Positions 1 through 62,881 of a stretch of DNA of 62,881 nucleotides are shown here, piece after piece. Every line of letters begins with the position of its first letter. Position 1 is the stretch's first letter. Source of the stretch: Nostoc linckia z4 (GTDB taxonomy: Bacteria; Cyanobacteriota; Cyanobacteriia; Cyanobacteriales; Nostocaceae); contig NZ_LAHA01000035.1 of assembly GCF_002608075.1 (NCBI RefSeq), positions 14,453-77,333 of the forward strand, read 5' to 3'. The position numbers and the translations under genes were made by a program. The notes under the pieces were generated by a model. That model did no database searches. It saw only the letters and a list, made by a program, of their open reading frames with translations, and was not told the origin of the DNA.

Positions 1-130
1 CCTCTCAATTTCTGGCGTTGCAGAATCAAAATATGAATCATGCGATCGTTTCAAGCTTGCGGATCTGACTTAATTCGCACCTTGGGCATTTTATAGCGAT
101 CGCTCTCATTCATATTTCTATTCTCAAAAC

Positions 131-703
131 ATGGTGACGTTCCTCAATGACTTAAACAATAACGTCAAAGGTTTTGACAACTCCAATGATGTCATTAATG
201 GTCAAGGCGGTAATGACACAATTGATGGTTTAAGTGGCAATGACTATCTGCGTGGTGGAGCAGGCAATGATATCCTCATCGGTGGTGCAGGCAATGATAC
301 TCTAGCTGGCGGTGCTGGTAACGATGTGCTTACGGGTGGCAATAATGCCGATTCTTTTATTTTCAACACCAATGCCACTTTCACTAACTCTGCTGTTGGT
401 ATCGACCAAATCACTGACTTCACACGTTCTCAAGGTGACAAAATAGTTTTAGATAAAACCACCTTCAGTCAAATTACCTCTGCTGCTGGAAATGGTTTTA
501 GTAATGTGGCTGATTTTGTGGTTGTCAATTCCACCCAAATTCAACAAGGCATCACCAGCGCTGCAATTGTTTATGATGCTGTCAGTGGGGGGTTATTCTA
601 CAACGAAAATGGTAGTGCCCCTGGTTTTGGCAATGGCGGTCAATTTGCAACTCTGGCTGGTCTGCCAAATCTGTCGGCATCTGATTTTGTTATCCAAGCC
701 TAA
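131..703 (+). CDS. hemolysin-type (RTX) calcium-binding repeat protein
   Basis: 190-aa ORF with tandem GGxGxD nonapeptides ([29 protein letters not shown]). Confidence 0.7.
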
Positions 704-1135
704 GACACCCAATACTCACAGCAGGGTGCAAACAGCGTTAGATCTTCATTAAGCTAAAAAACATCTAAATTGCATAATCAAAATCTAATCATCATTAGAC
801 TTCTAAGAGAAGTGGGGAAAAGGGTAAGGGGTAAAGGGGAAAGCGGCTCATAAAAACCCTTTTCCCTTTAACCGAAACGTATTGAGGGAGAGGCTGTTGG
901 CGGCAGTCTCTCCTTTCCTCTGGGAATGACGATGGTTCAAAGAATTTGTATATTTTATTTTTTTGGAACTTCCTTAATTGAAGTGAGAAACAGCAAAGTG
1001 CTGCGGGAGCAGTGTGATACTAAATCCCAGAATTGTCCCACAATTAGGTCAAACCTCTGTAGCTGCGTTGTTGCTTGATACTCGATGCAACATTCCGCAA
1101 CAAATAAACCCTAATTAAGCAACCCTTATCAATGA

Positions 1136-1169
1136 AAAACCCGCCCTCGAACGCGAGAAAGCGGGTTTT
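1136..1169. terminator. hairpin between convergent genes (AAAACCCGC ... GCGGGTTTT)
   Basis: 9-bp GC-rich stem flanked by A-run and T-run, lying between the 3' ends of 131-703(+) and 1205-1651(-). Confidence 0.45.
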
Positions 1170-1204
1170 AAGCAGAATGGATTTGTTTTGCTTATATCAA
1201 AGAA

Positions 1205-1651
1205 TCATTCAAGACTATTTGGGAAGAAAGCAGCAGGTGAAATATGAAAAAATTTCGCTAGTTCTTCAATGTGTCTAGTTGTTAGTTTACGCTGCTTTTT
1301 CAATATGGCCGATATAATAGATTCTGTTTTGAAAATGGGTAGTAAATCTTTTTGACGTAATCCATTTTCTTCTATCAAAACCTGAAGTAAATCTATTCCA
1401 TAAATATCAGGTATAGGCTCTTGTGCTTGTTCATACTCGTAAACCAGAGTGCCTAAAATATTAAGATAATCTTTTTCATCTAATGTTAATGGGGCACTAT
1501 CTATCAAAGAATTAATAACTTCTTGAGTAGCAAATAACTCCTCCTCAGTCTTGATAGGACGAGGAGGGAATGCTTGCAACAGTTCAATGTATGTAGGGCG
1601 TTTATTTAAACCAAGGGTCATTTTTCCATTTATTTGTATCGTACTCTGCAT
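1205..1651 (-). CDS. higA: HigA-type antitoxin / HTH transcriptional regulator
   Basis: 148-aa ORF directly downstream of and overlapping a HigB-like toxin ORF. C-terminal HTH-like region (LTTRHIEELAKFFHISPAAF). Start may be the internal Met at 1621. Confidence 0.65.
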   Translation of the reverse strand: MQSTIQINGKMTLGLNKRPTYIELLQAFPPRPIKTEEELFATQEVINSLIDSAPLTLDEKDYLNILGTLVYEYEQAQEPIPDIYGIDLLQVLIEENGLRQKDLLPIFKTESIISAILKKQRKLTTRHIEELAKFFHISPAAFFPNSLE

Positions 1652-1904
1652 GAGTTAATACGTTGCGAATAAATACTTTTTGACTTTGATAGTCAATAAA
1701 AGTAATAAGCCGATATTTATTTCCTTGAATATTAAAAACCGTAAGTTCACCTACTGAATCGGCAGAGTTGAAAGTTTCACGAACTTCAAGTATATTTTGC
1801 CACTTGGCTGATTTTACGGCTTTGTTCCAACCACGTAAACTAGATTCAGCATCAGGATACTTTTGATAAAAAAGTTTTAATGCTGTATTGGAAATTACAT
1901 GCAT
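1602..1904 (-). CDS. higB: type II toxin HigB (RelE-fold mRNA interferase)
   Basis: 100-aa ORF of typical HigB size and sequence pattern (WNKAVKSAKW..FNIQGNKYRLITFIDY), with toxin-first order typical of higBA. Confidence 0.7.
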   Translation of the reverse strand: MHVISNTALKLFYQKYPDAESSLRGWNKAVKSAKWQNILEVRETFNSADSVGELTVFNIQGNKYRLITFIDYQSQKVFIRNVLTHAEYDTNKWKNDPWFK

Positions 1905-2091
1905 AGTAGATGTATTTTTTCAGAATAAATTTCATGATTTGACTTCCTTTGCAGTAGTTGAAACGACTCATAATTAATTACAACTTAGCAAATTGCTAAG
2001 TGAATGTCAACAGTTTAATGATTGGCTTTCGCTTTACCCTTATACTTCAATTAAACTCGTATACATGTTTAATGAAACAGAGAGTAGCTTT

Positions 2092-2109
2092 AAACCTGTA
2101 TACAGGTTT
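2092..2109. promoter_or_regulatory. 18-bp perfect palindrome AAACCTGTATACAGGTTT (half-site copy at 2322-2339)
   Basis: Read directly. The second copy AAACCTGTATACAAGTAT sits 24 nt upstream of the small ORF start at 2298. Confidence 0.35.
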
Positions 2110-2172
2110 CTAGACTTCATTTAAAGGATAAAGTAATTCGTAATGGTCTACGGTTTTATCGACTTCTTGACC

Positions 2173-2298
2173 TTAAAACCATTCAATCCAGTCCTCTATA
2201 TCATCAGTTTCTACTACTCTCATTTTTACTTCATCAAAATCCTCTATTGTATAAAAAACTTTATATTTTCGGTTTATATCTAATGTGCTATCGCTCAT
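2173..2298 (-). CDS. possible 41-aa acidic small protein (MSDSTLDINRKYKVFYTIEDFDEVKMRVVETDDIEDWIEWF)
   Basis: Manual translation. Below the track threshold, no recognisable family, flanked by the palindromes. Confidence 0.25.
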   Translation of the reverse strand: MSDSTLDINRKYKVFYTIEDFDEVKMRVVETDDIEDWIEWF

Positions 2299-2752
2299 AC
2301 ATTTATAAAATCTAAAACTATAAACCTGTATACAAGTATTTAATTACGCTTTTCATAATTTTATTTTTATACAAAAGTCAGTAAACTACCCTGTTTTTGA
2401 AAAAAGCAGGGGAAGCAGGGGAGGCAGGGGGAGAAGAAAGAGGGGTTATAAAAACGGATTTGGTATGAGGTAAGAAAATTAAAGTAATTTTGTCTAAATA
2501 GCTAAAACCTTCACCAGACAAGGAATCTAACCAAAATGCCAGTATGAGTGCGCCCTATTGGCGCTTGGCTGTGAGTAAATTCCAAAATTGCTTGATGTCA
2601 AAGGTTTTCAAGCATTTTGATGCAACTGAACTATTCTTCACATCTCAAGGTTGCATATTTTGATTTCAGTTCTCCCAAGAAGTAATACAGAAGGCAGTCA
2701 AACGATTACCTCAAACCAAATCAAACATCATTCTCATCTAAATCTAAAGTAT

Positions 2753-3745
2753 ATGCCTAACCCAAATTTGACAGACATTGCAAACAATCCAATTGTATAT
2801 GCACCTACGCAGACTGAGCCAGCAAACAAATATGCAAATTACTCACAAGCGAGTTCAGCGTTTGATATTTCTGAGGTAGATAACTTTCCCTTGGACAGCG
2901 ATTACGACCTCACAACCGAGCAAATCCATAACTTTCAGCACGATGGACATTTGCTGGTGCGCGGTGTAGTTTCTCCCAAAGAAATAGCTATCTACAAACC
3001 TGCGTTAGTAGAAACAGTTGACCGCTATGACCGAGAACAGCAAGCGATGGAAAAGACTGTTAGCGGTCAAAGTCAAGGATGGCAGTTTGTTGAAAACCTT
3101 TACCAACTCGATTTAGTTGCCCAACGCTTTGTTTTAGCTCGTCGGTTTGGCAAGATTGCTGCCGATTTATTAGGAGTTGATACTGTCCGCTTATTCCGCG
3201 ACCAATCTTATTTCAAAAAACCAGGAGGCGGTAATACACCGTGGCATCAAGATGGTTACTTTATGCCCCTAGATACAACTCAAATAGTCACAATGTGGAT
3301 TGCTTTGTCGGAGGTTTCCCCAGAAATGGCACCGATGACTTTTGCTAGCGGTTCCCACAAACAGGGCTATATCGGGGCTTCAATGCCGCTGGATGAGTCA
3401 ATGGATGAGTTTGAGCAATCCATTATTAAATCGGGGTTTCAACTCAAAAATTATGGAGCAATGGCAGCCGGAGATGCAAGTTTCCATTCTGGCTGGACGC
3501 TGCACAGTTCGCGCAAAAACACAAGCGATCGCACCCGCGAAGCCTTAGTGATTGTTTTTTACGCCGATGGAGCCAGGGTAACGATGCCCCCTGTACCCGC
3601 CAATGCTCTACCGCAGGAGCAGTTTGCCGCTGTAATTCGCCAACGCAACTTATCTACCTGTTTGCCAGGATTGAAACCGGGAGACTTGGCTGAAACTTCC
3701 ATGAATCCAATCGTTTACCGAAGAACTCTGACTTCTGAATTCTGA
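2753..3745 (+). CDS. phytanoyl-CoA dioxygenase (PhyH) family Fe(II)/2-oxoglutarate oxygenase
   Basis: Track ORF 2651-3745 starts at TTG, so the ATG at 2753 is preferred. HxD motif PWHQDGYF and distal His (FHSGWTLH) typical of PhyH. Confidence 0.7.
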   Translation: MPNPNLTDIANNPIVYAPTQTEPANKYANYSQASSAFDISEVDNFPLDSDYDLTTEQIHNFQHDGHLLVRGVVSPKEIAIYKPALVETVDRYDREQQAMEKTVSGQSQGWQFVENLYQLDLVAQRFVLARRFGKIAADLLGVDTVRLFRDQSYFKKPGGGNTPWHQDGYFMPLDTTQIVTMWIALSEVSPEMAPMTFASGSHKQGYIGASMPLDESMDEFEQSIIKSGFQLKNYGAMAAGDASFHSGWTLHSSRKNTSDRTREALVIVFYADGARVTMPPVPANALPQEQFAAVIRQRNLSTCLPGLKPGDLAETSMNPIVYRRTLTSEF

Positions 3746-3830
3746 ATTCTTCTTCATTTTCCCATCTCAAACCTAGCGAACCAGCAACCGCCGAAATTAA
3801 TCCGATCGCTTACTCATCTTTGTTTCTGTC

Positions 3831-6068
3831 ATGGTTTACCAACGCACTCATACCTGGCTCTACTCTTTAAAAGACTCTCTGCAACCCCTCAAGCCGCATC
3901 TGACCCCCCTAGTCTGCCCGCAAGCGATAGAACAACTCGACTCTGTAAGCAGTTACTTTCCAGATGCGATCGCTTCGACTTATGGCTTTGAATATCGCCT
4001 GCAACCTTCTGCTCCAGTAGTTGACTTTGCTTTTCAAATTACCGATACCGGTCGAGACATTTTAGCAGGCTTAAACCCCCATACACGTCTGTCGGAGGAT
4101 TTTAACAAACATCCCGTTTGGCAACAAATTCAGAAGTTCTCCACCGAATGGGCAGATCCTTCTTCCTTACTCCATTACTTCATTAGCGATCTTTGGTTAG
4201 AGTTTGATTTAAAGCTGGATGGCGATACTAGTAGCTCGCCAAGTTCACTTGGCGGGGTAAAGGGGAAAGGGGAAAGGGGAAAGGTTTTAAATCCCTTACC
4301 CTTTACCCCTTCCCCCAGCCCTGACCCAGCATTTTTGGGTTGCCAGACTACTAATATCCCCATACCTGGGTTATTTTTCGGAGTGACTAGCCCACCAGAT
4401 AATTCAGGAATCTCCTTCAACTACTCTTGGATTTGGGAACAAGCTATGCCTTTATTATTAGGCACGCCTTTGCCTCCCGCCTTAGAGAAAAAATTCATCG
4501 ACTGTATCAAACGGTTGCCTCCCCGAACCAGCATTTTTCAGGTTGGGCTGATGTTTTCCCGAACCGTGGAAGCAATAAGACTCTGCCTTGTCGGTTCTCC
4601 TTCGGAATTGCTGCCATACTTGAATGAAATAGGCTGGACGGGACAGCTTGCGGAGGTAGAAAAGCTCGTCAACTCCCTTTCTGGCTGCGTTGATGGCATT
4701 ATCCTCGACCTTGATATTGGCGAACAGATTTACCCGCGAATTGGCATTGAAGGAATTTTTCTCACCCGGTACCAAGCCTGCGTAAACGGACAATGGGAAT
4801 CGCTGCTAGATTATCTAACTTCCCAAGGTTTATGTGCCAAAGAAACCAAAGATGCTTTGCTCAAATACTCTGGTTATAGCTTAGTAAAGCATCTGGGCGA
4901 TCGCATTTACGTCCGGGGGTTGAACCATATCAAACTCATTTATCAATCAGGGCAACCCCTAGCAAGCAAAATTTATTTTGGTGCAATGCATCAACCCCTG
5001 AGTAAAATACCTGGGCGTTCTGCTGAGACGGTAAGTACAGAGGACGCAACCAAGCAAGAACGTGGCGACGGGGGGAGAGTTTCCCATATCGAATCAGCCG
5101 TTACTTTTTTGCTAACTGCACGGAATTCTGAGGGGTGGTGGATTGATTTTCACCTAGCGGCTGGCTTGAGCGATGAATGGGTGACTGGTTATGTAGGAAC
5201 AATGTTAGCGAATATACCCGATTCCCGCGTTTCTAAAGCTGTTTCCACAGCTTGGAATCTGCTCAATAGTCGCCGCCATCGCGTCAATGGCAAATGGGGT
5301 TACAATCGTTTGCCCCCTGGCGATGCAGATAGTACTGGTTGGGTACTCCAGCTTGCCCGCGCTATTGGTGAGAGTAATTCAGAACGGGCGCGTCAAGCGA
5401 TGCAATCCCTAGCAGATCATAAGCGGCCGGATGGAGGTATTTGCACCTATGAGAGTGAGGAATCGATTCGGGCTTTTATTCATGCTTCTCCGGAAATCGG
5501 ATTTGCGGGTTGGTGCGGTTCCCATACTTGCGTGAGTGCGGCAATAGCAGCTTTGCCGGAATACCGCTTTCAGCTTCAAGATTATTTGCGATCGACTCAG
5601 CAAAATGATGGTAGCTGGCTGGCTTACTGGTGGCAAGATCCCGAATATGTAACAGCTCTAGCGGCTGAGGCGATCGCCGCTTGTTATCCAAATTCTGATT
5701 GTATTACCAACGCCGTGGCGTGGGGAATGAACCGCCTTAGTTCTCAGGGATTTGTCGCAACTAGCGATTGCCCCTCTGGTTCGCCATTTGCCACAGCTTG
5801 GTGCTTGCGACTGCTGATACTGAGACGGCAAGATACCGCAGTACAAGCAGCGATCGCCAAGGCAACTGATTGGTTATTAGCACAGCAACAGCCCAATGGT
5901 TCTTGGATTTCGTCAGCCAGGTTGCAAGTTCCATTACCGGATGACCTAAATCCCAATAAATTTAACCAGTGGATTTACCACGGCACGATTCAAGGCAGTG
6001 TAGTTTTTGACAAGTATTGTGTCTTCACCACCGCCACCGTATTACAAGCTCTACATCGTAGTTTATAA
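3831..6068 (+). CDS. two-domain protein: unknown N-terminal ~400 aa plus C-terminal terpene-cyclase/prenyltransferase-like alpha/alpha-toroid repeats
   Basis: 745 aa. C-terminal repeats of the squalene-cyclase type (EGWWIDF, DADSTGWVLQ, RPDGGICTY, QQNDGSWLAYWW, QQQPNGSWIS). Ends 12 nt before lanM. Confidence 0.65.
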   Translation: MVYQRTHTWLYSLKDSLQPLKPHLTPLVCPQAIEQLDSVSSYFPDAIASTYGFEYRLQPSAPVVDFAFQITDTGRDILAGLNPHTRLSEDFNKHPVWQQIQKFSTEWADPSSLLHYFISDLWLEFDLKLDGDTSSSPSSLGGVKGKGERGKVLNPLPFTPSPSPDPAFLGCQTTNIPIPGLFFGVTSPPDNSGISFNYSWIWEQAMPLLLGTPLPPALEKKFIDCIKRLPPRTSIFQVGLMFSRTVEAIRLCLVGSPSELLPYLNEIGWTGQLAEVEKLVNSLSGCVDGIILDLDIGEQIYPRIGIEGIFLTRYQACVNGQWESLLDYLTSQGLCAKETKDALLKYSGYSLVKHLGDRIYVRGLNHIKLIYQSGQPLASKIYFGAMHQPLSKIPGRSAETVSTEDATKQERGDGGRVSHIESAVTFLLTARNSEGWWIDFHLAAGLSDEWVTGYVGTMLANIPDSRVSKAVSTAWNLLNSRRHRVNGKWGYNRLPPGDADSTGWVLQLARAIGESNSERARQAMQSLADHKRPDGGICTYESEESIRAFIHASPEIGFAGWCGSHTCVSAAIAALPEYRFQLQDYLRSTQQNDGSWLAYWWQDPEYVTALAAEAIAACYPNSDCITNAVAWGMNRLSSQGFVATSDCPSGSPFATAWCLRLLILRRQDTAVQAAIAKATDWLLAQQQPNGSWISSARLQVPLPDDLNPNKFNQWIYHGTIQGSVVFDKYCVFTTATVLQALHRSL
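4254..4316. repeat. G/A-rich hairpin repeat (GGGGTAAAGGGGAAAGG...CCCTTACCCTTTACCCCTTCCCCC) embedded in frame in CDS 3831-6068
   Basis: Imperfect inverted repeat. The same family occurs intergenically at ~815-880 and 24700-24750. Translates to GGVKGKGERGKVLNPLPFTPSPSP. Confidence 0.6.
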
Positions 6069-6079
6069 GGAAAATTAAG

Positions 6080-9000
6080 ATGAACCCAGTTATTTCTAGT
6101 ATCTCTACACAGCAGTTGCCCGCGATCGCCAACCCCGTTATTTCTACAACTCAGTTGCAAAGCATCGTTAGCCGCGCTAGCAATCTGTTTGAACGACTCG
6201 ATCGCCAGATTTTCTCACCCTCCCCCGAAACTGATGAAAAACTCTTGCAATCGCGTCTTGAGACTTGGTGTCAGACAGTAGCAAAAGGAAATTTCGAGCA
6301 TTTTCAACAATACTTGCAATGGGATGGGCTGAATTTAGAAACAGCAAAAAGCGCGATCGCACCTGTATGTTTGCGCCACGATGCTCCCCTACCCAACTGG
6401 GCAAAGACACTCTCATCTGTTCTCAATCTTGCCTTTTCTCAGGCAGCAACAAATCTTGATGCAAAGACCTCACATCGCTTTTTGATTCCCCAGTCTCCCC
6501 TTCCCTTTGAAGAGATTCTCGCTCCATTTGTTTTATTTGCTCAACAAGAACTAATTGCTAGAACTGGCGAGTCTTACCAGAGATTAACCGATGAGGTTCA
6601 TGGTGTATTTGAACGCAGTTTGCTAGGTCAGTTAATTGACATCGCCACACAACCTTTACAGATAGCTTTTACCAGTTGGCGAGTCGCTCAACAATCCTCT
6701 TTTACTCGTCTACTGACACAGACACAAGAACTGCAAAGCCGCAACCTCTATATCCGCTTTGTTCGGGAAATGTTGCAGGGCAAACTAACTTCTTTTTTTG
6801 TAGAATATGCTGCTTTAGCAAGGTTACTGGCTACGGCAACCGAACTTTGGGTAGAATCGCAGTTAGAATTTCTGCATCACTTGGACGCAGACTGGTCAGA
6901 AATTGCAGAGAAATTTAACAACGGTTTACCTCTCGGTCAGGTGACAGCGGTGCAGCCTCTCCGATCTGACCCCCATCGCGGCAGACGCTCTGTAATTACA
7001 CTGAAAATCGAGCCAAATCTGCACTTAGTATACAAACCCAAGCATTTAGGCATTGAACAGGCGTACAATCAGTTTTTGGCTTGGTTAAACGAACAGGGTT
7101 CTCCTCTGCCTCTAAAAACCTTGCAAGTAATTAACCGCGATACTCACGGCTGGGTAGAGTTTGTCACCTCCCAAGCCTGTGAAGATACAGCCCAAATAGA
7201 ACGCCATTACCAACGGGCAGGGATGTTATTATGTTTGGTTTACGTGCTAGATGCTACCGATTGTCACTACGAAAATATCATTGCCTCTGGAGAATATCCA
7301 GTTCTAATTGATACCGAAGCTGTGATGCAGCATCGACCGAAAAACGAGTCATCAGCAAACCTACAGACTGCTCAACAACTCGCATTCCATCGCGTAGATA
7401 ATTCCGTGATGCGTACTGCCTTATTACCTGTCTGGCATCCAGCAGCCAATGGTAACTCCGGCTTTGATTTCAGTGGCTTGGGCAGCCACAATCAAGAGAC
7501 TAGGCATTATAAAGGACTCCAGTGGTCTGGCGTAAATACAGACCAGATGGCTTTAAATCAAAAGCTGCTGGCGATCGATCCATTTTTAGCTCACGTGCCA
7601 ACCTTAAATGGACAACCTGCCAATTTATCAGACTGGATAGAGGCAGTGGTGGAAGGATTTGAGCAGATGTATCGCTTCCTGCAAGAGAAACAAGACGTGT
7701 TACTCTCCCCAGATAGCCCGCTGCGGACAATGGCAAAACAGCTTGTGCGCTTTGTGTTTCGCCCCACAAACACTTATTTGAGAATTTTAAGCAAGCTCCG
7801 TAGTTCAGAGTACTTGCGGGATGGAGTTGACCGCAGTATTGGACTGGAAATCCTCAAGTTAACAGCAGCAGGCGCAACTGAAAAACCAAAATTCTGGTCT
7901 CTTCTCCAGTCTGAACGCCAACAAATGGAGCAGTTGGATGTTCCTTTTTTCTCAATTTATCCTGATACAGATGTGTTGGAGTTATCCCCAGATAGTCGCG
8001 TTGAGGGATTTTTCCAAGGTTCTAGCTTTGAATTAGTACTAGAGCGCATCAACAACCTGAGCAAATCTGATTTGGCGATACAAGTTGATTTTATCCGCAG
8101 CACTCTATATTTAAGAATGGTTCCCGGTCAAGAGATAGCTGCACCGGAAAAACCTGCCAATCAAACTTCTCTAAGCGTGCAGCAATCATCTGAGGCGATG
8201 CTGGATGAGTCAGATTTGGTTGCTGAGGTCATGGCAATTGCCCGCAGATTAAAAGAGCGAGCGATTTGCGCTCCTGATGGATCTGTAACTTGGCTTGCTC
8301 CTCAGTTTATCGCTCAACAACAGCGATTCCAATTTCAACCCACAGAACTGAGCCTTTTTGATGGCAAATTAGGAATTGCATTATTTCTGGCAGCGGTAGA
8401 GCATATTAAAAAAGATGGAGAGTTTCGAGAACTGTGTTTGGGAGCGTTGCAGGAGTTTCGTCAGGCGGTAGCCAAAATTGAACAGCCAAAAGGTGAATTC
8501 TCAAACCTGAATCTTGGCTTATCAACTGGACTAGGAGGATGGATTTACAGCCTGACTAAAATCGGTCAGTTTCTCAATGACGATCGCTTGCTTGCAGATG
8601 CTCTAAATTTGGCATACTCGATAGTACCAGAGGCAATTACTAGCGATCGCAGTTTGGATATCGCCGGCGGTACAGCAGGTACGCTTTTGAGTTTATTGGC
8701 ATTGTACCAGGTTGTTCGCGACCCAATTGTGCTAGAACGTGCCTGCCTGATTGGTCGTCATTTATTAGCCGAAAGTGTAATAACTTCTAAAGGCAGAGCT
8801 TGGAAAACGCTGGATGGTCGATTGTTAACGGGCTTTTCCCACGGAGCAGGCGGAATTGCCTACGCCCTGCTGAAACTGGCACAGGTGACGAATGATGCTG
8901 AGTTTCGGGCGGCTGCCGCAGAAGCGATCGCCTACGAACAAAGTATATTTTTACCAGAGGTAGGCAACTGGCCGGATCTCAGGGACTTTTCTAAATTTCT

Positions 9001-9448
9001 CCAAGCAAGTGCCAAATCCGAATCTTCTTCACTGATGTCTAGTTGGTGTCACGGTGCAACCGGTATCGGTTTAGCCCGCCTTGGCGGACTGCCAATGTTA
9101 GAAACTGAAGCAATCGATCGGGATATCCAAGTGGCAATCAAAACTACCCAAAAGCAACTCACCCAGAAACAAGGGATAGTAAACCAACTATGCTGCGGTC
9201 AGATGGGACAGATTGAATTTCTGCTATGTGCAGCCAGCCGATTGGGAAAACCAGATTTGTTGACAAATGCCAAAATTCATGCATTACAAATTGTGCAGCA
9301 AGCAAGACACAAAGGATATTATCTCGAACCCGCCCTACACTCAAGCGTATACGTTCCTGGTTTATTCCGTGGTGAGGTTGGTATTGGTTATACTTTGCTG
9401 CGCCTAACTCATCTGGAACAACTGCCTTCAATTCTTTTATGGGAATAG
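6080..9448 (+). CDS. lanM: class II lanthipeptide synthetase LanM
   Basis: 1122 aa. N-terminal dehydratase-domain motif DCHYENII. C-terminal LanC-like cyclase motifs SHGAGGIAYAL, WCHGATGIG, CCGQMG. Confidence 0.85.
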   Translation: MNPVISSISTQQLPAIANPVISTTQLQSIVSRASNLFERLDRQIFSPSPETDEKLLQSRLETWCQTVAKGNFEHFQQYLQWDGLNLETAKSAIAPVCLRHDAPLPNWAKTLSSVLNLAFSQAATNLDAKTSHRFLIPQSPLPFEEILAPFVLFAQQELIARTGESYQRLTDEVHGVFERSLLGQLIDIATQPLQIAFTSWRVAQQSSFTRLLTQTQELQSRNLYIRFVREMLQGKLTSFFVEYAALARLLATATELWVESQLEFLHHLDADWSEIAEKFNNGLPLGQVTAVQPLRSDPHRGRRSVITLKIEPNLHLVYKPKHLGIEQAYNQFLAWLNEQGSPLPLKTLQVINRDTHGWVEFVTSQACEDTAQIERHYQRAGMLLCLVYVLDATDCHYENIIASGEYPVLIDTEAVMQHRPKNESSANLQTAQQLAFHRVDNSVMRTALLPVWHPAANGNSGFDFSGLGSHNQETRHYKGLQWSGVNTDQMALNQKLLAIDPFLAHVPTLNGQPANLSDWIEAVVEGFEQMYRFLQEKQDVLLSPDSPLRTMAKQLVRFVFRPTNTYLRILSKLRSSEYLRDGVDRSIGLEILKLTAAGATEKPKFWSLLQSERQQMEQLDVPFFSIYPDTDVLELSPDSRVEGFFQGSSFELVLERINNLSKSDLAIQVDFIRSTLYLRMVPGQEIAAPEKPANQTSLSVQQSSEAMLDESDLVAEVMAIARRLKERAICAPDGSVTWLAPQFIAQQQRFQFQPTELSLFDGKLGIALFLAAVEHIKKDGEFRELCLGALQEFRQAVAKIEQPKGEFSNLNLGLSTGLGGWIYSLTKIGQFLNDDRLLADALNLAYSIVPEAITSDRSLDIAGGTAGTLLSLLALYQVVRDPIVLERACLIGRHLLAESVITSKGRAWKTLDGRLLTGFSHGAGGIAYALLKLAQVTNDAEFRAAAAEAIAYEQSIFLPEVGNWPDLRDFSKFLQASAKSESSSLMSSWCHGATGIGLARLGGLPMLETEAIDRDIQVAIKTTQKQLTQKQGIVNQLCCGQMGQIEFLLCAASRLGKPDLLTNAKIHALQIVQQARHKGYYLEPALHSSVYVPGLFRGEVGIGYTLLRLTHLEQLPSILLWE

Positions 9449-9460
9449 CAGCTTTTGAAT

Positions 9461-9497
9461 TTACCGCGACGTGATGCGTAGAATCAAGTCGCGGTAA
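9461..9497 (+). terminator. hairpin TTACCGCGAC-N17-GTCGCGGTAA after lanM
   Basis: 10-bp perfect stem starting 13 nt after the lanM stop, followed by T-rich sequence. Confidence 0.4.
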
Positions 9498-9718
9498 GCT
9501 GTTTGTTATTGTCACAATTAATTTTGCAGTTGTAGTCTAACTACCAAATCCCAACTTGTATATCTATAGAATATAGTGATAGCTATTGAGCCTAACACCA
9601 ATTATCCTCTGCTTCTATCTGTAATTGAAAAGCAATGAGATGAGATTCAATTATATTTGCTACGTCAGTTTTTTTAATTTATCTAGCGATCGCACCTTTA
9701 ATATTGCAAATAGTCTGC

Positions 9719-10174
9719 TCACTCCACCAACAACCCACTCACTACCAAAACCCTCAACTCCGTCACCCGCTTAAAAGCCGCATCATTAGTCAAAAACGCC
9801 TCACAACCAGCCATTAAAGCCGCCGCCACCTGCAACGCATCGGGTAACTGAAGGTTATAACGCACCCGAATTTTCGCGGCTTCTCGCGCAATAGCAGCAT
9901 TAATTTCTACAAAAACTACTTGTTCTTGTTGCAACATATCGACAAAAGCCTGCTCTAAATCCACTAACCCCAGACGTATAGCACCCACCAAACACTCTGA
10001 TAACGTTATTCCAGATACTACTGCTGTAATGTCAGCTTCTAACCGATCAAAAATTGGATCGACTAAATCCACAAACAACGGATTCCGTTCTACAAAATAA
10101 ATTACGGGTGCTGTGTCGAGAAATAAGCGAGAAACTCCAGCTAAGGCATCACTAATCTTCATTGTTCTGTTCAC
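9719..10174 (-). CDS. vapC: PIN-domain toxin VapC
   Basis: 151 aa. PIN acidic residues in context (FLDTAPVIY, LTNDAAF). GTG start overlaps the upstream stop (GTGA). Alternative ATG at 10162. Confidence 0.75.
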   Translation of the reverse strand: MNRTMKISDALAGVSRLFLDTAPVIYFVERNPLFVDLVDPIFDRLEADITAVVSGITLSECLVGAIRLGLVDLEQAFVDMLQQEQVVFVEINAAIAREAAKIRVRYNLQLPDALQVAAALMAGCEAFLTNDAAFKRVTELRVLVVSGLLVE

Positions 10175-10428
10175 AACAACCGTTCTCGATGCTCATCTCC
10201 TTCCCGTCGAGTCCGCGAAACCCATTCTTGAGCATCTTCACCTAATAATGGATAGGGAGCCATACCCTTCAAATCGCTCCACTTGCGTTTTGGTTGCGCC
10301 TGAGTGATATGTTTCTTTACACGCTCCAGCAAATGCCCCATCACTGTCAATTGCTCCTCTGGAGTCAGTTGTTCAATCTCGCTTAAAACTTTTTCAAGTG
10401 ATGGACTCATCAACCTAACCCTTATCAA
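10171..10428 (-). CDS. antitoxin partner of VapC
   Basis: 85-aa ORF overlapping vapC by 4 nt, consistent with type II TA architecture. Confidence 0.6.
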   Translation of the reverse strand: MIRVRLMSPSLEKVLSEIEQLTPEEQLTVMGHLLERVKKHITQAQPKRKWSDLKGMAPYPLLGEDAQEWVSRTRREGDEHRERLL

Positions 10429-10793
10429 CAGAATTAAATTGTAGCGTCTTTACTCTTCTGCTCTGGCGTAACTTTTAGATAACGTTGCAACCTTCCCTCT
10501 TCGCTCGGATCGCTACCTATGGGGTTTTCTCAGCAAAATAGATAAAAATTTCAGTAGGTCGAAAACTTTTATTAGAGGATGTTTGAAACAGTCGAAACCA
10601 GTCAAAAATCATGCTAGTCATCCGATCGTAATACGAATCATGACAAGATAAATGAATGTCTTTGAGGTTTCAGGTAGTCTTTTATAATCCTTTATTTAGA
10701 TTAAAAACTTGGTGAATTTGACGAAATGATGGGGTTTCAGCCGATGATGTTGGAAAGAGCGATCGCTCTATTCGTTTATCCAATACTAGGTAC

Positions 10794-13700
10794 TTGAAAA
10801 TCAGATTTTACAGTAATTCAGTAATGGCTACCTACTTTGAGGGTGTGATGTCTAAAGTAAGTATGGGTGAAAACTGGTTTTTAAAGCTAGGGATGGTTGC
10901 GGTTAATGTCAGACATTTAGATTGGTTACTTACATTAGGAATGGCGATCGCATTTCACCCAAATATCGCCATTGCACAAATCACCCCAGATACAACATTA
11001 CCCAATAATAGCAATGTAAATACACTAAATAACATTACAAATATCACTGGTGGCACACAAGCAGGAACTAATCTGTTTCACAGTTTCAGCGAATTTTCTG
11101 TTCTCAAAGATACTACAGCTTACTTTAATAATCCTCCAGATATTCAAAATATTATTAGTCGAGTTACAGGTGGTTCGCAATCAAAAATAGACGGAATTTT
11201 GCGGACGAACGCTACAGCGAATTTATTTTTAATTAATCCAAACGGCATTATTTTTGGAGAAAATGCCCGCTTAGATATTGGTGGTTCATTTATTGCTAGC
11301 ACAGCAAGTAGCATCAAATTTGCTAATGGTTTTGAGTTCAGTGCTACGACTCCTGAATCTACACCTTTACTAACGATAAATACACCCATTGGCTTGCAAT
11401 ATGGAGTTAATCCAGCCACTATTGAGGTCAAAGGCGACGGTCAAGGTGTAAGGCTCACAGATGAATTGATTGATACAACAAATGCACTGCGAGTACCAGC
11501 CAATCAAACTTTAGCCTTGGTGGGTGGCGATATTTCCTTAGAGGGAGCAACGCTAAAGACAGCAGGGGGAAGAATAGAGTTAGGCAGTGTAGGGGATAAC
11601 AGTTTAGTTAGTCTCACACCGATAACTAAAGGTTTTGCCTTGAGCTACGATGGAGTGCAAAACTTTGGCAATATTCAACTATCAAAACTTTCAGCGGTAG
11701 ATGCCAGTGGCGCAGGTAGCGGTGACATCCAAATCCAGGGTCAGCGGGTTACCATAGCCGATGGTTCCCAGATAGAAGCAAGTACTCTGTTAGAAGAAAA
11801 AGGTGGGAATTTAGTAGTCAATGCTACTAATTCAGTAGAATTAATTGGTACATCTGCTGATGGTTACTTTTCCAGTGGCTTGCTTGCTTCTGCTTACTCA
11901 ACCGGGGATGCCGGAGACTTGACAATTAATACTCAAAATTTGCTTGTGCTAGATGGGGCGCAAGTAAGTACAGCCACATTTGGTACGGCTAAGGGCGCTT
12001 CTTTAACTGTCAATGCTCAAGATGTGCAACTGATTGGTACTACTGCCGATGGTCTTTTTCCCAGTGGCTTGTTTGTTTCTACTCAATCAACAGGAGATGG
12101 CGGAGACTTGACAATTAATACCCAAAATTTGCTGGCGATCGATGGGGCACAGGTAGCTGTATATACATCTGGTGCAGGTAAGGCGGGTTCTTTAACTGTC
12201 AATGCTAAAGATGTGCAAATGATTGGTACTGTCAATAGTCAGTTTCCCAGTGGCTTGTTCAATTATGCTTACTCAACCGGGGATGCCGGAGACTTGAGGA
12301 TTAATACCCAAAATTTGCTTGTGCGCGATGGAGCTAATGTTGCTACGCAGACATATAGTGCAGGTAAGACGGGTTCTATAACTGTCAATGCTGAAGATAT
12401 ACAACTAATTGGTAGGAGTCCAAATGGTGACTTTGCCAGTGACTTATCTGTTAACGCTGGTTTAGGGTCAACTGGGGATGCTGGAAATTTGACGATTAAT
12501 ACCCAACGTTTGCTCGTGCGGGATGGGGCATACGTTGATGCCAGCATATACGGTACAGGTAAGGGTGGTTCTTTAACTATCACTGCTAATGATATACAAC
12601 TGATTGGTACTTCTACTGATGGTCGCTTTAGGAGTGGCTTGTTTACTCAAGCTTATTCAGGAATAACTGGGGATGCCGGAAACTTGACAATTAATACCCA
12701 ACGTTTGCTTGTGCTAGATGGCGCACAAATAGATGCAGAGACATATGGTGCAGGTAAGGGGGGTTTTTTAACTATCACTGCTAAAGATGTACAACTGATT
12801 GGTACTTCTAGTAATGGTTACTTTCCTAGCGGCTTGTTGACTTCTACTCTCTCAACCGGAGATGCAGGAAACTTGAAAATTGATACCCAACAGTTGCTTG
12901 TGCGGGATGGGGCACTGATAAATACCAGTACATCGGGTACAGGTAAAGGAGGTTCTTTAACTGTCACTGCTAACGATGTGCAACTGATTGGTGAGTCTAT
13001 TGATGGTTATCTTAAGAGCCGTTTATTTACTACTGCTGCCGTTGGAACAACTGGCAATGCAGGAGATTTGACAATTAATACTCAATATTTGCTGGTACGG
13101 GATGGTGCATTTGTTGATGCCAGTACACAAGGTACAGGTAAAGGAGGTTCTTTAACTGTCAATGCTCAAGATGTGCAACTGATTGGTGTCTCTAGTGATG
13201 GGCGTTCTGGCAGTGGTTTGAATACATCTGCTCAGTCAGGGTCAACTGGCGATGCTGGAGACTTGACAATTAATACTCAACAGTTGCTCGTGGGCGATGG
13301 GGCACAGGTGGGTGCAACCACATCGGGCGTAGGCAAGGGAGGTTCTTTAACTGTCAATGCCAAAGATGTGCAATTGATTGGTACTACTGCTGATAGTCGC
13401 TTTCCCAGTGGCTTGTTTACTACTGCTTACACAGGAGCAACTGGGGATGCAAAATTTTTGACAATTAATACCCAACAATTGCTTGTACGTGATGGGGCAA
13501 AAATCAGCGCCGGAACACAGAGTGCAGGTAAAGGGGGTTCTTTAACTGTCAATGCTCAAGATGTGCAATTGATTGGTACGTCTGCTGATGGTAGTTCTAG
13601 TAGTGGCTTGTTTGCTTCTACTGAATCAACTGGGGATGCAGGAGATTTAAAGATTAGTAGCGATAAATTACTCGTTCAAGATGGGGCGATAATCACTGTC

Positions 13701-14528
13701 AGAAGCTCAGGTAAAGGAATTGCAGGGAATTTAAATATTGATGCTGACTTTATCCGTTTGAACAACAAGGCTTCTGTTGATGCTAATACCCAGGCTGTCA
13801 ACACTGACCCGACTCAAGAACAAGCTACTATTACTTTGCGCTCTCAAAATTTACTATTGCTTCGTAATAGTAAAATCACCACTAATGCTTCTGGAGAAAA
13901 TGTCATCGGTGGCAATATCAATATTAATACTGATTTTTTAGTTGCATCTGACAATAGTGATATCAGTGCTAATTCTGCTGACTTTCGAGGTGGTCAGGTG
14001 ATAATCAATGCCAAAGGAGTATTTGGTACTCAATTTCGTGATGCACTCACCCCAAATAGCGATATCACTGCTACAGGAGCTAATCAGCAGTTGAATGGTA
14101 CAGTGCAACTCAATACACCACAACAAGATCCCACAAATGGTTTAGAGGAATTGCCATTAGAAGTAGTGGATGCCTCACAATTAATTAACCAAAACTTCTG
14201 TGCCAAAAGAGGTAATAGTAGCTTCACCATCGTTGGACGTGGTGGTTTACCTTCTTCCCCCAACACTGTGCTTAACAATAATACAGTTTGGGAAGATTGG
14301 CGAGTCACTGCTGTGCCAACACAAGCAGCAGAGTACACCAGTAAAAGAGATATTGAGAAAACTTCAGCACTCAGTACAGAGATTGTAGAAGCTCAGGGGT
14401 GGGTTGTGAATGCTAAAGGTGAAGTGATACTGACAGCTGCTGCACCGACTCCAAGACCCCACAGCTTGAGGAATTTACTTCAAGGGGCGACAAGCGAGTT
14501 AAAGTGCTTGCTGTATAAGCAGCATTGA
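10794..14528 (+). CDS. two-partner-secretion (filamentous haemagglutinin N-terminal domain) repeat exoprotein
   Basis: TPS domain (ITGGTQAGTNLFHSFSEFSV, LFLINPNGIIFG), then about ten ~72-aa repeats (GDAGDLTINTQ.LLV.DGA...GKGGSLTVNA.DVQLIGT). The true start is probably an ATG downstream of the TTG at 10794. Confidence 0.8.
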   Translation: MKIRFYSNSVMATYFEGVMSKVSMGENWFLKLGMVAVNVRHLDWLLTLGMAIAFHPNIAIAQITPDTTLPNNSNVNTLNNITNITGGTQAGTNLFHSFSEFSVLKDTTAYFNNPPDIQNIISRVTGGSQSKIDGILRTNATANLFLINPNGIIFGENARLDIGGSFIASTASSIKFANGFEFSATTPESTPLLTINTPIGLQYGVNPATIEVKGDGQGVRLTDELIDTTNALRVPANQTLALVGGDISLEGATLKTAGGRIELGSVGDNSLVSLTPITKGFALSYDGVQNFGNIQLSKLSAVDASGAGSGDIQIQGQRVTIADGSQIEASTLLEEKGGNLVVNATNSVELIGTSADGYFSSGLLASAYSTGDAGDLTINTQNLLVLDGAQVSTATFGTAKGASLTVNAQDVQLIGTTADGLFPSGLFVSTQSTGDGGDLTINTQNLLAIDGAQVAVYTSGAGKAGSLTVNAKDVQMIGTVNSQFPSGLFNYAYSTGDAGDLRINTQNLLVRDGANVATQTYSAGKTGSITVNAEDIQLIGRSPNGDFASDLSVNAGLGSTGDAGNLTINTQRLLVRDGAYVDASIYGTGKGGSLTITANDIQLIGTSTDGRFRSGLFTQAYSGITGDAGNLTINTQRLLVLDGAQIDAETYGAGKGGFLTITAKDVQLIGTSSNGYFPSGLLTSTLSTGDAGNLKIDTQQLLVRDGALINTSTSGTGKGGSLTVTANDVQLIGESIDGYLKSRLFTTAAVGTTGNAGDLTINTQYLLVRDGAFVDASTQGTGKGGSLTVNAQDVQLIGVSSDGRSGSGLNTSAQSGSTGDAGDLTINTQQLLVGDGAQVGATTSGVGKGGSLTVNAKDVQLIGTTADSRFPSGLFTTAYTGATGDAKFLTINTQQLLVRDGAKISAGTQSAGKGGSLTVNAQDVQLIGTSADGSSSSGLFASTESTGDAGDLKISSDKLLVQDGAIITVRSSGKGIAGNLNIDADFIRLNNKASVDANTQAVNTDPTQEQATITLRSQNLLLLRNSKITTNASGENVIGGNININTDFLVASDNSDISANSADFRGGQVIINAKGVFGTQFRDALTPNSDITATGANQQLNGTVQLNTPQQDPTNGLEELPLEVVDASQLINQNFCAKRGNSSFTIVGRGGLPSSPNTVLNNNTVWEDWRVTAVPTQAAEYTSKRDIEKTSALSTEIVEAQGWVVNAKGEVILTAAAPTPRPHSLRNLLQGATSELKCLLYKQH

Positions 14529-14593
14529 TAAGTGATATCAGGTTCGGTTAAAGACCCGTAGTTAGGACTGATATCATGTCCGCATAATTAGTT

Positions 14594-15322
14594 ATGATTC
14601 CCAGGAGCATTTTGAGAATGCAAGTTACAGTTGAACAACTCAAGCAAATACCACTGCTTTCTGGGCTGGAACTACAACAGCTTTTGGCATTACAAGCTCA
14701 TGCGATGGTGAAGCAATATTTCCCAGGAGAAATCATTTTACATGAGGGTGACCCTTTGCCTGGTCAACTTTTTGCCGTTCTAGGTGGCAGAATTGAAATC
14801 AAAAAAATAGCAGCTACGGGCAAAGAAACGATTCTGCGAACACTACCAGCCGGAGAAATATTTGCTGCAACGGCGCTGTTAGAAAATGGCTTTGCACCAG
14901 CAACGGTAGTAGCACAGCAAAACTGCAAAATTCTGATGCTGGAGCGTACTGCTTTACTAGCACTGATTCACCATACTCCAGAAGTGGCTTTGCGGATTAT
15001 TGCAGTTTTGACAGAGCGTCTCCAGCATCTACATCAAACGGTGCATGGATTAGTTTCAGAACGCGCAATTGTGCGTTTAGCGCAATACCTGAAGTTCTCA
15101 GCACTTACAGAAGGAACGGAAGTAACTGAACAGGGAGAATTGTTGCGATCGCGTTTACCATATTATCAAATTGCTCGTAGCATTGGAATTACCTATGAAG
15201 AGTGTGTAAGATTGTTCAAGCAAATCCATTCGAGCGTCCGCTATCATCGAGGCGGAAAAATTTTGGTATTAGACCGAGCGAAGTTAGATGCTCTCGCCCA
15301 AGGTGAATATACAATTATTTAA
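14594..15322 (+). CDS. Crp/Fnr-family transcriptional regulator
   Basis: cNMP-binding-like N-terminal domain plus C-terminal HTH (YYQIARSIGITYEECVRLF). Likely start at Met 14618. Confidence 0.75.
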   Translation: MIPRSILRMQVTVEQLKQIPLLSGLELQQLLALQAHAMVKQYFPGEIILHEGDPLPGQLFAVLGGRIEIKKIAATGKETILRTLPAGEIFAATALLENGFAPATVVAQQNCKILMLERTALLALIHHTPEVALRIIAVLTERLQHLHQTVHGLVSERAIVRLAQYLKFSALTEGTEVTEQGELLRSRLPYYQIARSIGITYEECVRLFKQIHSSVRYHRGGKILVLDRAKLDALAQGEYTII

Positions 15323-15409
15323 ATAATTTTTAATTGACTATGTGTGAAAGTAATTCATACTTTCAATCAGCAACGCCTTTATTTTTCATGGTTGACTTAA
15401 TAATTTTAA

Positions 15410-16811
15410 GTTTCAATCCCTAATAGGGATTAAGAAAAATTGTAACTCTGCTTTATGTTGCCTTAACTCGCAGTAAATCAGGTTTCAATCCCTAATAGGG
15501 ATTAAGGAAAATTGTAACGCAGGCATTTATGGGGTTATCACGCCTAAATGATGTTTCAATCCCTAATAGGGATTAAGAAAAATTGTAACCTGTTGTAAAT
15601 ATTCAACGCTATTCTCCTCATAGTTTCAATCCCTAATAGGGATTAAGAAAAATTGTAACCGACTACCCTGTATCTGGAATTTTTATTGACTGGGGTTTCA
15701 ATCCCTAATAGGGATTAAGAAAAATTGTAACTCAGAAGATCCTTTACCACCGATTAATTTGAGTTGGTTTCAATCCCTAATAGGGATTAAGAAAAATTGT
15801 AACTACAACAAGTTTCTGTAAGGTGTCTTGCGTACTCTCGAAGTTTCAATCCCTAATAGGGATTAAGAAAAATTGTAACTCTAACAGTTGGTAGCACTCC
15901 ATACCATCCAGTTTCAATCCCTAATAGGGATTAAGAAAAATTGTAACCAAAGGGAAAGACGCGAGCAATCGCATGGATTCTGTTTCAATCCCTAATAGGG
16001 ATTAAGAAAAATTGTAACATTGGCGATGATTGGGAATATGCCTAGAATTCGTTTCAATCCCTAATAGGGATTAAGAAAAATTGTAACGCAAAGTCTAGCT
16101 GTTCATCTTCTGCAAAGTTTTCGTTTCAATCCCTAATAGGGATTAAGAAAAATTGTAACTTGTTAATCTAGTGGCGTCACGATACTTTTCTCTTGGTTTC
16201 AATCCCTAATAGGGATTAAGAAAAATTGTAACCCGGTCACTGCGGCACTTCCTAAAGTTGCTACACCAGTGTTTCAATCCCTAATAGGGATTAAGAAAAA
16301 TTGTAACTTAAACTACTCTGAGTGTAATAGTCAATATCTAAGTTTCAATCCCTAATAGGGATTAAGAAAAATTGTAACTCCTTGTCGGTTGCTGGGTTTT
16401 CACCTTTTCCTATGTTTCAATCCCTAATAGGGATTAAGAAAAATTGTAACTCTTAGCTGTAGACCCATGCGAGATAGATGAAGAGTTTCAATCCCTAATA
16501 GGGATTAAGAAAAATTGTAACCACCATTTAGCAGAATTTGAATCTCACGAATCACGTTTCAATCCCTAATAGGGATTAAGAAAAATTGTAACAGTTTTAT
16601 TTGGTCTTTTGATAGAGTTATGAACTCAGTTTCAATCCCTAATAGGGATTAAGAAAAATTGTAACAACTTAATTGCTTGTACTACAACTTCTTGAGGTAA
16701 CGTTTCAATCCCTAATAGGGATTAAGAAAAATTGTAACACCAGTCTGAGAAACGTAAGCTTGAGCAACTTCGATGTTTCAATCCCTAATAGGGATTAAGA
16801 AAAATTGTAAC
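15410..16811 (-). CRISPR. CRISPR array, 20 repeats / 19 spacers
   Basis: 37-bp repeat GTTTCAATCCCTAATAGGGATTAAGAAAAATTGTAAC (repeat 2 has one A>G change). Unique spacers of 31-39 bp. The reverse complement ends in ATTGAAAC, hence the minus-strand call. Confidence 0.95.
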
Positions 16812-17717
16812 CGCCAAAGCCTTAGAGCTAATGTGTATTTGGTTTTCAAGGTTCAGTTGCGCGGATGGGTCAATTGTATCACTAGAAAATTTCAATTGAT
16901 TGACACTAAATCGCTGAAATGCTGTCTGGGCATGATGCGCGGGTGATTTTGATTTACTTTTGCCTGAAAGGTTTGTGCTGAGAGGAACACAGAGATTTTT
17001 GTCAAAGGTTGATTTTCTACACCTACCCATCCGCGCATTTGGATAAAAATTTTGTGGCGTTTGCTGGTCTTTTCACTTTTGACTAAGTAAGTCGGTGAAA
17101 TAAAACCAAACTATGCAAAGAAAAGTAAATAAGGCTCAAACTCTTTCTCCCCCTGCTCCCTGCTCCCTGCTCCCAGCAAGAACTGCCTTATCCCAACAAT
17201 AATTATTTACATCGGCCTACTTATAGCCGCCGATCTAACTTTACCTGAGGGTATGCAGTTACATGAAAAGCGATACAAAAGTTTGCAGCGAACAATTCAG
17301 AATATTTATTGCGATCGCCAAGTCATGTTAGATTAAATTTGATTGTTTCGTCAAAACACAAAATTCACAACAAATAACAATCAAAAAACTCCCTCATCTC
17401 CTTCATCCCTCTTATCTCTTCATCCTTGGAATGAAAAAAACGAGCTAAAAGTTAAATTTTTTGAAAAACATGTGCATCAACACACCCATTTTGACGAGGC
17501 TGTATGCCTTACCAGCTAAAAGTTAGAACCCTAATTGCATATCATTGCCAAAGTAAAAGTTAAAAAAATATGAATTGCATTTTTAGCCCAAAAAAAATGA
17601 TATGTTGGATACAGAATTGAATTTCGCACGTATCTGGAGTAGTACGACATATTCTGCTCCAGTTTTTCCCCCAAATTCCTTAGTCTTTGTTGCTTTTGAC
17701 GGGATTTGAGGAGAATT

Positions 17718-17924
17718 TGAGTACACATTTAAATAACTCAAACTGAGTTTCAAGTGAATTAAAATCCTTGCTGGAAGCGAGTTTTGGCTGAGTACAAAGA
17801 AATCCTGAACCCCCTTCTCTAAACACTAGAACCCCAATCCAAAAATACTAGAACCCCTACCCGAAAAAATTTTTTTTAATTCTTGTAAAGCTCAAAGAAT
17901 TAGAGTTTTTCCTATTTGAGTACA
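17718..17924 (+). promoter_or_regulatory. three copies of octamer TGAGTACA upstream of nifB (17718, 17789, 17917)
   Basis: Read directly. Located 380-590 nt upstream of the nifB ORF. Function not established. Confidence 0.3.
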
Positions 17925-18303
17925 AGCTTAATAAATCCAATAAATTCTATCCTAGATAGACGCGTTCCCTGGGTCAAATACGGCTGATATAAATCTTATA
18001 TCGCCAATTACCTAACGCTCCTACACAAAAAGGCAGCGAAGAGTAAGTGGAGGGATGACATAGCACCATGCCCCAAATGAATAGAAGTCGTGGCTGCAAG
18101 CACAATTCTCCCAAGAACCGAACGTTGACACACACCAGCCCAAAATCACAGCCCAAAATCAAATATCTACCGCCTGCCCTACTTGATAACAAGTCGCCTA
18201 AACCTAAGCGTTTGCAGGCAGTGTACCAGCCACGACTTCAATTTCCGGGCATAGAGAGTAGCCACTGCATCTCCCACAGTGGCAGCCAAGTCCACCGATC
18301 CTT

Positions 18304-19749
18304 TTGCGAAATTCAATGACACCACCGTCTACACGACTCGTCACCTCCCCCGCCACGGACTCGACAACAACCCAAGCAAAATCCGGTGGTTGCGGCTGCG
18401 ATAGCAGTACCACCGTGGAAATGGACGAAAAACTCCAAGAACGCATTGCTCAACATCCCTGCTACAGCGAAGACGCCCATCACCACTACGCCCGGATGCA
18501 CGTTGCAGTTGCTCCTGCCTGTAACATTCAATGCAACTATTGTAACCGCAAATATGATTGTGCCAACGAAAGCCGTCCTGGAGTAGTTAGCGAGTTGCTG
18601 ACACCAGAAGAAGCAGCACACAAAACTCTGGTCATTGCAGGCAAGATTCCCCAAATGACAGTTTTGGGAATTGCTGGCCCTGGCGACCCACTAGCCAACC
18701 CAGAAAAGACTTTCCGCACATTTGAGTTAATTGCACAGCAAGCACCAGATATTAAACTTTGTTTATCTACTAACGGTTTAATGCTCTCGGAATACATCGA
18801 TCGCATTAAACAGTTAAATATAGATCACGTGACGATCACCATCAACATGGTAGATCCAGAAATCGGTGCTAAGATTTACCCCTGGGTTCACTACAAACGC
18901 AAACGTTACAGAGGCATCGAAGGGGCGAAACTGCTGCACGAAAAGCAGATGGAAGGATTGGAAGCCTTAAAAAAAGCTGATATCTTGTGTAAAGTCAACT
19001 CCGTAATGATTCCCGGAATTAACGACAAACACTTGATTGAAGTCAATCGCGTCATTCGTGAAAAAGGTGCATTCCTGCATAACATCATGCCCTTGATTTC
19101 TGCACCAGAACACGGCACACACTTTGGTTTAATCGGTCAACGCGGCCCCACACCCAAAGAACTTAAAGAACTCCAAGACAGCTGCTCCGGTAACATGAAA
19201 ATGATGCGTCACTGTCGCCAGTGCCGTGCCGATGCAGTGGGATTATTGGGAGAAGACCGCAGCCAGGAATTTACCAAAGATAAATTCTTGGAAATGGCCC
19301 CAGAATATAACCTAGAAATGCGCCAAGAAGTTCACGAAGGTATTGAGAAATTTAAACAAGAAATTAAAGCAGCCAAAGAAAAGGCACTAGCTGGCAAAAA
19401 AGTTGCCAACAACCCCAAAATCTTAGTTGCAGTAGCAACCAAAGGTGGCGGTTTAGTTAACCAGCACTTCGGTCACGCCAAAGAATTCCAAATTTACGAA
19501 GTAGATGGTAATGAAGTTCGCTTTATCAGTCATCGCAAAATCGATCAATATTGCCAAGGTGGATACGGCGAAGAAGCTTCCTTTGAGCATATTATGAAAG
19601 CGATCGCAGATTGCAAAGCAGTTTTAGTTTCCAAAATTGGTAACTGCCCCAAAGAAAAATTGCAAGAAGCTGGTATACAGACTGTTGAAGCTTACGACGT
19701 AATTGAGAAGGTTGCTTTAGAGTTTTACGAACAATGGAGTAAGGAATAG
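18304..19749 (+). CDS. nifB: FeMo-cofactor biosynthesis radical SAM protein NifB
   Basis: 481 aa. [14 protein letters not shown] radical-SAM motif. C-terminal NifX-like domain. nif synteny. Confidence 0.95.
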
Positions 19750-19811
19750 GGCATGGCGCATGGGTCATGGGGCATAGGGAGATGAGGAAGATGACGGAGT
19801 GTGGAGAGAAT

Positions 19812-19853
19812 AACTCCTAACTCCTAACTCCTAACTCTTAACTCTTAACTCAG
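19812..19853. repeat. tandem heptamers (AACTCCT x3, AACTCTT x2, AACTCAG)
   Basis: Read directly in the nifB-fdxN spacer. STRR-like heptamer array typical of heterocystous cyanobacteria. Confidence 0.8.
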
Positions 19854-19963
19854 CACTCACCATCCCCAATGCCCAATGCCCACTTGCCCTGAGCGAAGCC
19901 GTTCGCGTAGCGTCTCGCAGAGAAGGGATGCCCAATGCCCCATCTTCAAAAAGGAGAATAATC

Positions 19964-20317
19964 ATGGCTTACAAAATCACTAGCCAATGTATTTCCTGTG
20001 ATTTGTGTCTATCTGTATGTCCTACCGGTGCAATCAAAATAGTTGATGGCGATCGCTGGATAGATCCCGAACTTTGCACCAACTGTGTTGGTAGCATTCA
20101 TACAGTGCCTCAGTGTAAAGCTGGTTGTCCCACCTGCGACGGTTGCGTGAAACAGCCTGCTGATTATTGGGAAGGCTGGTTTGCCAATTACAATCGCGTC
20201 CTTGCAAAATTAACTAATAAAGAAGATTACTGGGAACGTTGGTTTAAGTGCTATTCTCAGAAGTACTCTGAACAATTACAAAAACGTCAACCCCGCACAA
20301 TGGGAGTAGAAGCCTAA
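19964..20317 (+). CDS. fdxN: 2x[4Fe-4S] ferredoxin FdxN
   Basis: MAYKITSQCISCDLCLSVCPTGAI...CTNCVG...CKAGCP. AAGGAG lies 8 nt upstream of ATG 19964. The track start at 19928 is probably too early. Uninterrupted. Confidence 0.9.
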   Translation: MAYKITSQCISCDLCLSVCPTGAIKIVDGDRWIDPELCTNCVGSIHTVPQCKAGCPTCDGCVKQPADYWEGWFANYNRVLAKLTNKEDYWERWFKCYSQKYSEQLQKRQPRTMGVEA

Positions 20318-20486
20318 TAAGATAATTCGTAATTCGTAATGCAAAATTCAACTCAAAAATTACGAATTGTTGAAGCTTAAAAGTTAAAGGGTAACGGGTA
20401 TCAGGTTAGAGAATCAAAAGATTGGTAATTATCCCTCATTCCCTATTCCCCACATTGGTAATTATTCTGATATCAAATTACAAACA

Positions 20487-21695
20487 ATGGAAAAGAACTG
20501 CATCTATCTCGATAATAATGCTACTACCAAGGTAGATCCGCAAGTTGTAGAGGCAATGCTGCCTTACCTGACGGACTTTTACGGCAATCCCTCTAGTATG
20601 CATACTTTTGGCGGACAACTTGCCAAAGGCGTGAAAACAGCCAGAGAACAATTAGCAGCCTTATTGGGAGCCGATGAGTCAGAGATTGTCTACACCAGTT
20701 GCGGAACTGAGGGAGATAACGCCGCCATTCGCGCTGCATTGTTAGCGCAACCAGAAAAGCGACACATCATCACCACCCAAGTAGAACATCCAGCAGTACT
20801 GAATGTCTGCAAACAATTAGAAACCCAAGGTTACAACGTTACCTACCTTTCGGTGAACAATCGAGGGCAGTTGGATCTCAATGAACTAGAAGCTTCCTTG
20901 ACTGGTAACACGGCGTTGGTAACAATTATGTACGCCAACAACGAAACCGGTACGGTTTTCCCCATTGAGCAGATTGGGTTACGAGTAAAAGAGCATGGCG
21001 CTCTCTTCCACGTTGATGCGGTGCAAGCAGTGGGTAAAATTCCCATGAATATGAAGAATAGCACCGTAGATATGTTAACTCTGTCCGGTCACAAGCTACA
21101 CGCACCCAAAGGAATTGGTGCTTTGTATGTGCGACGCGGTGTGAGATTCCGTCCTTTGCTGCTTGGCGGACACCAAGAACGCGGACGCAGGGCGGGAACA
21201 GAGAATGTTCCGGGAATTATTGGCTTGGGTAAAGCTGCGGAACTAGAACTGTTACACTTGGAAGAAGCAACAAAAAGAGAAAGAAGGCTGCGCGATCGCC
21301 TAGAACAAACTTTACTCGCCACCATTCCCGATTGTGTAGTTAATGGTGACCCTACGCAGAGATTACCCAACACCACCAATATCGGCTTCAAGTACATTGA
21401 AGGTGAAGCAATTCTACTGTTATTGAACAAATTCGGTATCTGTGCCTCATCTGGTTCTGCCTGTACCTCTGGTTCGCTCGAACCTTCCCACGTCCTCCGG
21501 GCAATGGGCTTACCCTACACCACCTTGCATGGTTCCATCCGCTTCAGCCTTTCTCGCTACACCACAGAAGCTGAAATCGATAAAGTTATCGAAGTCATGC
21601 CCGGTATTGTAGAACGTCTACGCGCCCTCTCACCCTTCAAAAACGACGACGCAGGTTGGCTGCAAGGACAAGAACAAGCACTAGCGCACCGTTAG
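20487..21695 (+). CDS. nifS: cysteine desulfurase NifS
   Basis: 402 aa. PLP-lysine motif SGHKLHAPKG. Active-site SSGSACTSG. Synteny. Confidence 0.95.
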   Translation: MEKNCIYLDNNATTKVDPQVVEAMLPYLTDFYGNPSSMHTFGGQLAKGVKTAREQLAALLGADESEIVYTSCGTEGDNAAIRAALLAQPEKRHIITTQVEHPAVLNVCKQLETQGYNVTYLSVNNRGQLDLNELEASLTGNTALVTIMYANNETGTVFPIEQIGLRVKEHGALFHVDAVQAVGKIPMNMKNSTVDMLTLSGHKLHAPKGIGALYVRRGVRFRPLLLGGHQERGRRAGTENVPGIIGLGKAAELELLHLEEATKRERRLRDRLEQTLLATIPDCVVNGDPTQRLPNTTNIGFKYIEGEAILLLLNKFGICASSGSACTSGSLEPSHVLRAMGLPYTTLHGSIRFSLSRYTTEAEIDKVIEVMPGIVERLRALSPFKNDDAGWLQGQEQALAHR

Positions 21696-21861
21696 GGACT
21701 GGGAAGATGGGGAGATAGGGAGATGGGGAGATGAATTAATAACCAATGCCCCATACCCAATGACGGCAGTTGCTCCACTTGGGGAGACCCCAAGACCGCA
21801 CTGCCTCCCCCATACCAAATCCCTCAATCTAAAATCCAAAATCTAAAATCTAAAATTCACC

Positions 21862-22761
21862 ATGTGGGACTACACAGATAAAGTATTAGAACTGTTTTAC
21901 AATCCCCAAAACCAGGGAGAAATCGAACAAGTCAGCGAACCTGGTGTTAAGGTTGCAACGGGGGAAGTTGGTAGCATTGCTTGTGGTGATGCTCTGAGAT
22001 TGCACCTCAAGGTTGAAGTAGAATCTGATAAGATTCTGGATGCGCGCTTTCAAACCTTTGGCTGCACAAGTGCCATCGCTTCTTCTAGCGCATTAACCGA
22101 AATGGTTAAAGGTTTGACTTTAGATGAAGCTTTGAAAGTGTCCAATAAAGACATTGCAGATTACTTGGGTGGTTTACCAGAAGCTAAAATGCACTGCTCT
22201 GTCATGGGACAAGAAGCTTTAGAAGCGGCAATTTATAATTATCGTGGCATTCCTTTAGATAGCCACGATGACGATGATGAAGGCGCATTAGTTTGTAGCT
22301 GTTTTGGTATTAGCGAATCTAAGATTCGTCGCGTGATTTTAGAAAATAATCTCACTGATGCCGAACAAGTAACAAATTATGTAAAAGCTGGTGGCGGATG
22401 CGGTTCCTGTCTGGCGAATATTGATGATATTATTAAATCAGTAAGACAAGAAGCAACCGCACCGGATCTCAACAATTACGGCGTAAAAGTTGCCACAGAA
22501 ATTGTTACTTCTAAGGAGCGATCGCTAACCAACGTTCAAAAAATCGCCCTCATTCAAAAAGTTCTCGACGAAGAAGTTAGACCCGTTTTAATTGCAGACG
22601 GAGGAGATGTAGAACTGTATGATGTAGAAGGCGATCGCGTGAAAGTAATTTTACAAGGTGCTTGTGGTTCTTGCTCCAGTAGCACAGCAACCTTGAAAAT
22701 TGCGATCGAAGCCAGATTACAAGATCGTGTCAGCAAAAACCTTGTAGTTGAAGCAGTTTAA
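21862..22761 (+). CDS. nifU: Fe-S scaffold protein NifU
   Basis: 299 aa. IscU-like N-terminus (FQTFGCTSAIASS), central 2Fe-2S cysteines (CSCFG, GGGCGSC), C-terminal Nfu CGSC. Confidence 0.95.
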   Translation: MWDYTDKVLELFYNPQNQGEIEQVSEPGVKVATGEVGSIACGDALRLHLKVEVESDKILDARFQTFGCTSAIASSSALTEMVKGLTLDEALKVSNKDIADYLGGLPEAKMHCSVMGQEALEAAIYNYRGIPLDSHDDDDEGALVCSCFGISESKIRRVILENNLTDAEQVTNYVKAGGGCGSCLANIDDIIKSVRQEATAPDLNNYGVKVATEIVTSKERSLTNVQKIALIQKVLDEEVRPVLIADGGDVELYDVEGDRVKVILQGACGSCSSSTATLKIAIEARLQDRVSKNLVVEAV

Positions 22762-23042
22762 AAATTCCTGTAGAGTTTACGTACTCTACAAATACGCCCG
22801 AATAAGCATCAGCTAACAACAAAAAGTAGGATTGGACTTGAATAATTGTCTCCACTCAATGTTTTATACCAATTCGTCAACAGAAAGTTCCAGATTGAAA
22901 TCAGCAAATCTAAATCAAATCTTACTTTCTTCATTACGAATTACGAATTGGTATCAGTCCTACTAACAACAGCATATAGGCGAAAATAGTCAAGCGCCTA
23001 ATTGCAAATTCCGTCATTCAACTCGCTTCAAAGGAGACAAAC

Positions 23043-23399
23043 ATGAGTACATTGTACGAAAAAATTGGCGGAAAACCTACTATTGAGAAAGTAGTAGATG
23101 AGCTTCACAAACGCATTCTTGCAGATAACAGCCTCAAGGGTTTTTTCGCTAACACAGACATGGTAAAGCAACGTAATCATCAGATTACTTTCTTTTCTCA
23201 AATATTTGAAGGGCCAAAGGAATACGGCGGCCGTGCGATGGACAAAACCCACACAGGTATGGCACTACAACAGTCACACTTCGATGCGATCGTCAAACAC
23301 CTGAGTGAATCAATGGCTGTAGCTGGAGTATCCGCAGATGATACAAAAGCTGCACTAGATAAAGTCTCGAACTTGAAACCCGCTATTTTGAACAAATAA
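23043..23399 (+). CDS. glbN: group I truncated haemoglobin (cyanoglobin)
   Basis: 118 aa. MSTLYEKIGG...FEGPKEYGGRAMDKTHTGM...HFDAIVKHL closely resembles Nostoc commune GlbN. Same nifU-glbN-nifH position. Confidence 0.88.
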   Translation: MSTLYEKIGGKPTIEKVVDELHKRILADNSLKGFFANTDMVKQRNHQITFFSQIFEGPKEYGGRAMDKTHTGMALQQSHFDAIVKHLSESMAVAGVSADDTKAALDKVSNLKPAILNK

Positions 23400-23500
23400 T
23401 CGGACTTAAACATCAATTGTTGACGAATATTTAGGTCAATTCCTACTAAGTTTTGGAAGCTGAGACACATGACGACGTATTTGTAAATTGCGTAATCTCT

Positions 23501-23528
23501 TAGTCATTAGTCAAATGACTAATGACTA
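23501..23528 (+). promoter_or_regulatory. perfect 13-bp-stem hairpin TAGTCATTAGTCA-AA-TGACTAATGACTA in the nifH 5' region
   Basis: Read directly, ~270 nt upstream of the nifH ATG. Possible transcript-stabilising or processing structure. Confidence 0.35.
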
Positions 23529-23744
23529 GGACAAAAGACAAATTACCAATAATTATTTAAGCTTACAAGCGTCCGCATTTTTCAGTGGAATTAATCCAAA
23601 ATCCAAAATCTAAAATTGCCTGTCCAAAAGAAAACAAATTTAACGAGGAAGTATATGCAGTTACTTATTTATGTTTTTACTGTGGAGCGATCGCCACCGG
23701 CGATGTTCTACAAACCCTCACAGCCATAGCTCCGACAGGCGTGA

Positions 23745-24692
<948 letters not shown>

Positions 24693-24853
24693 ACTCTGAT
24701 GTAGGAAAAGGGAAAGGAAACAATTGCATAATTTACCTTTTACCTTGTTTCTACCGATTACCTGTATCCCCCAAGGGGACTGCAAGTCCCCAACCCCACA
24801 GGGGACGAAGTTCCCCTTCCTATCCCCGTTCCTTAGGAGCTAGAGAGGCAAAA

Positions 24854-26216
24854 ATGACTCCTCCAGAAAATCAAAACATCATCGAAGAAAGAAAAGAACT
24901 AATTAAGGAAGTACTAAGCGCTTATCCCGAAAAAGCAGCTAAAAAACGGGAAAAGCACCTAAACGTATACGAAGAAGGTAAGAGCGATTGCGGCGTTAAA
25001 TCTAACATCAAATCTCTTCCTGGTGTAATGACCGCTCGTGGTTGTGCTTACGCCGGTTCAAAAGGTGTGGTTTGGGGCCCTATTAAGGACATGATCCACA
25101 TCAGCCACGGGCCTGTAGGTTGCGGTTACTGGTCTTGGTCTGGTCGTCGTAACTACTACATTGGTACTACAGGTGTAGACACCTTTGGTACCATGCACTT
25201 CACCTCTGACTTCCAAGAACGGGATATCGTTTTCGGTGGTGACAAAAAACTCACCAAACTCATCCAAGAATTGGAAGTTCTTTTCCCTCTCAACCGTGGT
25301 GTTTCCATTCAATCTGAATGTCCCATCGGTCTAATCGGGGATGACATCGAAGCAGTAGCTCGGAACACATCCAAAGAAATTGGCAAGCCAGTTGTTCCCG
25401 TTCGTTGCGAAGGTTTCCGCGGTGTTTCTCAGTCCTTGGGTCACCACATCGCTAACGACATGGTGCGTGACTGGGTGTTCACCAGAGCCGACAAAGAGAA
25501 AAAAGAAGGCAAATTACAATTCGAGTCTACTCCTTACGACGTAGCAATCATCGGTGACTACAACATCGGTGGTGATGCTTGGGCTAGCCGGATTCTGTTA
25601 GAAGAACTGGGCTTGCGCGTAGTTGCTCAGTGGTCTGGTGATGGTACAATCAACGAAATGTTGATGACACCGAACGTGAAGATGAACTTGATTCACTGCT
25701 ACCGTTCGATGAACTACATCAGCCGTCACATGGAAGAAGCTTATGGTATACCCTGGTTGGAGTACAATTTCTTCGGCCCCACCAAGATTGCTGAATCCTT
25801 ACGGGAAATCGCTTCTAAATTTGACTCCAAGATCCAAGAAAACGCTGAGAAGATCATCGCTAAGTATCAGCCCACAATGGATGCGATCGTTAACAAGTAT
25901 CGCCCCCGTTTGGAAGGTAAGACCGTTGCGATGATGGTTGGTGGTTTGCGTCCTCGCCACGTTGTACCCGCTTTCCAAGATTTGGGTATGAAGATGGTCG
26001 GTACAGGTTATGAGTTCGCTCACAACGACGACTACAAACGTACCACCCACTACATCGAAAACGGCACCATCGTTTACGATGACGTAACTGCTTATGAATT
26101 CGAGGAATTTGTAAAAGCACTCAAGCCAGACTTAATTGCTTCTGGTGTGAAAGAGAAGTACGTCTTCCAAAAGATGGGTCTACCCTTCCGTCAAATGCAC
26201 TCCTGGGATTACTCCG
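24854..26216 (+). CDS. nifD: nitrogenase MoFe protein alpha chain NifD, 5' segment (interrupted by element)
   Basis: [31 protein letters not shown]. NifD similarity stops at the 11-bp repeat. The track ORF continues 31 unrelated codons to 26308. Confidence 0.95.
26206..26216 (+). repeat. left 11-bp recombination core GGATTACTCCG
   Basis: Identical to 58705-58715. Flanking bases differ on both sides. Confidence 0.9.
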
Positions 26217-26591
26217 AACCTAGCGATGCCTTCTCTTTCAGAGACGCTACCGCGAACGGCGGGCTTCGCCAACGCACTTACAAGTCAATTAAATCAATAT
26301 TTTTTTAGCTATCGGAGAAAAAAGAGCCTATTTCTAGCCTAAATCCAAATTACAAGCTTATTCATTAACAATCTGTTTTAATACTTCAGACAGTATAACT
26401 CTTATGTAATCTGGTTTTTAGATTTGAAAAGCATTTTGCTCCAAGAAAAACTGTTAAATAAAAGACTATTTTAGATGACGATTTTTTAGATTAAATGGCT
26501 AAATTTTTTTGTGTAGCACAAAGACGCAAATAAGAATGCAAAAATTCTGAATTTTTCTAAAGTGTAAGGTAATACTATATGCTGGTCTAAC

Positions 26592-26924
26592 TTAAACTCG
26601 CAATGCATCACGCATAAAAATCACTAATTTTGGAAGTGCCTGAAAAAATTCCTTTTCGTTATTGAATTGGTGAGTTTCAAGAAAGACATTGTTACTTGTA
26701 GATATTTCAATAATTTCCATTACACAAGCTCCTGACTCCCAAACTGTTACTCTACCAAGATGTAATAAACTCTCAAAATCAAGACACATAGCTGAATTAT
26801 CACTAGGTTGACAGTAGGTCAGCGTGTATTTCAGCTGATAAGCAGCAAAACGTGACTTTAATCCTGATTGAAATCTGTCAAAACCTCGTTCTGAGATTAG
26901 TTTTGTTAGTGGATTGATACTCAT
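26592..26924 (-). CDS. hypothetical protein
   Basis: 110-aa ORF with no recognisable motif. Confidence 0.45.
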   Translation of the reverse strand: MSINPLTKLISERGFDRFQSGLKSRFAAYQLKYTLTYCQPSDNSAMCLDFESLLHLGRVTVWESGACVMEIIEISTSNNVFLETHQFNNEKEFFQALPKLVIFMRDALRV

Positions 26925-27014
26925 TTATGATTATAGAAGTTTTCATTTGCTGTGACTATACATTAGTAGCTTCAAGTTAGAATATGATACTTTACACCAA
27001 TTTTTACTTTATCC

Positions 27015-27677
27015 ATGACAATTTTGATCGTAGAAACTCTATGCTCCGAAGCTGCTATATTTTCAGCAACCGAGTCTTTACATCCAGAACCTTTGCTATA
27101 TGGTGTGACTGATGGTAAGGCTGTCGGGACATACTTGGAACAAAAATTTAGACTTTATCTCAAACAGCGATATGAATTTGTAGAGGGTAATTCTGCAAGC
27201 AGTATTGACTTTCCAGGGTTACTTGTAGATGTGAAGGTAACAAGCATTCGACAACCACAATCATCATGTCCTTTCAAATCTGCACGTCAAAAGATATTTG
27301 GGCTTGGGTATTCGCTGCTGATTTTCGTCTACGATAAAACAGACAATAGTACGAACCGCACAGCAACCCTAAATATTTTGCATACTATTTATGTAAGCGC
27401 CGAAAGAACCGCAGATTTTCAGATGACTCGTGCAATTCGCAATATCATAGCAAACGAAGGTAATAAAGATGATTTAATTGCCTTCATGCTCGATCGCAAT
27501 TTACCCGTTGATGAAATTGAGGCAAGCAACATTGCCGATGAAATTATGAGCAATCCACCGGTACAGGGTTTTCTGACTATTTCCAACGCTTTGCAATGGC
27601 GACTCCAGTATGGAAGAGTAATAGAACGTGCTGGTCAAGAAGATGGTATAATTCCTGTTTACAAAATTAATCAATGA
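27015..27677 (+). CDS. probable type II restriction endonuclease
   Basis: 220 aa. PD-(D/E)xK-like IDFPGLLVDVKVTS. 4-nt ATGA overlap with the downstream methyltransferase. Confidence 0.55.
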   Translation: MTILIVETLCSEAAIFSATESLHPEPLLYGVTDGKAVGTYLEQKFRLYLKQRYEFVEGNSASSIDFPGLLVDVKVTSIRQPQSSCPFKSARQKIFGLGYSLLIFVYDKTDNSTNRTATLNILHTIYVSAERTADFQMTRAIRNIIANEGNKDDLIAFMLDRNLPVDEIEASNIADEIMSNPPVQGFLTISNALQWRLQYGRVIERAGQEDGIIPVYKINQ

Positions 27678-29116
27678 CTCATACTGCACATAAAACAAAG
27701 ATAGAGTACGGAGATTTCCAGACACCATTAGAATTAGCTAATAAAGTATGTAAAAAGCTAGTTGCACTCGGCATAACACCAGATATTATAGTTGAGCCAA
27801 CGTGTGGAGTTGGTAATTTTATTGAAGCAGCTTTAGATTCATTTCAATCAGTAAATAAAATTTTTGGAGTTGAAATCAATCCCGATTATTTAAATCAAGC
27901 TCAAACAAAAGCTAAATTTGTTAATCATAAAAGAATTGAAATTATATATGGAAATTTTTTTAAATTTGATTGGTCATCAATTATAGAAAAATCAAATCAT
28001 CAAATATTAGTAATTGGTAATTTACCTTGGGTAACAAACTCGCAGCAAGGTAGCATTGATGGAAAGAATTTACCAAATAAGAGTAATTTCCAAAACTATT
28101 CTGGTTTAGATGCAATTACAGGTAAGAGTAATTTTGATATATCTGAATGGATGTTAATTCAAGTTGTGCAATGGCTACAAAAGCGTGAAGGTTATCTAGC
28201 GATTTTATGTAAGAGTTCTGTTGCTAGGAAAATATTAACGTATATTAGTTCTCAAAAATTACATCTTGCTTACTGTGCAACTTACAAAATAGATACAAAA
28301 AAATATTTTGATGCTACTGTTGACGCGTGTTTACTGTTATGTAGATTTGAGTCAAATTCCAAAAATTATTTCTGTGATGTATTCAGTAGCCTTGAAACTT
28401 CTAATTATTATCGAATAGGTTATTGGAATAATGTACTTGTCAGAGATATTATTACATTTGAAAAACTACAAAATCTATACGATAAAAAATCAAAAATAAA
28501 ATGGCGCTCTGGTATTAAGCATGATTGCGCCAGTGTGATGGAGTTTCGCAAAATTAACAACACTCTGATTAATGGATTGGGAGAAGCTGTTGGTATTGAA
28601 GAAACATATCTGTTTCCTTTGCTTAAAGGTTCCTATGTTGCTCAAAATAAAACAAAGGTTACTGATAGATATGTTTTAGTAACTCAAAGATTTGTGGGTG
28701 AATCTATCGAACATATTAAAAATTACGCTCCTAAAACTTGGAACTATCTAGAAGCATATTCACAATACCTCGACAAAAGAAAAAGTAAGATTTATCAAAA
28801 TAACCCTCGATTTTCTATTTTTGGTGTAGGTTCGTATACTTTTGCACCTTGGAAAATTGCAATTTGTGGACTTTACAAAAAATTGGACTTTAGATTGATA
28901 GGTAAGATAGAAGAAAAACCTACTGTTTTTGATGATACAGTTTACTTTATTAGCTTTGATGATGAGAAAATTGCATATAAAACTTTTGAACTTTTGACTT
29001 CTTCAATAGCAAAAGAATTTTATTCGTCTCTAATTTTTTGGGATGAAAAGCGCCCAATCAAGTCTAGTATTTTAAATAAATTAAACTTGGCAGCTTTGGC
29101 AGAAGTATTAATTTGA
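27674..29116 (+). CDS. N6-adenine DNA methyltransferase
   Basis: 480 aa. SAM motif I EPTCGVGNFIEAA and motif IV-like VIGNLPWV. AT-rich gene. Confidence 0.75.
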   Translation: MTHTAHKTKIEYGDFQTPLELANKVCKKLVALGITPDIIVEPTCGVGNFIEAALDSFQSVNKIFGVEINPDYLNQAQTKAKFVNHKRIEIIYGNFFKFDWSSIIEKSNHQILVIGNLPWVTNSQQGSIDGKNLPNKSNFQNYSGLDAITGKSNFDISEWMLIQVVQWLQKREGYLAILCKSSVARKILTYISSQKLHLAYCATYKIDTKKYFDATVDACLLLCRFESNSKNYFCDVFSSLETSNYYRIGYWNNVLVRDIITFEKLQNLYDKKSKIKWRSGIKHDCASVMEFRKINNTLINGLGEAVGIEETYLFPLLKGSYVAQNKTKVTDRYVLVTQRFVGESIEHIKNYAPKTWNYLEAYSQYLDKRKSKIYQNNPRFSIFGVGSYTFAPWKIAICGLYKKLDFRLIGKIEEKPTVFDDTVYFISFDDEKIAYKTFELLTSSIAKEFYSSLIFWDEKRPIKSSILNKLNLAALAEVLI

Positions 29117-29240
29117 TTATCTAACAAAATTAGATGAAATCATCGGGTAAGAAAGGGTGGCTTCGAGAACATAGATAAAGGCGATCGCAACTGAGAAATT
29201 GCTGCATTCTCACGGTGTACGATCGCCATCAATCGCTAAA

Positions 29241-30779
29241 TCACTGCCCGTTAATCCGAATCAAGTCTGTCAAAATATTATCCAAACTGCCGTTAACTTG
29301 AATGCGATCGATTTTCTCTGCAATGCGTTCTAAAACTTCGAGTTCCTTGAGACGCAAAGCTACAGGGTTATCTTCCATCACTTTGGCAGTGTTTAACATA
29401 CTGCGGGTGGCGGCGGTTTCTTCTCTGCGTCTGACTACGTTTGCTTGAGCAGCTTTTTCGGCTTCGACTACTTTGCTCAAGATTGTCTTAATCTCGCCGG
29501 GTAAGATAATATCTTTGACGCCTACAGAATCTACTTCGATTCCATAGTCGGCGGTTTTTTGGCGGATATATTCAGATATGCTTGTGTCAATTGCACCTTT
29601 ATCTTCTAATAAGGCATCTAAGTTGCGTTCGCCGATCGCACCACGCAATGCAAATTGTAATTCTTTGTATAAGAAGCCGGCAATATCTGACAAGCCGCTT
29701 TTTGCTCTCAAGGGATCGAGGATGCGGAAGCCAGCTGTCAAATTTAACCGCAGAGGTACTTTATCCTTAGAAAGGATATCTTGACCTGATACTTCCATGT
29801 TTTGCAGTCTCAAGTCGATGGTTTCGGTTTGAAAGGAGCGTCCAAATAACCACCAAGCGTGTATACCTGGCGATCGCTGTCCTTGAAACTCTTGATTAAT
29901 ATACAGTAGTCCGGTGTGCTGTGCGGGTACTTGGCATGTATGCAAACAGTTGCGACTGAGCAATTTCACTTCTGCCGAACCTTCAACCAACTCAGCAACT
30001 AAGCGAGGCTCTAACTGAGCATCAGTGCTGATGTCGATAATTTCCACCTCAACACCTTGCCAAAACAGCTTGCGACTTGTGGGTGGTAAAATAGAAATCG
30101 CTTTACCTCGATACCGCACAATTGCAACTTGCCAATTCAGTAATTGTACTGTTTGGCAGTAAGCAGCAATAAAATCTGGATGTTTTTCAATTAGAACATC
30201 TTCTAGAGGAAAGTCTGGGTTAGGAACAATTCGGCTAAGAGTCCGTACTGTAACATCCCGATCCACTGACCAAAAAGCATATTCTCCAGGTTCTAGAGGT
30301 CGCACAAAATCATTTTGTACATACAGTAAACCAATCTCATACTCCGAAATTTGGAACTTTTTCACTCCATTCAAGCTGATTTTACGTAGTTGCTGCACAA
30401 AAGAACTAGGCAATTCTAAACTTTCTTCTAAGTTGAAGACATAAGATTCTACCTCAATAAAACCACGCCAAAAAGCTACCAATTGATTTGGTGCAACGCT
30501 TACCCAATTCTGGCCGTAGCGTACTAAAGCGGCTTGGTTGTATGCGGTTCTGATAATCAGTAAATGTTGTTGCAGTTCAGTCTGATGATTTCGCAACAAC
30601 AGCTCCAGGTTTTCAATTTGAGCTTGTGGCTGGTTGAGGTCATAAGTTTTTACTTGCCAATGACGACCAAAATAAGTATGTGTACCAGGCTGTAAAATTT
30701 TCTGGAAGTCGCTGCGGTGATATAAAATACCGATTTCGTTAGGTTTTATATAAAATGTTTTCCACATAGTAATTTGCAT
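29241..30779 (-). CDS. SPFH/band-7 (slipin-like) protein with triplicated N-terminal domain
   Basis: 512 aa. C-terminal SPFH core plus coiled coil (GIEVDSVGVKDIILPGEIKTILSKVVEAEKAAQANV). Three N-terminal repeats (EIGILYHRSDF, EIGLLYVQNDF, HTGLLYINQEF). Confidence 0.8.
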   Translation of the reverse strand: MQITMWKTFYIKPNEIGILYHRSDFQKILQPGTHTYFGRHWQVKTYDLNQPQAQIENLELLLRNHQTELQQHLLIIRTAYNQAALVRYGQNWVSVAPNQLVAFWRGFIEVESYVFNLEESLELPSSFVQQLRKISLNGVKKFQISEYEIGLLYVQNDFVRPLEPGEYAFWSVDRDVTVRTLSRIVPNPDFPLEDVLIEKHPDFIAAYCQTVQLLNWQVAIVRYRGKAISILPPTSRKLFWQGVEVEIIDISTDAQLEPRLVAELVEGSAEVKLLSRNCLHTCQVPAQHTGLLYINQEFQGQRSPGIHAWWLFGRSFQTETIDLRLQNMEVSGQDILSKDKVPLRLNLTAGFRILDPLRAKSGLSDIAGFLYKELQFALRGAIGERNLDALLEDKGAIDTSISEYIRQKTADYGIEVDSVGVKDIILPGEIKTILSKVVEAEKAAQANVVRRREETAATRSMLNTAKVMEDNPVALRLKELEVLERIAEKIDRIQVNGSLDNILTDLIRINGQ

Positions 30780-30916
30780 AGATAATTTGACCAGATTTAA
30801 TCAAAACATTTATAACCTCGCTGGAAACTAAATACCACCTATAATTCTGGAGTTGACAAACCTATAAATAAAGGTTGAAGGATTTGTTTGAGGTTTTGTA
30901 GTATTATATTACATTT

Positions 30917-31287
30917 TACTCTGCCGGCGCAGGTGTTTATAGTTTGGGATGCGGGCAAAAGCTTCTCCAGAACTGGATTAAGATTGCTGTTAGTTTTAAT
31001 AGACGGCTCAAAGGCAATCTAGAAAAACAGAACCGCGCTCAAATATGCCGATCGCTTTGCCAATCTAGAATTTCCGAAGTCAAAGCAGATATAGGAAAAC
31101 GAAGGTACATACTCAAGTTGGGGAGAGATTACAGTTGCGCTGGCTCCTTTACTGTTACGAACACCTGCATGACAGAGTACAAAAAACAAAAAGTTTTTTC
31201 ACTGGGTTTTTTTGAATCGCCCAATACATCTAGCTGTGACACTGCCTTGTCCCTAACAAGGTGCCCGTACCCAGGGCAGGGGTTTTT
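30917..31287 (-). ncRNA. structured non-coding region, module B body (homologue of 32604-32968)
   Basis: Patchy but strong conservation with module A (41-nt block with 1 mismatch, 30950-30990 vs 32634-32674; 31094-31155 vs 32761-32821). Many local hairpins. No conserved ORF. Strand inferred from the tRNA orientation. Confidence 0.5.
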
Positions 31288-31363
31288 TGGCTGAAAGTAT
31301 AGGAATCGAACCTATAATGAATCGGCGATACACCGATCGCTCTACCAAATGAGCTAACTTTCA
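31288..31363 (-). tRNA. tRNA-like cloverleaf with encoded CCA but non-canonical anticodon loop (UGUAUCG)
   Basis: Manual fold: TGAAAGT/ACTTTCA acceptor, GCTC/GAGC D stem, ATCGG/CCGAT anticodon stem, ATAGG-TTCGATT-CCTAT T arm, G-CCA. G at position 33 and C at position 37, so probably non-decoding. Confidence 0.6.
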
Positions 31364-31411
31364 TGGTGAAATAGTTGGAAGCATTAAGCGGTATACGCTA
31401 TTACCAGAGGT

Positions 31412-38710: not shown

Positions 38711-40909
38711 ATGAAGACTCGCTACTTTAGCAAAAACAAGGCGCTACCATTACAAATTTTTCTTGTTGTTCCCTTCGCAATCCAAATTTTTGCCGCAGTG
38801 AGTTTAGTGGGTTATTTGTCCTTTAAAAATGGACAAAGGGCTGTTAATGATTTAGCAGAACAGTTGATAGATCGTACTAGTGGCGTAGTGGATGAACACC
38901 TCAAGTCTTATCTTGCCATTCCCCAAACCCTGAATCAGATTAATGCAGATGTTATTCGCAGAGGAATATTAGATGTGCGCGATCGCCAAACTGTTGGTAA
39001 GTATTTCTGGGATCAAATCCAAGCCTATGACCTGACTTATATTGGTATTGGATTAACAACGGGTGAAGGAGTAGGTGCTGCTCGTTATGATGGCAAAACC
39101 ATTACCATTGATGATTGGACAGCTAAGCCTCCTAACAATGTTTACACTTATGCTACTGACAATCAAGGCAATCGAACTCAAGTAAATGCCCGTTGGAATT
39201 GGAAAAATTCCCAGCAATCTTGGTACACTCAACCAATAGCCGCCGGTAAACCCATTTGGACAAAGATTTTAGTTGAAAACTTTCCCACAGGCCCCTACAT
39301 CGTCACCTCTGCAAGTCGTCCAATTTATGATTCGCAAAATCGCTTGCTAGGGATGATTGGCTGCGATATTCATCTGCTGAAACTCAGCGATTTTTTACGT
39401 AGTTTGGATATTAGTCAATCTGGACGGGTGTTCCTTTTGGAACGAGATGGTAGATTAATCGCCACTTCTGGCACAGAAAAGCCTTTTACTTTGATTAATC
39501 AAAAGGCTGAGAGATTGCGGGCCGTGGACAGCACTGACCCAATAATACAGACTGTTGCTAAACACTTACAAACTTCTAATGGGTTTCAGTCCATTACCAA
39601 AGACACAGATTATAGGCTGGAGTTACAAGGAAAAAATTATTTTGTAGATATTACACCTTGGCGTGACGAGTATGGTTTAGATTGGCTATTGGTGGTGAGT
39701 GTGCCAGAAAACGCATTTATGGCGCAAATTAACGCCAACACCCAAACCGCCATCACCCTTTGTTTTGCTGCATTAATCGTTGCTTCAATTATCGGTATCT
39801 TTACCTCCCATTGGATTGTACGCCCGATTCTACGTCTAAATCGGGCAAGTAAGGCAATGGCTTCTGGTAATTTAGCTCAAACAGTAGAAACTAGCCCCAT
39901 TCATGAACTCAATACCCTGTCTAACTCATTTAATTACATGGCAGGGCAATTGCATGAATCGTTTACAGCTTTAGAAAAAACCAAAGACGAACTAGAAGAC
40001 AGGGTACAAGAACGTACTACTGAACTCAAAAATACATTACAGGAATTACAGCGCACTCAATCTCAAATAATTCAAACTGAAAAAATGTCCAGTCTGGGAC
40101 AACTAGTTGCTGGAGTCGCACACGAAATCAATAATCCAGTGAATTTTATTCATGGCAACCTCATCCATGTGGAACAATATACCCAGGATTTATTAGCAAT
40201 TTTGCAATTGTATCAGCAGCACAATTCTAATGCTGCTCCAGAAATTCAAATTGCTGCCGAAGAAATGGATTTGGAGTTTTTGCTACAAGACTTACCCAAA
40301 GTCTTATCTTCCATGAAAGTAGGCACAGATCGCATTCGCCAAATTGTACTTTCTCTGCGAAACTTTTCCCGCATGGACGAAGCGGAATTTAAACGCGTCG
40401 ATATTCATGAAGGTATTGACAGTACTTTGATGATTCTGCAACATCGCCTCAAAGGTAAACCACAACAACCTGAAATTGAAGTCATCAAAGACTACGGCAA
40501 TTTACCTTTAGTAGAATGCTATGCCGGACAACTAAATCAGGTGTTTATGAATATTTTAGTGAATGCCATTGATGCCTTAGAAGAAAATCATTTTCAAAGG
40601 AATCATCAGCAAAGCCAGGATAATTCTCATCAAATTATCATTCGTACATCAGTGATGAATTCAACGTGGATAAAAATAGCGATCGCTGATAACGGAGTTG
40701 GTATTTCTCAAGAATTGCAGCAACGAATATTCGATCCCTTTTTCACTACTAAACCCATTGGCAAAGGAACCGGAATGGGTATGTCTATTAGCTACCAAAT
40801 TATTACAGAACAACATGGCGGCAAACTAGAGTGTTGCTCAACTTTAGGAAAAGGAACTGAGTTTATCATTCAAATCCCTGTACGCAGAAAACCTCAAACA
40901 GCAAGTTGA
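38711..40909 (+). CDS. sensor histidine kinase (Cache-like periplasmic domain, HAMP, HisKA, HATPase)
   Basis: H-box VAHEINNP, N-box NILVNAIDA, G-boxes DNGVGI and GKGTGMGM. Two TM segments. ATG at 38711 preferred over the TTG at 38696. Confidence 0.85.
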   Translation: MKTRYFSKNKALPLQIFLVVPFAIQIFAAVSLVGYLSFKNGQRAVNDLAEQLIDRTSGVVDEHLKSYLAIPQTLNQINADVIRRGILDVRDRQTVGKYFWDQIQAYDLTYIGIGLTTGEGVGAARYDGKTITIDDWTAKPPNNVYTYATDNQGNRTQVNARWNWKNSQQSWYTQPIAAGKPIWTKILVENFPTGPYIVTSASRPIYDSQNRLLGMIGCDIHLLKLSDFLRSLDISQSGRVFLLERDGRLIATSGTEKPFTLINQKAERLRAVDSTDPIIQTVAKHLQTSNGFQSITKDTDYRLELQGKNYFVDITPWRDEYGLDWLLVVSVPENAFMAQINANTQTAITLCFAALIVASIIGIFTSHWIVRPILRLNRASKAMASGNLAQTVETSPIHELNTLSNSFNYMAGQLHESFTALEKTKDELEDRVQERTTELKNTLQELQRTQSQIIQTEKMSSLGQLVAGVAHEINNPVNFIHGNLIHVEQYTQDLLAILQLYQQHNSNAAPEIQIAAEEMDLEFLLQDLPKVLSSMKVGTDRIRQIVLSLRNFSRMDEAEFKRVDIHEGIDSTLMILQHRLKGKPQQPEIEVIKDYGNLPLVECYAGQLNQVFMNILVNAIDALEENHFQRNHQQSQDNSHQIIIRTSVMNSTWIKIAIADNGVGISQELQQRIFDPFFTTKPIGKGTGMGMSISYQIITEQHGGKLECCSTLGKGTEFIIQIPVRRKPQTAS

Positions 40910-40937
40910 ATTGGTAATTCATATTCGTAAAAGCTAC

Positions 40938-41117
40938 TTAAAATTTTCTTTTGTCATCAGCAATATCTCCTTCAAAAGGTTGAACCCCGCTAGCTGGATA
41001 ATCATCATCCTTGGGTGCAAAAATTCTGCTAACAGCAGTTAATATGTAGTTGATGATTTTTCCGAAAAATTCTTGAATTGAGTTGATAAATTGCCGTATT
41101 TTTGTAGAAATTTTCAT
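40938..41117 (-). CDS. possible 59-aa small protein (MKISTKIRQFINSIQEFFGKI...)
   Basis: Manual translation, just below the track threshold. No family recognised. Confidence 0.3.
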   Translation of the reverse strand: MKISTKIRQFINSIQEFFGKIINYILTAVSRIFAPKDDDYPASGVQPFEGDIADDKRKF

Positions 41118-41576
41118 AAAATAATTCCTTGCTCAGACGTTTTCCATTTAACTTTCCCGTCAACAGTCAACAATCAACACTCAACAACCACCACAATTGA
41201 TTATGCTTTTTTAGCGTCCATTATTTTATACTTGCAAGCATCATATAGTAATCCGATTTGATTCCTGAAATTATCTGCGTAGGTAGGGAACAGGGAATAG
41301 GGAACAGGGAACAGAAAAGAAGGGTATAGATGTGTAATGAATCTTGTTCAAAAATCAAATAGGAGTCCTATACTTTATATACAATCAAAATAAATTATCT
41401 CTACTCCAAGAGTGAGTTTTGTGAGTAATTTAGTCAAAAGTATTAGTAATAATTTCCCTCCAAAGAAAGAATAAACTACCAAGGATGATAGCCAGAATTA
41501 GGTAGTTTAATCTAATGATTTGACAATAGTCAGTACTCTATCTGCCTCCGTTTGTGATGTGCGGGGGTCTTTTGCT

Positions 41577-43979
41577 ATGAACAAGCAGGCTGCGAAAATT
41601 TTTTATCACCATAAATCACAGGCATCAGTAGCAAGTTTTTTTACTTTTACTGCCGTGTCTGCTCCCTTGGCAATCTCTTTGATTGCTAATCCAGTGTTGG
41701 CTCAATCATCGAATGCTAATGTTAATACTTCTTTTCCGGTTCCGCAATCCATTCCTAGTGGAACACAAGTGCGGATTAATGGTACAACCAGCATGGAAAA
41801 GATTAATCAAGCATTAGCGCAGGAGTTTCAAAGCAAGTATCCTAATACAAATGTCACCACTGGATATGATGGAACAGATGCGTCTTTGAAAGCATTGCCA
41901 AATGGACAGATTGATTTAGCGGCCATTGGTCGTTCGTTAACTGACTCGGAGAAAGCCCAAGGGCTTGCAAGTATTCCCATTACTCGGAATAAAATTGCGG
42001 TAATTGTCGGCAAGGATAATCCATATATCAACAATCTGACTTCTGAACAATTTGCTCAAATCTTTCGGGGTGATGTTAATGACTGGTCACAAGTAGGGGG
42101 TTCTGCCCACAGAATTCGCTTGATCGATCGCCCAGAAAATAGCGACTTGCGGCAAGCATTCCAGAATTATCCTGTTTTTCAAAAAGCTCCTTTTAAAACA
42201 GGTAAAAATGCGATTCAAGTTTCCGCAGACAGTACAGAAGCGGTAGTCAAAGAATTAGGGACAGATGGTATTGGATATGCGATCGCCGACGGGGTAATCA
42301 ATAACCCCAATGTAAAAATTGTGGCACTACATAATGTTCTGCCCACCGATACCCGTTATCCCTTTTCTCAACCTTTGGCTTATGCCTACGATAAATTTAA
42401 TCCAAGTCCTGCTGCCACGGCATTTTTAGGCTTTGCTACTGCACCGGCTAATGGGGGAATCATTGAACAAGCCAGGGTGAACAATGCCAACCAAACAGCA
42501 TCCACGCCTACAGGAGCAATTCCTCCCACCACTCGGACTGTAACACAACCCCAACGTGAATCTTCATGGTGGTGGTTATTGCTGATTCCTTTACTAGGTG
42601 GATTATTATGGTGGTTAAGTCGGCGCAACGCAACTTTAACCCCCACTGGAGTTGCTACACCTGTTTTAGGGAGCGGCCAAACCTCAGAGAATCGTATCGT
42701 CCTCACACCTCGAAGTTGCAGAGATGCCTATGTTTACTGGGAAGTTTCCAATCAAGTAAAAGAAGATTTGCAACGGCAAGGTGGACGTGGTTTGAAGTTG
42801 CGTCTTTATGATGTCACTGATATTGACGACATAGACCGGCAAACACCACATAGCATGAAGGAATTTGATGTAGATGGACAAGCGCGAGATATTCACCTGC
42901 CCATCGAGCTAGATAACCGGGATTATGTTGTTGAGCTTGGTTGTTTGAGCAACAATAATCGCTGGTTAAACATCGCTCGTTCGGCGAAAGTGCGAGTTCC
43001 TGCTTGCCAACCGGTTGGCGTTATCCCTACAGTGGCAAGTGGTGTTGCGGCTGCTTCTTTAGGGGACAATAACTCCATAACTACAAAAGATGAAGGTCGT
43101 GTAATTTTAGTACCTCGTAACTCCCAAGATGTCTATGCTTATTGGGAAATTCCCGAAGCACGCAAGGCAGAACTGCAACGCCAGGGGGGAAGACAGTTGG
43201 CGCTTCGTCTTTATGACAGTACAGGCATGGATTTGGAACGGCGGAGTGCCCAAAGTTTTCGGCAGTTTGAGTGTGACGAATCAACACAAGATTTACACAT
43301 TCCCATTGCCCAAAGCGATCGCGACTATGTGGCAGAATTAGGATACATTACTGCCAATGGGCATTGGCTAAAAGTGGCTGAGTCAGCACCGATAAAAGTT
43401 TCATCCACTGTTAAAGAAGGTAGTGCCGTCACATCCTCTGATGGGGCAACTAACTTGCCACAGTTGCAACGGAGCGATCGCACATCTAACCCAATTGTTG
43501 ATGTCAGAAATAGAGTTAACGAAACCATTGCAGAAACTACACCTATGGTAGGAGGCTTGGGAGCCACTGCTCACTCACTTTTAGGCAGAAAACAAGGTGA
43601 TGGCTTACAAACACCTTTAAGCGATCGCTCGACCATCAAAAGAGATTGCCGGATTATCCTAGTACCTCGCAACACGAAGGATGCTTATGCCTACTGGGAA
43701 ATTGCAGATGAGTACAAAGCAGCTGCCCGCATACAAGGCGGACGCAGATTTATCCTGCGAATTCACGATGTCACAAATTTAGACATTGAACATCAGTCGC
43801 CCCATAGTACTCAAGAATATCCATGCAATGAACGCGAACAAGACAAACACGTGGCCATTCCAGCAAGCGATCGCGATTATCTTGCAGAAATAGGTTATTA
43901 CACAGATGATGGCCGCTGGCTGAGTATTATTCGCTCCTTTGACGTTCACATACCATCCAATAAGCTGTTGAGCATTTAA
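41577..43979 (+). CDS. PstS-like substrate-binding domain protein with TM segment and three DUF4912-like repeats
   Basis: N-terminal PBP-type domain (RINGTTSM...LAAIGRSLT), TM WWWLLLIPLLGGLLWWL, and three repeats (I.LVPR...DAYAYWEI...QGGR.L.LR.YDVT). Confidence 0.7.
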   Translation: MNKQAAKIFYHHKSQASVASFFTFTAVSAPLAISLIANPVLAQSSNANVNTSFPVPQSIPSGTQVRINGTTSMEKINQALAQEFQSKYPNTNVTTGYDGTDASLKALPNGQIDLAAIGRSLTDSEKAQGLASIPITRNKIAVIVGKDNPYINNLTSEQFAQIFRGDVNDWSQVGGSAHRIRLIDRPENSDLRQAFQNYPVFQKAPFKTGKNAIQVSADSTEAVVKELGTDGIGYAIADGVINNPNVKIVALHNVLPTDTRYPFSQPLAYAYDKFNPSPAATAFLGFATAPANGGIIEQARVNNANQTASTPTGAIPPTTRTVTQPQRESSWWWLLLIPLLGGLLWWLSRRNATLTPTGVATPVLGSGQTSENRIVLTPRSCRDAYVYWEVSNQVKEDLQRQGGRGLKLRLYDVTDIDDIDRQTPHSMKEFDVDGQARDIHLPIELDNRDYVVELGCLSNNNRWLNIARSAKVRVPACQPVGVIPTVASGVAAASLGDNNSITTKDEGRVILVPRNSQDVYAYWEIPEARKAELQRQGGRQLALRLYDSTGMDLERRSAQSFRQFECDESTQDLHIPIAQSDRDYVAELGYITANGHWLKVAESAPIKVSSTVKEGSAVTSSDGATNLPQLQRSDRTSNPIVDVRNRVNETIAETTPMVGGLGATAHSLLGRKQGDGLQTPLSDRSTIKRDCRIILVPRNTKDAYAYWEIADEYKAAARIQGGRRFILRIHDVTNLDIEHQSPHSTQEYPCNEREQDKHVAIPASDRDYLAEIGYYTDDGRWLSIIRSFDVHIPSNKLLSI

Positions 43980-44038
43980 TCAGCAGTCATCCGCCGATTA
44001 TATCAAGTCATGAATTTTAAATGAGAGAGGAATTAATC

Positions 44039-44560
44039 ATGGGACTTTTTTTTGAGGTTCTCAGTGCCATTAATAATCCCAATCAACGCGGAAATGTTAC
44101 TCAGTTAGAGTCAATTATCAACTCAATTCAACAAGTGGCAACTAGTCGAGGCATTCAACCATCTCAAATGCAAAATATTATGTCAGTTGTGGGTAATATG
44201 CTTCGTCCAGTACTTAGGCAGCAGCAGTCATTACCGGATGGAAATCAGTTACAAAATCTGATTAGTCAAGCTGGTAGTACTAGCACCAGTGGAGTGGGAA
44301 TGCAATCTTTACTCTCACCTCAGTTGCAGCAGCAAATTGTTCAAACAGTTTCCCAAACAACAAGAATCAGCCCGAATGTAATTGACGCTATTTTGCCCAC
44401 AATCATTTCAGCCGTACAAAGTATGCTCAGTATGGGTTCTACCAGTGGTGGATCTGTAAATTCAAATTCTATTTTGCATACTTTTTTAGATAGCGATCGC
44501 GATGGCGACACCGACTTAAGTGACGTTCTGAGATTTGGCGATCGTTTTCTTCATCCATAA
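44039..44560 (+). CDS. hypothetical protein (DUF937-like?)
   Basis: ORF with Met at 44039 (MGLFFEVLSAINNPNQ). Low-complexity Q/S-rich middle. Confidence 0.45.
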   Translation: MGLFFEVLSAINNPNQRGNVTQLESIINSIQQVATSRGIQPSQMQNIMSVVGNMLRPVLRQQQSLPDGNQLQNLISQAGSTSTSGVGMQSLLSPQLQQQIVQTVSQTTRISPNVIDAILPTIISAVQSMLSMGSTSGGSVNSNSILHTFLDSDRDGDTDLSDVLRFGDRFLHP

Positions 44561-44840
44561 TATACATACTGGGTTGCGATAGCGATGATTCCCACAGCCA
44601 TTGCACCCCACCCCTTGACAAGATGCAGCTGGTGAATAGAGGATGAGACCCCTCGTCGAGCCACAAATTGGTTTGTAGAGACGTAGCATTGCTACGTCTC
44701 TACATAGGGTGGAATGACTTCTGCAAGAAGTCAATTGTGAAGTTATTTTGCTGGTAATATAATATACGAAGTTTAATCCTTAACAGGTTATACAGTTGAA
44801 CAGATAGTTACAACTAATAATCTTATTTGTTAATAAACTT

Positions 44841-45488
44841 ATGCAGATAAATCAAGTCATTGAAACCTACGATCGCGGTGCGGTGGATTATGACGCAATC
44901 ATGAAGCGTTACTGGCACATTGAACGCGAACCGCTAATTGCTTCCTTACAGCTTCAGCCAGGACAAACCGTACTCGATGCTGCGGTGGGAACTGGTCTTA
45001 ATCTTAGTGCTTATCCCCAAGGAGTACATGTTGTCGGTGTCGATCTTTCTCATAAGATGATCGATGAAGCACGTGAAAAAACTGTATCCGCAGACATCAC
45101 CTTCAAGGTGTCGGATATCTGCAATTTAGATTTTCCTGATAATAACTTTGATGCAGCAGCATCGGGATTTACCCTGTGTGTTGTTGACGATCCCGTTCGT
45201 GCTTTGGAAGAAATTTTAAGAGTTACCAAACCTGGTGCTTTAATTGCCATTCTTGATTATTGCAAATCACGAGATCCAGAGATTGCAAAATGGCAAGAAT
45301 TAATATCTGATGCAGCCTCACAACTAGGTTTTCCCACTGACAAAATCAAGTGGAATGCATTGATGGATTATGACGAATTAATTTACAACAGTAAGCTGAA
45401 CATTGAAGTGCTGGTAGATAATCGCATAGAAAGTGCCAACCCATTTTCATGTGGTTGTCAATTACTATTGAAAAATTCCAAAGTTTAG
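44841..45488 (+). CDS. class I SAM-dependent methyltransferase
   Basis: Motif I VLDAAVGTGLNL and post-I VGVDLSHKM. Confidence 0.8.
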   Translation: MQINQVIETYDRGAVDYDAIMKRYWHIEREPLIASLQLQPGQTVLDAAVGTGLNLSAYPQGVHVVGVDLSHKMIDEAREKTVSADITFKVSDICNLDFPDNNFDAAASGFTLCVVDDPVRALEEILRVTKPGALIAILDYCKSRDPEIAKWQELISDAASQLGFPTDKIKWNALMDYDELIYNSKLNIEVLVDNRIESANPFSCGCQLLLKNSKV

Positions 45489-45674
45489 AAACTATTTATA
45501 ACGTAAATCTTAACTAGATGCGTTACGGCTGAACGCCTGACACACCGCCATACAAGATGGTGTGTTAGGCGCTTAGTTCATATTTTTCTTAACGGGGAAC
45601 AGGGAACTCTTAACAGACTTTGCTGTTGCCTGTTGCCCGTTCCCTGTTCCCTCTCCCGAAGGGAGTTGACAATT

Positions 45675-46046
45675 CTATACCTGTAAAAGAATTCGTGCTG
45701 CAATACCAGTCACATGATGAAGTGCATCTAGAAGTCTAGTTTCGTTTTCAGGTTTTTCTAATTCTTTATTCAAGGAATTAATACTTGCTTTTAAATCTGA
45801 TTGAAGCCTTTCAATTTGACCAGCAATTTTTTCCAAGATAGCATTCTCTATCTTAGCTATAGCGACAATTAAATCTCCTCTAGCTTGCACAAAAGATTTT
45901 GCTAAACACAAATTGGTTTCTGATGTGCAAATTAATATAACTTCTTCAAGAGAACCAAGCTTGAATTCAACATCTCTGAGTTCTTCAAGTAGTTCTTCTC
46001 TAAGAATATCAATTGGGTTTAGGCGTTCCGGAATAAAAGTAGACAT
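45675..46046 (-). CDS. small coiled-coil protein with hydrophobic C-terminus (paralogue of 46214-46597)
   Basis: ATG at 46046 preferred over the TTG at 46061. Shares the LQSDLKASINSLNKELEK / VTGIAARILL pattern with its neighbour. Confidence 0.5.
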   Translation of the reverse strand: MSTFIPERLNPIDILREELLEELRDVEFKLGSLEEVILICTSETNLCLAKSFVQARGDLIVAIAKIENAILEKIAGQIERLQSDLKASINSLNKELEKPENETRLLDALHHVTGIAARILLQV

Positions 46047-46213
46047 TTTTTCGATCCTCAAAAATTACAATTATTAATGCTTAAAGGTAAGTTGATAGTA
46101 CTTACGCATTGACCGAAAATTCCAAATGTGAATGAGTTTAAAAACCATATCTTTCGTATGGGTTTAGCATTGCTAAACCCAAACTAATTAGCTGATATAT
46201 ACCTTGAATATTC

Positions 46214-46597
46214 TTATCTAGCTAAAAGAACGATTCTTGAAACAATACCGATTACCCGCTCTATAGTTTGCAAAACTGTGATGGTATTTTCTAATTTTGC
46301 TAGCTCTTTTTTTAAGTTAGCAATGCCTGATTCTAAGTCTCCATTAAGTTTTTCAAGTCGTTCTGCAATACTGCCTATTGATGCATCTTGTAGCTTTCGT
46401 TTGCAAAGTATATAATCTTTTCTGGCTTCAAGATATCTTTTCCATTTAACTTCATCTTTATCATTTTCAAATTCTTTTTTAAATTTTAAGAATGTTCTAA
46501 CAGAATCTAAATCTACTTGTGTTTCTTCTAATTCTCTAAGCCGATTGTTTCTGATGTTATCTACATTAGTTAGACGACTAATAATTAGACTTGTCAT
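46214..46597 (-). CDS. small coiled-coil protein with hydrophobic C-terminus
   Basis: 127 aa. Starts 2 nt after the upstream stop. LNGDLESGIANLKKELAK ... VIGIVSRIVLL. Confidence 0.55.
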   Translation of the reverse strand: MTSLIISRLTNVDNIRNNRLRELEETQVDLDSVRTFLKFKKEFENDKDEVKWKRYLEARKDYILCKRKLQDASIGSIAERLEKLNGDLESGIANLKKELAKLENTITVLQTIERVIGIVSRIVLLAR

Positions 46598-46599
46598 AT

Positions 46600-47475
46600 T
46601 TACTCCTTGGTTTTTAATGTTTCAATTACAGATAAAAGATCTTCAATGTCTGTTAGTAATGCGTTAATCCGTCCACTACTAGACCGACCCTCTACAAAAT
46701 CTTGAAATATGTTTTGAAAATCTCCCAGTGCTTGACTTGCATTTTCAAGTTCTGCGGCAGTGAGTTCTTGAGTTAATAGTTCTCTGCGAGTAGCTATCCA
46801 TGTATCTTCATCAGCGATGGGTGTGGGTTGGAGCAATGGGTTAATGACAAGTCTTAGTTCTTGTCTATCTTGAATTCCCTTTAAATCACCTTTAATTTGA
46901 GTACTCAGAACATTGAGTAACTCTTGCTGTGTCTTTAATTCAAGCATAATAGTCTGATTGCGTTTTTGCAGTTCTTCTTTAAGAGCGCCCCGAATCTTAG
47001 AACTGACGATTAGTTTTCCTATACCTTGAAAAACCTCTTTATTTTCTATTAAGTTGCTTTCTCGTAAGGTCTGACCTATTGTATTTAAATTATCTACTAC
47101 CCCTCCAATAGCAGTTTGTGTTCGCTCAGGAGCATCAGACCCAGCTAAGTCCTGTAGTAATTTAAAATACTTACTCAGCAAGCTGTTGTGTTTTTTGAGC
47201 CGATTAATTAAGTCAATTCTATTACTATCTGAATCTGAAAATTCATTGTAATCATCAGATGTTTGATTATTTTCTCTGTCTTGTAATAAAAGTTCTTCAG
47301 AGCTTTCGTCAATTCGAGTTACAACAGCTAGATCTAATAGTTGGTTGAGAGCTTTGGAATAATTAGTTCCTGCCTGTGCTAGTTTTTTATATTCGTCAGT
47401 GGAACGACAAGCACTCAAACAAGTTGTGGCTATTGCTACAGCAATTATTATTGGAAAGTGAATTTTATTTTTCAT
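46600..47475 (-). CDS. putative lipoprotein, helical
   Basis: 291 aa. Signal peptide plus lipobox (IAVAIATTCLSAC). Coiled-coil-like remainder. Confidence 0.6.
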   Translation of the reverse strand: MKNKIHFPIIIAVAIATTCLSACRSTDEYKKLAQAGTNYSKALNQLLDLAVVTRIDESSEELLLQDRENNQTSDDYNEFSDSDSNRIDLINRLKKHNSLLSKYFKLLQDLAGSDAPERTQTAIGGVVDNLNTIGQTLRESNLIENKEVFQGIGKLIVSSKIRGALKEELQKRNQTIMLELKTQQELLNVLSTQIKGDLKGIQDRQELRLVINPLLQPTPIADEDTWIATRRELLTQELTAAELENASQALGDFQNIFQDFVEGRSSSGRINALLTDIEDLLSVIETLKTKE

Positions 47476-47551
47476 CTATTGTTTTCAAAGTTGCCCAAAA
47501 ATTATCGCATCAAATGTAGTTTTTGATTGAAAAATAGTAAAATAGATTAAA

Positions 47552-49222
47552 TTATCCATTTTTTAAATTCAGAAAATTTTGTCGAATCCACAATCTAAAT
47601 ATGCGTTTTAAAAGCCACTTTGTTAAGGGTTTTCCAATAAATATCCGGACATTCAGCTTAATAAAACTCCATAACTTAGATAAACGAGAACCATTATTTT
47701 TCATATCAAGCGGTTCTAGCCTGTCATTGATTAGATCCACCAAAGATTCTAAACGGAAGCTTAACTGATTTACAATTTCTTGACGTGTTTCTATGTCAAC
47801 CTCTGCCATTAACCTTCGTAATTCTGCAAGTTGATCTCGTTTGATGGCGTCATTATCTTGTAGTTGTTCTCCTTCTGGTGAACGAGGTTTTGCTAATTGA
47901 CTTAACTCTTTTTTTGCTTCATCCCAAGTATTTAAATTTTTATCGTTAACCTTACAATTAACTATCCACTCAAGAGGTGGCATTTTATTAAGTTCAAGGT
48001 TGAGTAAATCTTGGAGTTGACTCTTTGCTTGAAGATTGGACAGTTCAAATTGAGTGCGTTCCCGACCAATGTTGTAATCATAAGCCCGGAATTTCTTTTC
48101 AAGAAATCCAGCAAAGGCTGAGAAGACATCGCCAATTAACTCAAAGTCATTAGCTGTAATGGAAAATACTGGAGCATCCATTTCTTCCATAATCCAATCT
48201 TGGAAGCGAGACTGGTGAAAAATTGAACTCAGCAATGCAATTCCTGTTACCAAGAGATCGTTATCTTTTTTGATAAAAGGATTTTCGGGTAATTGGCGTT
48301 GACCTGGTGCAATATAAAGGTAATATCTTTTATCAGATAAATCTTGATTTTGATCGATGCGATCCACGAGGAGTTTAGCCATACCAATAGGCTCATTTTC
48401 AAAAACTCCACCATCTGTGTACAGATACTCCTCATTACGATCGCGACGCTTACCAAATCCACCAAAACGTCGAATTTTCCGAAGTTTAAAAGCGAAGGGA
48501 AATGCACCAGATGATAGACCGGCTTCGCGTAACTCACTCCAGTTAGTATCTCTAAGTTTTTTCCATTCTATTGACTCGCGTCCTGTTCTTGGATCTCTTA
48601 TTGTCTCTCGATCTATTTCATCAAGCGTCACATTCCCAAATCCATCGCGACGAGCTAGACACACAAATTGATCCTTATAACGGGTATATGCAAACTTTAG
48701 TGTTCCTTCTTTTCGGCCTTCACGAGCGTAATCAGTTGTAAGAGGGAAAGTATAGCCAGACAAGTTGGACATAGCTATACCAACATAAATCTCAGACGCA
48801 GCAGCCGGATGCTTTTGGTTGATTTGAACACGATCTTGCAGATATTTATTCCCAATTTTTTCAACAACTGCTGTTTGTAAAAGTGAGTATTTTTGATCTT
48901 CTTTTTCAACTTTAATTAATTCCCGAATATCAACTTCATCAACCCATGCATTGTAGAGTGGATTATTATATGGTTTGCGTAAAGACTGGTCTGGACGAAA
49001 GGGTGCAGGCTGATCGCCACAAAGAAGATGTTGGACTAAAATACAAGCCGTCATCCCACCCGCCGAAGCACCTGTAATTACATCAATTTCAATGGGTTCT
49101 TCATGATTTTTTATATCTTCGTTATGTCTGGCGATCGCTTCCAAAATTTCATACATAACGCCAGCTTCATAACTGCCAAGTGATACTGCTCCACTGATAA
49201 CAACGGCAAGCTTTTTGGGCAT
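47552..49222 (-). CDS. patatin-like phospholipase with extended C-terminal domain
   Basis: 556 aa. Oxyanion-hole motif SGAVSLGSYEAG, nucleophile GASAG, catalytic Asp motif YTDGGVFENEP. Confidence 0.85.
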   Translation of the reverse strand: MPKKLAVVISGAVSLGSYEAGVMYEILEAIARHNEDIKNHEEPIEIDVITGASAGGMTACILVQHLLCGDQPAPFRPDQSLRKPYNNPLYNAWVDEVDIRELIKVEKEDQKYSLLQTAVVEKIGNKYLQDRVQINQKHPAAASEIYVGIAMSNLSGYTFPLTTDYAREGRKEGTLKFAYTRYKDQFVCLARRDGFGNVTLDEIDRETIRDPRTGRESIEWKKLRDTNWSELREAGLSSGAFPFAFKLRKIRRFGGFGKRRDRNEEYLYTDGGVFENEPIGMAKLLVDRIDQNQDLSDKRYYLYIAPGQRQLPENPFIKKDNDLLVTGIALLSSIFHQSRFQDWIMEEMDAPVFSITANDFELIGDVFSAFAGFLEKKFRAYDYNIGRERTQFELSNLQAKSQLQDLLNLELNKMPPLEWIVNCKVNDKNLNTWDEAKKELSQLAKPRSPEGEQLQDNDAIKRDQLAELRRLMAEVDIETRQEIVNQLSFRLESLVDLINDRLEPLDMKNNGSRLSKLWSFIKLNVRIFIGKPLTKWLLKRIFRLWIRQNFLNLKNG

Positions 49223-49751
49223 TAATTTCCCTCACTTCATGTCTAAAAATTTAGAATAAACGGAATTTTTTTGTATAAATGCTTTTTTTGGGCAGTTTTT
49301 TAACACTTTTCCGTAGATTTCCTGATTGTATCAGCAATTATTTTTTTTAAAACTACAGATGTATTAAAAAATATTACACAGATGGTAATTGAATTTTAGA
49401 ATTTTTTTATATCTCTGGACATAGAAAAATAAGATGCCGCTCTGGAACTTATTTGCCAACAAGCATAGATAAATCAGGTTTAAAATATTCTCTAATGAAA
49501 TAAATAAAAAGAGTCTTGGGTTACTACATCCAAAAAAGCTGCTTTAGTAGATGTAAAATATAGCTAGAGGTAATTTAATAAAGTTAAAATAAATAAAGTT
49601 TTCTTTACACATGAATGCTTTTCAGACTAAAGCCAGTATTATTCTTAATAAAAAACAAAAAATATACATCAAAGTCATCAAAATTTTTAATTTATGAAAT
49701 TGTGGTGCGTTGCATTTGAGAACAAGACACCACAATCTACATCATTTAGTT

Positions 49752-50549
49752 TTACAAATGATTTTTAAACAATTCTAAAACATGTTGCCAAGCATCAGGA
49801 GCAGCTTCAGGATTGTAACTTGGATGTTGTTCCATAAATGGGTACTTATCTTTGAAAAATCCGGCGAAAAATCCGTGCCCGGCATCGTATCTAAATACAC
49901 GATGATTGATTTGATGTTTTTTTAATTCTGCTTCAATTTGTTCAGTTTCCTCCTGAGAAATAAATGTATCTCTTGTACCGAAAAAGGCATAAATAGTACC
50001 TTGAATTTGTGAAGTGCGATTAATAGTTGGAGTTTCTTCACCATAACTAGAAGTGGTAATTCCAGCACCGTAAAACGAAGCTGTAGCTTTGATATCCGGG
50101 AAAGTTGCAGCGATGTAAGCAACATGACCGCCAAAACAAAAACCAACGACACCAATGGCATCATGTTTAACATTGGGTAAAGTTTTTAAGTAGGCGATCG
50201 CCGCTTGAATATCACTTAAGATATCTTGATACTTTACTTGTTGATAGTATTCCAATCCCAGCCGATAGGCTTCTGGACTAAATCCAACATCTTCAGCACT
50301 AAGATCCGCTGCAAAACCAGGAGCAATCCGTTGATACATCGCGGGAGCTATTACTACATAACCTTGTTTAGCAATTAATTCAGTGATGTCTCGAATGTTA
50401 TTATTGATGCCAAAAATTTCTGGAAAAACGATAACGGCGGCAAAGGTTCCTTCATGTGCTGGTTGAGCTAAGTAAGCATCAATTTCTAAGTTATTGTTAG
50501 GTATTTTGACTTTTGCGGTGTTAATTTCGATGTTTGTGATTTCTACCAT
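49752..50549 (-). CDS. dienelactone hydrolase family protein
   Basis: 265 aa. Nucleophile elbow GFCFGG and C-terminal His (YDAGHGF). Confidence 0.8.
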   Translation of the reverse strand: MVEITNIEINTAKVKIPNNNLEIDAYLAQPAHEGTFAAVIVFPEIFGINNNIRDITELIAKQGYVVIAPAMYQRIAPGFAADLSAEDVGFSPEAYRLGLEYYQQVKYQDILSDIQAAIAYLKTLPNVKHDAIGVVGFCFGGHVAYIAATFPDIKATASFYGAGITTSSYGEETPTINRTSQIQGTIYAFFGTRDTFISQEETEQIEAELKKHQINHRVFRYDAGHGFFAGFFKDKYPFMEQHPSYNPEAAPDAWQHVLELFKNHL

Positions 50550-50948
50550 CTTTTTTCAGGTTATTTGATACCAACTTTTCTATTTTGGCTGTTTTTTGAC
50601 ACGGATGATAAACTGGCATTGCATTTAAGTCAGAAATGTTTTGGTGTTGATTGTTGACTGATGACGGTTGACTGTTGACAGTATGAGTGAGTGTATAATT
50701 TAAAAGTTTAATAATCTGCAACAAGCTAATTTTTTCCGTTTACACAGCAACCACAAGCTAGACGGTCGTATGATAAATCACACAACCAAGGCATGAAAAT
50801 ATTTATTTCTCAGTCAACAGTCAACATTGAATTTATAACTTTTGAATAGACAACATCTCGAACTTCTGGATGATACTAAGGGTTTTTGATTTGTGCGACC
50901 TTACAAAGGTAAGCATAAAGACTCAATATTAAGAAGCACAAAAAAACT

Positions 50949-51488
50949 ATGCCAGATCAAACATTTAGAGCAAACATACCAGAAGTTGACCCAACGGAGA
51001 TTGAAGATACTCGAACTGCCATCGCTGACGAACATCGTTCATTTTTAGAAAAAGTCATGGTGAAAGGTGGGTTTGCAGACATCTATGACGCCAGAGACTT
51101 TACCGAAGTTGTGTTTCGCGTCATGCGTGATTTGATGACAACAGAAGCAAGCGATCGCGTCGAGGGAGAACTGCATAAAGAAGCCGTATCTACCGATGAA
51201 AAAGCACTCCAGTTTGATATTGCCGATCTTTGGAAAGATACCAATCCAATTGTGGGATTTTTAAGCCGAGTTCGTCCACCCTGGCAAGGCCCTGGAATTT
51301 TCAAAATCGATTCCGATCGCTTTTTGTTCCGAGTTGCTAATGAAGGGGGCAAACCAGAAACAGTTGACCGAGAACAGGCAGTAAAAGCCGTATTTTCTGC
51401 CACCAAAGACGAACTTTCCCAAGAAAGAATTGAAGAAATTGCTAGTTGGCTACCTGACTATGTACGTCAGCTTTGGCAACAAGCTTAA
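50949..51488 (+). CDS. hypothetical protein (DUF2267-like?)
   Basis: 179-aa ORF with a clean start. Family assignment from memory only. Confidence 0.5.
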   Translation: MPDQTFRANIPEVDPTEIEDTRTAIADEHRSFLEKVMVKGGFADIYDARDFTEVVFRVMRDLMTTEASDRVEGELHKEAVSTDEKALQFDIADLWKDTNPIVGFLSRVRPPWQGPGIFKIDSDRFLFRVANEGGKPETVDREQAVKAVFSATKDELSQERIEEIASWLPDYVRQLWQQA

Positions 51489-51555
51489 TTACAAGTGTGA
51501 AAAAGTCAAGCCTGTTTGCAGTTGACGATAATTGCAAGCAGACTTTTTATATAAA

Positions 51556-51924
51556 TCACTCCGCAGACTTCACCGTTTGATTTGCCACCAAGCGTGGTTT
51601 CTTTCGTTCTGACTTACGCGTTCCACCAGCCATACCATATTCATCACTATTTTTGCCATAGCGAGACGCAACACTCAGCAGCATGTGTTCAGAATAATCA
51701 TTCAACACACGTTCAGCTTCTTCTAATGCATTCTGCGTTTTATCTATCATCGTTCGTGCTTGATTATGGGCGGCTAGCTTTTCTCGCAAATCCTGAATCA
51801 TAGTATTGTAACTAGTTATTGATAACCCATTACCAAAATCTAAGTCAGGCTTAATCGCCTGCATTCCTTCAACCCGTCGTTCAGCTTTCGTCAGTGCAAC
51901 TGAGTTTCGTCTGCGTTGCGGCAT
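51556..51924 (-). CDS. hypothetical coiled-coil protein (paralogue of 36699-37124)
   Basis: 122 aa. Colinear similarity to the 141-aa protein. Also preceded by a tandem repeat array. Confidence 0.65.
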   Translation of the reverse strand: MPQRRRNSVALTKAERRVEGMQAIKPDLDFGNGLSITSYNTMIQDLREKLAAHNQARTMIDKTQNALEEAERVLNDYSEHMLLSVASRYGKNSDEYGMAGGTRKSERKKPRLVANQTVKSAE

Positions 51925-52120
51925 AAAGTTTTCCTTTTTGGATTAATTTATAAAGAACGCTAATGTTCCTTGACACTGAGTTCTTTATATACCACTAAAT
52001 TACGCAATTAGCAGATGCACCAGCCTGAGTAAAGCTACATAATTTATAGAACATTCACAATACAGCATAAATACGGTTATATTTGCTGAAATTTTTGAAT
52101 ATTAAGGGATTTACGACTTG

Positions 52121-52294
52121 AAAACTTGATTTAGAAGTCCAAAACTTGATTTAGAAGTTCAAAACTTGATTTAGAAGTCCAAAACTTGATTTAGAAGTTC
52201 AAAACTTGATTTACAAGTCCAAAACTTGATTTACAAGTCCAAAACTTGATTTACAAGTCCAAAACTTGATTTACAAGTCCAAAACTTGATTTAC
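52121..52294. repeat. tandem repeat, 20-bp unit x ~8.7 (AAAACTTGATTTAGAAGTCC / ...TTACAAGTCC)
   Basis: Exact 20-bp periodicity. The first four units are of G type (alternating C/T at one position), the next four of C type. Confidence 0.92.
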
Positions 52295-52349
52295 CAGCAA
52301 GCTGTTGCACAGCACAGCCTAAATTAGGGATGCGATCGCGCTTATTTTC

Positions 52350-52685
52350 TCAGGCTACGCCATATTGCGTATATTGGCGCAAGTGTGATGGCTGTAGTCC
52401 TAAAACAATATCCTCTCTGGGTACTCCCATTTCAGTCAACTCTTGGGCAATTTGGATATCAGTCATATTACGCTGAATCCATATTTTTTCATCTTTAATA
52501 TCGAGATGTATCACACAATTATAAATGCGATCGTATCCATACCAGCCAATCTCTAAAATCTGGTAATGGTCTCGCGCTGTATCGAATATCAGTTGAATTT
52601 CAACATCTTCCTCTGAAGGTTGGTAACTGCTATATTTAGTTAATAACTTTTGAATATATTCACGATATTGGTCTAGCTTTGCCAT
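52350..52685 (-). CDS. xisI: XisI family protein
   Basis: 111 aa. Characteristic YREYIQKLL...DTARDHYQILEIGW...IHLDIKDEKIWIQ. Confidence 0.82.
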   Translation of the reverse strand: MAKLDQYREYIQKLLTKYSSYQPSEEDVEIQLIFDTARDHYQILEIGWYGYDRIYNCVIHLDIKDEKIWIQRNMTDIQIAQELTEMGVPREDIVLGLQPSHLRQYTQYGVA

Positions 52686-53089
52686 TGCACAATCACCTCA
52701 TCATTTGGATCGTAAACTATTAATTTAACTTGATATTCTTGTACTGAACTTTGGGCAAAGTCCCGGCTAAATAGCGATCTATACGTTGACAGTGGAACTG
52801 CTAGGAACAAAACTCTCTCAGGTTCTCTGAGTCGCAAAGCTAATCGATAATTGAGAAACTGCCCCAAAGCCGCATGGTAGTCAAAAAGTTCTGAATCCCC
52901 TAAAAAACTTTTGATTTCAACAGCAATTTTCTCTGTTCCTCGCTCAGCTGCTAAGATTTGTTCCGCACCTAAATCGATTGACATTTTATCTTTGCCAAAC
53001 TTAACCACTAGCGGATCGTGCGTAATAATCCACCCTTCTTTTTCTAGTCCCCGTTTAACGGCTTCATGAAAAATGTCTTTTGCAGACAC
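52673..53089 (-). CDS. xisH: XisH family protein
   Basis: 138 aa. Characteristic MSAKDIFHEAVKRGLEKEGWIITHDPL...AVEIKSF. Overlaps xisI by 13 nt. Confidence 0.82.
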   Translation of the reverse strand: MSAKDIFHEAVKRGLEKEGWIITHDPLVVKFGKDKMSIDLGAEQILAAERGTEKIAVEIKSFLGDSELFDYHAALGQFLNYRLALRLREPERVLFLAVPLSTYRSLFSRDFAQSSVQEYQVKLIVYDPNDEVIVQWQS

Positions 53090-53309
53090 GGACAGAACCA
53101 GAACCCAATAACCTTATGATACCGAACTATGATTATGCTGCATTGCACTTTGCGATAAATATAGGAGGAATGCGATCGCCTGCTGATACAATGAAGGTGC
53201 GTTGCCCTTTGCGACAACGCACCCTACATTAGAGATGCGATATTATAATTTGATTTCCTGTCTTATTAGAATTACCTCAAGATTCAGGATTGCTATATCG
53301 TTTACATTA

Positions 53310-54332
53310 TCATTCCAAAACTGTAGATGATGAGGATTTAGATACTTGAGTCATTTGATACTCGATCTGCGTAATTGCAGACATTATACTGTATTCATGC
53401 CCTTCTAATAGAGCATTTTTAATCTCTCTAACTTGCTCTAGGAGAGCTTTTCTAAGATATGGCTTTTGTTTAGATACGTAAGAATGATGACTCCAAATAT
53501 CAGAACCAATGATAAGAAATCCTGCTATCCAACCAGCAGCACACTTCGCTGCAAATGATGTTATTGCCTTGCCTAATCCTGCTTTAAGAGCAGTTTTACA
53601 GCCTAACTTCGCTAAAATTTTAGTGGCTTGTTTGCCGACATAAGCAATAAATTCTGTAGAAGATAATGTCATTTTCATGCCATATACTGCGCCTGTTATT
53701 GCCATGTCCTTTCCCCCCTTTTCAATCCAATATGCGATGTTACTAAACTGATAAATAATTCCCCCTTTTTCATAAGTTATCTTGCTGAGTTCCATGCTTA
53801 ATTCCTGAAACTCAACATTAGAAAGTTCATACTTGCATTGAATTTCCATAAAACCTTTTGCTAGTTCTACTGCATAAACATCAACCGTCTGTGTGAGTAT
53901 ATTCTGCATTTTTCTTTCCATCTGAGTAGGTGATAAAATATATACTTCAATCTTTTGTGCAACTTCTGTCTGTAGTGACTCTTTAGAAATAAGAGACATT
54001 AGACCTATTTTCTTTTGATAAAAATAATCAAAATATTCTTCCATGAAAACTTCTATATTTGGTTGCAGAGATTGAATCCACTCTTCTAAATGCTTATCTG
54101 CAAAGTCCTTGGCTTTAATTTTTGATTTCTCAAAAACAGCTAAAATTTCTTCAAGGAATTTCTCGCGGCTAAAATGTCTGTTAACTCTGTGCTTTTTATT
54201 TGAACCGCCAGGATTGTCTGACAAACTATATCGAGCAGTAAACAAGTAGATAAAGCACCAAAATATCAATAACATGGCTGTACCATAGCCTAGTACACTG
54301 CCGAAGGAATCAAGAAAATGGGAAAGCATCAC
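53310..54332 (-). CDS. hypothetical membrane protein
   Basis: 340 aa. N-terminal TM (GYGTAMLLIFWCFIYLF) and C-proximal hydrophobic segment (CAAGWIAGFLIIG). AT-rich. Confidence 0.55.
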   Translation of the reverse strand: MMLSHFLDSFGSVLGYGTAMLLIFWCFIYLFTARYSLSDNPGGSNKKHRVNRHFSREKFLEEILAVFEKSKIKAKDFADKHLEEWIQSLQPNIEVFMEEYFDYFYQKKIGLMSLISKESLQTEVAQKIEVYILSPTQMERKMQNILTQTVDVYAVELAKGFMEIQCKYELSNVEFQELSMELSKITYEKGGIIYQFSNIAYWIEKGGKDMAITGAVYGMKMTLSSTEFIAYVGKQATKILAKLGCKTALKAGLGKAITSFAAKCAAGWIAGFLIIGSDIWSHHSYVSKQKPYLRKALLEQVREIKNALLEGHEYSIMSAITQIEYQMTQVSKSSSSTVLE

Positions 54333-54527
54333 TTACTCGTAATGAATTACGCAGATAGCTTACCAAAACACTGATTTCGGAAGTTTCGGGAGAAAGGTAG
54401 TCCGCACTCAACTACTCCTACAAGGATTTCCAGACCTCAAGAACAAAAAATCCTTAGGTTCTCATGAGGTTTTTTCGTAAATTTTTTGTAAATTTTTTAT
54501 AAATTTTTATTAAAAATGGGGGCTAGG

Positions 54528-56225
54528 TTAATCTTGAAGGAAACGTAACAAGTCTGAATTTTGTAAAAAGTAACTAAAACTAGGATGATATAACCTATAG
54601 TGCAACTTTCCGTCCACTTCTTGTTTATATAGAAACTGTTTCCACTCCTCTAGTATTAACTGAAGTTCATATTGAGATTCAAATAAAGAAACCATATCAG
54701 TGAAAGATATTAGGCTAACATGACCTGAACTAGCATTAGCTAACTTACGAAGAAGCCGCTTGTGTCTGATATCACTTTTGTGATTAATATTCATACGGCG
54801 TAAATGACTCTCGTAATACCCTCTCAAACCTTCTGGAAGATTATCAAGACTATCCAAGTTTTTATAAACGCCTCGCTCAATATCTACTAATACATTTTTT
54901 AAATACCTAAAGTTTCTTTGACTTTTAAGTGTAAGAGTTTCAATAAGTTTTTCTTCACTTTCAAAAAGTCTTTCTTCACTACATGTTTTATCATCTTGTG
55001 AAGTGCGAAGCTTTTCTCTTCTGTCTAAATACTTTTTGATATATGTTCTACAATCTTCCTTCCATGTGTCACCAATAAGGCAGCTAATATCTTCTATCAT
55101 TAAAGGCACTTCAATTTCTAAGAAAATATTTTTTGGACGCTGAGACATAAAGAAAAAAATACCTTCTGGAAGATATTCCGGCAATTTTAGTATATTTTCT
55201 GACTCGTTGCTTAAATATACTTCGTCCAAAGCATCTATGACAATAACTAACTGTGACTTGTGCTTATGTAAAACTTTTTTACTTATCTCCTCAAGTAAAC
55301 TATTAAGTAGCGAAATATCAACATTTTCTAACTTTTCTTTAAAATGTCTTAGTTGATCATAATATTTATGATATAATTGGTTACAAATACTTTCTAGAAA
55401 ATCATAAATCTGGTTAAGTCCTTGGGGTTGCTGTACAAAAAAACAGGGACATTTATTTTCTAATACATACTTAGCTAGTATTGCTGTTTTTCCAACTCCA
55501 GGATCGCCCTGCAATATAAAATATCCTTGTGAATGATCTTTTTGAAATTTTTTAAATCTCTCAATAATATCTTTTCTTTCAATAAAATCTTCTGGATCTG
55601 TATGGTACTTAATTAAAGTCTGAAATTCTAAAGGAGGTTCAAATATATTGCTATTAATAAAGGAATTTGAATTGCCAAAAAATTCATTTTCATAACGTTC
55701 TTTTAGGGATTTAATAGTTTCATCGTTACTTTCGCTGATAACAATATTGTTGACAGTAAATCTCCAATCTTTAGACCCCTGCCTTGTAGATTTATGGCGA
55801 TCATCTTTTAGAAGTTTGTGTTCATCTGCATCCTTTATTACGTCTCCAAGTGATTTAATTACAGTTTCCTTTTGAAAATCGTTGGATATATCAGGATAAT
55901 TTTTACAAAAATCCTGTGATTCTTGTGAGCATATTGAATTTTTTACATACGAATTAACTAGATTTTCTAAATTTTTTAGAGTGCAACAAACTTCAATAGT
56001 TTTATTCCTTATATCATCACTAATGTTTCCCTTGAAATCCGGATATGGTTTATTTTCATCCTCACCTTGATTGCGAATGTAGTCTTTTAATGCCATAATA
56101 AGTAAAATAGCCCGTTGCATTTTTTTGTTACTAATTTTTCTGTCTTCTTTCGATGCGTTCATATTTGATAATATATATAAATAAGAGTTTGCACATTTTT
56201 TAGGTAAGTATATATAAATATACAT
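54528..56225 (-). CDS. STAND/NACHT-like P-loop NTPase with unknown N-terminal domain
   Basis: Walker A GDPGVGKTAILAKY, Walker B LVIVIDALDEV. Likely start at Met 56162 (MNASKEDRK). AT-rich, no HIP1 seen by eye. Confidence 0.7.
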   Translation of the reverse strand: MYIYIYLPKKCANSYLYILSNMNASKEDRKISNKKMQRAILLIMALKDYIRNQGEDENKPYPDFKGNISDDIRNKTIEVCCTLKNLENLVNSYVKNSICSQESQDFCKNYPDISNDFQKETVIKSLGDVIKDADEHKLLKDDRHKSTRQGSKDWRFTVNNIVISESNDETIKSLKERYENEFFGNSNSFINSNIFEPPLEFQTLIKYHTDPEDFIERKDIIERFKKFQKDHSQGYFILQGDPGVGKTAILAKYVLENKCPCFFVQQPQGLNQIYDFLESICNQLYHKYYDQLRHFKEKLENVDISLLNSLLEEISKKVLHKHKSQLVIVIDALDEVYLSNESENILKLPEYLPEGIFFFMSQRPKNIFLEIEVPLMIEDISCLIGDTWKEDCRTYIKKYLDRREKLRTSQDDKTCSEERLFESEEKLIETLTLKSQRNFRYLKNVLVDIERGVYKNLDSLDNLPEGLRGYYESHLRRMNINHKSDIRHKRLLRKLANASSGHVSLISFTDMVSLFESQYELQLILEEWKQFLYKQEVDGKLHYRLYHPSFSYFLQNSDLLRFLQD

Positions 56226-56381
56226 AAAAAATTATTATACATTTAGTCTTTGAATAAACTCTTTGCTTTATATTTACTTTACAAATAAAATTCAACAGGT
56301 TTATCAATGATTATTTTAGAACGAGTTTTTTACCTGACGGGGCAATAAGCACCTCAGAATCCTTATCATGTATAAATTTAA

Positions 56382-56600
56382 CTATATGAACTGATTGCGT
56401 GTTATTGTCGCATCTGTGATGCTAATACTTCCACTGCGCGATCGCCTCGTAATTGCTGCTATAATTTCCACACCAGTTATTGCAGCAATAAATACCTCAT
56501 TGTTGAGAGTTGGATCGAATAAGCCTAACACCCAAGCAGATCCAGTTTCACTTATATAACGCTTAACTAATGCGCTACTATCTATGAAGTATCTTGCCAT
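56382..56600 (-). pseudogene. vapC: truncated PIN-domain toxin vapC (N-terminal half only)
   Basis: 72 aa (MARYFIDSSALVKRY...AAITGVEI...). Stops after ~half of a normal ~135-aa PIN domain, and no continuation is seen downstream. Confidence 0.6.
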
Positions 56601-56873
56601 TTAACGGCGTTCCTCAATGATAGTTTCAGAGACAGGCTTTCCCTCGACCTGAATTAGTCTTCGTTCAGCTATTGGTTCGTAAGCAAAATGCTTAATTTGC
56701 TTTACTAAGCCAGAATCGATTAAAGCTTGGTGAAATGCTGTTTGCTTAAGATTTTCCTCTTTAACAGCAAGATACTTTTGAATTGTTTGGCTAAGTTGTT
56801 GAAGCTCTGTTGTTTCCAGTGTCTCAAGTTGCTTAAGTATTTGGTTTAAGGTTTCTAGTGCCATACCTTTCAA
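56601..56873 (-). CDS. antitoxin partner of truncated VapC
   Basis: 90-aa ORF abutting the vapC fragment start. Confidence 0.5.
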   Translation of the reverse strand: MKGMALETLNQILKQLETLETTELQQLSQTIQKYLAVKEENLKQTAFHQALIDSGLVKQIKHFAYEPIAERRLIQVEGKPVSETIIEERR

Positions 56874-57049
56874 ATAATTATTGCTTTTATAGAGTTTTTT
56901 GCTTAACAGTTGAATTTAATAAATCTAAAATTTAGATACACTTAGCTCGAATATCTAACAAAGTGGAAACCTATACAGATGAGTTACTATAAGCTTATAT
57001 TAGTAGTAAATTTGACAATTGAACACACTACACAAAATTTTTTAACAAT

Positions 57050-58351
57050 TCAACTTCGCTTATAAACGATTTCCATTTTCAACTTCTCAACCTCTAATCT
57101 CAACTTTTCATTTTCCATTCTCAATTTAGCATTTTCTTCCCTAATTAACTCAACTTCATTCCTCTTACTCAACGCCTGATTCATTGCTAACTTTCGCATA
57201 TCTAGCGAAAACCATCGCTGATAAGTTTGCGTGTGAACTTGGACGCTATGACCTAGATTATCTGCTGCTGCTTTAATTGGAATTCCTAAAATATGCGCTC
57301 GAATTGCCCAAGCGTGGCGTAAATCATAAGGCTTAAAATCTAAGCCGATTTTACGAAACCACCAACTGACTCGTTGTGTTAATGCCGTGATTTCTGCATA
57401 ATTAGTATTATCTTTTTTACTAATTGCCGTTGCCAGCATTTCTAAATATTTGGGATTCCTTAAATCAAATTCCTCAATCCATTGTTTATATAAAGGTAAA
57501 GCTTCTCTCTCGCCAGTCTTACAATCTTTATGAACCTTCCAGGTTAAATCCAAATTTTCTTGACTTAACCACCAATCGATGTCAGGATTAATAAAAAGCT
57601 CGCGCGGTCGTAAACCGAAAACTGCTAACATTCCATAAGTCCAGCGCCAAAGCTGCCAGCTATCTTGGACATTTTGGTTAACTTGATTGCCTCTGGTATT
57701 TAAGTATTGTTCAAACTTGCCAATCCCCTCAGCTATTTCTGCATCAGTCGGTATATTGCGGGAATTATTCTCTGGCATTTTGGAGTATTTTGATAAATCG
57801 ATTTCGATTTTGAACGTCTGACAAAATACAGCGATCGCTCTTGCTGCATTATACTTAGACCATTCCTTATCGATTCTTTCAATCGCATTTATCAAATTCT
57901 CAGAAGTCGCCAAATCAGCAGGATTAGTAAATCGCTTAGTTCGGGAAATATAATAAAAAAAAGTATGTTCGCTTTTAGTCGTCCGTTTGTGAGTTTTAAA
58001 ATATTCATCTTCAAATTTTTCCAGCAATTCGCCAATTGTTTTACAATCTTTTTTAATTGCCTCATTGCCTAAATATTTTTCATTCCATGCAAAAGTTTTA
58101 CGAGCAATTAACTTTCCTAACTCATAAGCTTCTTCCTCAGCCGTTTTTAACCCATCCAAATTAGCAGGAATATTCAAGCTGAGATTGTATTGCTTTCTAC
58201 CAGTGCCATTTTTATCCTTGTCCCCAGGTTTAATCGGTAACGTAGCGCGTAATTGCAGACTTCCATTAGATTCTCGAATTGTTACCTTAGTCTTTGCAGA
58301 CTTCAAACGCAGATTTACCGTCTCTAATTCCAGTAATACTTTTGATTTCAT
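57050..58351 (-). CDS. xisA: nifD-element site-specific tyrosine recombinase XisA
   Basis: 433 aa. Integrase motifs RPRELF, YDLRHAWAIRA, LGHSVQVHTQTYQRW. N-terminus (NGSLQLRATLP) resembles Anabaena XisA. Located at the inner right border of the element. Confidence 0.9.
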   Translation of the reverse strand: MKSKVLLELETVNLRLKSAKTKVTIRESNGSLQLRATLPIKPGDKDKNGTGRKQYNLSLNIPANLDGLKTAEEEAYELGKLIARKTFAWNEKYLGNEAIKKDCKTIGELLEKFEDEYFKTHKRTTKSEHTFFYYISRTKRFTNPADLATSENLINAIERIDKEWSKYNAARAIAVFCQTFKIEIDLSKYSKMPENNSRNIPTDAEIAEGIGKFEQYLNTRGNQVNQNVQDSWQLWRWTYGMLAVFGLRPRELFINPDIDWWLSQENLDLTWKVHKDCKTGEREALPLYKQWIEEFDLRNPKYLEMLATAISKKDNTNYAEITALTQRVSWWFRKIGLDFKPYDLRHAWAIRAHILGIPIKAAADNLGHSVQVHTQTYQRWFSLDMRKLAMNQALSKRNEVELIREENAKLRMENEKLRLEVEKLKMEIVYKRS

Positions 58352-58704
58352 GTGTTCTGTTTACAGCTTTGCAGACTTGAAGCGAAATAATTCGTAATTT
58401 AAGACTCTTGATTGCGGGCATTGCTGAATTCTTACTCTCTGCGACTCTCTCTTGAAAAGTTCAGATGCCTGCGGCAAGCCCCTTCGGGTCTACGCCGGAA
58501 GCCGGCGCTCCGACTTTTCGCTGCGTCTGTGCGTGAGTAAACTCATATTTTAAATCAGCAACACATAATTACAAATTACGAACTACGAATTCTCCTTTAG
58601 CCTATATTTAGTCTAAAAATAAATGCGTTCTCAACGAACAATGTTTAATTCTGACATTGCTCATTGCAAACATTAACCCCTCTAAAAAAATAAAAGCATT
58701 AAAA

Positions 58705-58715
58705 GGATTACTCCG
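58705..58715 (+). repeat. right 11-bp recombination core GGATTACTCCG
   Basis: Identical to 26206-26216. Confidence 0.9.
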
Positions 58716-58855
58716 GCCCTTATCACGGTTATGATGGCTTTGCTATCTTCGCTCGCGATATGGATTTGGCACTCAACAGCCCAACCTGGGGATTAATTGG
58801 CGCTCCCTGGAGCAAAAAAGCTGAAGCTAAAACCAAAGCTAAAGCAACCGCCTAA
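58716..58855 (+). CDS. nifD: nifD 3' segment (C-terminal 46 codons plus stop)
   Basis: In frame after the repeat: [46 protein letters not shown]. No start codon of its own. Confidence 0.9.
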
Positions 58856-59137
58856 AAAAACGAGAGAGACATAAGTATCTGGGGTTAATACCCCAGGAGG
58901 GAGTCGGGAATTCAAAATTCAAAATTAAAAATTCAAAATGATGTGTTTTGCTTTTTGCATTTTGAGTTTTGAGTTACATTTCCACTCCCTACGAAGAAGT
59001 AAAAAGTAAAAAGGCAAAAGGCAAAAGAGGTTCGATTAAGTTTTTCTTCTCTTTTTACTTTTTACTTTTACCTTTTAACTTACTAGTTCTGCCGATTCCT
59101 CCATTAGTAATTAACTCAGCAAGCTTGGAGATCAGAA

Positions 59138-62881: not shown

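What the first reader, a model, noticed from the sequence alone, without database searches (positions are those of the whole stretch)
53310..56225. AT-rich STAND/NACHT-like NTPase with unknown N-terminal domain next to a membrane protein
The 565-aa ORF has Walker A GDPGVGKTAILAKY and Walker B LVIVIDALDEV. It carries a ~220-aa N-terminal region with no motif I recognise and a short helical C-terminus. This architecture is reminiscent of Avs/STAND-type sensors, but without obvious repeat sensors. A 340-aa protein with terminal hydrophobic segments lies 196 nt downstream on the same strand. Both genes are markedly AT-rich and lack HIP1 by eye, unlike the neighbouring xisHI and xisA genes. Recent acquisition is therefore likely.
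Basis: partly seen in the sequence, partly recalled or inferred. Interest (0 to 1): 0.5.

Follow-up and report, generated by a model that had tools for sequence, protein, structure and literature searches.

The report
Sensor-less STAND ATPase in nifD element
The flagged gene is a real but fairly ordinary bacterial "immune-switch" ATPase with a recognisable adaptor domain; it arrived by horizontal transfer into the DNA element that Nostoc cuts out of its nitrogenase gene, and the membrane-protein gene beside it is most likely just a neighbour.

Summary
Both ORFs exist and the Walker A/B motifs are exact. The NTPase most likely starts at 56162 (544 aa, not 565). Its residues 175-544 model confidently as a STAND NBD-lid-winged-helix module resembling MalT, Apaf-1, CED-4 and Cdc6. 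The "unknown" N-terminus is a divergent EAD4 adaptor domain, borderline in Pfam. A clear EAD4-STAND paralogue with the same layout sits on a Nostoc linckia NIES-25 conjugative plasmid.

Sibling proteins carry HEPN, TIR, caspase, kinase, CHAT or other EADs at the same N-terminal position. They often have a WD40 sensor in a separate, immediately downstream ORF, and this protein has none.

The 2-TM neighbour has only one homologue in 5.8 billion proteins, and that homologue is not beside a STAND. The closest STAND relatives have different neighbours, so the pairing is unsupported.

Only the STAND gene is strongly AT-rich (30.5% GC), and this holds across its small clade. The HIP1 gap is not significant.

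The locus lies inside a 32.5-kb nifD excision element of Nostoc linckia that also carries a type II R-M system, a retron-type RT and a patatin. This is a new member of a known kind, of modest interest.

The parts
54528..56162 (-). EAD4-like STAND NTPase gene (544 aa plus stop). The mechanical ORF extends to 56225, but the homologue-supported start is 56162.
   Evidence: It is 100% identical to P0001 (VF14_14260, Nostoc linckia z18), and the N-termini align with the homologues.
55692..56126 (-). N-terminal EAD4-like adaptor domain (residues 13-157).
   Evidence: Pfam PF19959 EAD4 scores 26.1 bits in the full-length protein and 28.6 bits for the isolated domain, against a cut-off of 27. The match covers profile positions 3-121 of 123. 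The bona fide EAD4-STAND paralogue L041 has its EAD4 at the same position. The AF2 model is low-confidence in this region.
55182..55559 (-). P-loop nucleotide-binding domain (NPHP3_N/NACHT-like, residues 202-327). Walker A lies at 55485-55508 and Walker B at 55218-55250.
   Evidence: Pfam NPHP3_N E = 6e-13, 49.8 bits against a cut-off of 24.8. G222, G224, K225, D310, D313 and E314 are invariant in 54 homologues.
54531..55088 (-). Helical lid plus winged-helix domain (residues ~359-544). No sensor repeats follow.
53310..54329 (-). Two-TM, otherwise helical ORFan protein (339 aa; TM1 54234-54308, TM2 53502-53567). Probably an unrelated neighbour.
   Evidence: There is only one homologue, P0056 at 62% identity, in a STAND-free context. 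No hits in Pfam, PADLOC, NCBIfam, PHROGs or PDB.
54333..54527 (-). 195-nt AT-rich spacer with three 11-nt tandem repeats (54471-54514) and a hairpin. No clear terminator or promoter.
   Evidence: fold z-score 0.11.
56382..56873 (-). vapB-like antitoxin (56601-56873) and a truncated PIN/vapC (56382-56600; 72 aa of about 154) immediately upstream of the STAND gene.
   Evidence: The same break point is present in Aerosakkonema L004.
26206..58715 (+). nifD excision element (32,499 bp between the starts of the two 11-bp direct repeats GGATTACTCCG). It contains the whole finding.
   Evidence: Repeats found. In-silico excision restores a 500-aa NifD. xisA lies at 57050-58351. nifH, nifD' and nifK are identified.

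Best explanation
The ORF at 54528-56162 encodes a minimal STAND ATPase (P-loop NBD, helical lid, winged helix). It carries a divergent EAD4 adaptor domain at the N-terminus and has no sensor repeats.

It belongs to a cyanobacteria-centred family of conflict-system STANDs. In that family the N-terminal slot holds either an effector (HEPN, TIR, caspase, kinase, CHAT) or an effector-associated adaptor domain (EAD1/7/10/4). Many members have the WD40 sensor in a separate, immediately downstream ORF.

Inferred mechanism: the protein rests as an ADP-bound monomer. A trigger, or recruitment through its EAD4 domain by another EAD4-bearing protein encoded elsewhere in the genome, allows ATP-dependent oligomerisation. 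The clustered EAD4 domains then nucleate or activate an effector assembly, playing the role that CARD/Death domains play for Apaf-1 and CED-4.

The gene is AT-rich, horizontally acquired cargo of the 32.5-kb nifD excision element of Nostoc linckia, which also carries other defence genes. The adjacent 2-TM gene is most likely an unrelated neighbour.

Shown here: the fold, the motifs, the family architecture, the context, the composition and the lack of conserved pairing. Inferred: the defence role, EAD4-mediated recruitment and the nature of the trigger.

For: EAD4. The isolated domain scores 28.6 bits against a cut-off of 27, with full profile coverage, and 2 of 5 clade members hit it. BAY80500.1, on the N. 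linckia NIES-25 conjugative plasmid, has EAD4 at 4e-20 in the same position and the same 550-aa layout. It is 33% identical over residues 118-540, with the alignment running into the C-terminal part of EAD4.

N-terminal slot. Siblings carry EAD10, EAD7/EAD1, NNH5, caspase, TIR, Swt1-HEPN, kinase, CHAT or DUF4062 there.

Split WD40 sensors occur in L015, L018, L019 and L040.

The EAD concept, and STANDs as EAD-coupled components, come from PMC7159879.

Mobility and foreignness. The clade genes have 30-32% GC against 40-46% in their flanks in all three loci. Relatives sit beside TraG/VirD4 and TrwC or on plasmids.

Defence context in the element. Type II REase/MTase and retron-type RT_XIII, and a patatin.

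No conserved pairing with the membrane gene.
Against: The EAD4 match is borderline: 26.1 bits in the full-length protein, and no hit for P0003 or P0004. The AF2 model of the domain is low-confidence, and hhalign against the bona fide paralogue's EAD4 is weak, though in register.

An exhaustive profile search of 1.84 billion proteins found this N-terminal domain only in the same small STAND clade. No effector carrying a recognisably identical domain is known.

There is no EAD4 elsewhere in the window. The rest of the N. linckia genome could not be searched.

No PADLOC or NCBIfam defence model claims the protein. No experiment supports a defence role for this family.
Confidence: 0.55

Rival explanations
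1. This is a two-gene system. The STAND ATPase is the switch, and the downstream 2-TM protein is its membrane-disrupting effector or a CED-9-like membrane-anchored regulator.
For: The genes are adjacent on the same strand. In sibling loci the gene immediately downstream of the STAND is a functional partner, the WD40 sensor. Both genes use ATA for 31% of Ile codons, unlike the core nif genes. The STAND lacks its own sensor and effector.
Against: A 195-nt spacer separates the genes, whereas sibling pairs have overlapping or near-abutting ORFs. GC differs: 30.5% against 35.2%. The only other homologue of the membrane protein, among 5.8 billion proteins, lies between TA modules and housekeeping genes with no STAND. 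Its GC equals that of its flanks. The closest STAND homologues have different downstream genes (L002: Zn-ribbon/SNase-like, then a GTPase) or none (L041). The two proteins share no domain (hhalign probability 0.1). The 13 contigs that carry both genes are near-identical N. linckia loci and so give no independent support.
Confidence: 0.12
2. This is an orphaned remnant. The clade descends from split [N-domain-NBD-lid-WHD] + [WD40] systems and has lost the sensor partner. The gene would then be inert, or retained only as selfish cargo.
For: Four sibling loci have a WD40 ORF immediately downstream, and this locus, L002 and L041 do not. The clade is tiny, with five proteins, and one of them (P0057) is truncated at 294 aa. 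The gene lies beside a decayed vapC.
Against: The ORF is intact, with every catalytic and structural motif conserved. Four full-length members at 35-40% identity keep the same length and architecture. The well-conserved EAD4-STAND paralogue on the NIES-25 plasmid is also sensor-less, which suggests that the sensor-less layout is a maintained design.
Confidence: 0.2
3. The gene plays a role in the biology of the nifD element itself, such as excision control or maintenance, because it sits between xisA and xisHI.
For: It lies inside the element, 0.8 kb from xisA and 1.4 kb from xisH. PMC4874684 reports an unidentified ATPase gene found exclusively in nifD elements.
Against: Identical copies occur only in N. 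linckia. Homologues at 40% identity or less lie in non-nif contexts, namely a conjugative element, a plasmid and an IS-rich contig. XisA alone is known to suffice for nifD-element excision; this rests on established knowledge (Brusca et al. 1990, listed in the reference list of PMC4874684). The ATPase of that paper is conserved in six elements, which this gene is not.
Confidence: 0.05

Closest known systems
EAD-coupled STAND NTPases of the conflict systems of multicellular bacteria (Kaur, Burroughs, Iyer & Aravind 2020, PMC7159879). The closest concrete example is BAY80500.1 on Nostoc linckia NIES-25 plasmid3.
   Same: The N-terminal EAD4, the NPHP3_N-type P-loop, the TANC1-like lid and the winged helix. 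The length is similar (about 545-550 aa), there are no C-terminal repeats, the host is cyanobacterial and the location is a mobile element.
   Different: The EAD4 here is highly divergent and borderline in Pfam. The gene is far more AT-rich (30.5% against 41.7% GC). No EAD4-bearing partner has been identified.
Apaf-1 / CED-4 apoptosome ATPases
   Same: An adaptor domain followed by an NBD-HD-WHD module. They are among the best structural matches. Like CED-4, this protein has no repeat sensor.
   Different: The N-terminal adaptor is EAD4-like, described as mixed alpha+beta in PMC7159879, and is not a CARD. There is no HD2. Sequence identity is about 13-14%. The partner and the trigger are unknown.
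Avs (AVAST) and other bacterial NLR-like anti-phage STANDs
   Different: There is no C-terminal TPR-like sensor. PADLOC STAND_TPR and Avs1b, and NCBIfam Avs1b, match only about 160 P-loop residues at scores far below the family cut-offs.
Split cyanobacterial [effector-NBD-lid-WHD] + [WD40] gene pairs (siblings found here: L015, L018, L019, L040)
   Same: The same NTPase family at 28-38% identity, with the same domain order and the same size of NTPase ORF.
   Different: Those loci have a WD40 ORF immediately downstream, overlapping or separated by a short gap. This locus has a 195-nt spacer followed by an unrelated 2-TM ORFan.

Membership tests
STAND NTPase superfamily | Walker A GxxxxGK[ST] and Walker B hhhhD[DE] in a P-loop NBD | tested here: met
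   GDPGVGKT occupies residues 219-226 and LVIVIDALDEV residues 305-315. These positions are invariant in 54 homologues.
STAND NTPase superfamily | NBD followed by a helical lid and a winged-helix domain | tested here: met
STAND NTPase superfamily | Conserved histidine near the WHD that contacts ADP (the MHD-like switch residue) | tested here: inconclusive
   H453 is invariant in all 54 sequences. Its position relative to the nucleotide could not be checked, because the model has no ligand.
Pfam NPHP3_N (PF24883) | Score above the gathering threshold | tested here: met
   49.8 bits against 24.8.
Pfam NACHT (PF05729) | Score above the gathering threshold | tested here: not met
   22.6 bits against 26.7. 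The protein is NACHT-like but is not claimed by the NACHT model.
EAD4 (PF19959; Kaur et al. 2020) | Sequence match to the EAD4 profile | tested here: met
   The match is borderline. The isolated domain scores 28.6 bits against a cut-off of 27, while the full-length protein scores 26.1. The match covers profile positions 3-121 of 123. Two of five clade members match. The paralogue L041 scores 73 bits at the same position.
EAD4 (PF19959; Kaur et al. 2020) | [quoted passage not shown] | tested here: not met
   hhalign of the N-domain profile against the membrane protein gives probability 0.1. No EAD4 was found in any other window ORF scanned.
EAD4 (PF19959; Kaur et al. 2020) | Further EAD4 copies elsewhere in the same genome | not testable with these tools
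The clade profile found only the same STAND clade among 1.84 billion proteins, but that search is too stringent to detect distant EAD4 members.
Avs / AVAST | C-terminal TPR-like sensor domain and a family-level HMM score | tested here: not met
   The protein ends after the WHD. PADLOC Avs1b scores 17.9 bits. NCBIfam Avs1b scores 13.8 bits against a cut-off of 1500.
Two-gene STAND + membrane-effector system | Conserved co-occurrence of the two genes in independent genomes | tested here: not met
   P0056 is solitary. L002, L013 and L041 lack a homologue of the membrane protein.
XisA-type nifD excision element (context) | 11-bp direct repeats GGATTACTCCG at about nifD position 1355, xisA at the nifK-proximal end, and excision that restores nifD | tested here: met
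   The repeats lie at 26206 and 58705, with the first at nifD nt 1353. The restored NifD is 500 aa. xisA is identified.

The most novel reading that the evidence does not exclude
The sensor-less EAD4-like STAND and the 2-TM ORFan form a previously undescribed CED-4/CED-9-like pair. In this reading a membrane-anchored protein holds, or is activated by, a minimal STAND switch. Because the pair sits on the nifD element, it is physically removed from the chromosome in terminally differentiated heterocysts. A suicide-type immune module would then be developmentally uncoupled from the cells that must not die.
Probability: 0.07. Interest if true: 0.6.

Novelty: new member of a known kind. Interest (0 to 1): 0.27.

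Why it matters
The result turns an "unknown N-terminus" into a testable adaptor hypothesis, namely EAD4-mediated recruitment. It adds a rare, very divergent, AT-rich clade to the EAD-coupled STAND family.

It also shows that many cyanobacterial relatives encode their WD40 sensor as a separate, immediately downstream ORF. This bears on how NLR-like switches can be split into parts.

The more interesting point is the context. A 32.5-kb nifD excision element is loaded with defence-type cargo: a type II R-M system, a retron-type RT with its own tRNAs, a patatin, a STAND and TA modules. This suggests that these developmentally excised elements act as defence islands. No paper in the searched library combined defence-island or anti-phage terms with the nifD element, and a survey of such elements does not mention restriction or defence.

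Tried and rejected
(1) PADLOC, NCBIfam and PHROGs scans of both proteins gave no family-level hit.

(2) Profile searches of the PDB with the membrane-protein profile and the N-domain profile found nothing.

(3) AF2 of the membrane protein from a 2-sequence alignment gave pLDDT 49.6, which is too poor for a fold search.

(4) I tested whether the STAND gene (or the gene pair) was inserted into vapC, and rejected the idea. The same break point after 'RNQF' is present in Aerosakkonema L004, where an out-of-frame C-terminal remnant shows an internal deletion. The downstream sequences of the two loci are unrelated.

(5) A repeat search across 52900-56950 found no transposon ends or target-site duplications around the genes.

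(6) The TA pair upstream of P0056 is not homologous to the window's vapBC'.

(7) The C-terminally Gly-rich GTPases near relatives (L004, L002) are not similar to the membrane protein. The L004 STAND is unrelated.

(8) Scans of viral contigs for both proteins gave no relatives. A metagenome scan found only distant NBD-only relatives.

(9) tblastn against plasmids found no match for the membrane protein, and only a self-match for the bona fide EAD4 domain.

(10) A word-indexed search with the N-domain profile returned nothing, not even the query proteins themselves, so it is uninformative.

(11) The supplement of PMC7159879 contains no EAD4 sequences.

(12) The afdb50 fold library was unavailable.

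(13) The scan for promoters and terminators, and the fold of the intergenic spacer, were no better than shuffled controls.
Full report
**Where the finding lies**

The window comes from Nostoc linckia. The NTPase is 100% identical to VF14_14260 of strain z18 and occurs on 13 near-identical contigs.

nifH (23799-24692) and a 5' part of nifD (from 24854) lie upstream. nifK (59138-60673) and nifE lie downstream. The 11-bp sequence GGATTACTCCG occurs exactly twice, at 26206 and 58705. Joining the sequence at these repeats restores a 500-aa NifD.

The finding therefore sits inside a 32,499-bp XisA-type nifD excision element, inserted at nifD nt 1353. This is the common '1355' variant described in PMC4874684. 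xisA lies at 57050-58351.

**Checking the observation**

Both ORFs are real, and the two quoted Walker motifs are exact. Several details need correcting.

- **Start codon.** Homologues and the deposited protein begin at the ATG at 56162, giving 544 aa.
- **N-terminal domain.** It is about 175 aa, not about 220.
- **C-terminal part.** The last 185 residues are a confidently modelled lid plus winged helix.
- **Membrane protein.** It has TM segments at residues ~8-32 and 255-276.
- **Base composition.** The STAND gene is the most AT-rich 1.6-kb stretch of the window, at 30.5% GC and within the lowest 1% of windows. The membrane gene, at 35.2%, is only at the 17th percentile.
- **HIP1.** A 3.26-kb HIP1-free gap has P about 0.11, and larger gaps occur elsewhere in the window.

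**What the NTPase is**

Pfam assigns the P-loop region to NPHP3_N (6e-13). The AAA_16, AAA_22 and NACHT models also match the region; of these only AAA_22 clears its cut-off.

AF2 with a 54-sequence alignment gives pLDDT mostly above 85 for residues 175-544.

Seventeen columns are invariant across the 54 homologues, including Walker A, Walker B and H453. This is an intact STAND switch of the form NBD-lid-WHD, with nothing after the WHD.

**The N-terminal domain**

Pfam EAD4 (PF19959) matches residues 13-157 across essentially the whole profile. The score is 26.1 bits in the full-length protein and 28.6 bits for the isolated domain, against a cut-off of 27. A second clade member also hits EAD4, and no competing family appears.

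The best independent support came from a tblastn search of plasmids. Nostoc linckia NIES-25 conjugative plasmid3 encodes BAY80500.1, a 550-aa protein. It has an unambiguous EAD4 (4e-20, residues 9-157) followed by the same NTPase module. It is 33% identical to the window protein over residues 118-540, and the alignment runs into the C-terminal part of EAD4.

The evidence is not clean. The AF2 model of the domain is poor. hhalign against the single paralogue sequence is weak, although in register.

An exhaustive profile search of 1.84 billion representative proteins found this version of the domain in only four proteins, all from the same STAND clade. I treat the domain as probably EAD4.

**The family**

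The 54 homologues are mostly cyanobacterial proteins of 450-700 aa. They share the NBD-lid-WHD module at 25-40% identity.

Their N-termini differ. Among them are Swt1-HEPN, TIR, caspase, protein kinase, CHAT, DUF4062, NNH5, HTH, EAD10 and EAD7/EAD1. The N-terminal position is therefore the effector or adaptor slot.

This matches the EAD scheme of Kaur et al. (PMC7159879). In that scheme, one EAD copy on a core or NTPase component pairs homotypically with copies fused to effectors.

I also found that in four sibling loci the NTPase ORF is followed immediately by a separate WD40 ORF. These are L015 (an APAF1_C ORF, then a WD40 ORF), L018, L019 and L040. The WD40 ORF overlaps the NTPase ORF in L018 and L019 and starts 41 nt after it in L040.

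This is a split, Apaf-1-like design. More distant metagenomic relatives are long ORFs of 750-1500 aa, whose C-terminal regions I did not examine.

The EAD4-type members have no such partner. This holds for the window, for L002 and for L041.

**The membrane protein and the proposed pairing**

The 339-aa protein has one homologue among 5.8 billion clustered proteins, P0056 at 62% identity. That gene lies between TA modules and housekeeping genes, with no STAND nearby. Its GC matches that of its flanks.

The closest STAND homologue with usable context, L002, is followed by a Zn-ribbon/SNase-like ORF, a small ORF and a GTPase. P0057 sits next to a TraG/VirD4 gene.

The two window proteins share no domain. 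Their genes differ in GC and are separated by 195 nt.

The sample is small, which is why I keep the two-gene rival at 0.12.

**Acquisition**

The EAD4-like clade is AT-rich relative to its flanks in all three available loci: 30.5% against 40.3%, 32.1% against 42.0%, and 31.4% against 45.5%. Most other family members are not.

Relatives occur on conjugative or mobilisable plasmids and next to T4SS coupling-protein and relaxase genes.

Foreign origin and mobility of the NTPase gene are thus supported. The truncated vapC upstream is not a scar of this insertion.

**Mechanism**

The following are shown: an intact STAND switch, a probable adaptor domain in the effector slot, the absence of any sensor, and a defence-rich, mobile context.

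The following are inferred: ADP-locked monomers oligomerise on ATP binding, and the clustered EAD4 domains then recruit or activate an EAD4-tagged effector. Alternatively, the protein is itself recruited by an EAD4-bearing core system encoded elsewhere. This would parallel CARD-mediated assembly in Apaf-1 and CED-4 (PMC7159879 and PMC8195603).

Confidence is about 0.85 for the identity of the protein and about 0.45 for the mechanism.

**Comparison with known systems and verdict**

The protein is not an Avs protein. It has no sensor, and the family HMMs fail. No PADLOC model claims it.

It fits the already described class of EAD-coupled STAND NTPases. UniRef already names it a nephrocystin-3-like N-terminal domain protein.

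It is a new, divergent member of a known kind, and the specific claim of a partnership with the membrane protein is unsupported. Interest is modest at 0.27.

The context is the more noteworthy by-product. A developmentally excised nifD element carries a type II R-M system, a retron-type RT flanked by tRNA genes, a patatin and this STAND.

Noticed in passing
window 26206-58715: The 32.5-kb nifD excision element looks like a defence island. It carries a type II REase (27015-27677) and MTase (27674-29116), an SPFH protein (29241-30779), a retron-type RT_XIII (31534-32586, minus strand; PADLOC 9.6e-150), a patatin (47552-49222) with two small downstream ORFs, TA remnants and the STAND. All of this is excised from the heterocyst chromosome. 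No paper in the searched library combined defence-island or anti-phage terms with the nifD element.
   Followed up: partly
window 31288-31363, 32969-33044, 33046-33121 (minus strand): Three tRNA genes inside the element flank the retron-type RT: one tRNA-Ile(TAT) and two tRNA-Met(CAT). The element's cargo genes (STAND, membrane ORF, MTase, REase, RT) use ATA for 24-31% of Ile codons, against 0-4% in nifH/D/K. The element may therefore supply the tRNA that decodes its own AT-rich genes.
   Followed up: partly
window 15410-16811: A CRISPR array of 20 repeats of 37 nt (Rfam CRISPR-DR5) lies between a Crp-like regulator gene (14594-15322) and nifB (18304-19749). No cas genes were seen in the window.
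   Followed up: no
window 56382-56600; L004 10001-10250: The vapC (PIN) gene is cut after the same codon (…RNQF) in Nostoc linckia and in Aerosakkonema sp. BLCC-F183. The retained 71 residues are 94% identical at the protein level but only 82% identical in DNA, across the whole vapB-vapC' region. L004 keeps an out-of-frame 'ENPNNYP*' C-terminal remnant. A half-PIN may therefore be conserved together with its antitoxin.
   Followed up: partly
L015 6001-10153; L018 5001-9124; L019 5001-9675; L040 5110-9824: Cyanobacterial relatives of the STAND are 'split Apaf-1-like' pairs. An effector/EAD-NBD-lid-WHD ORF is followed immediately by a separate WD40 beta-propeller ORF, which overlaps the NTPase ORF in L018 and L019. 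In L015 a small APAF1_C ORF lies between the two.
   Followed up: partly
L004 10250-10780: Two direct copies of about 300 bp, each with strong internal hairpins (MITE-like), lie directly downstream of the truncated vapC in Aerosakkonema.
   Followed up: no
window 54471-54514: Three tandem 11-nt repeats (AAAAAATTTAC-like on the minus strand) sit in the spacer between the STAND and membrane genes, followed by a 10-bp-stem hairpin without a T-run.
   Followed up: no
window 6080-9448 and 10794-14528: A LanM-type lanthipeptide synthetase (DUF4135 + LANC_like) and a 1244-aa TPS-domain (two-partner-secretion) protein lie upstream of the nif cluster.
   Followed up: no
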